From the NCBI GenBank assembly GCA_017552705.1, contig JAFZOY010000094.1, positions 21,286 to 85,285 of the forward strand: 64,000 nucleotides of DNA, in the 5' to 3' direction. The notes beneath the pieces are model-generated. The model saw nothing but the letters and a program-made list of their open reading frames with translations. It did not search any database and had not been told where the DNA came from. This document shows positions 1-64,000 of this stretch, one piece after another (position 1 is the first letter of the stretch; the number at the start of each line of letters is the position of its first letter). The stretch comes from Bacteroidales bacterium. GTDB taxonomy: Bacteria; Bacteroidota; Bacteroidia; Bacteroidales; UBA1715. A program made the position numbers and the translations under genes.

Positions 1-360
1 TACAAATACAAAGTTGAAAAAGGTTCCAAGTCGGAGTATTTTTTTATTGACGACTACGACCGTCAGTATTTTTGGATGACGGTGGATTGGGCGAATTTGT
101 TTTGTAAAAATAAACCAAAATACAAATTTCCTTATTGTATAGATTTTGCCATAGCGTTGAGTACGAATAATTTAAAGACTCTCGATGCAAGTAAACGTGA
201 GCAAGTTGAAATGTATCTCGGTTTTGATTTGAATCTTACCAAATTGTTCCAAAAGAAACAAATATGCTACTATATCTGTAAATATCTAAATTTCTATCAT
301 TTACCGATGCCGGCATTGCAAGTTGCCCCTAAAGGCAAAGGATATTGGCTTTTGTATTAG
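1..360 (+). CDS. C-terminal part of a CDS entering from the left window edge; product unknown
   Basis: Frame 1 is open from nt 1 to TAG 358-360 (track ORF 76..360 is only its Met-initiated part). No family motif recognised by eye. Confidence 0.35.
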   Translation, partial: YKYKVEKGSKSEYFFIDDYDRQYFWMTVDWANLFCKNKPKYKFPYCIDFAIALSTNNLKTLDASKREQVEMYLGFDLNLTKLFQKKQICYYICKYLNFYHLPMPALQVAPKGKGYWLLY

Positions 361-400
361 CATTATCTGGGAAAATATATTCCTCACTCAATAAAATTCC

Positions 401-408
401 TACATTTG
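401..408 (+). promoter_or_regulatory. Candidate Bacteroidetes -7 promoter box (TAnnTTTG) for the MATE gene
   Basis: TACATTTG lies 20 nt upstream of the TTG start at 428 and matches the TAnnTTTG -7 consensus known for Bacteroides promoters. Confidence 0.35.
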
Positions 409-427
409 CGGTGAAAAAATTGAAACT

Positions 428-1828
428 TTGGCATCAATATTTGTAGAAGGCACGGTTGACAAGGAATTGGGAAGCAAAAGCATTGGTTCGCTTTTGTGGG
501 CGTACTCGTTGCCGACGATTATAGCTACCGTTGCCACTTCGTTGTACAATATAATTGACAGGGTTTTTGTTGGACAGATAGTTGGTCCATTGGCGATTTC
601 GGGAATCACGGTTTCGTTGCCGTTTATGAACGTGTGCACAGCCTTGGGAACGCTGATTAGTACAGGCGCGGCGGCAATTATTTCTATTCGGCTGGGCGAA
701 AAACGGACGCACGATTCGTTGTTGACGCTCGGAAATGCTGTTCTGCTTTCCGTGTTGGTTAGTTCCCTCGTTTCCATTATTGGGTTGGTATTTCTCGACG
801 AAATATTGTGTTTATTTGGGGCAAGCTCGCTTTCGTTGCCGTATGCACGAAGTTTTATGCGGATAATTTTAATTGGAAATCCCATAGCACAATTGTTTTT
901 TTGCCTGAATGCGATAATGCGTGCCTCGTGTTATCCTGCCAAAGCTATGTGGGCAATGTTGCTCACGATGGCGGTGAATTTGATTTTGGTGTATTTGTTT
1001 GTGTATGAGATTGGTATGGGAATATCAGGCGCGGCTCTCGCAACGGTTCTTGGACAGGCTGCTGGATTGATATTGGTGTTGATACACTTTTTCAATACAA
1101 AATCACATTTGCATTTTCAAAGATTTTCGTTTGATATTCAGTGGAATATAGCGAAACATATATTTTCAATTGGTTTGTCTCCATTTTTGATTCATATTTC
1201 AACTTGTTTGGTCGTTGCAATATGTAATTGGCAGTTAAGGAATTATGGCGGTGATTATGCGATAGCCGCATACGGGGTGATTAGCACAGTGGTTAATTTG
1301 GTTGTTGTTGTTGTTTTGGGCTTAGCGCAGGGAATGCAACCTATTGTGGGCTACAATTCAGGAGCAGGGCGTTTCGATAGGGTAGTGCGGGCGTTGTGGT
1401 TTACGATTTGTATTGGTACAGGTGTCACGTTGATAGGATTTGTAGTGATGCAGTTGTGGCCGTATCGCATTGCGTATTGTTTCACAAGTGATTTTGTACT
1501 TGCCGATTTAATCCGCTCAGGAATGCGGTTGTACAGTATTATGTTCCCGTTGGTAGGATTTCAGGTGGTGGTTTCCAATTTCTTTCAATCAATTGGAAAG
1601 CCGAAAACGGCGATTTTTTTGTCGATTTCGCGTCAGTGCATCTTTTGGATACCGTTTGTGCTGGTTTTGCCGTATTTCTACGGTCTGAATGGCGTTTGGT
1701 ACGCAATGCCTGTGGCAGATTTCCTTTCCACACTTGTGACCGCATCGCTGCTGATATATCATTATAGAAAATTTCCTCTTGAGGTTCAAATAAATAATGT
1801 TGAAAATGAAAGCATTACAGCGTTTTAG
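428..1828 (+). CDS. MATE family efflux transporter
   Basis: 466-aa polytopic membrane ORF. N-terminal 'SLLWAYSLPTIIATVATSLYNIIDRVFVGQ' and two similar 6-helix halves are typical of MatE/MATE proteins. The only in-frame start after the upstream TAA is TTG 428. Confidence 0.9.
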   Translation: MASIFVEGTVDKELGSKSIGSLLWAYSLPTIIATVATSLYNIIDRVFVGQIVGPLAISGITVSLPFMNVCTALGTLISTGAAAIISIRLGEKRTHDSLLTLGNAVLLSVLVSSLVSIIGLVFLDEILCLFGASSLSLPYARSFMRIILIGNPIAQLFFCLNAIMRASCYPAKAMWAMLLTMAVNLILVYLFVYEIGMGISGAALATVLGQAAGLILVLIHFFNTKSHLHFQRFSFDIQWNIAKHIFSIGLSPFLIHISTCLVVAICNWQLRNYGGDYAIAAYGVISTVVNLVVVVVLGLAQGMQPIVGYNSGAGRFDRVVRALWFTICIGTGVTLIGFVVMQLWPYRIAYCFTSDFVLADLIRSGMRLYSIMFPLVGFQVVVSNFFQSIGKPKTAIFLSISRQCIFWIPFVLVLPYFYGLNGVWYAMPVADFLSTLVTASLLIYHYRKFPLEVQINNVENESITAF

Positions 1829-2759
1829 TGAAATATTGTCAAATCATACTTCAGTATTTATAATTTTTGTCGCTCTGTTTACCTATTTCTTTCCTGATTG
1901 TTTTTTGTGGGTGAAAGGCGATATTCAAGCTATTGTGTTGGGTATCATAATGTTGTCGATGGGAATCACGTTGACTGTTGATGATTTCAAGATATTGGTT
2001 TCCCGTCCTGTGGATATTTTGGTTGGTGCGCTTGCCCAATATTCGTTGATGCCGCTGATTGCGTTCTCGTTGACAAAGTTGTGTGGCCTTAGTCCTGCAA
2101 TTTCAGTTGGTTTGATTTTGGTAGGTTGTTGTCCGGGTGGGGTGTCTTCTAACATTATGTCGTTTTTATGTCGTGGTGATGTGGCTTTTTCGGTCGGAAT
2201 GACAACCGTAACAACATTATTGTCGCCGATAATTACGCCGATTTTGGTGTTGCTGTTGGCAGGGGAGTCTATTGATGTTGATGCTTGGGGTATGTTTCGT
2301 TCGATTTTGTTCGTTACGTTAATGCCAGTCACAATTGGATTCTTTTTGAATTATTTCTTTGGAAAGAAAGAATCGTTTATCGAAGTTCGGAAAATAATGC
2401 CAGGAATCTCGGTGATAGGATTGGCGTGTATAGTCGGTGGGGTTGTGGCGGTAAATGGCGACAAATTTTTCTCGTCGGGTTTGATAATTTTTGTCGCTAT
2501 ATTCTGTCATAATGCATTAGGGTATGTATTCGGATTCTTGGTCGGTAAAGCCTTAAAAATGGGCGTTGCAAAGAACCGTACCATAGCAATCGAAGTTGGT
2601 ATGCAAAACGCCGGGCTTGCAACCAATCTTGCATCAAAACATTTTGCAGCGTTGCCCGAAGCCGCAATAGTATCGGCAGTTTCGTGTGTATGGCATTCCA
2701 TTTCAGGAACAATTTTAGCCAATATATTCGTGAAATGGGACGAGAGAAATAAAAAGTAA
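1797..2759 (+). CDS. Bile acid:sodium symporter (BASS/SBF) family transporter
   Basis: 320-aa polytopic membrane ORF with 'GCCPGGVSSNIMSFL' and 'EVGMQNAGLA' segments characteristic of the BASS family. The start region overlaps the MATE stop (alternative ATG 1806). Confidence 0.85.
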   Translation: MLKMKALQRFSEILSNHTSVFIIFVALFTYFFPDCFLWVKGDIQAIVLGIIMLSMGITLTVDDFKILVSRPVDILVGALAQYSLMPLIAFSLTKLCGLSPAISVGLILVGCCPGGVSSNIMSFLCRGDVAFSVGMTTVTTLLSPIITPILVLLLAGESIDVDAWGMFRSILFVTLMPVTIGFFLNYFFGKKESFIEVRKIMPGISVIGLACIVGGVVAVNGDKFFSSGLIIFVAIFCHNALGYVFGFLVGKALKMGVAKNRTIAIEVGMQNAGLATNLASKHFAALPEAAIVSAVSCVWHSISGTILANIFVKWDERNKK

Positions 2760-2856
2760 GTAGGGGGTATCAACATGACAATCCCCATAACGAAAGACGA
2801 AAATATCAAAGAAATTTGACTGTTATTGTAAAACAAATATCAATAACGGAATTTAC

Positions 2857-4134
2857 TTAACTCTTGATAGTTCTTACCACATCCTTACCAAACGATTTGT
2901 TTGCAAGTTCTCGATTTCGTGGACGATATGTGCCATCGTTCATTTCGCGAAGTACGACGTTTGTAAAGAGTTTGAACATCTTTTCCTCTTGTGTCTCATC
3001 TTGATAGAATGCTTTCCACGCATATTCATAGAGCTCTTGCAAACGTTCTGCGCTCATGTGTTTCGGGTGATATACAACTTGACCTGCGTTGTAGTGGTCC
3101 CAATCGAAATCGAAGATTCTTCCCTGACGGAGCAGATCGTCGTATGCCTTGGTGTGTGGGAACGGGGCAAGAACGGTGAATTCTGCCAAATCCAAATCTA
3201 TCTCCAACAAGAAGTCAATCAGTCGTTTAATGTCGTCCTCGGTTTGGTTGTCAAGACCGAGCAGGATGGTGCCTTCCACGCCAATTCCGTAGTCGTGGTA
3301 GCGTTTCACACGTTCGCGGATATATTTCGATGTGTCGTACACAGCCTGGTACACGTACCAAGCACCTGCTTGAGCGGCTAAATCGAGCACTTGCGGATCG
3401 TCTTCAATCGTGTGGCTTATCCATTTCTTTTTCAAAGGAATCATTTCTTTGAAAAGTTGCATTTCCCATTCCTTGTTTTGTGCCAACGAGTTGTCAACTA
3501 TGAAAAGTCGGTTGTTGTCAATCGTTTCAAGGTCTTCGATGGTTTTATCGATAGGGCGGGGACGGAAACAACGGCTACCCAGATATGAAACTGCGCAAGG
3601 GTAGCAACTGAAACGGCATCCGCGTGAAGCGTGGAACAGGTCAACCATGGGAACGCCCTTGTGGTTGTAGAGTTCACGTTTGTATAAATCGCGACGGGCA
3701 GGACCCACCAACGAAATGTCGGGCATATTGCCCATATAATTGTAAACTTTTTTCAGTTTCCCGTTTTTCCAGTCGTCCATCACGGCTTCCATACGACCTT
3801 CAGATTCGCCAAGAAACACAGAGTCAGCATGTTGTATGGTTTCTTCTGCATGAAGCATGGTAGAAATACCTCCAAACATTACTTGCTTGCCCATTGCACG
3901 ATATTTGTCGGCAATAGCCCAACCACGTTTTACTTGCGTTGAAAGCATCATGGAAATGGCAACCATGTCGCATTCTTCGTCCCAATCAATTTCTTCGACA
4001 TTTTCGTCAGTGAACGAAACATCAACCCATTCGGGAAGTGTCGCCGCAAATACGACAGGTCCGTGAGGAGGCAAGTTGAACGTTGTTTGTCCAGGAAGTT
4101 TTTTCCAACGGGGATAAATCAATTTCAGTTTCAT
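2857..4134 (-). CDS. B12-binding domain-containing radical SAM protein
   Basis: N-terminal cobalamin-binding-like domain, then 'ASRGCRFSCYPC' (CxxxCxxC radical-SAM cluster motif). Start moved from 4227 to ATG 4134 (MKLKLIYPRW) because the upstream extension looks non-coding. Confidence 0.85.
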   Translation of the reverse strand: MKLKLIYPRWKKLPGQTTFNLPPHGPVVFAATLPEWVDVSFTDENVEEIDWDEECDMVAISMMLSTQVKRGWAIADKYRAMGKQVMFGGISTMLHAEETIQHADSVFLGESEGRMEAVMDDWKNGKLKKVYNYMGNMPDISLVGPARRDLYKRELYNHKGVPMVDLFHASRGCRFSCYPCAVSYLGSRCFRPRPIDKTIEDLETIDNNRLFIVDNSLAQNKEWEMQLFKEMIPLKKKWISHTIEDDPQVLDLAAQAGAWYVYQAVYDTSKYIRERVKRYHDYGIGVEGTILLGLDNQTEDDIKRLIDFLLEIDLDLAEFTVLAPFPHTKAYDDLLRQGRIFDFDWDHYNAGQVVYHPKHMSAERLQELYEYAWKAFYQDETQEEKMFKLFTNVVLREMNDGTYRPRNRELANKSFGKDVVRTIKS

Positions 4135-4263
4135 AATATGAAGTTTTATAAGCAAAAATAATAAATTACTTTTAGAGAACAATGCACAATAGTGTATCTC
4201 TACGCTGGTAAATTCAAAATCATTCAAAAACGTTTATTTCTTACCGAATATACCATAATTTTA

Positions 4264-4271
4264 TATATTTG
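4264..4271 (+). promoter_or_regulatory. Candidate -7 promoter box (TAnnTTTG)
   Basis: TATATTTG lies 24 nt upstream of ATG 4295 of the small ORF / methyltransferase / TonB receptor gene string. Confidence 0.35.
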
Positions 4272-4294
4272 TCACGAATTTTACAAGCTACCTA

Positions 4295-4495
4295 ATGAAC
4301 GGTATGGCAAAATCGTTGGCGAAATTTCTTGTGATAGTTCTTGTGATGAACGTTGTGCTTGCATCGTGCAAACCAATGTCGAATGCGCAACGGGCAACGA
4401 AAATTGCCAAGAAACGCTATAAATACATCAAACACGATTGCAATTGCCATTCGTATTTGTATCAAGTTGAAGATACTGCCAAAATAGAAGGATGA
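4295..4495 (+). CDS. Small hypothetical lipoprotein-like peptide (66 aa)
   Basis: Signal/lipobox-like N-terminus (VVLASC) and a Lys-rich tail with a CNC motif. Its stop overlaps the next start (ATGA 4492-4495), suggesting translational coupling. A -7 box lies upstream. Short and unverified. Confidence 0.4.
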   Translation: MNGMAKSLAKFLVIVLVMNVVLASCKPMSNAQRATKIAKKRYKYIKHDCNCHSYLYQVEDTAKIEG

Positions 4496-5280
4496 ACCTA
4501 TTTCTTATAAAACATACAATCAAGTATCTCCTCACATCGGGACATAAATATGGGCATAGAATACATTCGCCGTTTGTGTTTGATTTTGTTCAGTCTGTTT
4601 TCAGGGCAAAGTATTCGAAATCAGTGTTTTCACCGATAGAAAATCGCCGTCGTGCGCTTATGCTTGATTCACGAAAAATTGTTATTACTGATTTCGGAGC
4701 AGGCTCAAAACGAAAATCATCCAATACACGAACTATCAGCTACATAGCCCGGACAAGCGCATCGAGTGGAAAATATGCACGATTGCTTTTTGCCATTACC
4801 AAACGCTATCAACCACGCACAATACTTGAATTAGGCACTTCGTTGGGCATTGGCACCGCCTATTTGGCGTATGGTTGCCCAGAGGCAAAACTGATTTCGC
4901 TCGAAGGCTCGCAATCAATTGCAGATGAGGCGGTTCACACAATGGAAGCGTGCGGCATCAATTCGGCTCAGATTATGGTCGGTAATTTCGACGACACACT
5001 TGGCGAGGCGTTGCGTAAACTTCAATATGTGGATTGTGCCTATATCGATGGCAATCACACGAAGGAAGCCACACTTCGGTATTTTGAACAGATTTATCCG
5101 TATTGCAATGCCGATACAGTGTTGATTTTTGATGATATTTCTTGGAGTGAGGGAATGTACGAAGCATGGCAGACAATCATAGCCGACGAACGGGTGCGGA
5201 TAAGTATAGATATTTGTAAAAAAGGATTGGTGTTTTTTAGAAAAGGTATTGAAAAACAATGTTTTACAATTCGTTATTGA
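4492..5280 (+). CDS. Class I SAM-dependent methyltransferase (O-methyltransferase family 3-like)
   Basis: 262 aa. 'ILELGTSLGIGTAYLA' (SAM motif I), 'LISLEGS', 'AYIDGNH' and 'VLIFDDI' fit the class I MTase fold. Confidence 0.8.
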   Translation: MNLFLIKHTIKYLLTSGHKYGHRIHSPFVFDFVQSVFRAKYSKSVFSPIENRRRALMLDSRKIVITDFGAGSKRKSSNTRTISYIARTSASSGKYARLLFAITKRYQPRTILELGTSLGIGTAYLAYGCPEAKLISLEGSQSIADEAVHTMEACGINSAQIMVGNFDDTLGEALRKLQYVDCAYIDGNHTKEATLRYFEQIYPYCNADTVLIFDDISWSEGMYEAWQTIIADERVRISIDICKKGLVFFRKGIEKQCFTIRY

Positions 5281-7589
5281 TGAAAAAAATATATTCCATT
5301 ATAATTCTTCTTTGTCTTTCGATCTCGCTTGTGGCTCAACAGTTTACGGTAAGTGGAACTGTTCGTGATTCTCAATCGGGCGTTGAATTGGTTGGAGCAT
5401 CGGTTTCGGTGGTCGGAACGGCTGTGGGAACGTTTACCGATGCCAAGGGACACTATTCAATTTCGTTGCCAAAAGGCTCATATACAATAGAATACTCATA
5501 TCTTGGATATAAGGATAATTCTGTTTCGATTCAGCTGAACGACAATATGCGGAAAAATGTACGTTTGGCATCGAGTGCCATCAATATTGATAATGTGGTG
5601 ATTAGCTCCAAGGCAAAGGATTACAATATATCATCGACGCAGGTTGGGGCGCAGACGTTGAGTATGCAGGAAATAAAAATGGTTCCTGTGCTGTTTGGCG
5701 AAAACGATGTGCTGAAGACTTTGCAGCTCATGCCTGGCGTGAAAAGTGCCGGCGAGGGAGGCTGTGGCTATTATGTACGAGGTGGCGGTTCCGACCAAAA
5801 TTTGATTTTGCTTGACGGCGCTCCTGTGTATAACGCTTCGCACATGATGGGAATGTTTTCTGTATTCAATGGCGATGCTATCCGTGATGCAAAATTGTAT
5901 AAAGGCAGTATGTCGGCGGAATTTGGCGGTAGATTGTCGTCGGTGCTCGATGTTTCGATGCAGGAGGGAGGCAAGGAGGTGATTCACGGGCAGGGGGGCA
6001 TTGGTACCATTTCGTCGCACGTTGAGGTTGATGGTCCGATTCAAAAAGGAAAAAGTTCGTTCTTGGTTGCCGCACGACGGACTTATGCCGACGTGTTCCT
6101 AAAACTTCGTCGCGATGATTCAATGAAAGGTACGAAACTCCATTTTTACGATGTGAACTACAAACTCGACAATGTGATGAATGAAAAAACAAAGATAGAA
6201 TTGTCGGGCTACATTGGTCGTGATGTGTTTATGTTGCGCGATATGTTTGGCATGGATGGGGGAAACATTACATCAACTTTGTCGTTGATTCATTTGCCGT
6301 CGGAACGGTTTAAGACTGTTTCGTCACTGATTTTCAGCCATTTCGATTCAAAAATGATGGTCGATATGGCTATTGTCGATGCTAAACTTAAATCGGGAAT
6401 CATCGACTTGAATTGGAAGGAAGATTTTGAATATCGAACAACGAACAACACACTTCGTTTTGGGGAAAATATAACCGTGCATCGCTTTCAACCGGGAGAA
6501 TTGGAAACGGGAATGCTCGAAAACCCGATAGTGCTGCCGAAACAAACTGCGCTTGAGGCAAGTTTGTATGTTGATAATAATCAGAATATTAGAGATGTGG
6601 TGAAATTGCAGTATGGTGTGCGTTTCTCAAATTTCTTTCGGGTGGGCAAAGCTGTGGAATACGATTATGATGATGAGCATGTAGTAATTGACAGCACGGT
6701 GTATGAACGTGGCGAGTTGGTGAAATATTATCCCAATTTAGAGCCACGTGTGAGTGCGAATTTTAGAATAAATGAGGTGAGTTCCATTAAAGCGGCATAT
6801 ACGCGCACATGCCAGTTCGTTCATCTTATCCAGAGTTCCACCGTTACCATGCCGACGGATTATTGGATGCCAAGTTCCAACAAAGTGAAACCGCAGACAT
6901 GTTCGCAGGTCTCGGTTGGTTATTTCCGAAATTTCAACGATAATATGTACGAAACTTCGGCTGAGGTGTATTACAAAAAAATGGGCAATCAGATTGATTA
7001 TGAGAACGGTACGAACATTTTTCTCAATGCAAATTTGGAAGCCTATTTGTTGTACGGGCACAGTCGTTCGTATGGATTTGAATTGTTTGTAAAAAAGAAT
7101 CTTGGCGATTTAACTGGCTGGGTTTCATATTCGTTGTCGAAAACCGAAAAACAATTCCAAGGCATCAATTCGGGAACGTGGTATCCTGTTCGCTACGACC
7201 GCCGACACGATGTTTCGATTGTGGCAATGTATGAATTCAACGAAAAATGGAAATTTTCGGCTACGTGGGTTTATGCCACGGGCGATGCGGTTACATATCC
7301 TTCGGGAAAATATACGATTGACGGTCAGACAGTTTCGTACTACACCGAGCGAAACGGTTACCGAATGCCTGCATACCACCGTATGGACTTAGGAGCGACA
7401 TATCTTACTTCGAAAACCGAACGTTTTGAGTCGTTGCTGTCGTTTTCAATTTACAACGTGTATAATCGGAAAAACGCCTATATGATTTATTTTGAGCCGG
7501 TTGACGAGGAGAATCCCGATGTGTTGCAGGCGGTAAAAGTTTCGTTGTTCCCGATAATCCCTTCTGTTTCATGGAATTGTAAGTTTTAG
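5280..7589 (+). CDS. TonB-dependent receptor with CarboxypepD_reg-like N-domain
   Basis: Signal peptide, 'FTVSGTVRDSQSGVELVGASV' regulatory-like domain, plug ('DVLKTLQLMPGVKS..YYVRGGGSDQNLILLDGAPVYN') and a C-terminal barrel ending in F. Start set to ATG 5280 (MKKIYSII), a 1-nt overlap with the MTase stop. Confidence 0.9.
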   Translation: MKKIYSIIILLCLSISLVAQQFTVSGTVRDSQSGVELVGASVSVVGTAVGTFTDAKGHYSISLPKGSYTIEYSYLGYKDNSVSIQLNDNMRKNVRLASSAINIDNVVISSKAKDYNISSTQVGAQTLSMQEIKMVPVLFGENDVLKTLQLMPGVKSAGEGGCGYYVRGGGSDQNLILLDGAPVYNASHMMGMFSVFNGDAIRDAKLYKGSMSAEFGGRLSSVLDVSMQEGGKEVIHGQGGIGTISSHVEVDGPIQKGKSSFLVAARRTYADVFLKLRRDDSMKGTKLHFYDVNYKLDNVMNEKTKIELSGYIGRDVFMLRDMFGMDGGNITSTLSLIHLPSERFKTVSSLIFSHFDSKMMVDMAIVDAKLKSGIIDLNWKEDFEYRTTNNTLRFGENITVHRFQPGELETGMLENPIVLPKQTALEASLYVDNNQNIRDVVKLQYGVRFSNFFRVGKAVEYDYDDEHVVIDSTVYERGELVKYYPNLEPRVSANFRINEVSSIKAAYTRTCQFVHLIQSSTVTMPTDYWMPSSNKVKPQTCSQVSVGYFRNFNDNMYETSAEVYYKKMGNQIDYENGTNIFLNANLEAYLLYGHSRSYGFELFVKKNLGDLTGWVSYSLSKTEKQFQGINSGTWYPVRYDRRHDVSIVAMYEFNEKWKFSATWVYATGDAVTYPSGKYTIDGQTVSYYTERNGYRMPAYHRMDLGATYLTSKTERFESLLSFSIYNVYNRKNAYMIYFEPVDEENPDVLQAVKVSLFPIIPSVSWNCKF

Positions 7590-7592
7590 GCT

Positions 7593-8402
7593 ATGAAAAA
7601 ATCACTCTCCATATTATTTGTTTCACTTGTTGCTGTGTTCAGTTCGTGTACCGAAGTGATGGACGATTTTGATTTGACCACTGCTGAACCAAAAATTGTA
7701 GTTGATGCTTCTGTTTCGCCACAAAAGGCACAAGTAATTCTTTCAAAAACAACAAGTTATCTCAATCCTAAAAACGTTCCATATATTTCGGGAGCAACCA
7801 TTTATCTCTCGTTTAACGACACGCAATTGGCGTTGAACGAGGATTCTGCGGGATATTATTCGGCAACGATGGACTTCCCTGCGGAAACAACCTACGACCT
7901 CAAAGTGATGATTGGCGATGAGAATATTCATGCGACTTCGTATATGCCAAAAATTGTGAAGTGGGACAGTGTGATGGTGCAAAAGTCGGAATTTTCCGAC
8001 TGGATTCCTGCCGAGATGATGGATAGCACACAGAAATTGTACGATGTTTTGGGCTATATGACTGATATAAAGTCAGTTCTGAATTATTATAAAGTTGATA
8101 TTTGGCACGCTGACACCTTGCTTTCCCGTTCGGTAACCGATGATGGTTATTTCGATGGGCAGTCAATTCAATTGGTGACGCTTATGGGTGCTTATTCCTC
8201 AACCGACACGTTGCGGCTTTACCTCAGTTCAATTGACAAGGCGGCGTACGAATTCTACAATACCTTAGCCTTGTCGAATTCAAGTTCGGGAATGTTTTCC
8301 GCCCCCGATAATCCTATATCAAATTTGGAAGGCGATGCCTTAGGTCGCTTTTATGCATACACGATTGATTCAGTGTATGTTACATTTCCAGAGGAACAAT
8401 AA
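7593..8402 (+). CDS. DUF4249-like lipoprotein (TonB-receptor partner)
   Basis: 269-aa ORF with a lipobox (FSSCTE), 3 nt after a CarboxypepD_reg-type TonB receptor. That is the usual genomic position of DUF4249 proteins. Family name is from memory, not searched. Confidence 0.7.
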   Translation: MKKSLSILFVSLVAVFSSCTEVMDDFDLTTAEPKIVVDASVSPQKAQVILSKTTSYLNPKNVPYISGATIYLSFNDTQLALNEDSAGYYSATMDFPAETTYDLKVMIGDENIHATSYMPKIVKWDSVMVQKSEFSDWIPAEMMDSTQKLYDVLGYMTDIKSVLNYYKVDIWHADTLLSRSVTDDGYFDGQSIQLVTLMGAYSSTDTLRLYLSSIDKAAYEFYNTLALSNSSSGMFSAPDNPISNLEGDALGRFYAYTIDSVYVTFPEEQ

Positions 8403-8420
8403 TGTTTTGCTGTAGTGCAT

Positions 8421-8455
8421 AAAAAAAGTTGACCGACGAATCAGTCAACTTTTTG
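8421..8455. terminator. Bidirectional intrinsic terminator between the convergent DUF4249 and purL genes
   Basis: aaaaaaAGTTGACcgacgaatcaGTCAACTtttt: a 7-bp GC-containing stem flanked by an A-run and a T-run. Confidence 0.7.
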
Positions 8456-8480
8456 CTTTGTGTGTTAGAAGTCTAACGAT

Positions 8481-11400
8481 TTATTTATTCTTTTCTATCC
8501 ATTTCCGTGCATTCACGAATGCCTCTACCCACGGCGTAACCACGTCGTTTTTGCGGTCTTGTGGATAATATGCCCAGTTCCAAGGATACAACGCACGTTC
8601 AAGGTGTGGCATCATTGCTAAATGACGGCCGTCGTTCGACGTGATACCTGCCGTGTCCCAATCGGAACCATTCGGATTTGCCGGGTATGTGCTGTAATTG
8701 TACGTCAATGCAATGTTGTATTTTGACTTGTCGTACGGGAATTTGAATTTTCCTTCTCCGTGAGCAATCCAAATACCTAAAGAACTGTTCTCCAATGATT
8801 TAAGCATGATACTTGGACTTTGTTGGATAGTTACGCCCAAGAAACCTGATTCAAATTTATGTGAATCGTTGTGTTCCATGTGTGGCTTTTCGGCATCGGT
8901 TGGATTTATCAAGCCCAATTCTATCATTAACTGACAGCCGTTGCAAACGCCCAAACTCATTGTGTCTTTGCGAGCAAAGAAATTGTCAAGCGATTGTTTT
9001 GCCTTTTCGTTGTACAAGAATGCACCAGCCCAACCTTTTGCCGAACCAAGCACGTCGGAGTTAGAGAATCCACCCACAAATACGATGAAATTCACATCCG
9101 TCAAATCTTCACGCCCGGTGATGAGGTCCGTCATGTGGACATCTTTCACGTCGAATCCTGCAACGTGCATACACCACGCCATTTCGCGGTCGCCGTTCAC
9201 ACCTTTTTCACGAATGATGGCTGCACGAACACCCGTCTTCGTTTTTCTATGTAAATCAATACCATACGGAGCAATTTGACCGCTGAAATTGTTCGGGAAC
9301 GAGAATTTCAAAGGTGACTTGTCGAACGAGTCAAAACGTTCTTTTGCTTTTACTGCACCACTTTGTTCACAGTCAAGTAAGTACGAAGTCTTGTACCATG
9401 TTCTGCGCCATTCGTTGATGTCGAATTCGTAAATTCCGTTTTGGATTGAATCTGCTACCCAAGCCGCAAGAATATTTTCGTTGTTACTTTTATAACTACC
9501 AAATGCGAAGCATGAAATGCCCTCGGCTTGTAGTTCTTCAACAGTTTCAGGGGCAACTTGTAGAACAAGGGCAGGGTTTTCGTTGAAGAACACTTCAACA
9601 TCGTTGTCGTTGTTGAAATAATCCAAACAAACTGCCATACCGCCTTTTGCGTTGGCAAAATTCATCTCCAACAAACACGTGATTAAACCACCGGCAGAAA
9701 CGTCGTGTCCAGCAAGAACTTTACCTTCGGCAACGAGTTTTTGTACCGCGTTGAATGCCTTTGCAAAGTAAGCAGGATCAGTTACCGTAGGCGTTTCGGT
9801 GCCAAGTCCGTTTACAACTTGTGCCAATGTGGAACCACCAAGTTTTTGTCCTGATTTACCGAAATCAACATACACTAAAACAGCATCTTCGTCAGGTTTA
9901 ATAAATGGAGTAACTGTCTTGCGAATATCTTGAACTTCACCTACCGTTGAAATAATCACAGTGCCAGGTGAATATACAGAATCACCGTCTTTGTACTTTT
10001 GTGTCATCGACAAAGAGTCTTTTCCTGTCGGAATGTTGATTTGTAACGCTTTTGCGAAATCGCTTGCTGCTTGTACGGCACGATATAAACGAGCATCTTC
10101 GCCAGCATTTTTACATGGCCACATCCAGTTCGCACTCAATGAAATGCCTTTCAAACCGCCTTCAATTGGGGTGAGAACAACATTTGTCAATGCTTCGGCA
10201 ATAGACATAATTGAACCATTTTCTGGCGAAATCAAACCAACTGCTGGTGCGTGGCCGATTGAAGTTGCAATACCTTTTTTACCTTGATAATCAATTGCAA
10301 CAACACCGCAATCGTTCAATGGCAATTGCAATTCGCCTGTACATTGTTGCGTGGCGATTTTACCAGTTACCGAACGGTCAACTTTGTTTGTCAAATAATC
10401 CTTACATGCAACTGATTCAAGTTGAAGCACTTGGTTAAGATATTCGTAAATATTTTCTTTATTTACGTTCAATGGCTTGAAAGTCTCTTCAACTGTGGAA
10501 TCTTTCATAATAGTTTTTGGCGGATTACCAATCATATCGTCCATTTGTAGGTCGATTGGTTTTTCGCCTGTTTTGTCATTCACAATCGTAAATTGGTGAG
10601 TGCCAGTTGCTTCACCAATTACGTACATTGGAGCTCGTTCGCGGCTTGCAATTTGCGAAAGCAAGTCAACATTTTCTTGTTTCATCACCAATCCCATACG
10701 TTCCTGCGACTCGTTACCCACGATTTCCTTAGCCGAAAGGGTAGGGTCGCCGATAGGCAGTTTATTTATATGTATGGTTCCACCTGTTTCTTCAACCAGT
10801 TCCGAAAGACAGTTCAAGTGACCGCCAGCACCGTGGTCGTGGATGGAAACGACTGGATTCACGTCCATTTCGCCTAATGCGCGGATGGCATTGTAGGCAC
10901 GTTTCTGCATTTCTGGGTTGCTTCGCTGAACGGCATTCAACTCAATTGCATTGTTGTATTCGCCTGTGGCAACCGACGAAACTGCGCCACCGCCCATACC
11001 GATGCGGTAGTTGTCACCACCAAGCAACACAACCTTGTCGCCAACTTCTGGCGTGTCTTTCAAACTGTCGTTCTTCTTTGCGTAGCCAACACCGCCAGCC
11101 ATCATTATTACTTTGTCGAAGCCGTATTTTTTGTTGTTCTCAAAATGTTCGAACGTCAGCACGCTACCGCAGATAAGCGGTTGACCGAATTTGTTACCGA
11201 AATCGCTCGCACCATTCGATGCTTTTATAAGAATGTCTTTTGGCGTCTGATATAGCCATGGACGTGGTTTTGTGGCATTTTCCCAAATACGTTCAGGATC
11301 GTTCAAACGAGTATATGAAGTCATATACACGGCTGTTCCTGCAATCGGATAAGCTGCCTTTCCGCCCGCAATTCTGTCACGGATTTCACCGCCCGTTCCC

Positions 11401-12185
11401 GTAGCAGCACCATTGAATGGTTCCACGGTAGTAGGGAAGTTGTGCGTTTCGGCTTTCAATGAAATTACCGATTCGTAATCTTTTATGGTGAAATAATCAG
11501 GCTTGTTTTGCGTTTCTGGAGCAAATTGCTCAATCATAGGACCTTGGATAAAGGCACAATTGTCTTTATATGCAGAAACAACACGATTCGGATTCTGTTC
11601 CGTCGTTTGTTTAATCATTTTGAACAACGAAAATGGTTTTTCCTTGCCGTCGATGACGAAACTGCCACCAAAAATTTTGTGACGGCAGTGCTCGGAGTTT
11701 ACTTGTGAGAATCCGAATACCTCGCTGTCGGTAAGTTTTCTGCCAAGTTTCTTTGCCAATCCTTCAAGGTATGCAATCTCATTTTCGTTGAGAGCCAACC
11801 CTTCTTTTTTATTGTATTCGTTCAAATCTTCAATGAAGATAATCGGGTCTGGTTGGTGGTTGACCGTGAAAATGTCTTGGTTCAAACCTTCGTATTTGCG
11901 TTGCAACATCGGGTCGAATGCACTTTTTTCGGTTTGTGGGACGTATTCCTCTATACGTTTGATGCCCGAAATGCCCATATTTTGGGTGATTTCAACCGCA
12001 TTGGTACTCCACGGGGTAATCATTTCGCGGCGAGGACCGATGAATTTGCCGTCAAGAGTTTGTGCATCAATGATGTGAGCGTTGCCAAACAACCACGAAA
12101 GTTTTTCTGTCGTTTTTTCGTCAAAAGCTGAATCAGACTGTACAGCAAGGATTTTGTGCTGTTTGTCTTCAAAGAAGTATATCAT
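8481..12185 (-). CDS. purL: Phosphoribosylformylglycinamidine (FGAM) synthase, single-chain large form
   Basis: 1234 aa. Duplicated AIR-synthase-like domains ('NSEHCRHKIF') plus a C-terminal class I glutaminase ('LGVCNGCQLM', 'HGEG'). Confidence 0.97.
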   Translation of the reverse strand: MIYFFEDKQHKILAVQSDSAFDEKTTEKLSWLFGNAHIIDAQTLDGKFIGPRREMITPWSTNAVEITQNMGISGIKRIEEYVPQTEKSAFDPMLQRKYEGLNQDIFTVNHQPDPIIFIEDLNEYNKKEGLALNENEIAYLEGLAKKLGRKLTDSEVFGFSQVNSEHCRHKIFGGSFVIDGKEKPFSLFKMIKQTTEQNPNRVVSAYKDNCAFIQGPMIEQFAPETQNKPDYFTIKDYESVISLKAETHNFPTTVEPFNGAATGTGGEIRDRIAGGKAAYPIAGTAVYMTSYTRLNDPERIWENATKPRPWLYQTPKDILIKASNGASDFGNKFGQPLICGSVLTFEHFENNKKYGFDKVIMMAGGVGYAKKNDSLKDTPEVGDKVVLLGGDNYRIGMGGGAVSSVATGEYNNAIELNAVQRSNPEMQKRAYNAIRALGEMDVNPVVSIHDHGAGGHLNCLSELVEETGGTIHINKLPIGDPTLSAKEIVGNESQERMGLVMKQENVDLLSQIASRERAPMYVIGEATGTHQFTIVNDKTGEKPIDLQMDDMIGNPPKTIMKDSTVEETFKPLNVNKENIYEYLNQVLQLESVACKDYLTNKVDRSVTGKIATQQCTGELQLPLNDCGVVAIDYQGKKGIATSIGHAPAVGLISPENGSIMSIAEALTNVVLTPIEGGLKGISLSANWMWPCKNAGEDARLYRAVQAASDFAKALQINIPTGKDSLSMTQKYKDGDSVYSPGTVIISTVGEVQDIRKTVTPFIKPDEDAVLVYVDFGKSGQKLGGSTLAQVVNGLGTETPTVTDPAYFAKAFNAVQKLVAEGKVLAGHDVSAGGLITCLLEMNFANAKGGMAVCLDYFNNDNDVEVFFNENPALVLQVAPETVEELQAEGISCFAFGSYKSNNENILAAWVADSIQNGIYEFDINEWRRTWYKTSYLLDCEQSGAVKAKERFDSFDKSPLKFSFPNNFSGQIAPYGIDLHRKTKTGVRAAIIREKGVNGDREMAWCMHVAGFDVKDVHMTDLITGREDLTDVNFIVFVGGFSNSDVLGSAKGWAGAFLYNEKAKQSLDNFFARKDTMSLGVCNGCQLMIELGLINPTDAEKPHMEHNDSHKFESGFLGVTIQQSPSIMLKSLENSSLGIWIAHGEGKFKFPYDKSKYNIALTYNYSTYPANPNGSDWDTAGITSNDGRHLAMMPHLERALYPWNWAYYPQDRKNDVVTPWVEAFVNARKWIEKNK

Positions 12186-12206
12186 ATTTCAAAAATTTTT
12201 GATGCA

Positions 12207-12214
12207 CAAATATA
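12207..12214 (-). promoter_or_regulatory. Candidate -7 promoter box for purL
   Basis: The minus strand reads TATATTTG (TAnnTTTG), about 22 nt upstream of the purL ATG at 12185. Confidence 0.35.
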
Positions 12215-12263
12215 CAAGGAAAAACGAGTGGAATTTGCAGTGTTGATAAATAGTTATAAACAC

Positions 12264-12294
12264 AAAAAAGGCAACCAGATTTGGCTGCCTTTTT
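12264..12294 (-). terminator. Intrinsic terminator after the CBM48 gene
   Basis: The minus strand reads aaggcagccaaatctggttgcctttttt: an imperfect 9-bp stem followed by a T-run, 20 nt past the stop at 12314. Confidence 0.6.
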
Positions 12295-12313
12295 ACGTGT
12301 TTTATAAGAATTG

Positions 12314-12610
12314 TTAAAGAACTACAACTGAGTTTGTTCCGCCGAATTCGTTGCCAACATATTTGTCGGCTTCAGGATCGTCAACCCAAGTTTCACCGTT
12401 GATAACGAACTTGTATTGATATTCACGACCTTTTTCCAATTCAACTTTTGCGCTGCCAACACCTTTACACATTCTGAAAGGGTTTGCGTTTACATCCCAG
12501 TTGTTGAACTCGCCAACAACACTTGCTTTTTTCGCTCCGTTAAGCAATTCTGCTGAAATAGAGAATGTTACAGAAGCTTCGTTTTTAGTTTTTGAAATCT
12601 GTTTTTTCAT
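12314..12610 (-). CDS. Stand-alone early-set / CBM48 (AMPK-beta, isoamylase-N type) glycogen-binding domain protein
   Basis: 98 aa. 'VVGEFNNWD....YQYKFVINGETWVDDP' is the CBM48/E-set signature. Confidence 0.8.
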   Translation of the reverse strand: MKKQISKTKNEASVTFSISAELLNGAKKASVVGEFNNWDVNANPFRMCKGVGSAKVELEKGREYQYKFVINGETWVDDPEADKYVGNEFGGTNSVVVL

Positions 12611-12654
12611 ATTAGTATAATTTAAGGTTAATAAAAATATGAGTTCGATAGATG

Positions 12655-12685
12655 TAAAAACCCTTGCCCGTAACGGACAAGGGGG
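12655..12685 (-). terminator. Intrinsic terminator after pgk
   Basis: The minus strand reads CCCTTGtccgttacgggCAAGGGttttt: a 6-bp GC-rich stem followed by a T-run, just downstream of the pgk stop (12705). Confidence 0.65.
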
Positions 12686-12704
12686 TGTAGTATTTCTGTC
12701 GAAA

Positions 12705-13982
12705 TTATTTCGCGTCGCGGATTGCTGCTACGCCAGGAAGAGTTTTTCCTTCGATAGCTTCAAGCAATGCACCGCCACCAGTCGAAATGTACGAAACTTG
12801 GTCTGCCAATCCGAATTTGTTGATGCAGGCAACAGAGTCGCCACCACCGATTAACGAGAAAGCACCTTCTTTAGTTGCTGCTGCGATTGCGTTTGCAATT
12901 GCTTTAGAACCAGCAGTGAAGTCATCACATTCGAATACACCGGCAGGACCGTTCCAAAGGATTGTTTTTGCACCTTTGATTGCTTCAGCGAATTTCTTTT
13001 GGCTTTCTGGTCCCGCATCCAAACCTTCGAAACCATTTTCGATTGCACCCGAAGCACAAACTTTTACTTGTGCGCCTGGTTTCAACGACATAGAACCGAA
13101 ATCGAAAGCGTTTGTAACAACTGAATCAGAACCAAGTACCAATTCCACATTGTTTTTCTTTGCCAATTCTTGGATGTTAAGAGCAAGATCAAGTTTATCT
13201 TCCTCGCAGATTGAAGAACCAACTGTTCCGCCGTTAGCTTTAGCGAATGTGTAAGTCATACCACCACAAAGAATCAATTTGTCAACCTTTGTCATCAAGT
13301 TTTCGATGATACCGATTTTCGTAGAAACTTTAGAACCACCCATGATAGCAACGAATGGACGGTTGATGTTGTTCAATACATTGTCAACAGCCTTAACTTC
13401 TTTTTCCATCAAGTAGCCCAACATTTTGCTGTTTACGTCGAAGTAGTCGGCAATAACGGCTGTAGAAGCGTGTGAACGGTGAGCAGTACCGAATGCGTCC
13501 ATAATGTAGCAGTCAGCGTAAGAAGCCAATGTTTTAGCAAATTCTTTTTGTTTTGCCTTCATTTCTTTCTTAGCAGCGTCGTAGTTTGGATCGTCTTTTT
13601 CGATGCCAACTGGTTTACCTTCTTCTTCAGGATAGAAACGAAGGTTTTCCAACATAAGAACTTCGCCTGCTTTCAATGCTGCAGCTTCAGCAGAAGCTTT
13701 TGCACAATCAGGAGCGAATTTCACTGGAGCGCCAAGTGCTTTTGATACTGCGTCAACGATTTGGTTCAACGACATTTTTGGGTTTACTTTACCTTTTGGT
13801 TTGCCCATGTGCGACATAATGATTAGCGCGCCGCCGTCAGCCAAAACTTTCTTTAATGTAGGAAGAGCACCACGGATACGGGTGTCATCTGTTATTTTAC
13901 CATTTTCGTCAAGTGGCACGTTGAAGTCCACACGAACGATTGCTTTTTTACCAGCAAATTTGTAATTGTCAATAGTTTGCAT
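12705..13982 (-). CDS. pgk: Phosphoglycerate kinase
   Basis: '[12 protein letters not shown]', '[10 protein letters not shown]' and 'YISTGGGA' signatures. The length is full for Pgk. Confidence 0.97.
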
Positions 13983-14021
13983 CGTATAAAATGTTATTTG
14001 TTAAAACTTATTTTTGCAGCC

Positions 14022-14029
14022 CAAAGATA
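14022..14029 (-). promoter_or_regulatory. Candidate -7 promoter box for pgk
   Basis: The minus strand reads TATCTTTG (TAnnTTTG), about 40 nt upstream of the pgk ATG. Confidence 0.3.
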
Positions 14030-14116
14030 TAAAATTTCTATAGATATTATACTTAAAACGTAAGAAATACATAGAAACAATTGTATCCATTGCAGTTCTT
14101 TCTGTTGTTACCAGCA

Positions 14117-15142
14117 TTATGGTTCTTTTTTTTCTCGCTTGTCTACTTTGATATAATTACCAAATTGTTCGTAGATGTATTCTTTTTTGTCGCATATCTG
14201 CACTCGATTAGGGTATATTTCTCCTGTGTGTTGATATAGAGTGTCATAATGGTCGATACATGATCCATGGTTAATATTGTGTGTGTGTTCCTTATTTCCA
14301 TTCTTATATGTTCTATATACAGCAGAAACCGATGGGTAAACTTTTACACTATCTTTATTGAATTTGTTTTCTTCGTATTGTATTTGATGAACTTTTTGCC
14401 TGATGTTATGATATTTTACTTTTCCGTCAATTATAGAAAAAGTTTTACCTCTATAATCCTGTTCGCCATAATAGATTTTTCGGGAGAGTTTACCGTCAAC
14501 ATATTCGTATTTTAAAACATAAGGAATATATGGCGAAACATGAGGATAGGTTTTCTTTATGCTTTCAACTTTATGATTTGAGCTATCAAACTGCACATAC
14601 GTAATCATATATAATATAGATTTCTTTCTACTTTCTCTTGATATATAGATTTGAGAAGAACGATAATCATTTGTGTCGGACTGGTAACCGTAATTATACG
14701 CTTCTTTTAATTTCCATTTTCTTGTGATTTCATTACTAGAACTTCGTTGTGGATCTTTGTACATCCATTTATACGGATAATGATTTTTCCCTTTATGGTA
14801 GATAAGAACAGATTGCTTTCTTTCTAATGTGTCGAATTGCGTCATAGTAACAATTTGGTATCGACCACGATATGATTCTTGTATAATCCATTCGATTTTC
14901 TTAATCAATTGATTATTACTATTATAACCATATTTTGTCGTAATAGTTGCTGGAAATCCGCGATAGATTGTGCTTTTTACTTCGGTTGTGTCATACGTAA
15001 TTATTTCGGGCATCATTCCAAGATTTTTTGTTGTCTTGATTTTTATAGGAATATGCTCTATGTCAATTGGTTGTAGTTGCTGTCCGATGGCAGAAAGCAA
15101 TGCAAAAAACAATATTAAATACGAACACAAATACTTTTTCAT
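14117..15142 (-). CDS. Secreted hypothetical protein (last gene of the pseudokinase operon)
   Basis: 341 aa with a signal peptide (FALLSAIGQ). Tyr/Lys-rich with loosely repeated G..Y.Y segments. No confident family. Lies 6 nt after the upstream gene. Confidence 0.75.
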   Translation of the reverse strand: MKKYLCSYLILFFALLSAIGQQLQPIDIEHIPIKIKTTKNLGMMPEIITYDTTEVKSTIYRGFPATITTKYGYNSNNQLIKKIEWIIQESYRGRYQIVTMTQFDTLERKQSVLIYHKGKNHYPYKWMYKDPQRSSSNEITRKWKLKEAYNYGYQSDTNDYRSSQIYISRESRKKSILYMITYVQFDSSNHKVESIKKTYPHVSPYIPYVLKYEYVDGKLSRKIYYGEQDYRGKTFSIIDGKVKYHNIRQKVHQIQYEENKFNKDSVKVYPSVSAVYRTYKNGNKEHTHNINHGSCIDHYDTLYQHTGEIYPNRVQICDKKEYIYEQFGNYIKVDKREKKEP

Positions 15143-15148
15143 AGCATG

Positions 15149-16285
15149 TTATCTTTCTTTTTTGGGGCGGAATACATATTCGCCTTTACGATTGATATAT
15201 CCAACCTTTCCGTTACGTAATCGAACTTCTGCAAGTCCATTTTGAAAAAATCCTATATACTCATACTTAGGTTTCACAACTGTACGTCCAGATGTGTCTA
15301 TCAAACCTAATTTATGGCGACCGTAGCCAAACAGAAATGTTTCATAATTATATCGGACAACCATCAGCCCCTCTGAATAATGGTCAATCAATTCAGGGGT
15401 TTGGTACACAACTTTACCTTCCTCATTGAACAATCCTGCCCAGCCGTCTTTGTAAAACATGCACATACCATCAGGTGCAGGTATTAATTTAGTTGATGCC
15501 GTTTGTAAGCGACGAGCCCCCGTGGTGTCAATCATACCCCTGAATGATCCTCGTTTCCCGTTTATAACGGTGTCTTTTGAAAAAACCGCCAATCCGTTCT
15601 TGTCAAATTGCTCCCATTTAGTTGTTGACGGTTCTTCAATAATCTCACCATTTCGTTTCATGATTCCGACAAGATGCGGATTGTTACTATATCTAAATCG
15701 ATATGCACAACGGTTTTCATCCATCTGGTATATCTCAATCTGGTGTGCAGAATCCCTTTCTTGATTCAGTCGTTGTTCCAAGTTTTGCAATGCGATTCTG
15801 TTGGCAAAAATAATTTGATACGCCGAGTCATATTGTGGCGTTCCGTAATAAAATGTTTCACCTCTGGTATTTACAAAGCCATCATTCCGATGATGTCGGA
15901 TTATTGCATAGCCATTCTTGAAATCGGAACGGATATAATATTTGTCGGTCGGCATAATCACATAATTTCCATAACAATCAATCACAGCCGACAGGGCATC
16001 ATCGGGGACAAGTATCGGATTATCCAACGATTCTTCTTGTGTCAACAGATGTTTGTTTGACTTCGTGTCTTTTGAAAAATGTACCACAGCCAACGATTCA
16101 TTAAAACTAATGCGGTTGAATGTGGTATATGGCAACGTCAGCAGGATTTTTCCCGTGCTGTCAACCAACAATGTTTTCCCGTTTCGGTGAATTGTGATTC
16201 CACACTCGGTCGGACATGGTGTTTGGGCACACAGCATCTGCCAGAACAACAACAATATCAGCAATAAGTTATTTCTTTTGTTCAT
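15149..16285 (-). CDS. WG (KWG) repeat-containing secreted protein
   Basis: Signal peptide, then at least 6 WG-type repeats (NGYAIIRHHRNDGFVNTRGE, NGLAVFSKD, DGWAGLFNEEGKVV, NGLAEVRLRNGKVGYINRKGEYV). Start set to ATG 16285 (MNKRNN), a 17-nt overlap with the upstream gene. Confidence 0.85.
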   Translation of the reverse strand: MNKRNNLLLILLLFWQMLCAQTPCPTECGITIHRNGKTLLVDSTGKILLTLPYTTFNRISFNESLAVVHFSKDTKSNKHLLTQEESLDNPILVPDDALSAVIDCYGNYVIMPTDKYYIRSDFKNGYAIIRHHRNDGFVNTRGETFYYGTPQYDSAYQIIFANRIALQNLEQRLNQERDSAHQIEIYQMDENRCAYRFRYSNNPHLVGIMKRNGEIIEEPSTTKWEQFDKNGLAVFSKDTVINGKRGSFRGMIDTTGARRLQTASTKLIPAPDGMCMFYKDGWAGLFNEEGKVVYQTPELIDHYSEGLMVVRYNYETFLFGYGRHKLGLIDTSGRTVVKPKYEYIGFFQNGLAEVRLRNGKVGYINRKGEYVFRPKKER

Positions 16286-17315
16286 AATACACGTCGAAAA
16301 GCAATTGTTGTTTTTCCGAATCATAGTGATAATTCCCCGTTTTCATATTTAGTTTGTCGAAATACAGTTTTTGTATCTGTTTAATTGTGAGTTGTTCTTT
16401 TTTGTATGATGGTACAAACGTAATTTCATACGTTTTTTTATCGATTTGCTTTGCTCGAAGTTTTAAAACTGCTGAAAAAAAATAATCTCCCACCAAGATT
16501 TCAGCGGCAGGAATTGATATAGTTGCATTATTCCCTATTGGAATACCGACAGTTGCTTCGGGAGCAAACACTCCGATAAACCGCTTGATTTTCCGTTTGC
16601 CCACCATTGATTTATGTCGGGCAGGATTAACGCTATTGCAGTTCTCATAGAAAAAAATGACCTCCGCCAAATTCTTGCGTTTATGCAAGTCAAGTTTATA
16701 CGTTTCAAGTTGAAGAATCACATTGTTTTTGGAAAGTAGGTAATTATTGGTCGCACAACGATTCTCCTGATTATAGACAATGGTCTTTCGGGCATTGTAC
16801 CTCACGTGTGGCGTTTTCACCAAAAAAGCGGCTGACATTAGAAATCCATAATCTATAGGCAACAAAAATTCGTCTAACTGACTGAGAAACGTGGAGTCAC
16901 AACGCAACGCACACGATTTTGTGCGAACATCCGTGTATTTTAGGATTCTTAAACTATTGTAAACCGATATTGCCGAAAGTTCCGCAAAGACCTCACCGTC
17001 CTCTCGGCAAGGCGCAAGGTCTATCCTGAAGCTACGTGCTCCCGTTTTTAGTGATATTATGTTTTTTGTATATATGGTAAAACTTACATTAATTTCGTTT
17101 CCGACATTCACGGGCCTCTCCTTTGTACCATACACATCTTTATAAATTCTTTGTAGTCGTTTTGATGGATGCGAAGAAACACTGCTCGCAAATGGAGCCG
17201 CCATTATTTTTGTTTTCTCATAATCGGTGCATTCACATGGCAAACTGCCTTCCCATTGAGCAAATACCTCAATGGAAACAAATATGAAAAACAGTATAGA
17301 CCAAAATATTTTCAT
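16269..17315 (-). CDS. Secreted hypothetical protein
   Basis: 348 aa with a signal peptide (FVSIEVFAQ). Its start overlaps the stop of the kinase-like gene by 4 nt. No family recognised. Confidence 0.75.
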   Translation of the reverse strand: MKIFWSILFFIFVSIEVFAQWEGSLPCECTDYEKTKIMAAPFASSVSSHPSKRLQRIYKDVYGTKERPVNVGNEINVSFTIYTKNIISLKTGARSFRIDLAPCREDGEVFAELSAISVYNSLRILKYTDVRTKSCALRCDSTFLSQLDEFLLPIDYGFLMSAAFLVKTPHVRYNARKTIVYNQENRCATNNYLLSKNNVILQLETYKLDLHKRKNLAEVIFFYENCNSVNPARHKSMVGKRKIKRFIGVFAPEATVGIPIGNNATISIPAAEILVGDYFFSAVLKLRAKQIDKKTYEITFVPSYKKEQLTIKQIQKLYFDKLNMKTGNYHYDSEKQQLLFDVYYEQKK

Positions 17316-18355
17316 TGTGTACTCGTGTGTTTTCCCTTTGACGTGCTTTGAGAAACAGAATTATTGTTGAAAAGCGAGGTGATTTTCTTGAATAGGGATG
17401 TTTCTTTTTTTTGTTGAAATTCTTGGATTAACAGATGTATGGCTGACTTCATATCATCAGCATGTTGGAATCGTTGCACTTGTGCGTTATATAAAAATTT
17501 TGTACGGGCTTCGGGCTTATAACGCAGTGGCGGGGAGGTGAATATGTGTTTCGTGGTCGCTTTTTGTATGAGCGGAAATATTTGTTTCGGAATGCGATGG
17601 TGGCGTTTCAATGGGTACGACAACTGCATGTTGAGCAATAGATTTTTGTCGTCGTTTTCGCAAATAAATGCGTGCTCGCGGGCAAATGCCTCGTATAGCG
17701 AGATTCCCAAGCTAAATAAGTCGCAGCTGGCGTTCACCAGTTGCCCACATTGCAAAACCAATTCAGGTGCGGAATAATATAATGTATATGGAATCGTTCC
17801 GAAATTCAACATATTTTGTCCGTTGATTTGGGCGTATTCCATATTGATAAGTTTCACTGTCGGATTTTCTGTGTCGATTTGTCCTAATTCATTCGTTACC
17901 AAGAAGATATTGCTTGGCTGGATTCGTCGGTGGATTACTTTGTTGGCATGAAGAACCGACAGAATTTCGCACACTTTTTCAGCCACACGCAACAAAAACA
18001 GCGGGTTGCGGAGATGTGGATAGTCGCCGGTGAATGCAATCTGTTGCAGAGTCATTCCTACCAGATATTCACGGACAATATAAAATCCATCTTCGTCGCA
18101 GGCGCAGTCGTAGGTTTGCACTATGCCGCTGTGGAGTTGGTTCAATCCTTCAAAAATTGTATTGATAACTTCTATATGCTGCTGACCGAAAATCAGTTTC
18201 TGATTCTTGATGTAACGCACCATTACAAGTTTGCTGGTCTGCTCGCATTTCCCGTGGAATAATTGCCCCAAATCCGACGGGGTGTTTTCGTCGTTTTCGG
18301 GAATTTCGAAGTCAAACACATACGAGTTTCTTTTTCCAATGATACGTTTTTGCAT
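17312..18355 (-). CDS. Ser/Thr protein-kinase-like protein, predicted catalytically dead (pseudokinase)
   Basis: Hanks-kinase layout: 'VIHRRIQPSNIFL' (HRDxKxxN with D->R, K->Q), 'VKLINMEYA' (DFG -> NME), 'YSAPEL' (APE) and 'DLFSLGISLYE' (DxWSLG). No signal peptide or TM segment. Confidence 0.8.
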   Translation of the reverse strand: MQKRIIGKRNSYVFDFEIPENDENTPSDLGQLFHGKCEQTSKLVMVRYIKNQKLIFGQQHIEVINTIFEGLNQLHSGIVQTYDCACDEDGFYIVREYLVGMTLQQIAFTGDYPHLRNPLFLLRVAEKVCEILSVLHANKVIHRRIQPSNIFLVTNELGQIDTENPTVKLINMEYAQINGQNMLNFGTIPYTLYYSAPELVLQCGQLVNASCDLFSLGISLYEAFAREHAFICENDDKNLLLNMQLSYPLKRHHRIPKQIFPLIQKATTKHIFTSPPLRYKPEARTKFLYNAQVQRFQHADDMKSAIHLLIQEFQQKKETSLFKKITSLFNNNSVSQSTSKGKHTSTQ

Positions 18356-18451
18356 AAGTTGTTACTTTTCGTAATGATACAAAGGTAGGATTTTTTTGAA
18401 ATAAGAACCCTATGCTCGCCAATTAGATTTGTTCTTCGTCTATTTTAGGAC

Positions 18452-18486
18452 AAAAAAATCCCCCACATCGAAATGTAGGGGATTTT
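18452..18486 (-). terminator. Intrinsic terminator after gdhA
   Basis: The minus strand reads AAATCCCCtacatttcgatgtgGGGGATTTttttt: an 8-bp stem followed by a T-run, 24 nt past the stop. Confidence 0.75.
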
Positions 18487-18509
18487 CCTATTTGATTTGT
18501 ATATAGAAA

Positions 18510-19865
18510 CTATACTAAACCTTGAGCCATCATTGCATCAGCAACTTTGATGAAACCTGCGATGTTAGCACCAGCAACATAGTCGATGTAACCATCAGCT
18601 TGTGTACCGTATTTAACGCAGTTTTCGTGGATAGATTTCATGATGCCTTGCAATTTAGCGTCAACTTCTTCTGATGTCCAAGAAAGACGTGCAGAGTTTT
18701 GACACATTTCCAAACCAGAAGTTGCAACACCACCAGCGTTAGATGCTTTACCAGGAGCGTAAAGGATTTTTGCATCTTGGAATACTTTTACTGCTTCTGG
18801 AGTACTTGGCATGTTAGCACCTTCAGCAACACACATTGTACCGTTTGCAACCAATGCCTTAGCATCGCTTTCATCCAATTCGTTTTGAGTAGCACATGGC
18901 ATAGCAACGTCGCATTTAACGTTTTTCCAAGGACGTTGGTTTTCGAAGTATTTGCAGCCGAATTTTTCTGCATATTCTTTGATACGACCACGTTTAACGT
19001 TCTTCAATTCGAATACGAATGCTAATTTTTCAGCTGTGATACCTGCTTCGTCAACGATAGTACCGTTAGAGTCAGACATTGAAACAACTTTTGCACCTAA
19101 TTGAGTACATTTTTGTACTGCATATTGAGCAACGTTACCAGAACCAGAGATTGCAACTGTTTTACCTTGCAATGAAGTTCCCTTAGTTGCCAACATTGAT
19201 TGTGCGAAGTAAGTTACACCGTAACCAGTAGCTTCAGGACGGATCAATGAACCACCGAAAGAAAGACCTTTACCAGTCAAAACGCCTGTGAATTCGTCAC
19301 GGATACGTTTGTATTGACCGAACAAGTAACCAACTTCACGACCGCCAACACCTATATCACCAGCAGGAACGTCAGTGTCAGGACCGATATATTTTTGAAG
19401 TTCAGTCATGAAGCTTTGGCAGAAACGCATAACTTCATTGTCTGATTTTCCTTTTGGATCGAAGTCAGAACCACCTTTACCACCACCCATAGGAAGTGTA
19501 GTCAAGCTGTTTTTGAATGTTTGTTCGAAAGCCAAGAATTTAAGAATACCCAAGTTTACAGTAGGGTGGAAACGAAGACCGCCTTTGTAAGGACCGATTG
19601 CACTGTTCATTTGAACACGGAAACCGCGGTTGATTTGCCATTCACCTTTGTCGTCAACCCAAGGAACTCTGAAGATGAAAACTCTTTCTGGTTCTACCAT
19701 TCTTTCCAAAACTTTAGCAGCTTTGTACTTTGGATTTTCATCCAAGAATGGAAGGATTGAGTTTACTACTTCGTGAACAGCTTGGTGAAATTCTGATTCA
19801 CCTGGATTCTTAGCGATTACTTTCGCCATGAAATCGTTCAATTCTTTGTCAAAATTCTTTGCCAT
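18510..19865 (-). CDS. gdhA: NADP-specific glutamate dehydrogenase
   Basis: 'LPMGGGKGGSDFDPKGKS' Glu/Leu/Phe/Val dehydrogenase active-site signature and 'AISGSGNVAQYA' Rossmann motif. 451 aa. Confidence 0.97.
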   Translation of the reverse strand: MAKNFDKELNDFMAKVIAKNPGESEFHQAVHEVVNSILPFLDENPKYKAAKVLERMVEPERVFIFRVPWVDDKGEWQINRGFRVQMNSAIGPYKGGLRFHPTVNLGILKFLAFEQTFKNSLTTLPMGGGKGGSDFDPKGKSDNEVMRFCQSFMTELQKYIGPDTDVPAGDIGVGGREVGYLFGQYKRIRDEFTGVLTGKGLSFGGSLIRPEATGYGVTYFAQSMLATKGTSLQGKTVAISGSGNVAQYAVQKCTQLGAKVVSMSDSNGTIVDEAGITAEKLAFVFELKNVKRGRIKEYAEKFGCKYFENQRPWKNVKCDVAMPCATQNELDESDAKALVANGTMCVAEGANMPSTPEAVKVFQDAKILYAPGKASNAGGVATSGLEMCQNSARLSWTSEEVDAKLQGIMKSIHENCVKYGTQADGYIDYVAGANIAGFIKVADAMMAQGLV

Positions 19866-19898
19866 TGTATTGTGTTTTAATATTTATTTTTTCTACTG

Positions 19899-19906
19899 CA
19901 AATGTA
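19899..19906 (-). promoter_or_regulatory. Candidate -7 promoter box for gdhA
   Basis: The minus strand reads TACATTTG, about 34 nt upstream of the gdhA ATG (19865). Confidence 0.35.
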
Positions 19907-20004
19907 TATAAATTTTTGAATTTGATTCTTGTAAAATGCTGATTTTTAGAAAATTACGTGTTTTTCGCAATAATTTACGTAAAACACGTATGGCTTGCTA
20001 TGAA

Positions 20005-20040
20005 AATAAAAATCGCGTATAAAAAACTTATACGCGATTT
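20005..20040 (-). terminator. Intrinsic terminator after the beta-barrel gene
   Basis: AATCGCGTATAaaaaactTATACGCGATT: a perfect 11-bp stem. On the minus strand it is followed by tttttatttt. Confidence 0.8.
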
Positions 20041-20062
20041 TCTGTAAGAATAATCTATTTGT

Positions 20063-20944
20063 TTAGAAATAGAAATTCATAAATAAGTTGGCTCCAACGT
20101 TTCCTGTCGCAAATTCTGTTCTGGTTGACTTTGGCGAAATGGTATTCGTGTAAGTGTCAACTTTGTCGTTAATAATATTGTATCCTTCGTATTCTGCGTA
20201 ACGTTGCGATGTCCATTCATGAACGAAATATACGTTTACTTCGGCTCCGATGCTTGCTTTTTTGCAAAGGAAATATTCAGCGCCAAAACTTCCGACAATT
20301 CCTGCCAAATGCGATGGCGATGCGGTGAATGTCTTTGTTGGACGTGCGTTTGGCATAGAACCTAAAGCAGTGTAATTGGCAGGTGTTGCAATTGTAGGCG
20401 CTTGGTTGAGGCTTGTAATGGCGTTCCCATACGCATACGTTTGTTTTGTCGTAGCAAAACCATATACGGCAGAACCGCCTATTATACCTTGCACACGGCC
20501 TGTTCCAATACGTTTTTCCAATCCGATAGCGAAACTTCCGCCTCTTCTGCTCGTGATTTGGCTGTCTATAACTTTTGCTTGGCTAAATGAATTCAAGAAA
20601 AATGCTTCATCGTCACGAACATACGTCTGATTGTTGTTTTTGCTGAAAATGAATCCGATATTAGCTCTCAAGGCAGTGTTGTCGCTTAGGAAATATTTTC
20701 CCATTATGGAGAAATTAGGAATCCATGCGTAATTTTTGCTGAACAGACTTTCGCCCTGCAAATCGCCTAACGCATTATTGGCGGTTCCGTTGCTCAAATT
20801 GCCGACAAATGTAGCAATTGGATTAAGTGTCACGCCAAAAGCCTTTTCACCAGCAACTGGACCAAATTGAGAATCGTTCGATTCTTGTGCTAAAGCTGGT
20901 ATGGCTAATACCCCCAATAGCAAACTGTAAAAATACTTTTTCAT
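20063..20944 (-). CDS. Outer-membrane beta-barrel protein (porin-like, family unknown)
   Basis: Signal peptide (AIPALAQE), alternating amphipathic strands and a C-terminal '..NLFMNFYF' aromatic terminus typical of OMP barrels. Confidence 0.75.
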   Translation of the reverse strand: MKKYFYSLLLGVLAIPALAQESNDSQFGPVAGEKAFGVTLNPIATFVGNLSNGTANNALGDLQGESLFSKNYAWIPNFSIMGKYFLSDNTALRANIGFIFSKNNNQTYVRDDEAFFLNSFSQAKVIDSQITSRRGGSFAIGLEKRIGTGRVQGIIGGSAVYGFATTKQTYAYGNAITSLNQAPTIATPANYTALGSMPNARPTKTFTASPSHLAGIVGSFGAEYFLCKKASIGAEVNVYFVHEWTSQRYAEYEGYNIINDKVDTYTNTISPKSTRTEFATGNVGANLFMNFYF

Positions 20945-20949
20945 TGTTA

Positions 20950-21471
20950 TTAGTTTTTAAATTGGTCTTTGCTTTCGTAAGATGTTTTGATGGTTACATA
21001 TTTTACATCTTTTTCGTTTGCGGAAACTGTTGTCTTCGTCATTTTCATCAAAACATTTGAATACGATTTTTTTACGTGTTCTCCAGACGTATTATCGTCT
21101 TCTGTCCATTCTGCATAGAAAGGAAGGTTGTAAACTTCAGCATTTGAAATTGCAATGTACACAGGAACATCGATAGAGAAATTTCCGTTTTCATCGGTTT
21201 TTGTTTCAAAATATTGATAAGTCCCGTCGGTACCATTGTAGTCTTTGTTGTTTACTTTTACAACTACAGTAACATTACTTGCCGCAACGGCATCCAAAAG
21301 CACAGTCGCAGCGTCGGTTTTGTCGTAGTAGGAACCGCCATCATAGGTTACTTTACCCGAAATTGTTGCTTTCGCTTGAACATCGTCAATACTCAATTCA
21401 GATTGTTCCTTGCTACAACCTGTAAAAGCAATTGTCGCAAATGATGCGACGTACAAAAGAAATTTTTTCAT
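20950..21471 (-). CDS. Hypothetical lipoprotein with CarboxypepD_reg/Ig-like segment
   Basis: Lipobox (AFTGCSKE). 'TDENGNFSIDVPV' resembles carboxypeptidase-regulatory-like folds. Lies 5 nt upstream of the barrel gene, so a probable operon. Confidence 0.7.
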   Translation of the reverse strand: MKKFLLYVASFATIAFTGCSKEQSELSIDDVQAKATISGKVTYDGGSYYDKTDAATVLLDAVAASNVTVVVKVNNKDYNGTDGTYQYFETKTDENGNFSIDVPVYIAISNAEVYNLPFYAEWTEDDNTSGEHVKKSYSNVLMKMTKTTVSANEKDVKYVTIKTSYESKDQFKN

Positions 21472-21623
21472 AAAAAAGTTTTTAAATTGTTTAATAATGA
21501 GTTTTGTTGAATTTGAAGTTTTTGTTTTTTACAACCACAAAAATATGATATTTTTTCATAAAACAAAAAACAATTAATTGTTTTATTGAAAAATATTAAA
21601 AATGTGGGGATAGGTTGGAGGCA

Positions 21624-21652
21624 TAAAAAAAGCTGTTCGTTTCGGAACAGCT
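21624..21652 (-). terminator. Intrinsic terminator after the distal skp gene
   Basis: aaaaaaaAGCTGTTCgtttcGAACAGCTttt: an 8-bp stem with an A-run on the plus strand, which is a T-run downstream on the minus strand. Confidence 0.75.
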
Positions 21653-21675
21653 TTTCTTTCGGGGAAATAGATTTC

Positions 21676-22188
21676 TTATATTCCAAGTTCTTTTTTCACC
21701 AATGGCATCACGTCGATGCTTTTGTCGGAGTAGTACAGGATTTGGCTACCCTTGCTTGTGTCGAAAATGTAGAAGAAACCTTCTTTTGCTGCGATTTTCT
21801 TCACGGCACCTTCAGCTTTGTCGATAATTGGGTTGAGCAATTCCTGCTGACGTTGATTTAATTGTGTCTCGGCATTTTGTTGGTATTGCATAATTCTGTT
21901 TTGCATGTCTTGCAATTCCTGCTCCAAAAGTTGTTGGCTTGCTTTGCTCAATGTGTCGTATGATTGCTGTGCGGCAAGCATTTTTTTGTTGAATTCAACC
22001 GACATACTTTCTATAATGCCTTTCATTTCGTTGTATTCTTTTTCAAGTGTTTTTTGCGCCTCAGCTTTTTCCGGCATTGCTGCAATCAACTCCTCGAAGT
22101 CGATGTGGCCAAATTTCTGTGCTTGTGAGTTCAATGATACGCCGCAAACGAAAATGGCGGCAACTACAAATTTTACTACTTTTTTCAT
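21676..22188 (-). CDS. skp: OmpH/Skp family periplasmic chaperone
   Basis: 170 aa with a signal peptide and a coiled-coil Q/E/K-rich body. 'KFGHIDFEELIAAMPE' start and 'FFYIFD' end are typical of OmpH. Position after bamA. Confidence 0.9.
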   Translation of the reverse strand: MKKVVKFVVAAIFVCGVSLNSQAQKFGHIDFEELIAAMPEKAEAQKTLEKEYNEMKGIIESMSVEFNKKMLAAQQSYDTLSKASQQLLEQELQDMQNRIMQYQQNAETQLNQRQQELLNPIIDKAEGAVKKIAAKEGFFYIFDTSKGSQILYYSDKSIDVMPLVKKELGI

Positions 22189-22214
22189 TCTTCAATATGT
22201 TAGATTTGTTAATA

Positions 22215-22730
22215 CTATTTTATATATCCAAGTTTACGCAACACGTCGTCGCTGATGTCGTATTTCGGGTCGCTGTATAATAATGTATATGAACTCGATG
22301 CGGCGTCAATTACAAACGCATATCCTTGGCTTGATGCAAGTTCTTTTATCGCACTGAAAATCTCGTCCTGTATTGGCTTGATGAGTTCCTCTTCTTTTTT
22401 GATTCGGTCGCCATTTGCGCCAAAACGTTTTTTCTGAAGTTCTTTCAGTTCTTTTTCCTTGTCGAGGATTTCCTGCTCGCGTTTAGCTTTCATATCGTTC
22501 GAAAGCAAAACTTTGTCAACTTGGTATTGTTTGTAGAGATTGTCGAGAGCAGTACGTTGTTCCTCGATTTCTGCCTGCCAATTCTTGGTCAACTCGTCAA
22601 TTTGTTGCTGTGCTTCTTTGTAAGCTGGGATTTTACTTAATAGATAGTCGGTGTCGACATACACTGTTTTTTGTGAATAGCCCATCATGGCTACCAAAAG
22701 TCCGGAAATAATCAAAGCTAATTTTTTCAT
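22215..22730 (-). CDS. skp: OmpH/Skp family periplasmic chaperone
   Basis: 171 aa, second OmpH paralog ('VYVDTDYLLSKIPAYKEAQ...'), directly downstream of bamA. Confidence 0.9.
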   Translation of the reverse strand: MKKLALIISGLLVAMMGYSQKTVYVDTDYLLSKIPAYKEAQQQIDELTKNWQAEIEEQRTALDNLYKQYQVDKVLLSNDMKAKREQEILDKEKELKELQKKRFGANGDRIKKEEELIKPIQDEIFSAIKELASSQGYAFVIDAASSSYTLLYSDPKYDISDDVLRKLGYIK

Positions 22731-22742
22731 AATACCACTATT

Positions 22743-25190
22743 TTAAAATTGTTGTCCTAATACAAATGAAGGATGCCATCCGCGAACGTCGTCTGACTTC
22801 CCTTTGATTCTATCGAATCCGTAACCCATATCAAATCCTAACAATCCCATCATAGGTATGTAGAGGCGAATGCCTGCACCTGCGCTCCGCTTGATGTCGA
22901 ATGGATTGAATTCATTGAATTCCATCCAAGCGTTTGCTGCTTCGGCGAATGCCAGAACGTAGATAGTCGTTTCTGGTTTAAGTGCGAGTGGATATCGTAA
23001 TTCCATAGAAAATTTATCATATAAAAACGCACCTCCGTCGCTGTCAGGATTTAACGCAGATGCTTCATATCCACGCATTGGTACAAAATCCGTACCATAA
23101 TAGAATACATTGCTCAATCCATCGCCACCAATATCGAATCGTTCAAATGGTGTTTTGAAATTTTTGTGGTAGTATCCCACAAATCCGAAATCAATTCGAG
23201 TCTCAAGTACCAGATTGCCAACAAATTGGGTGTACATTTTCGATTTGAACGTCCATTTGTGGTATTCTATCCATTTGTAGCGTTCCTCGTCGCTGATGTC
23301 GTCGTCGGCATTGCCACGAATCAAAGAATATGGTGGGGTAAGTTCCAGTCGGAGGGTGAACGAGGATCCTCTTCGTGGAAATAATGGTTGGTCGATTGAA
23401 TTTCTCGAAAGGGTTGTTCCCAATGTTATACAATGTGCGGTAAGACTGTCGGGTAGCGACGAAGGCAAATATAGGTTGTAATTGTTTAGTTTATAGCGTT
23501 TTATGCTAATGTCGTTGTAGAGTGAGAAATAATCGTCAGGAATTTTCAGGTCACGTTCCAAACCGACTGAAACTCCAAGGGTTTTCCAGTTTCCATAATT
23601 TTCGTTGTCACGTGCATAACCGTTTGCTCTGATAGAATAATATGCCGAAACGGTAAGTGCATTTGGCTTTTTGCCGCCAAACCAAGGCTCGGTGAACGAG
23701 AAATTATAGTATTGGTAATAGCGGGTGTTTGCCGACACACTTAAACTCAACGATTGTCCGTCTCCCGAAGGAATTGGACGCCAAAATTCTTTGTGAAGGC
23801 AATTTCTTAATGAAAAATTATTTAATATAAGTCTCACTGAACCAAGAAGATAACTTCCGCTCCAACCGAATGATAATTCAATCTGGTCGGTTGATTTTTC
23901 TTCCAAAACGTATTCTATGTCAACCGTTCCGTCCATTGGGTTGGGGTGCGGATTCACTTCCATTGTTTCCGGGTTGAAATAGCCCAGCATTGCAAGTTCA
24001 CGTTGGGTACGGATAATGTCGGAACGGCTGAAAAGCTCGCCCGGACGGGTGCGGAGCTCTCGGTAAATTACGTGGTCGTTGGTTTTTGTATTTCCTGCCA
24101 CCGAAACATTATTTATCGTTGCTTGCTGTCCTTCGTAGATACGAATCTGAATGTCAATGGAGTCGCTGTTTGTCCCCATTTCCACAGGATCGGCGTTGAA
24201 AAACAAATATCCATTGTCGAGATAGAGGGAACTGATGCCTTCCAAACCGAAAATTTTGTCTTGCAAACGGCTTTCGTCGTACACATCGCCTTTGTCAATC
24301 GTAAGGATTTTGTTCAATACGTCAGTGCTGTACACGGAGTTTCCCAACCACGAAATGTTTCCGAAATAGTATTTTTTACCTTCGGAAATAGTGATTTCTA
24401 TGTGCATCAGCGTGGAATCAATGTCGTAAATCGTATCGCTTTCGATTTTTGCATCGCGGTAGCCAAGTTTTTTGTACTTGTCGATAATCGATTTTTTATC
24501 GGTTTCGTAATTTTTGGCAATATATTTTGAACGTTTCAGAATGTACCATGCTTTCTTTTTGGTGTTTTTCATCGCACGACGTAACTTTTTGTCTTTCATG
24601 GCAGTGTTGCCGTGGAACACAATGTCGTCGATTTTCACACGTTCGTGCTTGTCTATCGTAATAATGATGTTCGATGTGTTGAATGAACTACTGTCGTTGA
24701 TTTCGTCAATGGTGACTGTTGCATTTCTAAAGCCTTTATCCTCGTAGTAGTTCTTGATTTTCTTCTGAGCCATATCTTTTTGGTTCTCAGTGATTTGCAT
24801 ATGCGTTTTAAAGTCGAGCAAATCTTTTATGTCGTTCTTCTCCGATTTTTTCACGCCCTCGATGCTTGCGGAATTGAGGCGTGCACGTTCTTTTATGGAA
24901 ATCGTCAGATAAATATTGTCGCCCTCAATTTTTGATGCAAGGATTTTTGCGTCGGCGAACATTCCTTGTTCCCAAAGTTTTTCGATGGCATACGTGATTT
25001 CAGGTCCAGGGACGCTGATTTGCTGTCCGACGTATAAGCCCGTGGTACGTATGATTGGGGGCGCTTGAAAATATTTTGTTCCTTCAACTTCGATTCCGGC
25101 AATCGTGTATTTTTTCACATTGTTTTGTGCTACCGAAATTGTAGCAACAAAGGCGAAAAGTATACAGATTAAAAGTCGTAATTTCTTCAT
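22743..25190 (-). CDS. bamA: Outer membrane protein assembly factor BamA (Omp85)
   Basis: 815 aa with a signal peptide, POTRA repeats and a C-terminal Omp85 barrel ending '..FVLGQQF'. Conserved uppS-bamA-skp-skp order. Confidence 0.95.
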   Translation of the reverse strand: MKKLRLLICILFAFVATISVAQNNVKKYTIAGIEVEGTKYFQAPPIIRTTGLYVGQQISVPGPEITYAIEKLWEQGMFADAKILASKIEGDNIYLTISIKERARLNSASIEGVKKSEKNDIKDLLDFKTHMQITENQKDMAQKKIKNYYEDKGFRNATVTIDEINDSSSFNTSNIIITIDKHERVKIDDIVFHGNTAMKDKKLRRAMKNTKKKAWYILKRSKYIAKNYETDKKSIIDKYKKLGYRDAKIESDTIYDIDSTLMHIEITISEGKKYYFGNISWLGNSVYSTDVLNKILTIDKGDVYDESRLQDKIFGLEGISSLYLDNGYLFFNADPVEMGTNSDSIDIQIRIYEGQQATINNVSVAGNTKTNDHVIYRELRTRPGELFSRSDIIRTQRELAMLGYFNPETMEVNPHPNPMDGTVDIEYVLEEKSTDQIELSFGWSGSYLLGSVRLILNNFSLRNCLHKEFWRPIPSGDGQSLSLSVSANTRYYQYYNFSFTEPWFGGKKPNALTVSAYYSIRANGYARDNENYGNWKTLGVSVGLERDLKIPDDYFSLYNDISIKRYKLNNYNLYLPSSLPDSLTAHCITLGTTLSRNSIDQPLFPRRGSSFTLRLELTPPYSLIRGNADDDISDEERYKWIEYHKWTFKSKMYTQFVGNLVLETRIDFGFVGYYHKNFKTPFERFDIGGDGLSNVFYYGTDFVPMRGYEASALNPDSDGGAFLYDKFSMELRYPLALKPETTIYVLAFAEAANAWMEFNEFNPFDIKRSAGAGIRLYIPMMGLLGFDMGYGFDRIKGKSDDVRGWHPSFVLGQQF

Positions 25191-25200
25191 TCAGATAGTT

Positions 25201-25944
25201 TTATATTTGGTTGTCAACTTTTCCGAACCGTCTTTGGCGGTTTTGGAAATCTTTTATGGCGTTCAAAAATTCTTCTTTTGTGAAATCAGGCCACAGAACG
25301 TCGGTGAAATAGAGTTCCGTGTACGCAATTTGCCAAAGTAGGAAATTGCTGATTCGGTATTCGCCACTGGTTCTTATCAGGAGTTCAGGATTTGGTATTC
25401 CTTTGGTGCTCAGATGGTTTTGTATTGTCTCCTGTGAAATTTCGTCAATGTTCAATTGTCCATCTTTGCAATCTTTCGCAATTGATTTCACCATTTGGGT
25501 AATATCCCATTGCCCGCTGTAGCTAATTGCGAGAATGAGTGTCAATCCCGTGTTTCCTGCTGTTTTGTCAATTGCTTTCTGAAGCGATTCTCTTACTTTG
25601 GTCGGAAGGCTTTCAAAATCACCGATAGTGAGCAGTTTCACGTTGTTTTTCAAAAGTTTTTCCAGATTCTTTTCCGATGCGCTGATGAGCAAGTTCATTA
25701 AGCCGGAAACCTCGTCCTGTGGACGGTTCCAGTTTTCTGTCGAAAAAGTGTAGAGCGTAAGATATTTAATGCCAATTTCCGCAGCAGCCGTCACAATGTC
25801 GCTTACGGTGGACACACCTTTTTGGTGTCCTACCAATCGTATATTGCCTTTTTGCTTTGCCCAACGTCCGTTTCCGTCCATTGTAATAGCAATGTGTTCA
25901 GGCAATTTAGTGTAATCTATTTCGTTTCGTACTGTTTCCTTCAT
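25201..25944 (-). CDS. uppS: Isoprenyl transferase (undecaprenyl-diphosphate synthase)
   Basis: 'HIAITMDGNGRWA' and 'IRTSGEYRISNFLLWQIAYTELYF' are cis-prenyltransferase signatures. Confidence 0.95.
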   Translation of the reverse strand: MKETVRNEIDYTKLPEHIAITMDGNGRWAKQKGNIRLVGHQKGVSTVSDIVTAAAEIGIKYLTLYTFSTENWNRPQDEVSGLMNLLISASEKNLEKLLKNNVKLLTIGDFESLPTKVRESLQKAIDKTAGNTGLTLILAISYSGQWDITQMVKSIAKDCKDGQLNIDEISQETIQNHLSTKGIPNPELLIRTSGEYRISNFLLWQIAYTELYFTDVLWPDFTKEEFLNAIKDFQNRQRRFGKVDNQI

Positions 25945-26098
25945 AAAATCTCATTTACGTGAGATGCTGATATTGAATGTGTTATGTCAAAAATCAACGT
26001 AAAATCAACGTTTCTTTTTGAGCGTCCAAATGTAACAATCTTTTTTATATTAACAATGCAAAAACGGGCGTAGTCGTGTTATTATTGTACGAAGGAAC

Positions 26099-27325
26099 TT
26101 AGTAAATGAAGTTTTTTATGCTGAGTTGCAGTTCCAACGATACTTTTTTCATCTCGTCGATGTCGCATCCTTCAAATAGTTTGCTGTGTTTCCAGTTGTC
26201 GATGCAACCAAAGATAAATGGTAGGTCAAAGCAGTGGCAGCACTTGATTCGTTCGGTGTTTGTCGGAAATGAAAATTTGTGGACAGTGCTGTTTGTTCCT
26301 GCGATTTCGGCGATCTTTAGTGCCGGGTTTTTGAAAAGATTGTCGGATGTAAGTTGGAGTACTGCGTTGTAAGAATTTTGTGTTGTTTTTCGGTACGTCC
26401 GAAGTTGTTTGTACGTGTGTTCTGGGCAATATTGTTTTAGAAATGGCACCAAAATGCTTAGCGGCGTGTGTTTGTGTATGGGGTAGTGGTGTATGTAGAT
26501 TCCACATTCGTCTTCGGTGTATTGAAGGTATATTGGCTTGTCCACCATTGCGCAGTCACGGTAGAAATCATCGGAAATGTAGCCTTTTTCAATAACAGGC
26601 ATCAACGGAACATTGAACTTGTATTTCCGTTTGTTCTGCTTCCCGATGATTTTCTGGGCTGCCAAAATATCCTTGATGTCGGCTGAAAGGAAGTCGGGAA
26701 TTGCTGTTTGGAATTGGTTTGCTATTTCTTCGGCAGTGGATTCGGGAATCGCTTTCATTGTGCCAGGCCAACTGAAAAGCATAGTTTTTTGAAAAAGGTT
26801 TTGTAGTTCTTCCGACGTGTGTATCGCCATTGCGTACCACGCTCCTGAAGATTGTCCGCCAATGGTTATCCTCGATGAATCGCCGTTGAATGTGGCGATA
26901 TGGGTGTGTGTCCATTTCAGGGCGGTGACAATGTCGTGGAAACCACAATTTCTTTGTGGAATGTTCGGAAAATAGCTTGTCCCAAGAACCCCGATGCGAT
27001 ACGTCACGCTGACAACAACAATGTCGGCGTTTTTCGATAATGTGGACGCATCGTTTTGGTTATCGCCGCTTGCGCCGGCAACAAACGAACCGCCGTGAAT
27101 CCAGAATAAAACAGGTTTTATTCCATCGCTGTCGGGTGTCCAAATGTCAAGAAAAAAAGAATCTTCGCTTTGTGGCAGATTGTCGTGTTTTATGATGCTC
27201 TCCAATTGCCCGATATTTTGTGGAAATGCTGTGGGTGAGGAAGTTATGTACTCTATTGAGTCAAGCATTTCGCACGCTTGAAAACGACCTTTGTTTTTTG
27301 CATATCGAACACAATAATGAGCCAT
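26099..27325 (-). CDS. Carboxylesterase type B family protein (shorter than typical)
   Basis: 'QSEDSFFLDIWTP', 'VLFWIHGGSFVAGAS' (oxyanion hole) and 'ITIGGQSSGAW' (GxSxG nucleophile elbow). At 408 aa it is shorter than the roughly 500 aa I recall as typical, at both ends. Confidence 0.8.
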   Translation of the reverse strand: MAHYCVRYAKNKGRFQACEMLDSIEYITSSPTAFPQNIGQLESIIKHDNLPQSEDSFFLDIWTPDSDGIKPVLFWIHGGSFVAGASGDNQNDASTLSKNADIVVVSVTYRIGVLGTSYFPNIPQRNCGFHDIVTALKWTHTHIATFNGDSSRITIGGQSSGAWYAMAIHTSEELQNLFQKTMLFSWPGTMKAIPESTAEEIANQFQTAIPDFLSADIKDILAAQKIIGKQNKRKYKFNVPLMPVIEKGYISDDFYRDCAMVDKPIYLQYTEDECGIYIHHYPIHKHTPLSILVPFLKQYCPEHTYKQLRTYRKTTQNSYNAVLQLTSDNLFKNPALKIAEIAGTNSTVHKFSFPTNTERIKCCHCFDLPFIFGCIDNWKHSKLFEGCDIDEMKKVSLELQLSIKNFIY

Positions 27326-27443
27326 TGGAATTTTTGTCCAAAAATAAATAATTTTGCCATAGTTTTAAATAAGTAAAGATTCACTTAAAACCGCGAATAT
27401 ATGCTTTTGTTTATAAAACCGCCTATTCGCATGCAGTGCAAAT

Positions 27444-29030
27444 ATGTTTCATCGCTTTAAAAAGGACATATCACACATAGAATTGCCCAAACGGTTCACC
27501 TGCCCGTTTTGCTATTCACCTCATTTACTGTCTATTATGGCTGCAAATGAATTGCAGAGTTATGTTCGGGAACGTGATGATTGGGCGGACGAATTGCGGG
27601 ACGGAAAAATGTTTGGCGTATTGGTGGTGCGGAAAGGTGATGAGATAGGCTTTGTGGCCTCGTTTTCTGGGCAGATTCAAGGACAAAATCTACATGAATA
27701 TTTTGTGCCGCCTGTGTATGATTTGGTTCAGGAAGGCGGCTTCTTCAAGCAAAAGGAGGCATATATTTCGTCGTTGAACGAGAGAATTGAAGCATTGTCG
27801 AATAACGATGTGTTTCGGCGCTTTGAGGAAACGGAACAGGAACATGCGCGCATTCTTGCCGAGGAAAAGAGGAAAATGGACGATGCAAAAAAACAACGTG
27901 ATGCGATTCGGAAGAAAAATCCCGATAATGCTGTGTTGCAGGAACTTATACGGGAGAGCCAGTTCCAAAAGGCTGAATATAAACGACTATGCAAAAAACT
28001 TGCAGCGGTAGCTGGGGCTTTACAAATAGAATGTGATGCTATTCAACATGAGATAGATTTGTTGAAAGAGGAGCGGAAGGAACGTTCGCAGGCGTTGCAA
28101 CAGGAAATTTTTGAGCATTTTGTTTTTCTGAATGCGAACGGAGAGGAGGCGTGCGTGTTGGATTTGTTCGATGGCGCCATGCCTCCATCGGGGGCGGGGG
28201 AATGTGCTGCACCTCGTTTGCTTCAGTATGCGTATCGCAATCATTTACAGCCAATTGCGATGGCTGAATTTTGGTGGGGTAAATCGCCGAAACATCATAT
28301 TCGTCGGCACGGAAGTTTTTATAGTGCGTGCAAGCAAAAATGTGCTCCTATTTTAGGTTTCATGTTGCAAGGTCTTGATGTTGAAGAAAATAGGTTCTCG
28401 CAAACATACGATTTGGATGCGTTGGTGCGTGTGGTGTACGAAGATGAATGGCTGGTGATTGTCGATAAACCTATTGATGTTTTGTCGGTGCCGGGAAATA
28501 TTCCGCAACCATCGGTGTGGCATTGGGCTCGCGAAAAATATGGAGAGGTGTTTGTTGTGCATCGTTTGGATATGGCAACTTCTGGTATTTTATTGATAGC
28601 TAAGTCGTTGGATGTGTGCCGAAAATTGCAGTGTCAGTTCGAAAATCGTCTTGTCCATAAAAAATACGTTGCGATTCTTGATGGAGAGGTTCGGAACGAT
28701 TCAGGCGAAATTTCATTGCCTATGCGTCCTGATTTTGATGAACGACCTATACAAGTGGTTGATTTTGAGAATGGTAAACAAGCCGTAACGAGATATGAAG
28801 TGTTGGAACGGGGCGAAGGAAAAACTCGGGTGGCATTTTTTCCAAAAACGGGGAGAACGCACCAGTTACGGGTTCATTCCGCCCATCCTGATGGCTTGGA
28901 TTGTCCTATTTTGGGGGATTCCTTGTATGGTCGATTGGCGGATAGAATGTATTTGCATGCGGAACAACTCACGTTTATGCATCCAATTTTGGAAAAAGAA
29001 CTCACAATTAGGTGCGATGCACCATTTTAG
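27444..29030 (+). CDS. RluA family pseudouridine synthase with long N-terminal extension
   Basis: The C-terminal half carries 'VVHRLDMATSGILLIAKS' (catalytic Asp motif) and 'GRTHQLRVH'. The N-terminal ~300 aa is coiled-coil/Cys-containing. Confidence 0.85.
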   Translation: MFHRFKKDISHIELPKRFTCPFCYSPHLLSIMAANELQSYVRERDDWADELRDGKMFGVLVVRKGDEIGFVASFSGQIQGQNLHEYFVPPVYDLVQEGGFFKQKEAYISSLNERIEALSNNDVFRRFEETEQEHARILAEEKRKMDDAKKQRDAIRKKNPDNAVLQELIRESQFQKAEYKRLCKKLAAVAGALQIECDAIQHEIDLLKEERKERSQALQQEIFEHFVFLNANGEEACVLDLFDGAMPPSGAGECAAPRLLQYAYRNHLQPIAMAEFWWGKSPKHHIRRHGSFYSACKQKCAPILGFMLQGLDVEENRFSQTYDLDALVRVVYEDEWLVIVDKPIDVLSVPGNIPQPSVWHWAREKYGEVFVVHRLDMATSGILLIAKSLDVCRKLQCQFENRLVHKKYVAILDGEVRNDSGEISLPMRPDFDERPIQVVDFENGKQAVTRYEVLERGEGKTRVAFFPKTGRTHQLRVHSAHPDGLDCPILGDSLYGRLADRMYLHAEQLTFMHPILEKELTIRCDAPF

Positions 29031-29048
29031 TTGTATTTTTGCGCCATA

Positions 29049-29744
29049 ATGAAACGATATTCTACAGTAATTTTTGATTTAGACGGAACGTTGATGGACA
29101 CTTTGGAAGATATTTCCAATAGTGTGAACTATGCGTTGGGTGAACTGGGACTTCCAATCCGCAGTATTGACGAAATCCGCACATTTGTTGGAAACGGCGT
29201 TAAGGAATTGTTGGTGTGTGCGTTGCAGGCTGCCGCAAAGCAAGCTGGCATTTTGTATTCCGAAGATATGTTGGCACGTTCGTTGCCTTTGTTTCGGCAA
29301 CATTATACTGTTCATTGTCAGGATTGTACAAAACCTTACGAAGGAATTTTTGATTTGTTGGAACAGTTGAAAAAAGCAGGGATAGCAATGGCAATCGTTT
29401 CAAATAAACCGCAACGTGAAGTGTCTATTTTACGTGAAAATCATTTCAAAAAATGGATAGATGTAGCCTATGGTGAAAACGAGTCTGCGGGAATTCGCCG
29501 TAAACCCTTTCCTGATATGGTTTTCCGTGCAATTGACGAATTGTGCGAAGATAGGTGTAAAACTATTTATGTGGGGGATTCGGAGACTGATTTTGCTACC
29601 GCAATGAATGCAGGTGTTGATTGTATTTCTGTGTTGTGGGGATTTCGAACAGAGGAACGGTTACGTACTTGTGGGGCTACGGTGTTTGCTCATTCTCCGT
29701 CGGAAGTTTTTTCACTTGTTTCTGGCTCGGAATCAGAGAGATAG
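29049..29744 (+). CDS. HAD family hydrolase (phosphoglycolate phosphatase-like)
   Basis: 'VIFDLDGTLMDT' (motif I), 'VSNK' and 'YVGDSETDFATA' (motif IV). Start set to ATG 29049 (MKRYSTV). Confidence 0.85.
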   Translation: MKRYSTVIFDLDGTLMDTLEDISNSVNYALGELGLPIRSIDEIRTFVGNGVKELLVCALQAAAKQAGILYSEDMLARSLPLFRQHYTVHCQDCTKPYEGIFDLLEQLKKAGIAMAIVSNKPQREVSILRENHFKKWIDVAYGENESAGIRRKPFPDMVFRAIDELCEDRCKTIYVGDSETDFATAMNAGVDCISVLWGFRTEERLRTCGATVFAHSPSEVFSLVSGSESER

Positions 29745-30421
29745 ATTTTTCTTGTGTCGTAAAATAGCACATATTCGGGTACAGAATATCTGCCAAAATC
29801 CATAAATCGTTGGTTATAATATGCATGCGACGGGTAATTTGTTTCGATAATGCCCCCGTGTGTGGCTGCGTGAATAAATCTGACCGTTTGTCGTGTGGTG
29901 TCCACATCGACAATAAGACCGACGTGTCCCACTGATTTTCGTCCGTTTCTGCCCATAAAGAATATCAGATCACCTTGTTGTGCCTGACAGATGTCGGAAA
30001 ATTGGCGAGGAGCCTCTTTGTATTGGTAGGTGGAACTTGAAGGTAGTTGAATACCGAAATGTGAAAAAACAAATCCGGTAAAACCTGAGCAATCAAAAGA
30101 GTCGGGACCTTTGGAGCCGTATCTGTAAGGCTTCCCTAAAAACGACTCAGCATAGCAGATGAGCGAGTCGATAAACGGCATCTGATAACATCCAAGAGTG
30201 TCGATTCTAAATGGAGGTTCAGTGGGAATGGTATCGGTTGCTGTGGAGTCGTTCGGGGTAGTTTCCGCATATAAATTGGAAACGATATTTGAATTTGCTA
30301 TTGAATCGTTTGTTTGAGCGTATGATTTTGATACTGTTGATAGTAGCAGTATAAACAATGTTGCGATTTGTAATACGTTGTTCCGCATGTTTTTTACAAA
30401 TCGTTGAGGGTTATTATTCAA
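29690..30421 (-). CDS. C40 family peptidase (NlpC/P60)
   Basis: Signal peptide. 'FDCSGFTGFVFSHFG' (catalytic Cys) and 'GHVGLIV' (His). Its 3' end overlaps the convergent HAD gene by 55 nt. Confidence 0.85.
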   Translation of the reverse strand: MNNNPQRFVKNMRNNVLQIATLFILLLSTVSKSYAQTNDSIANSNIVSNLYAETTPNDSTATDTIPTEPPFRIDTLGCYQMPFIDSLICYAESFLGKPYRYGSKGPDSFDCSGFTGFVFSHFGIQLPSSSTYQYKEAPRQFSDICQAQQGDLIFFMGRNGRKSVGHVGLIVDVDTTRQTVRFIHAATHGGIIETNYPSHAYYNQRFMDFGRYSVPEYVLFYDTRKIYLSDSEPETSEKTSDGE

Positions 30422-31133
30422 GAAGATTTTTTATAACACCATCTTTATAATATGGAATCACGTTGCAGGTGTCCATTGTGATGCAATAGTCAATACATTG
30501 GTCAACGCCGTTTTTGCGAAGGCGGCTTCGTTGGGCGCATTTCTCCAAGTATTGGGCAAGGTTGTCTTTATGTTCGTTCCACATATCGATGGCGGCAACG
30601 GTGGAGTCGCAGATGGTCTCGAATTTTCCTGTCTTCAAAAGTGCGTCGGCTACGGCACCCATGAAAATAGAATCTTCGATGTTGAATTTGTTTTTCCACC
30701 CGGCGCAAAGTAACGTAATATCCTTGTCTTGTTTTTGTAACCAGTCAACCAACACCGAAAAGTTTGAGAACGCACCAATCACTACGGCTTTGCATTCCAC
30801 ACCGAGTTGAATTGTTTTGGTGCCGTTTGTGGTGCTGTACACAATGTCACGGCCTTCCACAATGCTGCGTTCAAATTTCTCGGGGGAGTTTCCGAAGTCG
30901 GCGAAATCTATTTTTATGCCGTTTCGCTCGGCTGCAATCAAGTATCCTTTTTCTTTGTAAGTTCTGGCTTCGTCAACGCTTTTTACTGGAATGATTGAAC
31001 GGACACCATTTTCGAATGCCACGCAAATGGAACTTGTTGCCCGAAACACATCGGTTACAACCACAATCGCATCTTTGTTTTCGAAATATTCAAATAGGGC
31101 AGGGCTAAAGCATGTCTCAATTATGTGTTTCAT
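30414..31133 (-). CDS. comB: 2-phosphosulfolactate phosphatase family protein
   Basis: 'AIVVVTDVFRATSSICVAFENG' and overall ~240-aa size are typical of the ComB family. Start set to ATG 31133 (MKHIIE). Confidence 0.8.
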   Translation of the reverse strand: MKHIIETCFSPALFEYFENKDAIVVVTDVFRATSSICVAFENGVRSIIPVKSVDEARTYKEKGYLIAAERNGIKIDFADFGNSPEKFERSIVEGRDIVYSTTNGTKTIQLGVECKAVVIGAFSNFSVLVDWLQKQDKDITLLCAGWKNKFNIEDSIFMGAVADALLKTGKFETICDSTVAAIDMWNEHKDNLAQYLEKCAQRSRLRKNGVDQCIDYCITMDTCNVIPYYKDGVIKNLLE

Positions 31134-32559
31134 TTTCAGCAAGTTTTTCTTTAATGTCAAACATTACAATTATTGCGATGAATCCCCAGAACAGCGAGGC
31201 AATTTTATCCATATCAAGAAAATCGTTCAGAAAACCATGCAGATAGTAGGTTATCAGTCCCAAAAGTAGGAACAGAACGGTTTCTTTTGTGAGTTGATTT
31301 TGTGTTTTGTTGTAAAGATTAAATCCAGTGACGAGCACTGTCACCAAAAGCGCAATGAACGACAACGCTCCAGGAAGTCCAGCATCGGCGAGCAGCCCCA
31401 AATATTCACTGTGGGCGTTTCCAAGGTCAGCGGCGTTGGTGCTGATTTTTGTGCGGTCTTCGGAATGTTGGAACGGGGCGTACATAAACATATATGTTCC
31501 CGGGCCGAATCCCACGATAGGACGTTCCATGAACATTCTGCATGCGCATTTCCATCTGTTGATGCGTTCCGTATTGGAATCATCTTTGGTAATATTCGAA
31601 GCAGATTTCAAGTGCGCAAGGAAGTCGGTGCTCGAAACCTCAGTGTTTTTCGATGTCTTGTAGATAATGTCGTTGTAGAATGGTGCAATCATAACTGTTG
31701 CCACCACCGTTACAAGTATCAAGTTTTTGATTTTTATCCGAAGTTTTAATACAACCCAAAGAGCTCCTACGGCAAGTATTCCCAACCAAGCAGCACGGGT
31801 ATATGAGAATAGTAAGGCAACGCAGAGTAGGAACAGTAACAACATATTGAAGAATGTGATGCTGAAATCGGAACGTGTGCGCTTAATTACAACAATCATA
31901 GCCGGTATCAGTAATGCTAATGCGGCTCCATACGAAGTATGGTCGCGGAAAAATGGCTGCATAACCCGATATGATGTGTCGTGCGAAAAATATGACGGTG
32001 CATGTTGCAACAAAGTGTAGATGATGACAATAGAAAATCCCAACGTGTAGGCAAGTATATATTTTGAGATATTGTCTTCGTTTCTAACGAATTGCGTCAC
32101 AATGAAATAAAAACATGAGATAAACCAAATCCGTGTCAATAGATATTTAAATGAAACTATCGGCATTTCCGAAAGCAAGCAGGAGAAAAACAACCAGCCA
32201 AGATATATGTAAATGCAGATGCTGACAGGATGTTTCAATACTTCCTTGTCGAATTTTCGTTCACCAATCAGTTTGACAAAGAATACACACATTGTCAAGA
32301 ATATGAACGGCTCTGTTGGCAGGCTCATGTTAAATGGCGGATTGGGAACCAATTCCGATAGTTCTACAGATAGAGGCGTGCAGAACAATATGATAATCAG
32401 TAGTTTATCGAGGGCAAGAAATGCCAAAAAACAGAGTGCAAGTCCAAATGGAATGAGCGTAACGATGTAGGATTCGTTCAATATGCCAACCATATTAGCA
32501 ATTATGAACAATATTGCCGTGATATAGAGGCACAGAATCGTTTTTTTCTCCGAAATCAC
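31117..32559 (-). CDS. O-antigen ligase (Wzy_C) family membrane protein
   Basis: 480-aa polytopic protein with a 'FSYTRAAWLGILAVGALW' Wzy_C-type segment and a large periplasmic loop. Confidence 0.8.
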   Translation of the reverse strand: MISEKKTILCLYITAILFIIANMVGILNESYIVTLIPFGLALCFLAFLALDKLLIIILFCTPLSVELSELVPNPPFNMSLPTEPFIFLTMCVFFVKLIGERKFDKEVLKHPVSICIYIYLGWLFFSCLLSEMPIVSFKYLLTRIWFISCFYFIVTQFVRNEDNISKYILAYTLGFSIVIIYTLLQHAPSYFSHDTSYRVMQPFFRDHTSYGAALALLIPAMIVVIKRTRSDFSITFFNMLLLFLLCVALLFSYTRAAWLGILAVGALWVVLKLRIKIKNLILVTVVATVMIAPFYNDIIYKTSKNTEVSSTDFLAHLKSASNITKDDSNTERINRWKCACRMFMERPIVGFGPGTYMFMYAPFQHSEDRTKISTNAADLGNAHSEYLGLLADAGLPGALSFIALLVTVLVTGFNLYNKTQNQLTKETVLFLLLGLITYYLHGFLNDFLDMDKIASLFWGFIAIIVMFDIKEKLAENETHN

Positions 32560-32562
32560 CTT

Positions 32563-33627
32563 CTATTCTTGTTTTTTAGCTTCTTCCTGACGTTTGAAGT
32601 CGTTTACCAATTCAATGAAAATCAGTACTATAAATGTAAGAACAAATGTCGCGATAGTTGAAACACCAACAATGATAGCCCGTTTTGGTTTTGCCTTTTT
32701 GTCAGCCTTAATTGCTTTGTTTACAACGAAATAGTGCGTCAATATTTGTTCAGCGTCAACCTTAGCCTCTTTGTATTTTTGGTTCAAGGCACTGAGTTGT
32801 TCGCTTTCAAATTCAAGGAAATCGCGGAGCGAAACGTAAGCGGCTCCGTATTTTGCAAGAGTGTCAAGTTGTTCTTTGATTCGGTTGGCACCTTTCGTGT
32901 TTCCCGAAGCAATCGCCTGGGCGTAGGCTTCGTTTACCACTTCCGACTGTGATTCGTAGTCGTAGATTCCTTTTTCCATGATTCTTCGTAGGGAATCCTT
33001 GAACATACTGATTTGTTCTTCTTTTGCTTTGTATTCATATTCAACGATTTGCAAGGCTTCCTTAGCACGTTTGTGTTCCATTTGGTTCATAACCGTGTCG
33101 ATGAGGGTTGCTATATCGTTGGCAATCATAGCGGCTGTGTCAGGGTTTGCGTCCAACACCGAAATCTCAACAGCCATATATTCCGTTCTCTTGTATGTAA
33201 TCCGTTTTTGGTATTTCTTCATCATTTTGTCGTTCGGATATTTCACGTGTGCGGAGTCAATATCGTAGTGTTGCCACAGATTGTATTTGTTGATGATTTT
33301 TGTCCGCAACATATCGCTGTTCAAAACCTGAAGAATCTGTTCCGTTTCCTTGTCCTCGCCGTACATTGATTCTTTTTTTGCGGCGTCTTTTGTCGCAATC
33401 AATTCCTGTGAAATCGACAATGACGGAGCAGGATAAATAACTACCGATGAACGATACAACGGCGTGATGAGGAATGAAACGATGATAGCAATGATGGCAC
33501 CAATCAACGTAGTGATAATCAGTTGCTTTTTGTAAATAAATACTTTGTAAATCAAATCATTCGAATTGAAAGAATAGCGTTCGTCGTTGTGTTCCATTGT
33601 GTAGTTATTCGTTTTTAAAGAGTCCAT
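32563..33627 (-). CDS. Polysaccharide chain-length determinant (Wzz/PCP) protein
   Basis: N- and C-terminal TM helices flank a long coiled-coil periplasmic region. Lies next to the O-antigen ligase gene. An alternative start at ATG 33597 would avoid overlap with dNK. Confidence 0.75.
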   Translation of the reverse strand: MDSLKTNNYTMEHNDERYSFNSNDLIYKVFIYKKQLIITTLIGAIIAIIVSFLITPLYRSSVVIYPAPSLSISQELIATKDAAKKESMYGEDKETEQILQVLNSDMLRTKIINKYNLWQHYDIDSAHVKYPNDKMMKKYQKRITYKRTEYMAVEISVLDANPDTAAMIANDIATLIDTVMNQMEHKRAKEALQIVEYEYKAKEEQISMFKDSLRRIMEKGIYDYESQSEVVNEAYAQAIASGNTKGANRIKEQLDTLAKYGAAYVSLRDFLEFESEQLSALNQKYKEAKVDAEQILTHYFVVNKAIKADKKAKPKRAIIVGVSTIATFVLTFIVLIFIELVNDFKRQEEAKKQE

Positions 33628-34228
33628 ATAGTTCCGCGTCTATTTTGTTTACGATTTTACTGAAATCATCTGGATTGTCGATGAAATTGATGGAATCCGT
33701 GTCTATAACGAGAATATTTCCCAAATCGTATGACTTAACCCATGTTTCGTAGCGGCGGTTCAAACTTTCCAAATAATCCAAACGGATAGCGTTCTCGTAT
33801 TCACGTCCTTTACTTTGGATACGTTTCACCAGTGTGGGAATAGATGCTTTTAGGTAAATAAGCAAATCGGGTGCTTGCAGCAGTTGCTCCACTTGGCGGA
33901 ATAGCGAAAAATATGTTTCGAAATCGCGTGTCGCCATCAGTTTCATTCCGTGTAGGTTCGGTGCGAAGATATACGCATCTTCGTAAATCGTGCGGTCTTG
34001 AATCACATCTTTCCCCGAACTACGTATGTTCATAATATTTTGTAAGCGACTGTGCAGATACGAAATCTGTACGTTGAACGCCCAAGCTTTCATGTCTTGG
34101 TAAAAATCGTTCAAGTAAGGATTGTCGTCAACTACTTCGTAATTCGCTTCCCAACCGTAATGCTTTGCAAGCATACTTGTCAGTGTGGTTTTCCCAACGC
34201 CAATATTTCCTGCTATAGCTATATGCAT
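33605..34228 (-). CDS. Deoxynucleoside kinase
   Basis: P-loop 'IAGNIGVGKTTL', 'NPYLNDFY' and 'DRTIYED' are typical of the dAK/dGK/dCK family. 207 aa. Confidence 0.9.
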   Translation of the reverse strand: MHIAIAGNIGVGKTTLTSMLAKHYGWEANYEVVDDNPYLNDFYQDMKAWAFNVQISYLHSRLQNIMNIRSSGKDVIQDRTIYEDAYIFAPNLHGMKLMATRDFETYFSLFRQVEQLLQAPDLLIYLKASIPTLVKRIQSKGREYENAIRLDYLESLNRRYETWVKSYDLGNILVIDTDSINFIDNPDDFSKIVNKIDAELYGLFKNE

Positions 34229-34263
34229 ATCGTAAAATGTTTAGTTCGCAAAAATACAAAAGT

Positions 34264-35412
34264 CTATTCTATTTGAAAAAATTTAAGATTAGAAATGTTC
34301 ATCAATGATACGTTTGTGTAATAGAATTGCAGAATGTCCTTGTAGGAATAGCCTTGCCGAGCCATTTCCATTGCGCCTTCCTGCGACATTCCCACGCCGT
34401 GTCCGAATCCTTTTCCGTAAAAAACCACTTCATCTTCCCTTGCGTCGATGCAGAAAAATGTGGATTTTAGTTTCCAATCGCTTCGAATTGTGGTGAGTAA
34501 TAATAATGAATCGTTGCAATCTGCCATAAGATATTTCGCACGGTTGAATTGTTCAAATGAGAGGTCGGCGGAGTCGGCAATCGGGTATCCTTTTTTACGA
34601 AGATATGCTTCCCATTCCGTTCGTGGAATTTTTACTTTCCATTCATATCTTGGCTGACCGACGCTGAACGGGTCTTCTTTCCCCCGTAGGTAAGGAATAG
34701 GTTTGTCCCATACCAATTCGCTGTTGCTTGTTTCGCCTCCCGAATTTGAATAAAATGTTGCTTCAATGAGATTTTGATTTTCGTCAACAAGCACCAATCC
34801 TTTGGTTACCTTGGTTGCTTCCTCAATTGCTTTGCTGTATCGGCATCTGCCTAAATATGCCTGACAATGAACATCGTCACATAGGTTGTAGCCGCTTTTG
34901 AGGTGGCGTTTGTAGAATTTTGCGGCGTATGTGCGGCAAAGAATTGCCTGCGCCTTGTAATAGGCTATGTTTGCTTTTGCTCCACCTTCCGATTCAACTA
35001 CGCCGGCAATATATTTCTCGAAGTTCACATCGTTTATTAGAATGAGTGAATTTTTTGAAGTCTTCACATATAAATCGTTGTCGTATTCTCGAGCCTTTGG
35101 CGTGTTGCTGTGGAACCGAGTCTGAAAAATATTTTCCTGGGTGTTGCCCCGAATGAGCAAAAGTGTGTCGGCTGTTTGTACGCCAGCCTTTGTAGTAATG
35201 TATATTTTGTGGTTTTTTCGGCTGATTGTCGCCGATTGCCCTTCGTCGATGGAACAAAGAAGCTTGTTGTTCGCCACAAAATCGTATTTGCCTGATTTTG
35301 CGTAAAATACAAAAGTCTCGATTTTGTTTTGTGAATAGATGCGTATGTTGATATTTTGGCTCACACCAATACAAGCAAGAAGTAAAAAAAAGATTGTGAG
35401 CCGTAATTTCAT
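34264..35412 (-). CDS. SpoIID/LytB domain-containing protein
   Basis: Signal peptide. 'NLCDDVHCQAYLG', 'FYSNSGGETSNSELVW' and 'GHGVGMSQEGA' are SpoIID-domain signatures. Confidence 0.9.
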   Translation of the reverse strand: MKLRLTIFFLLLACIGVSQNINIRIYSQNKIETFVFYAKSGKYDFVANNKLLCSIDEGQSATISRKNHKIYITTKAGVQTADTLLLIRGNTQENIFQTRFHSNTPKAREYDNDLYVKTSKNSLILINDVNFEKYIAGVVESEGGAKANIAYYKAQAILCRTYAAKFYKRHLKSGYNLCDDVHCQAYLGRCRYSKAIEEATKVTKGLVLVDENQNLIEATFYSNSGGETSNSELVWDKPIPYLRGKEDPFSVGQPRYEWKVKIPRTEWEAYLRKKGYPIADSADLSFEQFNRAKYLMADCNDSLLLLTTIRSDWKLKSTFFCIDAREDEVVFYGKGFGHGVGMSQEGAMEMARQGYSYKDILQFYYTNVSLMNISNLKFFQIE

Positions 35413-35686
35413 CGTAATAAAACTGTATCTAACTAAACATCAAGATATTAAGAACTTTAATAACCTTGTGCTAAAATACAAAAAAAAACAAAATGCTGTT
35501 CCTTTTTGATAAAAATGGCATTGCCGGTGAATTTTTCTTTTTTTTTTCGAAAAAACACCGAAAAGCAAGTCTTTTGCTATTTTTTTTGTGATTCGCAAAA
35601 CCGTTATAAAAAGAGGTCAATACCTCTATGCCATTGCTATGACAGAGGTAGAGCGAAATAGCACAAAATAGCAAATGTTTGGACAT

Positions 35687-35719
35687 AAAAAAAGCACCTA
35701 CGTTTGTAAGTGCTTTTTT
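35687..35719. terminator. Intrinsic terminator downstream of tRNA-Arg
   Basis: aaaaaaAAGCACctacgtttgtaaGTGCTTtttt: a 6-bp stem with A/T runs on both sides, directly 3' of the tRNA on the minus strand. Confidence 0.6.
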
Positions 35720-35721
35720 AG

Positions 35722-35795
35722 TGATTCGGATGCGATTCGAACGCATGACCCACAGCTTAGAAGGCTGTTGCTCTATCCAGCTGAGCTACCGAACC
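35722..35795 (-). tRNA. tRNA-Arg (anticodon TCT)
   Basis: Minus strand: GGTTCGG-TA-GCTC-AGCTGGATA-GAGC-A-ACAGC-CTTCTAA-GCTGT-GGGTC-ATGCG-TTCGAAT-CGCAT-CCGAATC-A. A full 74-nt cloverleaf with a TTCGAAT T-loop and anticodon TCT. No encoded CCA. Confidence 0.95.
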
Positions 35796-35859
35796 GACCT
35801 ATTTTGGTGTGGCAAATATACTAATTAACCACAAATTCCCAAGTTTACACAGAACTTTT

Positions 35860-37332
35860 TTAGTATGCGATTGCAAACAAAGCTCGTTTGTGCGACGGTT
35901 TTCCCGAATAAATGCACGTTCCTTCCTCGTCTGGCGCATCAAATGGAATACAACGAACTGTTGCCTTTGTCTCTTCCTTGATTCGCTCTTCTGTCTCGGT
36001 TGTACCGTCCCAGTGGGCAAGAATGAATCCGTCGCAGTTCTTTACTCGTTCCTTGAATTCTTCGTAGGTGTCAACTTTGTAAGTGTGTGCCGTACGGAAA
36101 TCTTTTGCTTTTTGCAACAAATTCTTTTGTATGTCGTCCAAAAGTTTTTCTACGTATTCATCAACATTGTCGAACGAAACGGTTTCTTTCGTCAGCGTGT
36201 CACGACGGGCAACTTCAATAGTGCCGTTTTCAAGGTCGCGGGCACCCATTGCCAAACGTACGGGAACGCCTTTCAATTCGTATTCGGCAAATTTCCATCC
36301 CGGCTTTTGGGTGTCGTCGTCATCGTATTTCACGGTAATGCCACGTGCTTCCAATGCTTGTTTTACTTGCATTGCCTTTTCGGTAATAGCCGACAGTTGT
36401 TCTTCGTTTTTGTAGATAGGAACTATCACTACTTGTATAGGAGCTAATTTTGGAGGCAGCACAAGACCGTTGTCGTCGGAGTGCGTCATAATCAAAGCAC
36501 CCATCAAACGGGTTGAAACACCCCACGAGGTTGCCCACACGTAGTCGGAAACACCTTCTTTGTTAGTGTAGGTCACGTCGAATGCTTTTGCAAAATTTTG
36601 CCCCAAGAAATGCGATGTTCCCGATTGCAATGCCTTTCCGTCTTGCATCAACGCCTCGATTGTGTAGGTGTCAAGAGCACCGGCGAAACGCTCGTTTGCT
36701 GATTTCACACCTTTAATGACAGGAATTGCCAAAAAATTCTCTGCGAAATCGGCATATACGTTAATCATTTTTTCAGCTTCTTCGCGAGCTTCTTCGGCAG
36801 TTGCGTGTGCAGTGTGACCTTCTTGCCACAAGAATTCTGCAGTACGCAAAAACAAGCGAGTTCTCATCTCCCAACGTACCACGTTTGCCCATTGGTTACA
36901 CAAAATAGGCAAGTCACGATACGAGTGAATCCATTTTTTATACGTATTCCAAATGATTGTCTCCGAAGTCGGGCGGACAATCAGTTCTTCCTCAAGTTTC
37001 GCATTTTCGTCAACCACGACGCCTTTTCCGTCAGGATCGTTTTTCAAACGATAGTGGGTAACCACCGCACATTCTTTTGCAAACCCTTCCACGTGGCTTG
37101 CTTCCTTGCTGAAAAAAGACTTTGGTATGAAAAGTGGAAAGTACGCATTTACGTGTCCTGTTGCTTTGAACATGGAATCAAGCTGATGCTGCATTTTTTC
37201 CCAAATTGCATATCCGTAAGGCTTGATGACCATACAACCACGAACCGATGAAGTTTCTGCCAGATTCGCCTGTACAACAAGCTCGTTGTACCATTGCGAG
37301 TAATTTTCTTTTCGACTTGTTAATTTAGCCAT
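35860..37332 (-). CDS. proS: Proline--tRNA ligase (archaeal/eukaryote-like type)
   Basis: '[19 protein letters not shown]' start, class II motifs and a C-terminal '...FAIAY' end typical of ~490-aa ProRS. Start set to ATG 37332. Confidence 0.95.
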
Positions 37333-37428
37333 AATTTTGGTATGATAATTGCTTATTGCAAATTGATTAAATTTTAATGCAAATAAAAAAAAATTATTGA
37401 TAATTTTAACCATTCGGAGGATTTAACT

Positions 37429-38760
37429 ATGAAAACAAATGTACTATTACTGATTTTTGGAGTGACGATTTTCACATCGTGTGCTTCAGTCGTTACATTT
37501 AATGAGCGATATTCCTCGTTAGACGTAACTGAACCGAATGCAGTCTATGCATCGCCGTCAACTTCGAGTTCTCAACCAGCTTCAGCAACTGATGAAGATT
37601 CAGTTATTGACGAAGACAGAATTGCGTCGTCGGAGGAATTTTTCGATGACGACCATTACTATTCACGTCGTTTGATGGTTTCCTATGATCCAACGTGGGA
37701 TGTTTCTTTCCGCATTGGTGGTCCATATTGGTCGATAGGATATTATCCATTCGGACGTAGTTACTATTATTATGACTACGATTACTGGTATCCATATTCA
37801 TATCGGTATTGGCATCGTCCATACTATTACTCATATTATTATGGATATCCATATTATTCGTACTATCATCCACACTATTATCGTCATTATTCAAGACCTG
37901 CGTATCATCACCACCACCACTATGCATACGACAGACCATCGTCGTACAGACATGCTCCGAATAGAACCTATGGACCTCGTTCAACGGTTGCGACAAGAAC
38001 AAATGGTTCGTACAATGCACAAGGGGGAAGCTCTGATGGTACAAAATCACAAAGTCGTGTGGCTGGAAGTCCTGCAAATTCTTCGAGAACAACATCGGGC
38101 AGACCAACAAGCTCGACTTCGGGCTCATCATCGAAGTCGTATTCAAACCAATCGTCTTCACGTGTGAACGGAGCTCCTGCAAATTCTTCGAGAACAACGT
38201 CAGGCCGACCAACAAGTTCATCATCGAGCACTTCGTCGAGCCAAAAGTCATATTCGAATCAATCGTCAGGACGTGTAAACGGGGCGCCGGCAAATTCGTC
38301 ACGTACAACATCGGGCAGACCTACGACTTCATCGTCAAGTTCGTCTTCAACTTCTTCGTCGAGCCAGAAGTCGTATTCAACCCAATCGTCGGGACAATCA
38401 ACGGGTGCACCGTCAAATTCATCACGTACGTCGTCGGGTAGGGCAACGAGTTCATCAACAAGTTCGTCTTCGAGCCAAAAATCATATTCAGGTTCGTCAT
38501 CGAGCAGCCGAAGCAGCTATTCAAGAGGACCACAGGGCTCACCGCAAGGTGCTTCTTCTACAAGAAGTTACAGTAGCAAGCCAAGCAGTAGTTCTTCGCA
38601 CTCGTCAAGCTCGTCGTACCATTCGTCTCGACCAAGCAGCAGCTCTTCGCACTCGTCAAGTTCGTATAGCTCATCTCGGTCGAGTGGCGGTTCTTCGCAT
38701 AGCTCGTCGTACGGCTCTTCACGTGGTGGCTCTTCTCACAGTTCGTCTTCAAGAAGATAG
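37429..38760 (+). CDS. Low-complexity lipoprotein: acidic N-region, Tyr/His-rich block, Ser-rich tandem repeats
   Basis: Lipobox (IFTSCAS). In residues 105-167, 29 of 63 are Tyr, plus an HHHHH run. Residues ~209-356 are 35-41-aa repeats (RVNGAPANSSRTTSGRPT..SSQKSYSNQSS). The C-tail is SSSHSSS-type. Confidence 0.75.
   Translation: MKTNVLLLIFGVTIFTSCASVVTFNERYSSLDVTEPNAVYASPSTSSSQPASATDEDSVIDEDRIASSEEFFDDDHYYSRRLMVSYDPTWDVSFRIGGPYWSIGYYPFGRSYYYYDYDYWYPYSYRYWHRPYYYSYYYGYPYYSYYHPHYYRHYSRPAYHHHHHYAYDRPSSYRHAPNRTYGPRSTVATRTNGSYNAQGGSSDGTKSQSRVAGSPANSSRTTSGRPTSSTSGSSSKSYSNQSSSRVNGAPANSSRTTSGRPTSSSSSTSSSQKSYSNQSSGRVNGAPANSSRTTSGRPTTSSSSSSSTSSSSQKSYSTQSSGQSTGAPSNSSRTSSGRATSSSTSSSSSQKSYSGSSSSSRSSYSRGPQGSPQGASSTRSYSSKPSSSSSHSSSSSYHSSRPSSSSSHSSSSYSSSRSSGGSSHSSSYGSSRGGSSHSSSSRR
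38053..38496 (+). repeat. In-frame tandem repeats (about 105-123 nt, ~4 units) inside the Ser-rich gene
   Basis: Repeated DNA/protein units: SRVAGSPANSSRTTSGRPTSS.. / SRVNGAPANSSRTTSGRPTSS.. / GRVNGAPANSSRTTSGRPTTS.. / QSTGAPSNSSRTSSGRATSS.. Confidence 0.8.
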
Positions 38761-38803
38761 TTTAATTAAAAGTTTTATGTATATTTGCAAAAAATAAAGT
38801 GAC

Positions 38804-40270
38804 ATGAAAAAGATAAATTTAATAGTAGCGGGGCTGGTTGGTGCATTGACATTGCAGGCCCAAGATTTCAATAGCGCATTGCGTTTTAGTGAATCGTTTG
38901 TGGAAGGCGATGGCCGCTATATGGCTATGGCGGGTGCATTATCATCGTTGGGCGGCAATGTGAGCGCAATGAGTGTGAACCCGGCAAGTTCGGCATCGTT
39001 TAAAAAATCAGTGCTTGAATTGTCTCCAGCGTACATATATACAAAGTCTGAAAACTATTACCGTGGCTACGGCAAAGCGTTTTCAAGTGCCTTGAAGATG
39101 CCAAGTATGGGACTTTTGTACTACAAACCGATGGCTCAAAATGAGATTTTCGTTTCAGGTTTGTCGTTTGGCTTTTCGTATAATGCACAAAATCGTTATG
39201 CTGAAACACTTAATTTCACGAATAATAAACCAAATTCTTCATTGACAGATGATTTCCTACGAATCGGTACTATAAAAGGTACAGGAAGCAGGGATGATTC
39301 GTACGAAAAAATGGCATGGGATTCGTACTTGATAAATTATGATGACGGTACGGACACGTACTATAGCGATTTTGTTGATAAGAATGGTGTCGCAGATTAC
39401 AGCGGATTGAACCAAAATATTCAAATAGAACGTGACGGACAAAAGAATGAATATTTGTTCAATTTTGGCGTGAACTTCACTGAATGGGTTTATTTTGGTG
39501 CCGACTTGTCGTTGACAAATATGTATTTCAGAGAAACTCGCGTGATTACTGAAACAGTTGATAACAATGGCGAACTTGATAAATTTTCTTATATGGAGGA
39601 TTACGATTTGACAGGAAATGGCGTGGGTGGTAAGTTTGGTGTGATTGTCCGTCCAATTGAATATGTCCGCATTGGTGCCGCTGTTCATACTCCTGTAACA
39701 TATAATATCAGCGAAGATGGTGAAACAACGTTGGATGTGTATTATAACAAAGACGTAAATGGTTCTACGCATCATCGTCCTCAACCATATTCGTATGTGT
39801 ATGACTACAAAATCGGTCAACCTGCAAAATTCGTTGGTTCTTTAGGTTTTGTGTATAAGAATGTGGCAAATATCGGTGTTGACTTTGAGTCAATGAATTA
39901 CTCTCAATGTACATTCACATCTGACGATGCATTATTGATGAATCAAAGCAATCAGATTACCGACGAGTTGAAGGCTGCTAACAACATTAAGTGTGGTGGC
40001 GAATTCCGTTATGGTCCATTCATGTTCAGAGCTGGTTACGCTATGTATGGCAATCCTTATAAGAATGCCACTGACGATAAATTCTATCGTAACGATTACT
40101 CGGCAGGTGTTGGCTTGGCAACAAACACAGTGTATTGTGACTTGGCTTGGTTGCGTGCTAAATCAAAACAAACCAACGATTTCTATCGCGATTTGAAAGG
40201 AAATATTGTGAATTCAAGTTCAACCATCAAACGTGATAATATAACATTTACTATCGGATTCAAGTTCTAA
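38804..40270 (+). CDS. FadL/OmpP1-like outer-membrane beta-barrel protein (function unknown)
   Basis: Signal peptide (LTLQAQD). N-terminal 'GRYMAMAGALSSLGGNVSAMSVNPAS' resembles the FadL/PorV-type hatch motif. The C-terminal '..TFTIGFKF' is a barrel terminus. Confidence 0.7.
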   Translation: MKKINLIVAGLVGALTLQAQDFNSALRFSESFVEGDGRYMAMAGALSSLGGNVSAMSVNPASSASFKKSVLELSPAYIYTKSENYYRGYGKAFSSALKMPSMGLLYYKPMAQNEIFVSGLSFGFSYNAQNRYAETLNFTNNKPNSSLTDDFLRIGTIKGTGSRDDSYEKMAWDSYLINYDDGTDTYYSDFVDKNGVADYSGLNQNIQIERDGQKNEYLFNFGVNFTEWVYFGADLSLTNMYFRETRVITETVDNNGELDKFSYMEDYDLTGNGVGGKFGVIVRPIEYVRIGAAVHTPVTYNISEDGETTLDVYYNKDVNGSTHHRPQPYSYVYDYKIGQPAKFVGSLGFVYKNVANIGVDFESMNYSQCTFTSDDALLMNQSNQITDELKAANNIKCGGEFRYGPFMFRAGYAMYGNPYKNATDDKFYRNDYSAGVGLATNTVYCDLAWLRAKSKQTNDFYRDLKGNIVNSSSTIKRDNITFTIGFKF

Positions 40271-40291
40271 AAGTACTAATCCGTAATTGAT

Positions 40292-40327
40292 AAAGGCGAC
40301 TTCGGTATGAGGTCGCCTTTTTTATTG
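40292..40327 (+). terminator. Intrinsic terminator after the FadL-like gene
   Basis: AAAGGCGACttcggtatgagGTCGCCTTTtttatt: a 9-bp stem followed by a T-run, 22 nt after the stop. Confidence 0.85.
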
Positions 40328-40410
40328 TAAATATCTGGTTAATAAAAAAATCTGTGATAGGTGTTGCCGATAGTGTTTTTTAATATTTTTACCCAGCAAA
40401 AACAACAAGG

Positions 40411-41238
40411 ATGGTTCACGATTGCATATCGACACAGATATTAGTTGACGGAACGTTACGCTCCGCCGCCGACGTACAGATTCCTGAAGGCGCAACGGTG
40501 ATTTACGATGTGCTTCGGGTAATGGATGGCGTTCCTTTGTTTGTTGAAGACCATTCCGTTCGATTCTTCAAATCGTTCGATTTGTCGGGGCGTGTTCGTC
40601 CTTTTGAGGAAGTGTTGTTTGAGCAATCAATCAATCAATTCATTCATCAATATGGTGTTGTAAACGGAAATATTCGTTGTGTGTATAGTATTTCGGCAAC
40701 GGAACAGTCGCAATTCCTTGTGTACGAAATAAAACACTCATATCCGACAGCGGAAATGTATGCGCAGGGTGTTCCGTGCGGAACCTTTATTGGGGAACGG
40801 GCTAATCCAAATGTGAAACAGGAAGCGGCGGTGAAAAACAACGCATATAAGAAAATCGCCGAAACAGGAGTTTACGAAGTTTTGTTGGTTGATTCTCAAA
40901 ATAATGTGACAGAAGGTAGCAAGTCAAATACATTCTTTGTAAAAGGCGACACAATAGTTACTGCATTGGCACAAGATGTATTGTGCGGAATCACACGCTT
41001 GCAAATCATTGATTTGATACATTTATTGCATATTCCATTGGAAGAGAGGAAGATAGCGTTGTCGGAATTGCAAGATTTTGATGCGGCGTTTATTTCGGGA
41101 ACTTCACCAAAAGTGTTGCCGATACGATGTGTTGATGCCGTTGAATACAAAGTGCAAAATGCAGTTGTACAGCGACTTGCGGAAGCTTATGATAAACAGA
41201 TTTTTGAATATATAGAAAATTATAAACGAAAAAAATGA
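40411..41238 (+). CDS. Aminotransferase class IV (ADC lyase / branched-chain aminotransferase-like)
   Basis: 275 aa. Fold-type IV PLP pattern ('NTFFVKGDTIVT', 'CGITR', 'AFISGT'). 4-nt overlap with ddl. Confidence 0.75.
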   Translation: MVHDCISTQILVDGTLRSAADVQIPEGATVIYDVLRVMDGVPLFVEDHSVRFFKSFDLSGRVRPFEEVLFEQSINQFIHQYGVVNGNIRCVYSISATEQSQFLVYEIKHSYPTAEMYAQGVPCGTFIGERANPNVKQEAAVKNNAYKKIAETGVYEVLLVDSQNNVTEGSKSNTFFVKGDTIVTALAQDVLCGITRLQIIDLIHLLHIPLEERKIALSELQDFDAAFISGTSPKVLPIRCVDAVEYKVQNAVVQRLAEAYDKQIFEYIENYKRKK

Positions 41239-42221
41239 AAAAGAAGATTGCTGTTGTTGGAGGTAGTTTCACTTCCGAATCGGATATTTCAAAGAATAGT
41301 GCCATTCAGGTGAGTGGAATGATTGATGCGAACAAATATGATGTATATACAGTGTTCATTTCGCACGGAGACTGGATGGTGCAACTGCCCGAAGGGGAAG
41401 TGCCAATTAACAAAAGTGATTTTTCGTTTCAATATAATGGAAAGAAAATAACATTTGACTGTGTGTATAACTCAATACACGGTACACCGGGCGAAGACGG
41501 ACAAATGCCTGGATATTGGGATTTGTTGGGCATACCATACACCAGTTGTGGCGTGTTTACTGGTTCATTGACCTTTAATAAATATGCGACAAAAACATTC
41601 TTGAAATCGTTTGGCATCAAGACCGCAGATGCTGTTTTGTTGCGTCCATGGAACGAGGTAAATGTTTCCAAAATTATTGAAAAAGTTGGCTTGCCTTGCT
41701 TTGTGAAACCAAACAACGGCGGTTCAAGTTTCGGCGTTTCTAAAGTAAAAACCGAAGCGGATATGGTGCCAGCCATAGAAAAAGCATTTCAGGAAGACAA
41801 TGAGGTTATAATCGAACGGTTTGTAAAAGGTATTGAAGTTTCTGTCGGTGCATACGAAGTGAAAAATGGCGTTCACGTATTGCCAATCACTGAAATACAA
41901 ACAAAAAATGAATTCTTCGATTATCAGGCAAAATATGAAGATGGCTATAGCCAAGAAATAACGCCGGCACAACTTCCTGAGAAAGTAACTGCATTGTGCA
42001 AGGAAGAAACCGCAAAAATCTATAAATATTTGGGCTGTTTTGGTATTTGTCGTGTTGATTTCATAATAACTTCGAACGGCGATATGAATTTCTTGGAAAT
42101 CAATACCAATCCAGGCATGAGTAAAGCAAGCATTGTTCCTAAGCAAATGCGTGCCGAAGGATTGAATGAAGCAGATGTTTTTTCAGCAATTATCGAACAT
42201 TCAATAAAGGTAAAGAAGTAA
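41235..42221 (+). CDS. ddl: D-alanine--D-alanine ligase
   Basis: 'IHGTPGEDGQMPGYWDLLGIPYT', ATP-grasp 'CFVKPNNGGSSFGVSKV' and 'RVDFII...FLEINTNPGMS' motifs. 328 aa. Confidence 0.95.
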   Translation: MKKKIAVVGGSFTSESDISKNSAIQVSGMIDANKYDVYTVFISHGDWMVQLPEGEVPINKSDFSFQYNGKKITFDCVYNSIHGTPGEDGQMPGYWDLLGIPYTSCGVFTGSLTFNKYATKTFLKSFGIKTADAVLLRPWNEVNVSKIIEKVGLPCFVKPNNGGSSFGVSKVKTEADMVPAIEKAFQEDNEVIIERFVKGIEVSVGAYEVKNGVHVLPITEIQTKNEFFDYQAKYEDGYSQEITPAQLPEKVTALCKEETAKIYKYLGCFGICRVDFIITSNGDMNFLEINTNPGMSKASIVPKQMRAEGLNEADVFSAIIEHSIKVKK

Positions 42222-42244
42222 CGATAAATAAATATAAAAGACTG

Positions 42245-42285
42245 GAAATCCCGAATCAAACACCTATTGATTCGGGATTTTTTGT
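42245..42285 (+). terminator. Intrinsic terminator after ddl
   Basis: GAAATCCCGAATCAAacacctaTTGATTCGGGATTTttttg: a 14-bp stem followed by a T-run. Confidence 0.9.
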
Positions 42286-42360
42286 TATGAAAAAAGCCAT
42301 ATCTTTGAAAAATAAAAGCTAAGGCACGGACATGTGCCACAATGGAAGAAACTAAAAGAT

Positions 42361-43896
42361 ATGCTTGTAAAAACGTATGGAGGTGCGGTAAATGGTATAG
42401 ACGCACGAATTATCACAGTTGAGACAGATATTGTCAGCGGTGTGAATTTCTATCTGGTGGGATTGCCGGATAGTGCAGTAAAAGAAAGTCAGCAGCGGAT
42501 AGAATCGGCGTTGCGGAGCGTGGGGTATCAGTTGCCCGGGCGAAAAATCACCATAAATATGGCTCCCGCCGATTTGCGGAAAGAAGGCACGGCCTACGAT
42601 TTGACGCTTGCCATTGGTATTCTTGCCGCCTCAAAGCAAATTACCGAAGAACGGGTGGGGGAATATCTCATTATGGGCGAATTATCGCTCGACGGAGGCG
42701 TTCATCGTATCAATGGAGCGTTGTCGATGGCAATCGAGGCACGAAAATTCGGTTTCAAAGGTTTTATCCTACCCAAGGAAAATGCCTACGAAGCGGCTGT
42801 GGTGAACGATTTGGACGTGTATGGCGTGGAAAATATCAAGGAAGTGATTGATTTCTTTGAGGGAAAACGTGAGTTGGAGAAAACTGAAATCAATACGCGA
42901 GAGGAATTCTTCAAGCACATAGTTAATTGTACCTACGATTTCTCCGATGTGAAAGGTCAGGAAAATGTGAAACGGGCGTTGGAAATTGCCGCCGCAGGAG
43001 GACACAATCTCATTATGATAGGCCCTCCGGGAGCGGGAAAGACGATGTTGGCAAAGCGAATTGTCTCCATTCTGCCCCCGTTGACCTTACACGAGGCGTT
43101 GGAAACCACAAAGATTCATTCTGTTGCTGGGAAATTGGGCGGCCACGTTTCGCTGATGACCGAACGGCCGTTTCGTTCCCCGCACCATACGGTGAGCGAT
43201 GTGGCTCTTGTTGGTGGAGGCCAATATCCGCAACCAGGGGAGATTTCGTTGGCACACAATGGCGTGCTGTTTTTAGACGAATTGCCCGAGTTTAAGCGTC
43301 AAGTTTTGGAAGTAATGCGACAACCGTTGGAAGACAGACGTATCAATATTTCTCGGGCAAAATTCTCGGTGGATTATCCTGCAAGTTTTATGTTGATTGC
43401 TTCTATGAATCCTTGTCCTTGTGGATATTACAACCATCCCGAGAAACAGTGTGTATGCGGTCCGGGTGTCGTGCAGAAATATCTGAATAGGATTTCTGGT
43501 CCATTGCTGGATAGAATAGATATACACATAGAAGTCGTTCCAGTTCCTTTTGAAGAATTGTCGAAGAAAACGCAGACGGAAACGAGTGCGGAAATACGTG
43601 AACGTGTGGTGAAATGCCGTGAGATTCAGCATCGTAGGTTTGCCGAGTTGCCCATTTTCTGCAATGCACAGATGGATGCGAAACAGTTACGGCAATACTG
43701 CGTTTTGAACGATGACTGCCAAGCCCTTTTGAAAACAGCTATGGAAAAGTTAGGATTGTCGGCACGGGCATACGACAGAATCATAAAAGTGGCTCGTACC
43801 ATTGCCGATTTGGCTCAGTCGGAGAATATCGAAACCGAACATTTGGCGGAGGCGATTCAATATAGAAGTTTGGACCGTGAGCATTGGGCAGGATAG
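42361..43896 (+). CDS. YifB/ComM family Mg-chelatase-like AAA+ ATPase
   Basis: N-terminal Lon-protease-like (ChlI) domain, Walker A '[11 protein letters not shown]', 'LFLDELPEF' and a C-terminal '[17 protein letters not shown]'. Start set to ATG 42361. Confidence 0.92.
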
Positions 43897-43960
43897 ATTC
43901 TTTGAGTAAAAAACTTGATTTCTCAATGAATTACCGTATTTTTGAAACAAAGAATTTGAT

Positions 43961-44818
43961 ATGACAACAAAACCTACGGTAGCGTTAATATATGACTTCG
44001 ACGGAACCTTGTCGCCTCGGAATATGCAGGAATATGATTTCCTGAAAGATATTGGCATTGAAGATAAAGATGTGTTTTGGCAGGAAGTTGATTCGCTTGT
44101 GAAAAAGCACGAGGCGAGCAATATCCTTTGTTATATGAAGCTGATGATTGATAAATCCCGTATGGCAGGAAAGAGTATCCGCCGTCAGGCTTTTGTCGAT
44201 TATGGGAAAAGTGTGGAATTGTACGATGGGGTAGAAAAATGGTTTGATGTGGTTGAAGAACTTGCCCAGAAATATGATGTTATGGTTGAGCATTATATCA
44301 ATTCATCGGGATTGAAGGAAATGATAGAAGGAACGAAAATCGCTTCGAAATTTAAACAGATTTATGCTTGTTCGTTTTTGTATAACGTTGATGAAATTGC
44401 CGAGTGGCCAGCCGTCGCGGTGGATTTTACCACGAAAACACAATTTTTGTTTATGATAAATAAGGGTATTTCAAACATAAGCGAAAATAGTAGAGTGAAC
44501 GAATATAAACCAGAGGAAGAACGTCCGATTCCATTTAAGCACATGATATACTTCGGCGACGGGGAAACCGATATTCCCTGTATGCGGATGGTGAAACAAT
44601 ATGGTGGAAATTCAATTGCTATCTACAATCCCCAGATTCAAGGAAAGAAAGAATTGGCAAAAAAACTGATTCACGAAAATCGTGTGAATTTTGCCTGTGC
44701 CGCCGATTATTCCGAAGGAAGCGAAATTCATAAAATAGTTGAATCGATATTGTCGCAAATCAAATCGAATTTTGATTTCCGTCAATTGGAAAAACAGAAT
44801 CAGGGGAAATTGGAATAA
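43961..44818 (+). CDS. HAD superfamily hydrolase (subfamily unclear)
   Basis: 'ALIYDFDGTLS' (DxDxT motif I) and 'IYFGDGETDIPCM' (motif IV). 285 aa. Its stop lies 1 nt before the left 24-bp topB-start repeat. Confidence 0.8.
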   Translation: MTTKPTVALIYDFDGTLSPRNMQEYDFLKDIGIEDKDVFWQEVDSLVKKHEASNILCYMKLMIDKSRMAGKSIRRQAFVDYGKSVELYDGVEKWFDVVEELAQKYDVMVEHYINSSGLKEMIEGTKIASKFKQIYACSFLYNVDEIAEWPAVAVDFTTKTQFLFMINKGISNISENSRVNEYKPEEERPIPFKHMIYFGDGETDIPCMRMVKQYGGNSIAIYNPQIQGKKELAKKLIHENRVNFACAADYSEGSEIHKIVESILSQIKSNFDFRQLEKQNQGKLE

Positions 44819-44819
44819 G

Positions 44820-44843
44820 ATGATAGTCTGCATTGCTGAAAAA
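44820..44843 (+). repeat. Left copy of the 24-bp direct repeat (relic topB start, putative attL core)
   Basis: atgatagtctgCattgctgaaaaa matches 56222-56245 at 23/24 positions. It encodes MIVCIAEK and then runs into an unrelated 21-codon tail. Similarity ends sharply after nt 24. Confidence 0.85.
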
Positions 44844-44952
44844 AGAAATTTGAGGTTTAAAATCGAAAATAGTATTATATTGTTATTTTTACCGAAACAA
44901 AAATTTTAACAAAACAGAAATAGAAAATTAATACATATTTGAGCTTTACGCT

Positions 44953-45091
44953 CTTATTCTCGGGCTGAAAAATCTGGTAAATTTTTATAGACGAGAGGAT
45001 AAGTAAGCGAGAGGTTCACGTCTCAAGGCGTGAGTTGTTTTCGTGCTTATTTATCGTCATCGGTTTACCAGAGCCTTCAGTTCTAAATAAG
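44953..45091 (+). other. ~139-nt imperfect long hairpin (candidate structured RNA leader/sRNA or element-end DNA hairpin)
   Basis: Nested helices: 44953-58/45086-91, 44962-69/45076-83, 44973-81/45064-72 (9 bp perfect), 44987-93/45055-60, 44999-45008/45045-54 and 45016-20/45029-33. There is no ORF. It ends 27 nt before the HTH ATG. Confidence 0.35.
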
Positions 45092-45117
45092 CAATAAAAC
45101 GGACGATTCACGCTTTT

Positions 45118-45330
45118 ATGATTTATATAGGACAGCACATAGAAAAAGAACTCCACAAGCAAAACAAAACAGTTACTTGGTTTGCCCGTCAGTTGGGGTG
45201 TAGCCGTACCAATGTGTATAAAATTTTTGCCAAGAAAGCGATAGACACCGATTCCCTCGTTCAGATTTCAAGGATTCTTACGTTTGATTTTTTCGCACTA
45301 TATACCGAGGAATTAAAAATTAAGAGTTAA
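45118..45330 (+). CDS. Small helix-turn-helix (XRE-like) DNA-binding protein
   Basis: 70 aa. 'TVTWFARQLGCSRTNVYKIFAKKAIDTDSLVQISRIL' is a classic HTH + recognition helix pattern common in small Bacteroidetes regulators. Confidence 0.75.
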   Translation: MIYIGQHIEKELHKQNKTVTWFARQLGCSRTNVYKIFAKKAIDTDSLVQISRILTFDFFALYTEELKIKS

Positions 45331-45377
45331 GAATTGTATGTATAACCTATGAGCCCCCCCCACATTAACAACAAAAA

Positions 45378-45434
45378 AAGGGCAAATTATTCGATATTTT
45401 ACACCATATAAGGGGCAAATTATCGAGTTATTTT
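45378..45434 (+). promoter_or_regulatory. Two direct repeats (candidate operator half-sites)
   Basis: aaGGGCAAATTATtcgatatttt (45378-45400) and aagGGGCAAATTATcgagttatttt (45410-45434). They share a perfect 11-nt core spaced 33 nt apart, between the HTH gene and the lipoprotein operon. Confidence 0.3.
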
Positions 45435-45497
45435 CGCCCTAATTTTACTTACAGCCAAATATTTAATCAAATTATTCGCTGTAATTATGTAAAAATT

Positions 45498-45537
45498 CTG
45501 TAGCCAAATGGTTTACATATCAACCTTTTGGCTACAG
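45498..45537. promoter_or_regulatory. Perfect 11-bp inverted repeat (hairpin/operator)
   Basis: CTGTAGCCAAA-18 nt-TTTGGCTACAG, 90 nt upstream of the lipoprotein operon ATG. No T-run follows, so it is not a canonical terminator. Confidence 0.4.
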
Positions 45538-45626
45538 TGTTCCATAAAGAAAAGCCTTGTTATTTATTATTTTTGGAAAATATGAATTTGTAATTTTTGA
45601 AAAATTATTTCACTTAAAATTGATAT

Positions 45627-46628
45627 ATGAAAACTAAATTTATTCTATGTGCCGCAATGGCTACACTTATAGTGGTATCGTGCGGAAGTTCTGAGAATCA
45701 AAGCGGAAGTTCTTCAAGTGAGGAATTGGTTGATGTTACGGAACAACAGAAACCCAAGTTGATGGTAGTTCCAAGTGACCAATTGCTGAATCAATTTAAT
45801 ATGTTGAAGCAAGAAAATGCACAAGGAAAAACGCTTTTGATTCGTGATTACAATGGTTATTTGCTTGCCGATGCCAATTCAAAATTCATTATTTCGTCAA
45901 TTCAAGATGCGTTTATCAAATTTGGATTTCCGTTGAACGATTTTGAACAAACTCTTAAATCAATCAACGACCAAGATATGATTGACGAAGTTGACGGAAT
46001 TAAAAAAGATGCAAAAACAATGTTGTTGACTACGGCAAAACCCGATGTTATACTTGAATTGGATTACAATCTTCGTGAAAATATGGAATCTCGAGGGGTT
46101 GACAAAATGTTGACTTACTCCATTCGTGCCATAGATGCGTTCAGCAACAAGGTGGTTGCCGCAATTCAAGAAGCCGACTATGGGAAAAACACTCCTGTGA
46201 ACAGCGCTGAAAAATTAATGGCTGATGCCTTGGACGTACAAGGAGCAAATTTTACAAAGCAAATAGGAAATTATTTCAACGATATTATTGACAATGGGCG
46301 TACGATTACCGTTCGTGTGACGATAGAAAACGATGCAAACTTAGCTATGTCGGACGAATGTTTGGACAGCGACACTTATACTGATTTTTTGATTGACTAT
46401 GTAAAAAAGAATGCCTATAAAGGAGCATATACGCTTACTCGTAACACCGAAACGGAATTATATTTCACGAATGTGCAAATTCCTACACTGAATGAGGACG
46501 GAACCCAGTTTAGTGCATACGATTTCGCTCGTGCGATGTCGAAAGCACTCAATAAAGGTTGTGGCATGAAATCAAAAAATAGGACCCAAGGTCTTGGCGA
46601 TGCGTTAATATCAATAAAAGGAATGTAG
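45627..46628 (+). CDS. Hypothetical lipoprotein 1 of 3
   Basis: 333 aa with a lipobox (LIVVSCGSS) and a Ser/Glu linker followed by a globular domain. No family assigned with confidence. Confidence 0.8.
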   Translation: MKTKFILCAAMATLIVVSCGSSENQSGSSSSEELVDVTEQQKPKLMVVPSDQLLNQFNMLKQENAQGKTLLIRDYNGYLLADANSKFIISSIQDAFIKFGFPLNDFEQTLKSINDQDMIDEVDGIKKDAKTMLLTTAKPDVILELDYNLRENMESRGVDKMLTYSIRAIDAFSNKVVAAIQEADYGKNTPVNSAEKLMADALDVQGANFTKQIGNYFNDIIDNGRTITVRVTIENDANLAMSDECLDSDTYTDFLIDYVKKNAYKGAYTLTRNTETELYFTNVQIPTLNEDGTQFSAYDFARAMSKALNKGCGMKSKNRTQGLGDALISIKGM

Positions 46629-46631
46629 AAT

Positions 46632-47816
46632 ATGAAAGGAAAAATATTTGTATTAGGTGTTTTGTTGTTTTGTGCTTGTTCTAATTCTGGACAAAACAAA
46701 AAAGGAGTTGTGTTTAACCCAAACAAAGGTAGCGACACAGAAATAAGTGATACGGAACGAGAACGTAAAATTGCTGAAAAACGTGCAAACTACATTCCGG
46801 GTGATGTAAAGGACTTGGTTGCCGATGCATACAAATTCGAGGGAAAGATAAAATTGACCATCTTTATTCCCGAAGACAACGATCTGTCGTTGAGTGACGC
46901 CAGAATGATAGAATCAAGAATGATCCAGATGGCGACTGCAAACGGTGTTGGTGGACTTGGGGGGAATCCTCGTTTTGTGCTTGCTCCAGTGATGACGGTT
47001 TTACAAAAAGATGTCACTACCACCGCTCCTGTAAAATATCTTATGAAGTATGATTTAACGTTGTATGTGGCAGATTTACTAACAGGAACTGTGTTCGGCT
47101 CATACAATGTACAAAAAACTGGCGTGGGAGAATCGGAACAACGTGCATGTGTGAATATGTTCAACGACTTGCCCCCCAAAGATGAGTCAATCCAACGTTT
47201 TTTGGAATCATCGCAGACAAAAATCGTGGAATTTTACAAACAAAATGGCAGTCAGTTCATAGCTGAGGCAAAAATGCTTGCTTCACAGAGAAAATACTCG
47301 CAGGCGTTGGCAATTTTGACTTCAATTCCTTCGATTGACAGTCTGCACTATGCGGAAGCGATGAAGTATTCCGACGAGATTTTTCCGAAATATTTGGAAC
47401 AGGAATGTTCCACGACCTTGGCTTTGATGAAGGCTTCGTTGGGTGGCAAGTCGCAGGAAGGTGGATTCAATCCCGAAGCAATGGGGTACTATGCCATGAT
47501 TCCAGAAGGAAAGTGCAAGGCCGAAGCCGATGCAGTATACAAAGAATACAAAGCAACGCTTTCGGAAGAGAAAAAACGTGCATGGGATAAGGAAGACCGC
47601 GAATGGCAAGCAAAAATGGCACAACAGAAGGCCGACAATGATTTTAGGACATTGCAGGAAGAGTTGAAAACCAAAATTGCAATATCGGCGAACAAATGTT
47701 TGCTCGACAAATACAAAAAAGATGCCGCCTACGACAAATTGCCGTGGATTCGTAAATGTATTCATTTAGGTAATTATGATCCTTTTGATGGTTGTAAGGC
47801 GGAAGAAGGTTGTTAA
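46632..47816 (+). CDS. Hypothetical lipoprotein 2 of 3
   Basis: 394 aa with a lipobox (LLFCACSNS), 3 nt after the previous stop. Has a helical/coiled C-terminal half and Cys pairs near the C-terminus. Confidence 0.8.
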   Translation: MKGKIFVLGVLLFCACSNSGQNKKGVVFNPNKGSDTEISDTERERKIAEKRANYIPGDVKDLVADAYKFEGKIKLTIFIPEDNDLSLSDARMIESRMIQMATANGVGGLGGNPRFVLAPVMTVLQKDVTTTAPVKYLMKYDLTLYVADLLTGTVFGSYNVQKTGVGESEQRACVNMFNDLPPKDESIQRFLESSQTKIVEFYKQNGSQFIAEAKMLASQRKYSQALAILTSIPSIDSLHYAEAMKYSDEIFPKYLEQECSTTLALMKASLGGKSQEGGFNPEAMGYYAMIPEGKCKAEADAVYKEYKATLSEEKKRAWDKEDREWQAKMAQQKADNDFRTLQEELKTKIAISANKCLLDKYKKDAAYDKLPWIRKCIHLGNYDPFDGCKAEEGC

Positions 47817-47832
47817 AACAAAAATCATATAT

Positions 47833-48576
47833 ATGGAATTATTAAATTGTAAATCTAAAATCTGGATTTTTATTCTGGCGATTTTTCTATGTGGTGCTTG
47901 TGATGATTATTCTACAAAAGTTAAAAAATGTATGAAAGAAAAATGGAAATCTCATTCTTATGGAGGATTTTTAGGTTTTGGACAAAAAAATGATACGCCC
48001 AAAGATATTGATGAAGCTCTTTACAAATATGATTTTGAAACCGCAAGGGCGTATTTACCTTGTTATGGTTCTTTAGATTATTTACTTTATAAGGAAAAAC
48101 TTATACAGATTAACAAAGCTGAGATTTCATATTTATTAAATCAAGGTGCTTTTGACAAAGCGAGAAATATTATTGAGGAATATGGTGACTATGGTGACTT
48201 GTATAGACAATACATTCTTCCCAAGTTAATCGAGAATAAAAAATATGATGAGGTATTTTTATATCTTTATAAGATAAGCATTCCTGTTCCTACTATTGCT
48301 AATTGTTATAGAGGAACTTATCATATCCATGACGATGATGAATATAATCAAGAAGTCGGAAAATATAATAGTCTTGTTGATATACTTGTAAATCAAGCTA
48401 TTGCCACAAATGATAGAGGTTTGGCAAAAAGAGCTTTATGTTCATATAAAGAGGATGGTGACTTTGTTAAATCATCCAAAACTGGTACAATCATATATAA
48501 AAAATCTCAAAATTATCTTAATGCTGTTCAAAAACTCAAGGCGGCAGGCTTTATTCCAAAGAATTATGACAAATAA
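47833..48576 (+). CDS. Hypothetical lipoprotein 3 of 3 (helical-repeat-like)
   Basis: Start set to ATG 47833 (MELLNCKSKIWIFILAIFLCGACDD, lipobox). 247 aa, AT-rich codons, TPR-like helical composition. Confidence 0.75.
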   Translation: MELLNCKSKIWIFILAIFLCGACDDYSTKVKKCMKEKWKSHSYGGFLGFGQKNDTPKDIDEALYKYDFETARAYLPCYGSLDYLLYKEKLIQINKAEISYLLNQGAFDKARNIIEEYGDYGDLYRQYILPKLIENKKYDEVFLYLYKISIPVPTIANCYRGTYHIHDDDEYNQEVGKYNSLVDILVNQAIATNDRGLAKRALCSYKEDGDFVKSSKTGTIIYKKSQNYLNAVQKLKAAGFIPKNYDK

Positions 48577-48617
48577 AAAAGACGCATTCAATTTTATAAC
48601 TGATATAACGCATAACC

Positions 48618-49553
48618 ATGAATCGGAAAAGACAGAAAACCATTACTCAAACAAGTATATTTGGTGAATATAAAAAGCCTGAGGATAGAGTTACTGCCGC
48701 GTTTTTACACATAATCCATATAGGCGGAAATCTTGTCATTCAAAGGCTGTTCGGAGATGTATTCGACATCCCTTCAAACGAGATTAGTGTTATACCACAA
48801 TCCTATCAAAAAGATTCAATCCCCGATGGAGAATTGTCATGTGAATGTAATTACCACATTTATATTGAAAGTAAAATTGTATGTAACACAATCAATGAGT
48901 CACAATTATCAAGTCATAAAAAATTATCAAACACAGCTGCGAATCAATATTTGATTTATTTGACTCCTGACGAAAATAAGCCTGACATTTTAGAGAAAGA
49001 AACTATAGAATGGATGAACTGGAATACTGTGATAAACAGACTACAAGGTATTGTTGCTGATGGTCAGTCGGATGTCTTATTGAAATATTTTATTGACCAA
49101 TTTGTCCTTTTAGTGGAGCATACGGTTTATGAAAAAGCGTATGCAATCCCGAAAGAACAAAGTGTGATTATTGTAGGTGGACGTTTCGGTGAAAAAGTGG
49201 CTCTAAATTATAATTTTTATGCATGTCAACCGAATAGAACATTTCGCCCTTCAAAATATATAGCATTTTATCATCAAAATAGGATTAAATATTTATTTGA
49301 AATTGTTTGTCAAAAGGAATCGGTTGATATTCAAAAAGAATCATGGGTTGATAAAAGCTATTTTGACAAGATAGAACCAAATTATCAGTCATGTCTCAGA
49401 AAATTTTTTCAGTTGAGTTTGGTTAAAACATTTTCACCTGAAATAAAAAATGATAAAACCGATAAGAATGGAAATCCTACCGCTTATGTGCAAGGTCAAA
49501 CTTATACGTCCTATAATAATATTATGAATGCAAGAACGACATCGGATTTGTAA
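48618..49553 (+). CDS. Uncharacterised protein, PD-(D/E)xK nuclease-like N-domain + extra C-domain (paralog A)
   Basis: 311 aa. Ordered motifs 'KPEDRVTAAFLH', 'SIPDGEL' and 'HIYIESK' fit E...PD...ExK. Paralogous to ORF 54339-55025 over ~190 aa. Confidence 0.7.
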   Translation: MNRKRQKTITQTSIFGEYKKPEDRVTAAFLHIIHIGGNLVIQRLFGDVFDIPSNEISVIPQSYQKDSIPDGELSCECNYHIYIESKIVCNTINESQLSSHKKLSNTAANQYLIYLTPDENKPDILEKETIEWMNWNTVINRLQGIVADGQSDVLLKYFIDQFVLLVEHTVYEKAYAIPKEQSVIIVGGRFGEKVALNYNFYACQPNRTFRPSKYIAFYHQNRIKYLFEIVCQKESVDIQKESWVDKSYFDKIEPNYQSCLRKFFQLSLVKTFSPEIKNDKTDKNGNPTAYVQGQTYTSYNNIMNARTTSDL

Positions 49554-49572
49554 CTAGTTCAAACATCTTGAT

Positions 49573-50895
49573 ATGATTCCTCAGGAAACAATAGATAAAA
49601 TCCTCAATATGACTCGTATAGAAGAAGTCATCGGAGATTTTGTGCCATTACGGAAAACTGGTGCGAACTATAAAGGCTGTTGCCCGTTTCACGACGAGAA
49701 AACGCCGTCGTTTGTGGTTTCACCGGCAAAAGGGTTGTTCAAATGTTTTGGCTGCGGAAAGGCGGGAAATGTCATTACATTTCTCAAAGAAAAGGAAAAA
49801 CTTTCTTATGCAGAGGCCATCAAGTATCTTGGCAACAAATACCATGTGGAAGTGGTTGAAACGGAACTTACCCCCGAGGAAAAAGAGAAAAGGGACGTTC
49901 GCGAAAGTCTTCAAATCGTCAACAAATTTGCCGCCGAGTGGTTTGAGAAAACGTTGTGGGAAAGCGAAGAGGGAAAATCCGTCGGCTTGGCGTATTTCAT
50001 GGAACGGGGCTTTACCGAAGAGGTGCTTCGGAAATTCCGTATTGGTTACTGTTTGCAGGAAAACAACGCATTTACAAACGCCGCCGAAGGCAATGGCTAC
50101 AAACTTGAATATCTGCAACGAGTTGGATTGACGTCTGTGAGCGAAAACGGCAAAACCGACAAATTCCAAGGGCGCGTTATCTTCCCCGTCACATCGCTTT
50201 CGGGGAATGTGGTGGGATTTGGCGGACGAGTTGTAACGCCTGCAAACGAACAAGTTGCCGGTGGTGCGAAGTATGTAAACTCGCCAAATTCCGAGATATA
50301 CGACAAGAGTTTTGTGCTCTATGGTTTGTCGCTTGCAAAAAACGAGATTGTCAAAAAAGACGAATGTATTCTGGTGGAAGGCTTCACCGACGTTCTTTCG
50401 TTGTATCAATCTGGAATACAGAATGTTGTAGCTTCGCTGGGAACGGCGTTGGTGCAAGGGCAAATCAATTTGATAAAACGATTCACCAAAAACATAGTGG
50501 TGATGTTCGATGGCGACGCGGCAGGAATTAAGGCGGCGATACGGGTAATCGACAATTGTCTCGAAAACGACATGAATGTCAGGGTAGTTCTGTTGCCCGA
50601 CAGCGCTGACTCCGACACGTTCACCCAACAGCACTCGTCACAAGAGATTGCGGATTACATTGACGAACACAAAACCGATTTCCTCACATTCAGGATTCGC
50701 CTTGCCGAGCACGAATGTGCGAACGACCCGATAAAGCGAGCTCAGTTTATCAATGCAATTACCGAAACCCTTGCAAAAATTCCGAATCTCATCACACGAA
50801 GCGTTTTCATTCAGGAATGTAGCAAACTACTTGATATTGACGTGCAGGCACTCAAGAATCAGATGGCGATAAATATGGATAACTCATTGCGATAA
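49573..50895 (+). CDS. dnaG: DnaG-type DNA primase lacking the C-terminal helicase-binding domain
   Basis: CHC2 zinc finger 'CCPFHDEKTPSFVVSPAKGLFKCFGCGKAGN' and Toprim 'ILVEGFTDVLSL'/'MFDGDAAGIKAA'. At 440 aa it ends where the E. coli DnaG CTD (about residue 434 onward) would begin. Confidence 0.85.
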   Translation: MIPQETIDKILNMTRIEEVIGDFVPLRKTGANYKGCCPFHDEKTPSFVVSPAKGLFKCFGCGKAGNVITFLKEKEKLSYAEAIKYLGNKYHVEVVETELTPEEKEKRDVRESLQIVNKFAAEWFEKTLWESEEGKSVGLAYFMERGFTEEVLRKFRIGYCLQENNAFTNAAEGNGYKLEYLQRVGLTSVSENGKTDKFQGRVIFPVTSLSGNVVGFGGRVVTPANEQVAGGAKYVNSPNSEIYDKSFVLYGLSLAKNEIVKKDECILVEGFTDVLSLYQSGIQNVVASLGTALVQGQINLIKRFTKNIVVMFDGDAAGIKAAIRVIDNCLENDMNVRVVLLPDSADSDTFTQQHSSQEIADYIDEHKTDFLTFRIRLAEHECANDPIKRAQFINAITETLAKIPNLITRSVFIQECSKLLDIDVQALKNQMAINMDNSLR

Positions 50896-50901
50896 ACTAT
50901 T

Positions 50902-52056
50902 ATGGATACTAAAAAATGGACCGATACCTATGGTGTATCATTTGAACAAATAGAAACAGGAGTGATTTTGTGTGGTGTGGCTAAAGATAGTCCGCTTCGC
51001 GGCACATCATTACAAGATTATGAGATTCCCGAAGGCGTAACAGAAATCGGTGAGCATGCGTTTGAAGGTTGTAATGGTTTAAACAGTATTTTAATACCAT
51101 CTTCAGTAACAAAAATCGGTAGTTGTGCATTTTGTGGTTGTGAATTTCTTCTTTCAACTATAAATGTTGTTCCCGAAGAATTTAAAAAGAATGAAGACTT
51201 GGCAGCTGATTATTCGTTAAGTTTTATTATCCCAAAATCTGTTAAGGAAATTGGAGATTGGGCGTTTAAAGGTTGCAAAGTTTTAAACTCAGTGATAATA
51301 TATCCGCCTACATATAGAATCGGAGAACATGCTTTTGAATCTTGTACTGCCTTAAAAAGTGTTACTTTTGTTGTATCTGGCTTTCCTATCGAAAATTATG
51401 GGTTGCAAATAGAAGATTATGCGTTTTATAATTGTTCTTTGAAAAAAGTCGTGTTACCATCAATGTCAACAAAAATAAAAGAACATTCCTTTGACAAAAA
51501 TGTTGCTGTAACACAGGAATGGAAAGATACCGACAACGTATTTTTTGTACAAGACGAAAAAGGGATAACACTTGTCAAAGCACCATTTTCCCTCGAATTC
51601 GACGAATATGGAGGAATACCCTTTGACGAATCAATTGATGAATATGAAATTCCCGAGGGTGTGACAAGAATTGAATATGATGCGTTTAGAAATTGTGAGA
51701 ATCTTACAAAGGTGGTTATACCAGATTCAGTGAAAGAAATCGGTGAATACGCATTTTCAGGGTGTATAAGCCTATCAAGTATTTCTATTCCACATTTAGT
51801 GACAGAAATTAAAGAATGTGTGTTTGGAAATTGCGAAGCGTTGGAAAATGTTATCATACCAAATTCTGTAAAAACAATTGCTTGCTATGCGTTTTGTGAT
51901 TGCAAAGCATTGTCAAGTGTGACTATCCCGGAATCGGTGAAAGAAATTGGTGAAAAAGCTTTTTGGGGGTGCAACTTGAAGTCGGTAACCTTGCCAAAAA
52001 CAACTGAAATCGAGGAAGATTCCTTTGACGAAGGTGTGGAAATAATCAGGGTGTAA
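50902..52056 (+). CDS. BspA-type leucine-rich repeat protein, no signal peptide
   Basis: 384 aa with repeats 'IPxSVxEIGxxAFxGCxxLxSIxIP'. Two modules each open with a 'YEIPEGVT.I' lead-in. The N-terminus (MDTKKWTDTYG) is not hydrophobic. Confidence 0.85.
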   Translation: MDTKKWTDTYGVSFEQIETGVILCGVAKDSPLRGTSLQDYEIPEGVTEIGEHAFEGCNGLNSILIPSSVTKIGSCAFCGCEFLLSTINVVPEEFKKNEDLAADYSLSFIIPKSVKEIGDWAFKGCKVLNSVIIYPPTYRIGEHAFESCTALKSVTFVVSGFPIENYGLQIEDYAFYNCSLKKVVLPSMSTKIKEHSFDKNVAVTQEWKDTDNVFFVQDEKGITLVKAPFSLEFDEYGGIPFDESIDEYEIPEGVTRIEYDAFRNCENLTKVVIPDSVKEIGEYAFSGCISLSSISIPHLVTEIKECVFGNCEALENVIIPNSVKTIACYAFCDCKALSSVTIPESVKEIGEKAFWGCNLKSVTLPKTTEIEEDSFDEGVEIIRV

Positions 52057-52403
52057 TTTTTCAGGAAAAGACGAATTTCCCCATATCCCCGTCCGTCAGA
52101 CCATTTGATAAGGAAAAAGAAGAGGCAGAAAGACGGAAAGCAAACGGTATTCAAGAGAATTCGATTATTGTCAAAAATGACGGTTTGCTATATTCCAAGT
52201 ACATTCTAATTCTTGACTACATCATAGAACTGATTTCAAATGGGAAAGTAATTGGTTTGGAGGAATTCGTTATTACAATTAAAAATAAATTGAGTGAAAT
52301 ATAATTATGGAAAGAAAAGACATATAACGAATTCGTAGATGTTGAAAAATTTAACGAATTGCAAAAGAAAAAATAATGTTTAATATTTAAAAATCAATAA
52401 GTT

Positions 52404-52970
52404 ATGGCGAATATAGTAGATGCAAGTTATTATATTGAAGGTAATGAAGAAACAATAGATCTGGTGTACAACGCTTTGACGAAAAACAAATCACAAGATG
52501 GAGTTTCTCTTGGTTGCATTCTTCGGGACTGTGGTATTGATATAGAAAAATTACATGGTGCTGAATGGGTTTTTTCTTATCATAGAATGAAACCGAATGT
52601 TGTGTACATTTCTACTGAATCACGTTGGTGGCCGTCTAATTTCTCAGAGATGCTTGAAGAACATTTTAAGGATTTACGTGTTTATTATCAAGTCTGTGAT
52701 ACAGAAAGTTGTTGCTTACCCGAAACCAATGATATTGAAGGAAAGTATTTTAAGAGATACATGTGTACTACTTATTCCAACCTCGATGATCGGCTGGGAA
52801 TAGGGTGCGAATCGTTTTCTACGTTAGAGGAAGTGTTTGTTTTTCTTAAAGAACACACAAATTTTATTTCCACAATGGAAGATGTGAGAAAATATAACGA
52901 CTTATATAAGGATAAAACTGCAAAAATAGTCATTGTAGATAAATGCTCAGTAGAAAATTTAAGTAAATAA
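52404..52970 (+). CDS. Hypothetical cytoplasmic protein (possibly DUF1281/YubB ferredoxin-like; weak)
   Basis: 188-aa ORF between the two LRR genes. 'YIEGNEETIDLVYNAL' and 'STESRWWPSNFSEMLEEHF' loosely recall Api92/YubB-like domains. From memory only. Confidence 0.6.
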   Translation: MANIVDASYYIEGNEETIDLVYNALTKNKSQDGVSLGCILRDCGIDIEKLHGAEWVFSYHRMKPNVVYISTESRWWPSNFSEMLEEHFKDLRVYYQVCDTESCCLPETNDIEGKYFKRYMCTTYSNLDDRLGIGCESFSTLEEVFVFLKEHTNFISTMEDVRKYNDLYKDKTAKIVIVDKCSVENLSK

Positions 52971-53012
52971 CTTTTGGCTACAAATAATTATTCAACTTTA
53001 GACAATTTAATT

Positions 53013-54314
53013 ATGGAACCTATACATTTTCAAGATGAATTCGGGGTGCTGTTTGAAGATGACGGAACAAGTGTAACATTACTTGTGGCCTCCAATAAGC
53101 TTATACGTGAATATGTAATACCCGATTGTGTTACAGTAATCAATCATTCTGCATTTAAGGGGTGTGATAAACTCACCAATGTAACAATTCCCGACTCGGT
53201 GACGGAAATCGGAGGTTGTGCATTCTCTGGTTGCAGAGGTCTGACTTCTATCATTATCCCCAACTCGGTGACAAAAATTGGAATGTGGGCATTCTCTGGT
53301 TGCAGGGGGCTGACTTCTATCGTTATCCCTAATTCGGTGACGGAAATTGGATGGTATGCATTTTCTGCTTGCCGTGGATTGACTTCTATCACCATTCCCG
53401 AATCCGTGACCGAAATGAGAGAATTCGCATTTTCTGGTTGCACGGGGCTTACTACAATCACCATTTCCTGTTCAAAAATTGGTTTAGCTGCTTTTACAGG
53501 TTGCAGTGGACTAACAGCTATCAACATTCTCAAATCTGTGACGGAAATTGATAATAGGGCGTTTGAGGAATGCGATAGCTTACAGAGCGTGCTAATTCCT
53601 TCATCAGTAACGAGAATCGGGAGTTGGGCATTTGCTGATTGCAAATCACTAACTAAAATTATCATTCCAAATTCAGTAACGGAAATTGAGAGTGGCGCAT
53701 TTTTTCGTTGTAAAAAACTAACTACCGTTATACTCCCTGATTCAATAAGAGAAATTGGAGGAAAAGTGTTTAAAGATTGTGAAGAATTGACAAACATATC
53801 TTTACCCAACTCTATTAAGAAAATCGGTGTCGGAGCGTTTAATAATTGCAAGAAACTTACACGTGTTGTCATACCCAAATCAATGACGAGGATTGAAGAC
53901 AGCTCTTTTGTAAACTGCACTGGGCTTACCGAAGTTTCTATTCCCGATTCGATTATAGAAATAGGAATAAACGCCTTTGGCGGTTGTAAAAAACTTACCC
54001 ATGTCGTCATACCAAATTCCATAACGAAAATTGAAGACATTTCTTTTGCCAACTGCACGGGACTTACGGAGATTTCAATCCCCGATTCGGTGACAGAAAT
54101 AGGAAACTGGGCGTTTAAATGGTGCGAAAGCCTTACACACATAACAATTCCCAACTCGGTGAAAAAAATTGGATATAGCGCATTTGCAGAATGTAAGAAC
54201 CTTACCACAATTTCAATTCCCGATTCGGTAACGGAAATAGACGAACGGGCGTTTGAAGGTTGTGAAAAGTTAGACCTTCCCGATTGGGTGAAGAAACTCT
54301 GTAAGAATAAATAA
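53013..54314 (+). CDS. BspA-type leucine-rich repeat protein, no signal peptide
   Basis: About 16 LRR_5-type 23-aa repeats (IPNSVTKIGMWAFSGCRGLTSIV...). ATG 53013 (MEPIHFQDEF) is preferred; TTG 52974 is the track alternative. No signal, TM or sorting domain seen. Confidence 0.85.
   Translation: MEPIHFQDEFGVLFEDDGTSVTLLVASNKLIREYVIPDCVTVINHSAFKGCDKLTNVTIPDSVTEIGGCAFSGCRGLTSIIIPNSVTKIGMWAFSGCRGLTSIVIPNSVTEIGWYAFSACRGLTSITIPESVTEMREFAFSGCTGLTTITISCSKIGLAAFTGCSGLTAINILKSVTEIDNRAFEECDSLQSVLIPSSVTRIGSWAFADCKSLTKIIIPNSVTEIESGAFFRCKKLTTVILPDSIREIGGKVFKDCEELTNISLPNSIKKIGVGAFNNCKKLTRVVIPKSMTRIEDSSFVNCTGLTEVSIPDSIIEIGINAFGGCKKLTHVVIPNSITKIEDISFANCTGLTEISIPDSVTEIGNWAFKWCESLTHITIPNSVKKIGYSAFAECKNLTTISIPDSVTEIDERAFEGCEKLDLPDWVKKLCKNK
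53187..53465 (+). repeat. Four near-identical 69-bp (23-aa) LRR units
   Basis: IPDSVTEIGGCAFSGCRGLTSII / IPNSVTKIGMWAFSGCRGLTSIV / IPNSVTEIGWYAFSACRGLTSIT / IPESVTEMREFAFSGCTGLTTIT. DNA-level identity between the units is visibly high. Confidence 0.8.
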
Positions 54315-54338
54315 TGTATAACTATAAAAAACAAAACC

Positions 54339-55025
54339 ATGCTGCTAACAAATATCTTTGGAAATTATGCAAAGCCGGAGGACAAAATTACCGCCGCTCT
54401 TCTGCATGTGCTACAAAAAGGTGGAAACCTTGTCGTACAAAAACTTTTTGGTGCTGCATTCAACCTTCCGTCGGATGTCCACAACGTGCTTGACCTCACA
54501 TATGAGCACTATCCGCTGATTCATATTCGGAGTACGGTCATTCCGCCGGAAATATTCAGAATGAAACAGGAAATCGAAGTTCTCAACCGACAAATAACCG
54601 ACTTCGTAAAAAAACAAGAGTACGAGCGTGCCGCACAACTGCGTTACAAAAGAAACGAATTTCAAAAAGAGGTTGAATTGTTTTTCCCAGGAGACAAATT
54701 CCTTAACGAAAGTAGGATATGCGAGAATCACCTTTACATAGAAAGCATACTTTCCTGTAACGCAATCGACGAGACACAATTAGCAGCAAACAAAAAACTG
54801 TCAAACCCGTCAGCAGGCAATCATCTGATATACCTGACTCCCGACCAAACGAACCCCGACATCCTGACAACCGAAAATGTGGCGTGGATGAGTTGGACTA
54901 CTGTGACAGCATGCCTACAAAGTCTCATAGACGATGGTTCGGCTAACAGTGAGCTGAAATACTATATCGAGCAGTTTGTGAATTTATGTTTGGATAGAGA
55001 AACTGTGAAGGTAGTAGTGAAATAA
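54339..55025 (+). CDS. Uncharacterised protein, paralog B of ORF 48618 with a UVR-motif insertion
   Basis: 228 aa. Shares N- and C-blocks with paralog A. A ~60-aa insert carries 'KKQEYERAAQLRYKRNEF' (UvrB/UvrC-type UVR motif). The ExK position reads IESI. Confidence 0.7.
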   Translation: MLLTNIFGNYAKPEDKITAALLHVLQKGGNLVVQKLFGAAFNLPSDVHNVLDLTYEHYPLIHIRSTVIPPEIFRMKQEIEVLNRQITDFVKKQEYERAAQLRYKRNEFQKEVELFFPGDKFLNESRICENHLYIESILSCNAIDETQLAANKKLSNPSAGNHLIYLTPDQTNPDILTTENVAWMSWTTVTACLQSLIDDGSANSELKYYIEQFVNLCLDRETVKVVVK

Positions 55026-55050
55026 TTCACAATGCATAATTAGTGAAGCT

Positions 55051-55080
55051 AAGGGATTTCCGCAAGGGAATCCCTTTTTT
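55051..55080 (+). terminator. Intrinsic terminator ending the nuclease-like/primase/LRR gene string
   Basis: AAGGGATTTCCgcaaGGGAATCCCTTtttt: an 11-bp stem (one G-U) with a GCAA tetraloop and a T-run. Confidence 0.9.
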
Positions 55081-55156
55081 CGTCTCTACATTGGTTATCT
55101 TTTAAGAAGTAACAAACAGAATCGTATCGCATGGTTGCAGAATCAAAAATAATCAC

Positions 55157-55164
55157 TATTTTTG
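55157..55164 (+). promoter_or_regulatory. Candidate -7 promoter box for the RhuM-like gene
   Basis: TATTTTTG (TAnnTTTG) lies 26 nt upstream of ATG 55190. Confidence 0.35.
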
Positions 55165-55189
55165 AGCAACCAATTGAAGAGTAGTGAAC

Positions 55190-56065
55190 ATGAAAAATGA
55201 AATTGATTCTTGCGCAAAAAGCGAAATAATCTTGTATCAACCCAACGAAACAGTGTCGTTGGAGGTGCGGTTAGACGAGGAAACCGTGTGGCTGACGCAA
55301 CAACAGATTGCGGAATTGTTTGGTGTGAACCAACCTGCAATATCCAAACATTTGCGTAATATATTCAACGAAGGTGAATTACAAGAAAAATCAGTTTATT
55401 CCATTTTGGAATATACTGCAAAAGATGGAAAGAAATACAAGACTCATTTTTATAATCTTGACGCAATATTATCTGTCGGCTATCGTGTCAATTCCCGAAA
55501 TGCCACATTGTTCCGCCAATGGGCAAATAAGGTTCTAAAAGAATACCTGTTGCGCGGATATTCGATAAACCAACGTTTTGAACGATTGGAACAACGTGTA
55601 ACCCAAACAGAAAACAAAATTGATTTCTTCGTCCGTACTTCTTTGCCACCAGTTGAAGGACTGATGCACGAAGGACAGATTTTTGACGCACGTGTTTGTG
55701 TGGAAGACCTTATAAAACAGGCAAAGCGAGAAGTTATTATGATTGACGGCTACGTTGACGCCGCAACATTTGAAATTCTTGACGTCCGGCAGAAAGGAGT
55801 TTCGGCAACGATTTACACGGAACGGATTGGTGAGTCTTTATTGAGAGTCAAGGAATTGCACGATTCGCAATATCCCGACAAAATAATCCGATTAGAAAAA
55901 TACGCAGAAAATTTCCACGACCGTTTTCTCATAATTGACGACGTGGTCTATCATTTCGGAGCAAGTTTCAAAGATTTGGGCAATCGCCTGTTTGCATTTA
56001 ACAAAATGGGATTGGATAAGAATCTGATTCTTTTGGCAGTGAAAGATAAATTTAAGAAACGGTAG
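55190..56065 (+). CDS. RhuM family (virulence-associated) protein with additional C-terminal domain
   Basis: 'VWLTQQQIAELFGVNQPAISKHLRNIFNEGEL...YNLDAILSVGYRVNSRNATLFRQWANKVLKEYLLRGY' is the RhuM core. The C-terminal part carries 'HDRFLIIDDVVYHFGASFKDLG'. Confidence 0.8.
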   Translation: MKNEIDSCAKSEIILYQPNETVSLEVRLDEETVWLTQQQIAELFGVNQPAISKHLRNIFNEGELQEKSVYSILEYTAKDGKKYKTHFYNLDAILSVGYRVNSRNATLFRQWANKVLKEYLLRGYSINQRFERLEQRVTQTENKIDFFVRTSLPPVEGLMHEGQIFDARVCVEDLIKQAKREVIMIDGYVDAATFEILDVRQKGVSATIYTERIGESLLRVKELHDSQYPDKIIRLEKYAENFHDRFLIIDDVVYHFGASFKDLGNRLFAFNKMGLDKNLILLAVKDKFKKR

Positions 56066-56190
56066 GTGTTTCGGGAGGCACAACATTACCTTATATTCAT
56101 CTAAAAACGTTGTTGTACGTACCTTACGGCACAGTCTGATTGTGCATTATGAATTATGCATTGTTAATGCCTATAACGCAGAAATTTGAT

Positions 56191-56198
56191 TACCTTTG
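56191..56198 (+). promoter_or_regulatory. Candidate -7 promoter box for topB
   Basis: TACCTTTG (TAnnTTTG) lies 24 nt upstream of ATG 56222, inside the right end of the putative island. Confidence 0.4.
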
Positions 56199-56221
56199 TA
56201 GAACGAAAATTATTTGTAATT

Positions 56222-56245
56222 ATGATAGTCTGTATTGCTGAAAAA
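56222..56245 (+). repeat. Right copy of the 24-bp direct repeat (true topB start, putative attR core)
   Basis: atgatagtctgTattgctgaaaaa matches 44820-44843 at 23/24 positions, in the same orientation. Confidence 0.85.
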
Positions 56246-58249
56246 CCGAGTGTTGCGAAAGATATTGCCCACGTTTTGGGGGCTAACACAAGCCATGACG
56301 GGTACTTGGAAGGCAACGGCTATCAGGTAACGTGGACGTTTGGTCACCTTTGCACATTGAAGGAACCTCACGACTACACTGATTTGTGGAAATCGTGGTC
56401 GCTTTCGCGATTGCCCATGATTCCTTCGCAATTTGGCATAAAGTTGATTGATGACAAGGGAATAGCCAAACAATTCCATACGATAGAAACGTTGATGAAG
56501 CATGCCGACAAGATTATAAATTGCGGTGATGCCGGTCAAGAAGGGGAACTGATTCAGCGGTGGGTGATGCAGAAAGCCGGAGCAAAGTGTCCCGTGGAAC
56601 GGCTTTGGATTTCCTCACTGACCGAAGATGCTATAAAAGACGGTTTTAATAACCTAAAACCTCAGGATAATTATCAATCGTTGTACGAGGCAGGCTTGGT
56701 ACGTGCGATTGGTGATTGGCTTCTGGGAATGAATGCCACACGACTCTATACGCTGAAATATGGACAAAACAAACAGGTTTTGTCTATTGGTCGGGTGCAA
56801 ACTCCCACATTGGCAATGATAGTCAATCGTCAGCAACAGATTGAGAATTTCACGCCTGAACAATATTGGGTGTTGTCAACGGTGTATCGTGAAACGACGT
56901 TTACGGCAACGTCGGGAAAATTTTCTTCGCAGGAAGAGGGACAAAAGATTTTGGAAGAGATACAAGACGGGTTGTTCACCGTGACCGACGTATCGGAGAA
57001 AAAAGGCACGGAAGCTCCGCCACGCTTGTTCGACTTGACTTCGTTGCAGGTGGAGTGTAACAAGAAATTCTCGTTTTCGGCTGACCAGACCTTACAGTTG
57101 ATTCAAAGTTTGTACGAAAAGAAATTTACGACCTATCCGCGTGTTGATACAACATATTTGAGCGACGATATTTATCCGAAATGTTCCAATATAATGGGAG
57201 GATTGGCTGGCGTGCCGTCATACCTGCCGCTGTTGGAACCGTTTAAGGGTAAAAGTCTACCCAAAAGCAAAAAAGTGTTCGATTCGTCAAAAGTGACCGA
57301 CCACCACGCAATTATTCCGACAGGCGTCACGCCTCAAGGCTTGTCACAAAACGAGGAGCGAGTGTTTGACCTTGTTGCGAAACGATTTATCGCAGTGTTT
57401 TATCCCGATTGTCAGTTTGCTACGACTACGGTTTTGGGCAAGGTTGGAGACTACGAATTCAAAGCGACGGGTAAACAGATTCTGAAACCAGGCTGGCGTG
57501 TCGTTTTTGGAAATGTTAGTCAAGATGACGAAGACAAGAAAGATGAGGAAAAAACGCTTCCGTCGTTTACCAAAGGTGAATCGGGACCACATAAGCCTGA
57601 ACTTGCCGAAAAATGGACGCAACCACCAAAACCTTATACCGAAGCGACTTTGCTGCGAGCTATGGAAACTGCGGGAAAAATGGTTGATGACGACGAATTG
57701 CGTGACGCGTTGAAAGAAAACGGTATCGGACGTCCTTCCACGCGTGCTGCGATTATTGAGACATTGTTCAAACGACGTTATATCATAAAAGACAAAAAGA
57801 ACCTGATAGCAACTCCGACGGGTGTGGAACTGATAAACCTTATTTATGAGGAATCGCTCAAAAGTGCCGAATTGACGGGAAAATGGGAAAAGAAACTGCG
57901 TGAGATAGAACAAAAGAAATATTCGGCAAAACAATTCCTCGATGAGTTGAAAGTAATGGTTTCGGAGATTGTCACTACTGTATTGCGTGACAACACCAAT
58001 CGTCGCGTGGCAATTACGGAAGAAGTGAAAAAAGAGAATGCCAAAAAGGAAAAGGGAGAAAAGAAACCGTCAAAACCCCGTCAGTCAAAGAAAAAAGAAG
58101 AAAAAGCAACTACTGCGTTAGTCGCTGACGATTCCATAATCGGTAAACCGTGTCCGACATGTGGAAAAGGGCAAATCATAAAAGGTAAGACGGCGTATGG
58201 CTGTTCGGAATGGAAATCAGGTTGTGCGTTCCGCTTACCGTTTGCTTAG
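56222..58249 (+). CDS. topB: DNA topoisomerase III (type IA)
   Basis: Toprim start 'MIVCIAEKPSVAKDIA', 'GDAGQEGELIQRW', active-site Tyr region 'TYPRVDTTYLS' and a C-terminal Zn-ribbon 'CPTCGKG..CSEWKSGC'. Start set to ATG 56222 (675 aa). Confidence 0.93.
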   Translation: MIVCIAEKPSVAKDIAHVLGANTSHDGYLEGNGYQVTWTFGHLCTLKEPHDYTDLWKSWSLSRLPMIPSQFGIKLIDDKGIAKQFHTIETLMKHADKIINCGDAGQEGELIQRWVMQKAGAKCPVERLWISSLTEDAIKDGFNNLKPQDNYQSLYEAGLVRAIGDWLLGMNATRLYTLKYGQNKQVLSIGRVQTPTLAMIVNRQQQIENFTPEQYWVLSTVYRETTFTATSGKFSSQEEGQKILEEIQDGLFTVTDVSEKKGTEAPPRLFDLTSLQVECNKKFSFSADQTLQLIQSLYEKKFTTYPRVDTTYLSDDIYPKCSNIMGGLAGVPSYLPLLEPFKGKSLPKSKKVFDSSKVTDHHAIIPTGVTPQGLSQNEERVFDLVAKRFIAVFYPDCQFATTTVLGKVGDYEFKATGKQILKPGWRVVFGNVSQDDEDKKDEEKTLPSFTKGESGPHKPELAEKWTQPPKPYTEATLLRAMETAGKMVDDDELRDALKENGIGRPSTRAAIIETLFKRRYIIKDKKNLIATPTGVELINLIYEESLKSAELTGKWEKKLREIEQKKYSAKQFLDELKVMVSEIVTTVLRDNTNRRVAITEEVKKENAKKEKGEKKPSKPRQSKKKEEKATTALVADDSIIGKPCPTCGKGQIIKGKTAYGCSEWKSGCAFRLPFA

Positions 58250-58962
58250 TGTTTTTTCTTTGTATTGTAGGTGCGGAGTTCGTAAATATGACAAGGAATC
58301 TTTGAGTCGCTAAAGTTCCACATCACAGAAAGTCCAAGTAGTGAAAACCAGTCGTTCGTGCGTTGAAACGAAATCTGTTTGTATTGTTGGTAGCCGTCAA
58401 TTGGCGAGTCGGCAAGTTGGTCGAGGCGATCGGTGAATGTTTTTCTGAACGTCCATTCCAACCGTAATTCCATACGAGGTAACACTTTGTATTTAAGCCC
58501 AATGCCCATAGGAATGTCGAAAACTTCGTAGAACTTTGAATTTTCCATATACAAACCACCTAAACCAAAAGTGACGAATGGAGAAAAATTGTGTGTTTTT
58601 TTGTCTTCAGTTATTTCAAAGAAATTAAATTCAACCCCGCACGATAGTTCAATGATTTTAGTGTTGTCGAAATAATAATTTCGGCTGGTTTGGTATGCGT
58701 TGTTGAAATCAGTATCCTCTGCTTTTAAATTGCCCAGTGTGGCACAAACCCGAAGGGAGTAGTGGGGATTGAAGTTCTTTTTGAAAATTCCTGCTATTGC
58801 TGGTTGCGGTGAGTAATAGGGGCGAGTCATATTGATATCGCCATTGTATTGAGTTGTGCCAAGCAGAAACCCAACATCAAAATCTTTATGTTGTGCCAAA
58901 GCGTTTGTATTACAGAAAAATACAAGCACAAATAGAAGTGGGCATATTTTGATGATTTTCAT
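58246..58962 (-). CDS. Outer-membrane beta-barrel protein (DUF6089-like)
   Basis: Signal peptide (NTNALAQ), then 'FDVGFLLGTTQYNGDIN' and alternating strands. Start set to ATG 58962 (MKIIKI). Family name from memory. Confidence 0.7.
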   Translation of the reverse strand: MKIIKICPLLFVLVFFCNTNALAQHKDFDVGFLLGTTQYNGDINMTRPYYSPQPAIAGIFKKNFNPHYSLRVCATLGNLKAEDTDFNNAYQTSRNYYFDNTKIIELSCGVEFNFFEITEDKKTHNFSPFVTFGLGGLYMENSKFYEVFDIPMGIGLKYKVLPRMELRLEWTFRKTFTDRLDQLADSPIDGYQQYKQISFQRTNDWFSLLGLSVMWNFSDSKIPCHIYELRTYNTKKKH

Positions 58963-59023
58963 TGTATTATGACACAATTTTTAGGAAAACGATAAAATGT
59001 CATAATTAGTATAAAGAAGATGG

Positions 59024-59971
59024 TTATTTTCTAAACGAAGGCCAACCTTCTTTTGTCTGTTTCATTTTATAGTGGGCAGAAAACATCAGAAACATATAAA
59101 AATCTCTATCGTTCGGGTCACCACGTTGTTCATTATAGTAATGGTATGGACCGTTATTTTCATAGCAGTGTCCAACATAATTTGGATCAGCCGCCAATTT
59201 CGCTGATGTACTTGGAACCTCTTTTGGTGCATGCTGTGCAACTAAGTCAGGGTTTGCGTATGTTGTACTCACATCATCCAAATAGTCGGTGAACAAGAAC
59301 CTCAAACCAGCTTCAGCCGAGATAGTCCATCGTTTGTTTACCGTATATTTTGCAATAAGTCCAAGAGGAATACAAACTTGGTACAACGAATATGGTTTTC
59401 GTGTCGCAATATAGTTTTGTCCCTCAGTACCAATAGGTTGCAAAGCCACCCATTTACCTTCCAATTTAGCTTTCGGATTGAAGTGATATACACCAATACC
59501 TACAAAACAATAGGTTGACACTGTTCTACCACGTTGTCCGCGCACACCACGAAGGTCGTAGATGTGACCGCCACGTTCTTTTCGGATTTTATAATCCAAT
59601 CTAAAACTAATTTCTTGAATTGGCGTTCTGAATGAAAGTTCACGGTCGGAACGGAAATATTCAGTTGTTTTGTTGTCGTTTCCATACAACATACCGGTAG
59701 TAAAGGCAACTTGCCAAGAAACACGTTCACGGAATGTTTTGCGTAGTCCTACAGTACCACCGAAACGTGTTGAAAGAAAGTCCAAATCGACGATGGAGTT
59801 CCGTCCTACACCTGGACCACCACCTAATTCTCCAAGCATAAACGATGGACCGAAGCCACCGATAAGTTCATACGGATAGGTTTTCCACATTTTATCTTGT
59901 CCCAATGCGAGTGACGAGGACATGATAATTACCGCAATAGTTGATATTATTTTGCTCTTGACTCCCTGCAT
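59024..59971 (-). CDS. Outer-membrane beta-barrel protein (DUF6089-like, second copy)
   Basis: Signal peptide (SLALGQD), then 'YELIGGFGPSFMLGELGG' and a barrel-like strand pattern. Adjacent to the previous similar gene and nadK. Confidence 0.7.
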   Translation of the reverse strand: MQGVKSKIISTIAVIIMSSSLALGQDKMWKTYPYELIGGFGPSFMLGELGGGPGVGRNSIVDLDFLSTRFGGTVGLRKTFRERVSWQVAFTTGMLYGNDNKTTEYFRSDRELSFRTPIQEISFRLDYKIRKERGGHIYDLRGVRGQRGRTVSTYCFVGIGVYHFNPKAKLEGKWVALQPIGTEGQNYIATRKPYSLYQVCIPLGLIAKYTVNKRWTISAEAGLRFLFTDYLDDVSTTYANPDLVAQHAPKEVPSTSAKLAADPNYVGHCYENNGPYHYYNEQRGDPNDRDFYMFLMFSAHYKMKQTKEGWPSFRK

Positions 59972-60027
59972 ACAACAATTTAATATGCAAATATACTATT
60001 TTCTTTGTAATTCCGTACCATAAATTG

Positions 60028-60900
60028 CTATTTTCTTATGTCCATGCCGAGGTTTAGTTTTTCCCGTAGGGTTCCGAAAAAGTTTTTGGAGTGGAATTCT
60101 ATGGTCGAAATCGTGTGTTTTGATTTCTTGATATGTATGGTCGGATTATGCTTAACTGTCTGACTGATATAGTCGTTTGAGATTAAAAAGTCAGTGTAGT
60201 CACCTGTTGCTTCGATAGTTATTTTTTTATCGTCGGGGATAATGATTGGACGAATGTTTAATGTATGCGGAGCGATAGGTGTTATTATAAATGAATGATT
60301 GTCGGGGGTAAGGATGGGGGATCCTAAACTCAGCGAATAGCCTGTGGAACCCGTTGGAGTGCTGATGGCAACGCCGTCGGCCCAAAACGAGCAGAGAAAA
60401 TCAGTGTCAACAAACACGTTTAATTTGATGAGTTTCACTGCGTTGCTTTTTTGTAATGTGATTTCGTTCAGACCAATGCCAGAGACTTTTTTAGAAGCAT
60501 TCTTGTATGAAAAATCAAGCAACGTTCGTTTTTGTAAGGTGTATTTCTTTTCCTTCAGCAGTTTTATGATACTATCGATGTCGTTGGGATTTGTTTGTGC
60601 AAGGAATCCCAATTTCCCGAAATTGATACCTAAAATCGGTATTCTTTTTTTGTAGCAGAGGTGGGCGCATTTCAAAAATGTTCCATCGCCGCCTAAACTG
60701 ATCAGTATGTCGGCATCGGTCTCGTTGAGATCGGTGAAAACATCGGAACTGTTGATACTGTTGCTGTTGGATTGCAGTTGTTCTTTGAAATTTGTATGGA
60801 GTATCGGTTTAAATCCCGCGGTGATGAAGCTATGAATAACCTCTTCAACCTTCTGTTTGTAGTCCGATGAGATATTTGTCCCGAAAATTGCTATCTTCAT
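60028..60900 (-). CDS. nadK: NAD kinase
   Basis: 'ILISLGGDGTFL' and 'DGVAISTPTGSTGYSLSLGSPIL' are NAD kinase signatures. 290 aa. Confidence 0.95.
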   Translation of the reverse strand: MKIAIFGTNISSDYKQKVEEVIHSFITAGFKPILHTNFKEQLQSNSNSINSSDVFTDLNETDADILISLGGDGTFLKCAHLCYKKRIPILGINFGKLGFLAQTNPNDIDSIIKLLKEKKYTLQKRTLLDFSYKNASKKVSGIGLNEITLQKSNAVKLIKLNVFVDTDFLCSFWADGVAISTPTGSTGYSLSLGSPILTPDNHSFIITPIAPHTLNIRPIIIPDDKKITIEATGDYTDFLISNDYISQTVKHNPTIHIKKSKHTISTIEFHSKNFFGTLREKLNLGMDIRK

Positions 60901-60942
60901 AATCGAAAAGTTTTTCTGGGTAAAGATAGCAAAACAAGTGAT

Positions 60943-60969
60943 AAAAAAAAAGACGACCGAAGTCGTCTT
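60943..60969 (-). terminator. Intrinsic terminator after dnaA
   Basis: The minus strand reads AAGACGACttcgGTCGTCTTttttttttt: an 8-bp stem with a tetraloop and a long T-run, 5 nt after the dnaA stop. Confidence 0.9.
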
Positions 60970-60973
60970 TCAA

Positions 60974-62431
60974 TTATTGTAGTTTGAAACGTTTCTCTAA
61001 TTCAAGAATGTAACGTTTGAATCGCTTGTCGGTTTCCATAAGGTTGTTAACCGTTTTGCATGCGTGTAGCACTGTTGCGTGGTCTTTGCCGCCGATTTGC
61101 GAACCAATTGACGCGAGGGAATTTTTCGTGTAGATTTTTGCAAAATACATCGCAACCTGACGTGATTGCACGATTTCCCGTTTTCTTGTTTTTGATTTTA
61201 ACTGGTCGGGTGCAATATTGAAGTAGTCGCACACAGTTTTCTTGATAAATTCGATGGAAATATCTTGTTGAGTGCTTTTTACTAATTTTTCAACAACATC
61301 TTTAGCCAGGTCAAGATTCAATTGTTTTTTGTTGATAGTTGCCTGGGCAAGTATTGAAATCAGCACGCCTTCCAATTCACGAATATTTGATGTGATATGG
61401 TTTGCAATGTATTCCATCACTTCTTCGTCGATTTCTATGCCCTCTTTTTGAACTTTTTGTTTTAGAATCTCAAGACGGGTTTCAAAATTTGGAACGGTCA
61501 ATTCTGCCGACAATCCCCATTTGAAGCGGGATAGAAGTCGTTCGTTCAAACCTTGCATTTCAACAGGAGGACAATCGGATGATAGAATGATTTGTCTTCC
61601 TTTTTGATGTAAGTGGTTGAATATCTGGAAGAATGCGTTTTGCGTTTTTACCTTATCTTTGAATAATTGAACATCGTCAATAATCAACACATCAATGTTT
61701 TGGTAGAAATGTAGGAAATTGTTTATGTTATTTTCTACAACAGTTGCTTGCACGAATTGTCTTTCGAACGTGTCGGCATCAACGTAGAGTACATTCTTTT
61801 TGGGGTATAATTCCTTGATTTCCGAGCCAATAGCTTGGATTAAGTGTGTTTTTCCCAAACCAGATTTTCCATAAATAAGCAATGGATTGTATGTTGATTT
61901 AACAGCATATCGTGCGATAGTTAAACCAGCTGTGCGGGCAAGCTTGTTGCAATCGCCTTCTACAAAGTTGGCGAATGTGTAAGTTGGGTTCAGTTGGGAA
62001 TCAATCACACCTTTTACCCCAGGAAGAATGAATGGATCCTTAATGATATTGGAATTCGGAATATACGTTGGGGCAGGTTGAACGTTTTGAGTAGGTGTAT
62101 TTTTCCCAGTGTGGGTGGTTGTAATAACCTTTCCTGTTTTTTGTTCAGTTTTTACCCATACATTATATTTAAGAGTTACTTTTTGGTTGTAAACTCTATG
62201 TAACACACGACTGAGTAATTCAATGTAGTTCTCTTCCAGATATTCATAATAGAATTCACTGGGTACTTGAATTGTCAGTTGGTTGTTTGATTCTGTCCAA
62301 TCCACAAATTTGATTGGTTCGAACCATGTACGGTAACTTTGTGCTTGGTCAGGGCCCAAAATATCTTTGATAATTGCAAGACATTCAGCCCATTTTTCCT
62401 CGTGTCCCTTCGATGTCTCCTGAATTTCCAT
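60974..62431 (-). CDS. dnaA: Chromosomal replication initiator protein DnaA
   Basis: AAA+ Walker A 'YGKSGLGKTHL', 'LIIDDVQ', sensor regions and the C-terminal DNA-binding 'QVAMYFAK..SLASIGSQIGGKDHATVLHACKTV'. Confidence 0.97.
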   Translation of the reverse strand: MEIQETSKGHEEKWAECLAIIKDILGPDQAQSYRTWFEPIKFVDWTESNNQLTIQVPSEFYYEYLEENYIELLSRVLHRVYNQKVTLKYNVWVKTEQKTGKVITTTHTGKNTPTQNVQPAPTYIPNSNIIKDPFILPGVKGVIDSQLNPTYTFANFVEGDCNKLARTAGLTIARYAVKSTYNPLLIYGKSGLGKTHLIQAIGSEIKELYPKKNVLYVDADTFERQFVQATVVENNINNFLHFYQNIDVLIIDDVQLFKDKVKTQNAFFQIFNHLHQKGRQIILSSDCPPVEMQGLNERLLSRFKWGLSAELTVPNFETRLEILKQKVQKEGIEIDEEVMEYIANHITSNIRELEGVLISILAQATINKKQLNLDLAKDVVEKLVKSTQQDISIEFIKKTVCDYFNIAPDQLKSKTRKREIVQSRQVAMYFAKIYTKNSLASIGSQIGGKDHATVLHACKTVNNLMETDKRFKRYILELEKRFKLQ

Positions 62432-62784
62432 TTTTTTATTTATTATCTCTTTTATTGTTCAACAAAGTTGGTAATAAATTTTCAAAAAAAAATCTTAAAA
62501 TGGCTTGTTTTTTTCGTTTTTTGTATAGGGTGTTGTATTTCAGCATTTTAATTTTTTATAAAAAATGTAGTTTTTGTAAACTATTGAAAATCAATTATTT
62601 AATTCTATCTTATTGATTTATTTGAAGTTGGTGATGTGTGCTTAAATTAAAGATTTCGATAACTGGCTTATAAATCACTTAATGCAAAACTAATGCATAA
62701 TGAATTCGTAAATAAATCATTCATTAGTAGTAATAAACTGATAATTATCATATAATTACGGAAGCACTTTGTGGTCGTGTCCCA

Positions 62785-63777
62785 TTATTCGTTTTTCTCT
62801 TTTTTTTCTTTGGAAGAACCGAAAATTGGGAACGATACGTACCGTTTCGGATGTTTTTGCACATCAATCAAAAGCGAGTTCAATTGATTTGATGCTTGAT
62901 CCAGGTTGTCATACAACGATTTGTCGTTTATCAAAGCGCCGATAGAGCTGTGTCCGCTGTTGATTTGTTGCAATATTTGGTTTAGCTCTGTAACTGCATT
63001 TTCGGTTTTCACGAGAGTTTCCGTAATATTCGCTTTTGATATGGAGTCGGACATGCTCGAAAAGTTCGCAATGATTGCCCCGATTTCGTCGGAATGCTCG
63101 TTGATGTTGGTTGTTATGCCATTAATATTAGCCAAAATATGTTGGATATTTTCGTCGCCGTTTGTCATAATGGTGTCCAATGTTACGCCGGAATGGTGGA
63201 TGGCATCGATTGCACCTTGTAATTTAATGAAGCAACGACGAAGTTCTTCACCGTTGGATTCGTTTACAACGTATTTTATTTGATCGATGGCTACTGCGGC
63301 GCTCTCCAACAATTTTTCGGCTTGAGCTTTCAGCGGAGCAACTTCAATACGTACTTGATCGGTGATTGATGCTTCGATGGAGGAGTTCAGTGTGTCGAAG
63401 TTTTTTACGTAACTGATTGGTTCTTCGAATGTTTCTGGCAAAATGATGTCGATTGCTTTAGAACCCAGCAAGTCGGAACTGAAAATCTTTGCAACGGTTG
63501 TGGTTGGCAGGAATATATCGGAGTTGATGCTCAATTCAACGGTGAGTTGGTCGTATTTCGACGATGTGAAGTAAATGTCTTTCACATGTCCGATTTTGTA
63601 TCCACGGAGGAGTACTGCAGCATTTTTCTGAAGACCTTCAACTTGGCTATACGTAGTATAGTATATGTTTTCTTTGGTGAAAATGTTTTTTCCTTTGCAG
63701 AAGTTTATGCCCCAAATAAGAATACCAGCAATGATAGCTACAAGAAGTCCGATTTTTATTGCTTTGTCTTTTTCCAT
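62785..63777 (-). CDS. MlaD/MCE family protein
   Basis: N-terminal TM (IKIGLLVAIIAGILIW), then an MCE domain ('YYTTYSQVEGLQKNAAVLLRGYKIGHVKDIYF') and a helical C-terminal region. Confidence 0.85.
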   Translation of the reverse strand: MEKDKAIKIGLLVAIIAGILIWGINFCKGKNIFTKENIYYTTYSQVEGLQKNAAVLLRGYKIGHVKDIYFTSSKYDQLTVELSINSDIFLPTTTVAKIFSSDLLGSKAIDIILPETFEEPISYVKNFDTLNSSIEASITDQVRIEVAPLKAQAEKLLESAAVAIDQIKYVVNESNGEELRRCFIKLQGAIDAIHHSGVTLDTIMTNGDENIQHILANINGITTNINEHSDEIGAIIANFSSMSDSISKANITETLVKTENAVTELNQILQQINSGHSSIGALINDKSLYDNLDQASNQLNSLLIDVQKHPKRYVSFPIFGSSKEKKEKNE

Positions 63778-63783
63778 TCCCTA

Positions 63784-64000
63784 TTATTTTGTTTTTTGTC
63801 TTGCTTCCGTTAATTGTAGTTTTTTATTCGTGTTGTCACGAGCGACCACATACGCCGAAGGATATTTACTTTTTACTTCTGGCAAAAGTAGTGTGATTTC
63901 TTTATATGTGGATGTTTTGCCGTAATAATATTTGAACAATCCATCTTCTTCAATGTAGAATACATCTTTTAGTCCGTTGAAATTATCGGGCGTAAGTATC
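63784..64000 (-). CDS. 3' end of a CDS continuing past the right edge (probably N-acetylmuramoyl-L-alanine amidase C-terminal SPOR-like region)
   Basis: The minus-strand frame is open from the edge to TAA (comp. 63784-86): '..DGLFKYYYGKTSTYKEITLLLPEVKSKYPSAYVVARDN..'. It resembles the tail of Bacteroidetes amidases found upstream of mlaD. The product call is tentative. Confidence 0.45.
   Translation of the reverse strand, partial: ILTPDNFNGLKDVFYIEEDGLFKYYYGKTSTYKEITLLLPEVKSKYPSAYVVARDNTNKKLQLTEARQKTK

Follow-up and report, generated by a model that had tools for sequence, protein, structure and literature searches.

A central question raised by this locus is how an 11.4-kb block of accessory genes came to separate a HAD-family hydrolase gene from topB, with the first eight codons of topB repeated at both of its ends. 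The window analyzed here is a 64,000-nucleotide stretch of a contig from a rumen Bacteroidales species. The original prediction was that an ancestral HAD-topB junction had been split by a site-specific insertion into the 5' end of topB, and that the 24-bp repeat was its core. The features needed to evaluate this idea are as follows.

43961-44818, + strand: HAD-family hydrolase, 285 aa (Pfam HAD, NCBIfam HAD-IB), the left flanking core gene
44820-44843, + strand: left 24-mer, with C at position 12; codons 1-8 of the resident topB, left stranded ahead of the insert
44820-44909, + strand: junk ORF, 29 codons long, in which MIVCIAEK is followed by 21 unrelated codons
44844-56221, + strand: insert, 11,378 bp, missing from the conspecific contig L105
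56182-56221, + strand: stretch of ~40 bp that precedes topB and includes a TAnnTTTG -7 box (TACCTTTG, 56191-56198)
56222-56245, + strand: right 24-mer, with T at position 12; start of the functional topB
56222-58249, + strand: topoisomerase III, 675 aa (Toprim and Topoisom_bac domains, Pfam E=4.5e-122)

A strain-specific insertion in an ancestral operon

The repeat that brackets the block was recovered with the coordinates and sequences originally given. The left copy (ATGATAGTCTGCATTGCTGAAAAA) begins 1 nt after the HAD stop codon (TAA, 44816-44818), and the right copy (ATGATAGTCTGTATTGCTGAAAAA) lies in the same orientation with 23/24 identity to it. Since the bases bordering the two copies are unlike (G and T before, A and C after), the repeat is exactly 24 nt long. 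Allowing up to 3 mismatches, these two copies are the only matches in 64 kb, so the 24-mer is not dispersed within the window, and 100 dinucleotide shuffles of the window yielded none (mean 0.00, maximum 0). The left copy opens the junk ORF, whose stop codon (44907-44909) is in frame with the listed ORF 44739-44909.

The empty site anticipated for this arrangement is found in L105, whose flanks are 97.7-98.1% identical to the window and in which the HAD stop codon is followed by 1 nt, a single 24-mer of the C type and an uninterrupted topB. L105 aligns with positions 35548-44843 and 56222-64000, and its single 24-mer is common to both alignments. The window is the empty site plus 11,378 bp and a 24-bp duplication. 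HAD also directly abuts topB in four more distant relatives (L108, L113, L012 and L013), and the two genes are translationally coupled in relatives. The tight HAD-topB junction is present at all five empty sites, over a range of 72-95% topB nucleotide identity, which marks the empty state as ancestral, and these comparisons show that the ancestral state was a HAD-topB operon with stop and start codons overlapping or spaced by 1 nt. The part of the prediction that concerned the split junction is borne out, and the block is a real insertion, specific to one clone and absent from its sister strain L105.

An assembly artefact is ruled out by independent contigs: the left junction is crossed by seven, which come from different samples, and the right junction by at least four, all with at least 99.96% identity to the window, and a single 29-kb scaffold spans both. 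The left junction is known from one occupied clone, and its joint falls within an A-run (GAAAAA/AGAAA, with the slash marking the joint).

Could the polarity be reversed, such that the island was ancestral in the species and L105 lost it through recombination between the 24-mers? A 24-bp direct repeat is able to support a precise deletion and L105 does carry a single copy, but the distribution of the tight junction among the five empty sites and the restriction of the occupied state to a single clone make such a loss very improbable. Moreover, the L105 topB is 4-5% off the window when its flanks differ by ~1%, so that L105 is not the window allele minus the island, and a deletion would still leave the first origin of the duplication unexplained.

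A mosaic cargo

The insert is compositionally atypical, as a check of its GC content (37.5% versus 38.8-42.7% elsewhere) and tetranucleotide distance (0.18 versus 0.08-0.11 in controls) confirmed. Its features, all on the + strand, are listed below.

44941-45090, + strand: conserved, strongly structured non-coding element that precedes a small HTH gene and may be a leader or small RNA
45118-45330, + strand: Cro/C1-type HTH protein, 70 aa (Pfam HTH_26, weak)
45627-48576, + strand: left module, three predicted lipoproteins with lipobox-type N-termini (next three lines)
45627-46628, + strand: DUF6175 protein, predicted lipoprotein (Pfam DUF6175 E=2e-67)
46632-47816, + strand: 394-aa protein, predicted lipoprotein
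47776/47833-48576, + strand: 247-266-aa protein, predicted lipoprotein
48618-49553, + strand: 311-aa protein with an N-terminal Cas4/RecB-like PD-(D/E)xK nuclease domain
49573-50895, + strand: truncated DnaG-type primase, 440 aa (TIGR01391 425 bits, plus the Pfam domain set)
50902-55025, + strand: LRR module (Pfam LRR_5; next four lines)
50902-52056, + strand: BspA-type LRR protein
52404-52970, + strand: 188-aa protein
52974-54314, + strand: BspA-type LRR protein
54339-55025, + strand: 228-aa degenerate paralog of the 311-aa nuclease-domain protein
55184-56065, + strand: RhuM-family protein (Pfam Virulence_RhuM; PADLOC PDC-S05 E=7e-115)

Comparison with relatives shows that three modules make up the insert as a mosaic: one is the lipoprotein operon, another combines short DnaG, nuclease and LRR genes, and the third is a RhuM defence gene with the promoter stretch. 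These modules occupy other chromosomal loci in relatives. The lipoprotein operon is found at two such loci in L114-L118, with 80-87% amino-acid identity. The LRR module has 96.9% nucleotide identity to a 4.1-kb segment at another locus of another species (L099, 12653-16737), whereas the dnaG beside it is only 78% identical to L099. RhuM genes adjoin topB in L092, L093, L096 and L097, and adjoin HAD in L106, L107 and L112; given its match to PDC-S05, the RhuM protein is a candidate single-gene phage-defence system. The 311-aa protein itself had no match in Pfam. Its family (390 representatives) has invariant residues D70, E84, K86 and Q96, and the family profile matches PDB 4ic1 (E=2.5e-5).

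The original prediction would have been undermined if the island dnaG were the only primase gene. By its sequence, the island dnaG is evidently a truncated second copy, a paralog rather than the housekeeping gene: the zinc ribbon, catalytic core and Toprim domain are kept, ~225 C-terminal residues are missing, and identity to the nearest full-length DnaGs (~666 aa) is no more than 68-70%. A short form (442 aa) and a long one (668 aa) occur together in the same samples. A 667-aa DnaG (MBR5433082.1) shares an accession block with the island proteins (MBR5434348-54), and a full-length dnaG is very probably present elsewhere in the same MAG. In relatives with an empty site, dnaG is necessarily elsewhere.

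No recombinase found in the insert

Also in agreement with the original prediction, the insert lacks a recognizable integrase, transposase or relaxase. The annotated insert ORFs were compared with Pfam, NCBIfam, PHROGs and PADLOC, each library covering most but not all of them. The Pfam search also took in seven antisense ORFs, and it covered the left-junction region and the three larger intergenic regions (the other two being 156-158 bp long) in all six frames. No integrase, transposase, relaxase or excisionase, nor any remnant of one, was found in the ORFs, antisense ORFs or three larger intergenic regions, and the sole nuclease-like protein of the insert is the Cas4/RecB-like one. Searches of Pfam, NCBIfam and PHROGs revealed no relaxase, T4SS, capsid or terminase genes in the insert, and comparison with plasmids, phages and viral contigs revealed no similarity except for a short stretch of dnaG. 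Thus, of the features of an integrative element with its own recombinase, the boundary repeats and a one-copy empty site are present, and a recombinase and transfer or virion genes were not found.

One possibility is that the insert is nevertheless an element that integrates site-specifically, with the first 24 nt of topB as its attachment core. It would be without an integrase, whether by loss or from the outset, and would be moved in trans in the manner of a CIME. The recombinase of a related element would act on it, and the promoter and 5' end of the target would be restored, as for SXT in prfC. The exact direct repeats at the ends, the single copy at the conspecific empty site, the atypical composition and the derivation of the sequence upstream of topB from the insert are all in keeping with this scenario. 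There are also precedents, as CIMEs by definition keep attL and attR without integration and transfer genes (PMC6323972) and SXT/R391 elements integrate in the 5' end of prfC (PMC5812530). We regard this scenario as possible but doubtful, as the insert has no integrase, excisionase, relaxase or phage gene in the sequence scanned and the modules of its cargo belong, in relatives, to ordinary chromosomal neighbourhoods. In addition, no partner ICE or IME using this att site was found in the collections scanned for exact 24-mer matches and within 10-kb flanks. Plasmids and phages likewise yielded nothing related. The 24-mer had no match in viral contigs and matched only topB starts in metagenome contigs, and the scans of both yielded no attP-type junction. 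Among 78 other Bacteroidales topB loci and five related metagenome contigs, there was no case of a topB start with a second copy of itself upstream, over upstream sequence that reached at most 10 kb and far less at several loci.

The ends of the insert had also been thought to carry a second motif pair resembling arm-type recombinase sites. AGAAATTTGA and CGAAAAT are present at the positions given earlier, but the resemblance is at chance level: local alignment of the 100 nt inside each insert end scored 20, which was equalled or exceeded in 418 of 2000 dinucleotide shuffles and in 79 of 1266 other windows of the sequence.

A related proposal is that the 24-mer is the attachment core of an integrase-less element that targets topB codons 1-8, carries a replacement promoter, and is moved either by insert-encoded machinery (the truncated DnaG with the Cas4-like PD-(D/E)xK nuclease) or by a recombinase elsewhere in the genome. 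We consider this unlikely.

Two allele lineages at the junctions

The left 24-mer is identical to the single 24-mer of L105, and the T variant at position 12 accompanies the promoter stretch in L092, L093, L094, L096 and L097. Left copies are all C, as in the empty site, and right copies are all T, as in the promoter-topB genes. A crossover 3' of position 12 would make this difference compatible with an element moved in trans. It weighs against a transposition-type insertion with a 24-bp target-site duplication, since the two copies match different allele lineages and a true target duplication would be identical. Direct repeats do lie exactly at the insert boundaries, but the insert ends have no terminal inverted repeats and no transposase was found in the insert ORFs, antisense ORFs and three larger intergenic regions, which leaves transposition scarcely credible. 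A 24-bp target duplication is, moreover, longer than usual for transposons.

The stretch of ~40 bp upstream of topB is conserved in every island-bearing relative, including those in which the more distal sequence is different. From its Bacteroidetes-type -7 box, we infer that it is a new topB promoter brought by the insert, as was originally proposed.

The DNA to the right of the repeat resembles a donor rather than the resident. Compared with L105, the 1.2 kb of left flank that end at the joint have 1-7 differences per 200 nt (averaging ~1-2%), most of topB diverges by 4-5%, and divergence is ~0.5-1% beyond 58.3-58.9 kb. This outlines a tract of donor type (4-5% versus ~1% in the flanks) that falls off after ~58.3 kb. 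The first 150 nt of topB are nearest to those of L096, another island-bearing species (2.7%, versus 5.3% from conspecific L105), and RhuM with the promoter stretch is 96.5% identical to L096. The topB genes of L097, L092 and L094 differ from the window by 5-13% over the first 600 nt and by 12-44% (mostly 25-36%) over the remainder. Judged by these divergence profiles, topB is a mosaic and was probably imported together with the insert, to ~58.3 kb. Such donor-like DNA is not predicted by simple conservative integration.

A second type of insert at the same locus (L106, L107 and L112) joins directly after TAAGA, without the 24-mer, and this different left joint also tells against an element moved in trans. 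In these three contigs, which represent a third strain type, HAD diverges by 8-21% over its last 400 nt, a sign of a crossover within the gene. On the reading favored below, the HAD/topB locus is a recombination hot spot, and the block is a strain-specific accessory islet within it.

A possible import anchored in topB

We tentatively favor, at slightly less than even confidence, an import by recombination anchored in topB, in which a non-homologous left joint stranded the first 24 nt of the resident gene. The donor DNA would have come from a related lineage whose native arrangement was already promoter-topB. Homologous recombination would have taken place on its right side, within or just past topB, and on its left side a non-homologous end would have been attached illegitimately behind nt 24 of the resident gene, through homology-facilitated illegitimate recombination or an equivalent one-sided event. 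The left 24-mer would then be the displaced 5' end of the resident topB rather than a recombinase core, the right 24-mer would be the topB start of the donor, and no element-encoded recombinase would be necessary. Islets, once formed, may be swapped among strains and species via ordinary homologous recombination in the flanking genes.

The empty sites and the C/T allele pattern favor import anchored in topB, as do the imported tract beyond the repeat, the closeness of the topB 5' 150 nt to L096, the mosaic topB, the second insert type with its crossover in HAD, the lack of a detected recombinase in the insert and the presence of the modules at other loci in relatives. Homology-facilitated illegitimate recombination, in which incoming DNA is homologous at one end and joined illegitimately at the other, has been described (PMC3240628), and T6SS and Rhs loci contain displaced gene ends that have been attributed to it (PMC5361080). 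Other observations weigh against such an import. A neat 24-bp duplication from the start codon, with promoter and 5' coding sequence restored, is also expected of an integrative element that targets a 5' end; the higher topB divergence could reflect general recombination at topB instead of co-import with the insert; the left junction comes from one occupied clone only; and no donor sequence left of 44844 was found. The A-run at the left joint agrees with the 3-10 bp of microhomology expected there but is uninformative. In addition, most target-duplicating recombinants in conjugation experiments were single crossovers of circular molecules, and few clones were truly one-sided (PMC3240628).

Of the original site-specific reading, then, insertion into the 5' end of topB stands, together with the empty site. 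Action of a recombinase on the 24-bp core is unsupported, given that no recombinase was found, the arm motifs are at chance, another left joint occurs and the DNA right of the repeat looks imported.

Relation to known systems

The proposed import resembles homology-facilitated illegitimate recombination, and the displaced gene ends of Rhs, CDI and T6SS effector loci, in having a homology anchor on one side and a non-homologous joint on the other (PMC3240628, PMC5361080). In those cases a fragment of the resident gene is stranded with no dedicated recombinase, a pattern that the donor-like topB tract and the stranded 24 nt fit. The geometry differs, however, as the anchor there is usually the 5' part of the gene with orphan 3' ends downstream, whereas at this locus the body of topB would serve as the anchor and a 24-nt 5' end would be orphaned upstream of it. 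We know of no demonstration of this process in Bacteroidales.

SXT/R391 ICEs likewise occupy the 5' extremity of a housekeeping gene between short flanking direct repeats (PMC5812530). In both cases, sequence upstream of the target gene is replaced by that of the incoming DNA. Hochhut and Waldor reportedly found in 1999 that SXT replaces the promoter of prfC. Unlike the islet, SXT has its own tyrosine integrase, excisionase and conjugation machinery. CIMEs share with the islet att-like direct repeats that bound an island without integration and transfer genes (PMC6323972), although the att function of the islet repeats is putative. CIMEs are recognized through a cognate ICE or IME that shares their att sites, a partner not found for the islet in the collections scanned, and the islet cargo shows no sign of ICE ancestry.

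Defence and surface-protein islets at hot spots offer a further parallel, with accessory cargo between core genes, occupancy and content that vary between close strains, and exchange through flanking genes. The cargo here (RhuM/PDC-S05, PD-(D/E)xK nuclease, short primase, BspA-type LRR and lipoprotein genes) is of this type. Hot-spot islets are usually in intergenic gaps, whereas here the gap is 1 nt inside an operon, so the insert must bring a promoter for the downstream gene, and a coding-sequence duplication is left behind.

The locus provides a clean natural example of occupied, empty and alternatively occupied alleles in one species. It shows accessory DNA wedged into a translationally coupled operon without inactivation of the downstream essential-type gene, which is spared because the incoming DNA carries its own promoter and gene start. 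It also urges caution, because the repeat copies come from different allele lineages and a neighbouring gene was apparently co-imported: short direct repeats bordering islands are not always att sites. No new class of element is called for unless mobility of the 24-mer-bounded unit is demonstrated. HAD/topB can be added as a variable locus in rumen Bacteroidales that holds candidate defence genes (RhuM/PDC-S05, and short DnaG with the PD-(D/E)xK nuclease) and surface LRR proteins.

A structured element at the left end

The 70-aa HTH protein next to the left junction belongs to the PHROG category of transcriptional regulators and matches PADLOC PDC-M69A (E=5e-7). The non-coding element upstream of its gene has no match in Rfam. 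It has an MFE of -59 kcal/mol (z=-5.5) and is 77-82% conserved at another locus in L114, with five compensatory pairs.

The insertion is strain-variable and lies at the start of topB

The insert (window positions 44844-56221) separates HAD, a hydrolase gene, from topB, the topoisomerase III gene, and is bounded by two direct repeats of the first eight codons of topB. Both same-strand copies lie where the original prediction placed them and are identical at 23 of 24 positions:

44820-44843 (+), left 24-mer, ATGATAGTCTGCATTGCTGAAAAA
56222-56245 (+), right 24-mer, ATGATAGTCTGTATTGCTGAAAAA

The left copy starts one base after the HAD stop codon (TAA, 44816-44818) and runs on for 21 unrelated codons, to 44909, whereas the right copy is the start of a 675-aa Toprim/Topoisom_bac protein. 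No further match with three or fewer mismatches was found in the window or in 100 dinucleotide shuffles, and we rejected the idea of a dispersed repeat because the 24-mer has two copies in the window and is otherwise restricted to topB starts. An assembly artefact was ruled out, since the left junction is crossed by seven contigs from different samples and the right junction by at least four, and one 29-kb scaffold spans both. Each of these crossing contigs is at least 99.96% identical to the window, so only one clone is known to carry the island.

Empty sites were found in several relatives. In a scan of topB relatives limited to one genome per species, the two loci closest by topB (L012 and L013, 78-79% amino-acid identity) lack the block and otherwise keep the gene order of the entire neighbourhood: proS, two hypothetical genes, aminotransferase, ddl, comM, HAD, topB, two DUF6089 genes, nadK, dnaA and mlaD. 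Their HAD-topB junctions are TAG-T-ATG in L012 and an overlap of stop and start, ATGA, in L013. A conspecific contig, L105, was found through near-identical HAD proteins and aligns with window positions 35548-44843 (97.7% identity) and 56222-64000 (98.1%). It has one 24-mer, common to the left and right alignments, at the junction ...GGAATAAG[ATGATAGTCTGCATTGCTGAAAAA]CCAAGTG..., and adding 11,378 bp and a 24-bp duplication to this empty site gives the window. Two loci with more distant HAD genes (L108, 87%; L113, 85%) are likewise empty. These sites favour the insertion that had been predicted at the HAD/topB junction. The opposite polarity, in which the island is ancestral and was lost in L105, is poorly supported beside them and very improbable. 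Transposition with a 24-bp target duplication is also poorly supported, and we give it the least credence of the readings considered.

Gene content of the islet

Every gene of the insert is on the + strand:

left end of the insert (+), structured non-coding element, followed by a gene for a 70-aa HTH protein
after the HTH gene (+), three predicted lipoproteins (DUF6175, 394 aa and roughly 250 aa)
48618-49553 (+), 311-aa protein, predicted Cas4/RecB-like PD-(D/E)xK nuclease
49573-50895 (+), DnaG-type primase, 440 aa
after the primase (+), two BspA-type LRR proteins with a 188-aa protein between them
54339-55025 (+), 228-aa degenerate paralog of the 311-aa nuclease protein
55184-56065 (+), RhuM-family protein, PADLOC candidate defence system PDC-S05 (E=7e-115)

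The insert is compositionally atypical, with a GC content of 37.5% versus 38.8-42.7% in equal-sized windows elsewhere in the window and a tetranucleotide distance of 0.18 versus 0.08-0.11 for controls. As an accessory islet that varies between strains and sits at a chromosomal hot spot, it is of a known kind. What is unusual is its position inside a translationally coupled operon, as a result of which it must bring a promoter for topB, and the coding-sequence scar that it left behind. TACCTTTG, upstream of topB, is a candidate promoter box brought by the insert.

The 311-aa protein is predicted to be a Cas4/RecB-like PD-(D/E)xK nuclease because D70, E84, K86 and Q96 are invariant among 390 representatives of its family and the family profile matched PDB sequence 4ic1 (E=2.5e-5), which we take to be the Cas4 protein SSO0001. 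Its structure as predicted by AlphaFold from the single sequence was of too low confidence for use (pLDDT 35.6). The 311-aa protein has an intact D..ExK..Q nuclease motif; its 228-aa paralog has ESI in place of ESK and an extra inserted segment, and is therefore probably inactive.

The island primase matches TIGR01391 over the full length of the DnaG core model (425 bits) and lacks about 225 C-terminal residues. It is closest to a further pair of short forms (95% and 76% identity), followed by DnaGs of roughly 666 aa (68-70%). A 429-aa DnaG of another MAG shares the 90%-identity cluster of the island primase. The block would be indispensable if this were the only primase gene, and the findings point the other way. 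Strains with the empty site must carry dnaG elsewhere, and the MAG of the window very probably also has a full-length dnaG, since a 667-aa DNA primase with 68% identity (MBR5433082.1) shares the accession block of the window proteins (MBR5434348 to MBR5434354). In one related organism, short and full-length DnaG occur on different contigs in the same three samples. The truncated DnaG (49573-50895) always adjoins a PD-(D/E)xK nuclease-like gene and LRR genes, in the window and in the locus L099 of a different organism, and its PADLOC matches include DnaG-like components of reverse-transcriptase defence systems (RT_UG29, E=2e-48). It may serve in defence or as an accessory replication module.

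Upstream of the HTH gene, the stretch 44941-45090 (+) is a strongly structured non-coding element (MFE -59 kcal/mol, z=-5.5; none of 200 shuffles reaches this stability). It recurs, conserved, in another species at another locus (L114, 8298-8490) with five compensatory base-pair changes, and could be a leader or small RNA. An Rfam scan of the island, this element included, returned no family.

Recombinase genes and att-like sites

The original prediction saw no integrase, transposase or relaxase in the block, and this holds in the parts scanned. The annotated ORFs and the seven antisense ORFs longer than 100 aa yielded neither these genes nor excisionase or phage structural genes. None turned up either when the left-junction region was translated in all six frames, together with the three larger intergenic regions (the two smaller ones measure 156-158 bp). 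A hidden recombinase was rejected on the basis of these antisense and six-frame results, and the profile of the 311-aa family gave a Cas4-like nuclease instead. The insert does not belong to the ICE, IME or prophage families, since the test for the recombinase that defines them was negative. The motif pair AGAAATTTGA...CGAAAAT, proposed as arm-type recombinase sites, was not significant when its local alignment was compared with shuffles and genomic windows.

The exact 24-mer occurred in seven metagenome contigs, each time as a topB start, and was absent from viral contigs; no attP-like or second attL-like junction was seen in these scans. When 78 other Bacteroidales loci were searched for a duplicate of their own first 24 nt of topB (at most four mismatches, at most 10 kb upstream), none had one, and the topB start was discarded as a general Bacteroidales integration hot spot. 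A phage or plasmid origin was likewise rejected, as a blastn search of plasmids and phages with 7.6 kb of island sequence returned only a dnaG stretch of roughly 100 nt, and a protein scan of viral contigs with the island found nothing beyond it. It is improbable that the insert is a true integrase-less element that targets the topB start.

A 17-nt inverted repeat (ATTCACAATGCATAATT / AATTATGCATTGTTAAT, 94% complementary) brackets RhuM at 55025-55041 and 56152-56168, with additional half-copies at 56139-56158. This ACAATGCAT-type repeat was dropped as a cassette recombination site because the motif is missing at the equivalent boundaries in four relatives (L093, L094, L097 and L114). A repeat of roughly 77 bp between cassettes in L093, L094 and L096 was also discarded as a site, being the shared C-terminal coding end of ORF6N/RhuM-type genes.

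Allele lineages, mosaic modules and the mode of insertion

The two 24-mer copies belong to different allele lineages. Position 12 is C in all left copies and in the conspecific empty site, and T in all right copies and in the promoter-linked topB of L092, L093, L094, L096 and L097. Divergence from L105 is asymmetric: there are 1-7 differences per 200 nt (about 1-2% on average) in the last 1.2 kb of left flank up to the joint, 8-12 (local range 3-18) across most of topB, and 0-3 beyond 58.3-58.9 kb. The donor-like tract thus seems to continue past the right repeat, and the first 150 nt of topB differ by 2.7% from L096 versus 5.3% from L105. In L097, L092 and L094, the first ~600 nt of topB (56222-56820) are 5-13% from the window and the remainder 12-44%, mostly 25-36%: topB is mosaic between species, its 5' part having moved horizontally along with the upstream cassette. 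RhuM and the stretch upstream of topB are 96.5% identical to L096 and 92.7% to L097, against only about 92% and 78.5% for the topB genes of these two.

The insert itself is a mosaic. RhuM with the stretch upstream of topB is one of its modules, and the others occur in other contexts in relatives. Relatives of the lipoprotein operon (80-87% amino-acid identity) occupy two other chromosomal contexts: in L114/L115 they lie between guaB and gap, and in L116-L118 they adjoin an AAA ATPase gene. The short-dnaG and LRR module lies in yet another context in L099. A 4.1-kb segment comprising the two BspA-type LRR genes, the 188-aa gene and most of the 228-aa gene (window 50907-54986, L099 12653-16737) is 96.9% identical, whereas the adjoining dnaG is only 78% identical, which points to recent inter-species transfer of LRR surface-protein genes.

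In a third strain type (L106, L107 and L112), the left flank matches the window at about 98% identity. The insert is another one, which starts right after TAAGA without the 24-mer and has another RhuM as its first gene. The position of the left joint thus varies at this locus. In these strains, HAD is 8-21% diverged over its last 400 nt, which places a crossover inside HAD. Taken together, these results show that the locus exchanges its islands by homologous recombination in the flanking genes.

Of the site-specific insertion originally predicted, the insertion into the topB start therefore stands, and a simple integrase-type event is disfavoured by the failure to find a recombinase, the chance-level arms, the restriction of the 24-mer to topB starts, the lack of upstream duplicates at the 78 other loci, the allele lineages, the donor-like tract, the topB mosaic and the third strain type. 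Our best explanation, held tentatively, is import from a related lineage with a homologous right crossover and a non-homologous left joint. Donor DNA in which the promoter-topB arrangement was already native would have entered an L105-like chromosome, the right crossover would have occurred in or just after topB, and the left end would have been joined non-homologously to nt 24 of the resident topB, whose first 24 nt would thereby be left stranded after the HAD stop codon. The analysis shows the insertion polymorphism, the C/T pattern of the two repeats, the asymmetric divergence, the mosaicism and, in the parts scanned, the lack of a recombinase; in what order things happened, and that the left joint was illegitimate, we infer. 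The proposed event shares its geometry with homology-facilitated illegitimate recombination, in which one end is homologous and the other illegitimate, usually with 3-10 bp of microhomology (PMC3240628). That process has been used to explain displaced gene ends in T6SS and Rhs loci (PMC5361080), to which the stranded 24 nt are a parallel.

The main rival is that an att-flanked element was moved in trans, which would liken the insert to a CIME (PMC6323972) and its position at the topB start to that of SXT in the 5' end of prfC (PMC5812530). Such an element would account just as well for the neat 24-bp repeat and for the fact that promoter and gene start are restored. It needs extra assumptions for the allele lineages, donor-like tract, topB mosaic and third strain type, and no cognate recombinase-bearing element was found in metagenome, viral, plasmid and phage scans; we consider it doubtful.

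Other variable features of the region

RhuM-family genes (PDC-S05) are present at every variable form of the locus (window, L093, L096, L097, L092, L106, L107 and L112). They also adjoin the DUF6175 operon in L114 and lie upstream of comM in L109, and RhuM looks like a marker of recombination-prone spots in the genus. In L106, direct repeats of roughly 65 bp (…ACATTTCCATCATTAATTT…CCCTATTTTTACCA; about 7545-7625 and 8645-8725) flank RhuM, and each contains a TATTTTTA box like that at window 44885-44892.

Within comM, divergence from L105 is raised at 42900-43400 (about 5% versus 1-2% around it), and this patch is probably a separate small recombination tract. A second boundary that varies between strains, beside a tRNA gene, is at 35548: synteny with L105 ends here too, 173 bp past the 3' end of tRNA-Arg (35721-35795, -), with mnmE/DUF285 in L105 and SpoIID and a deoxynucleoside kinase in the window. 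Since only about 4.7 kb separate dnaA (60974-62431, -) from the right end of the insert, the variable locus is probably close to the replication origin.
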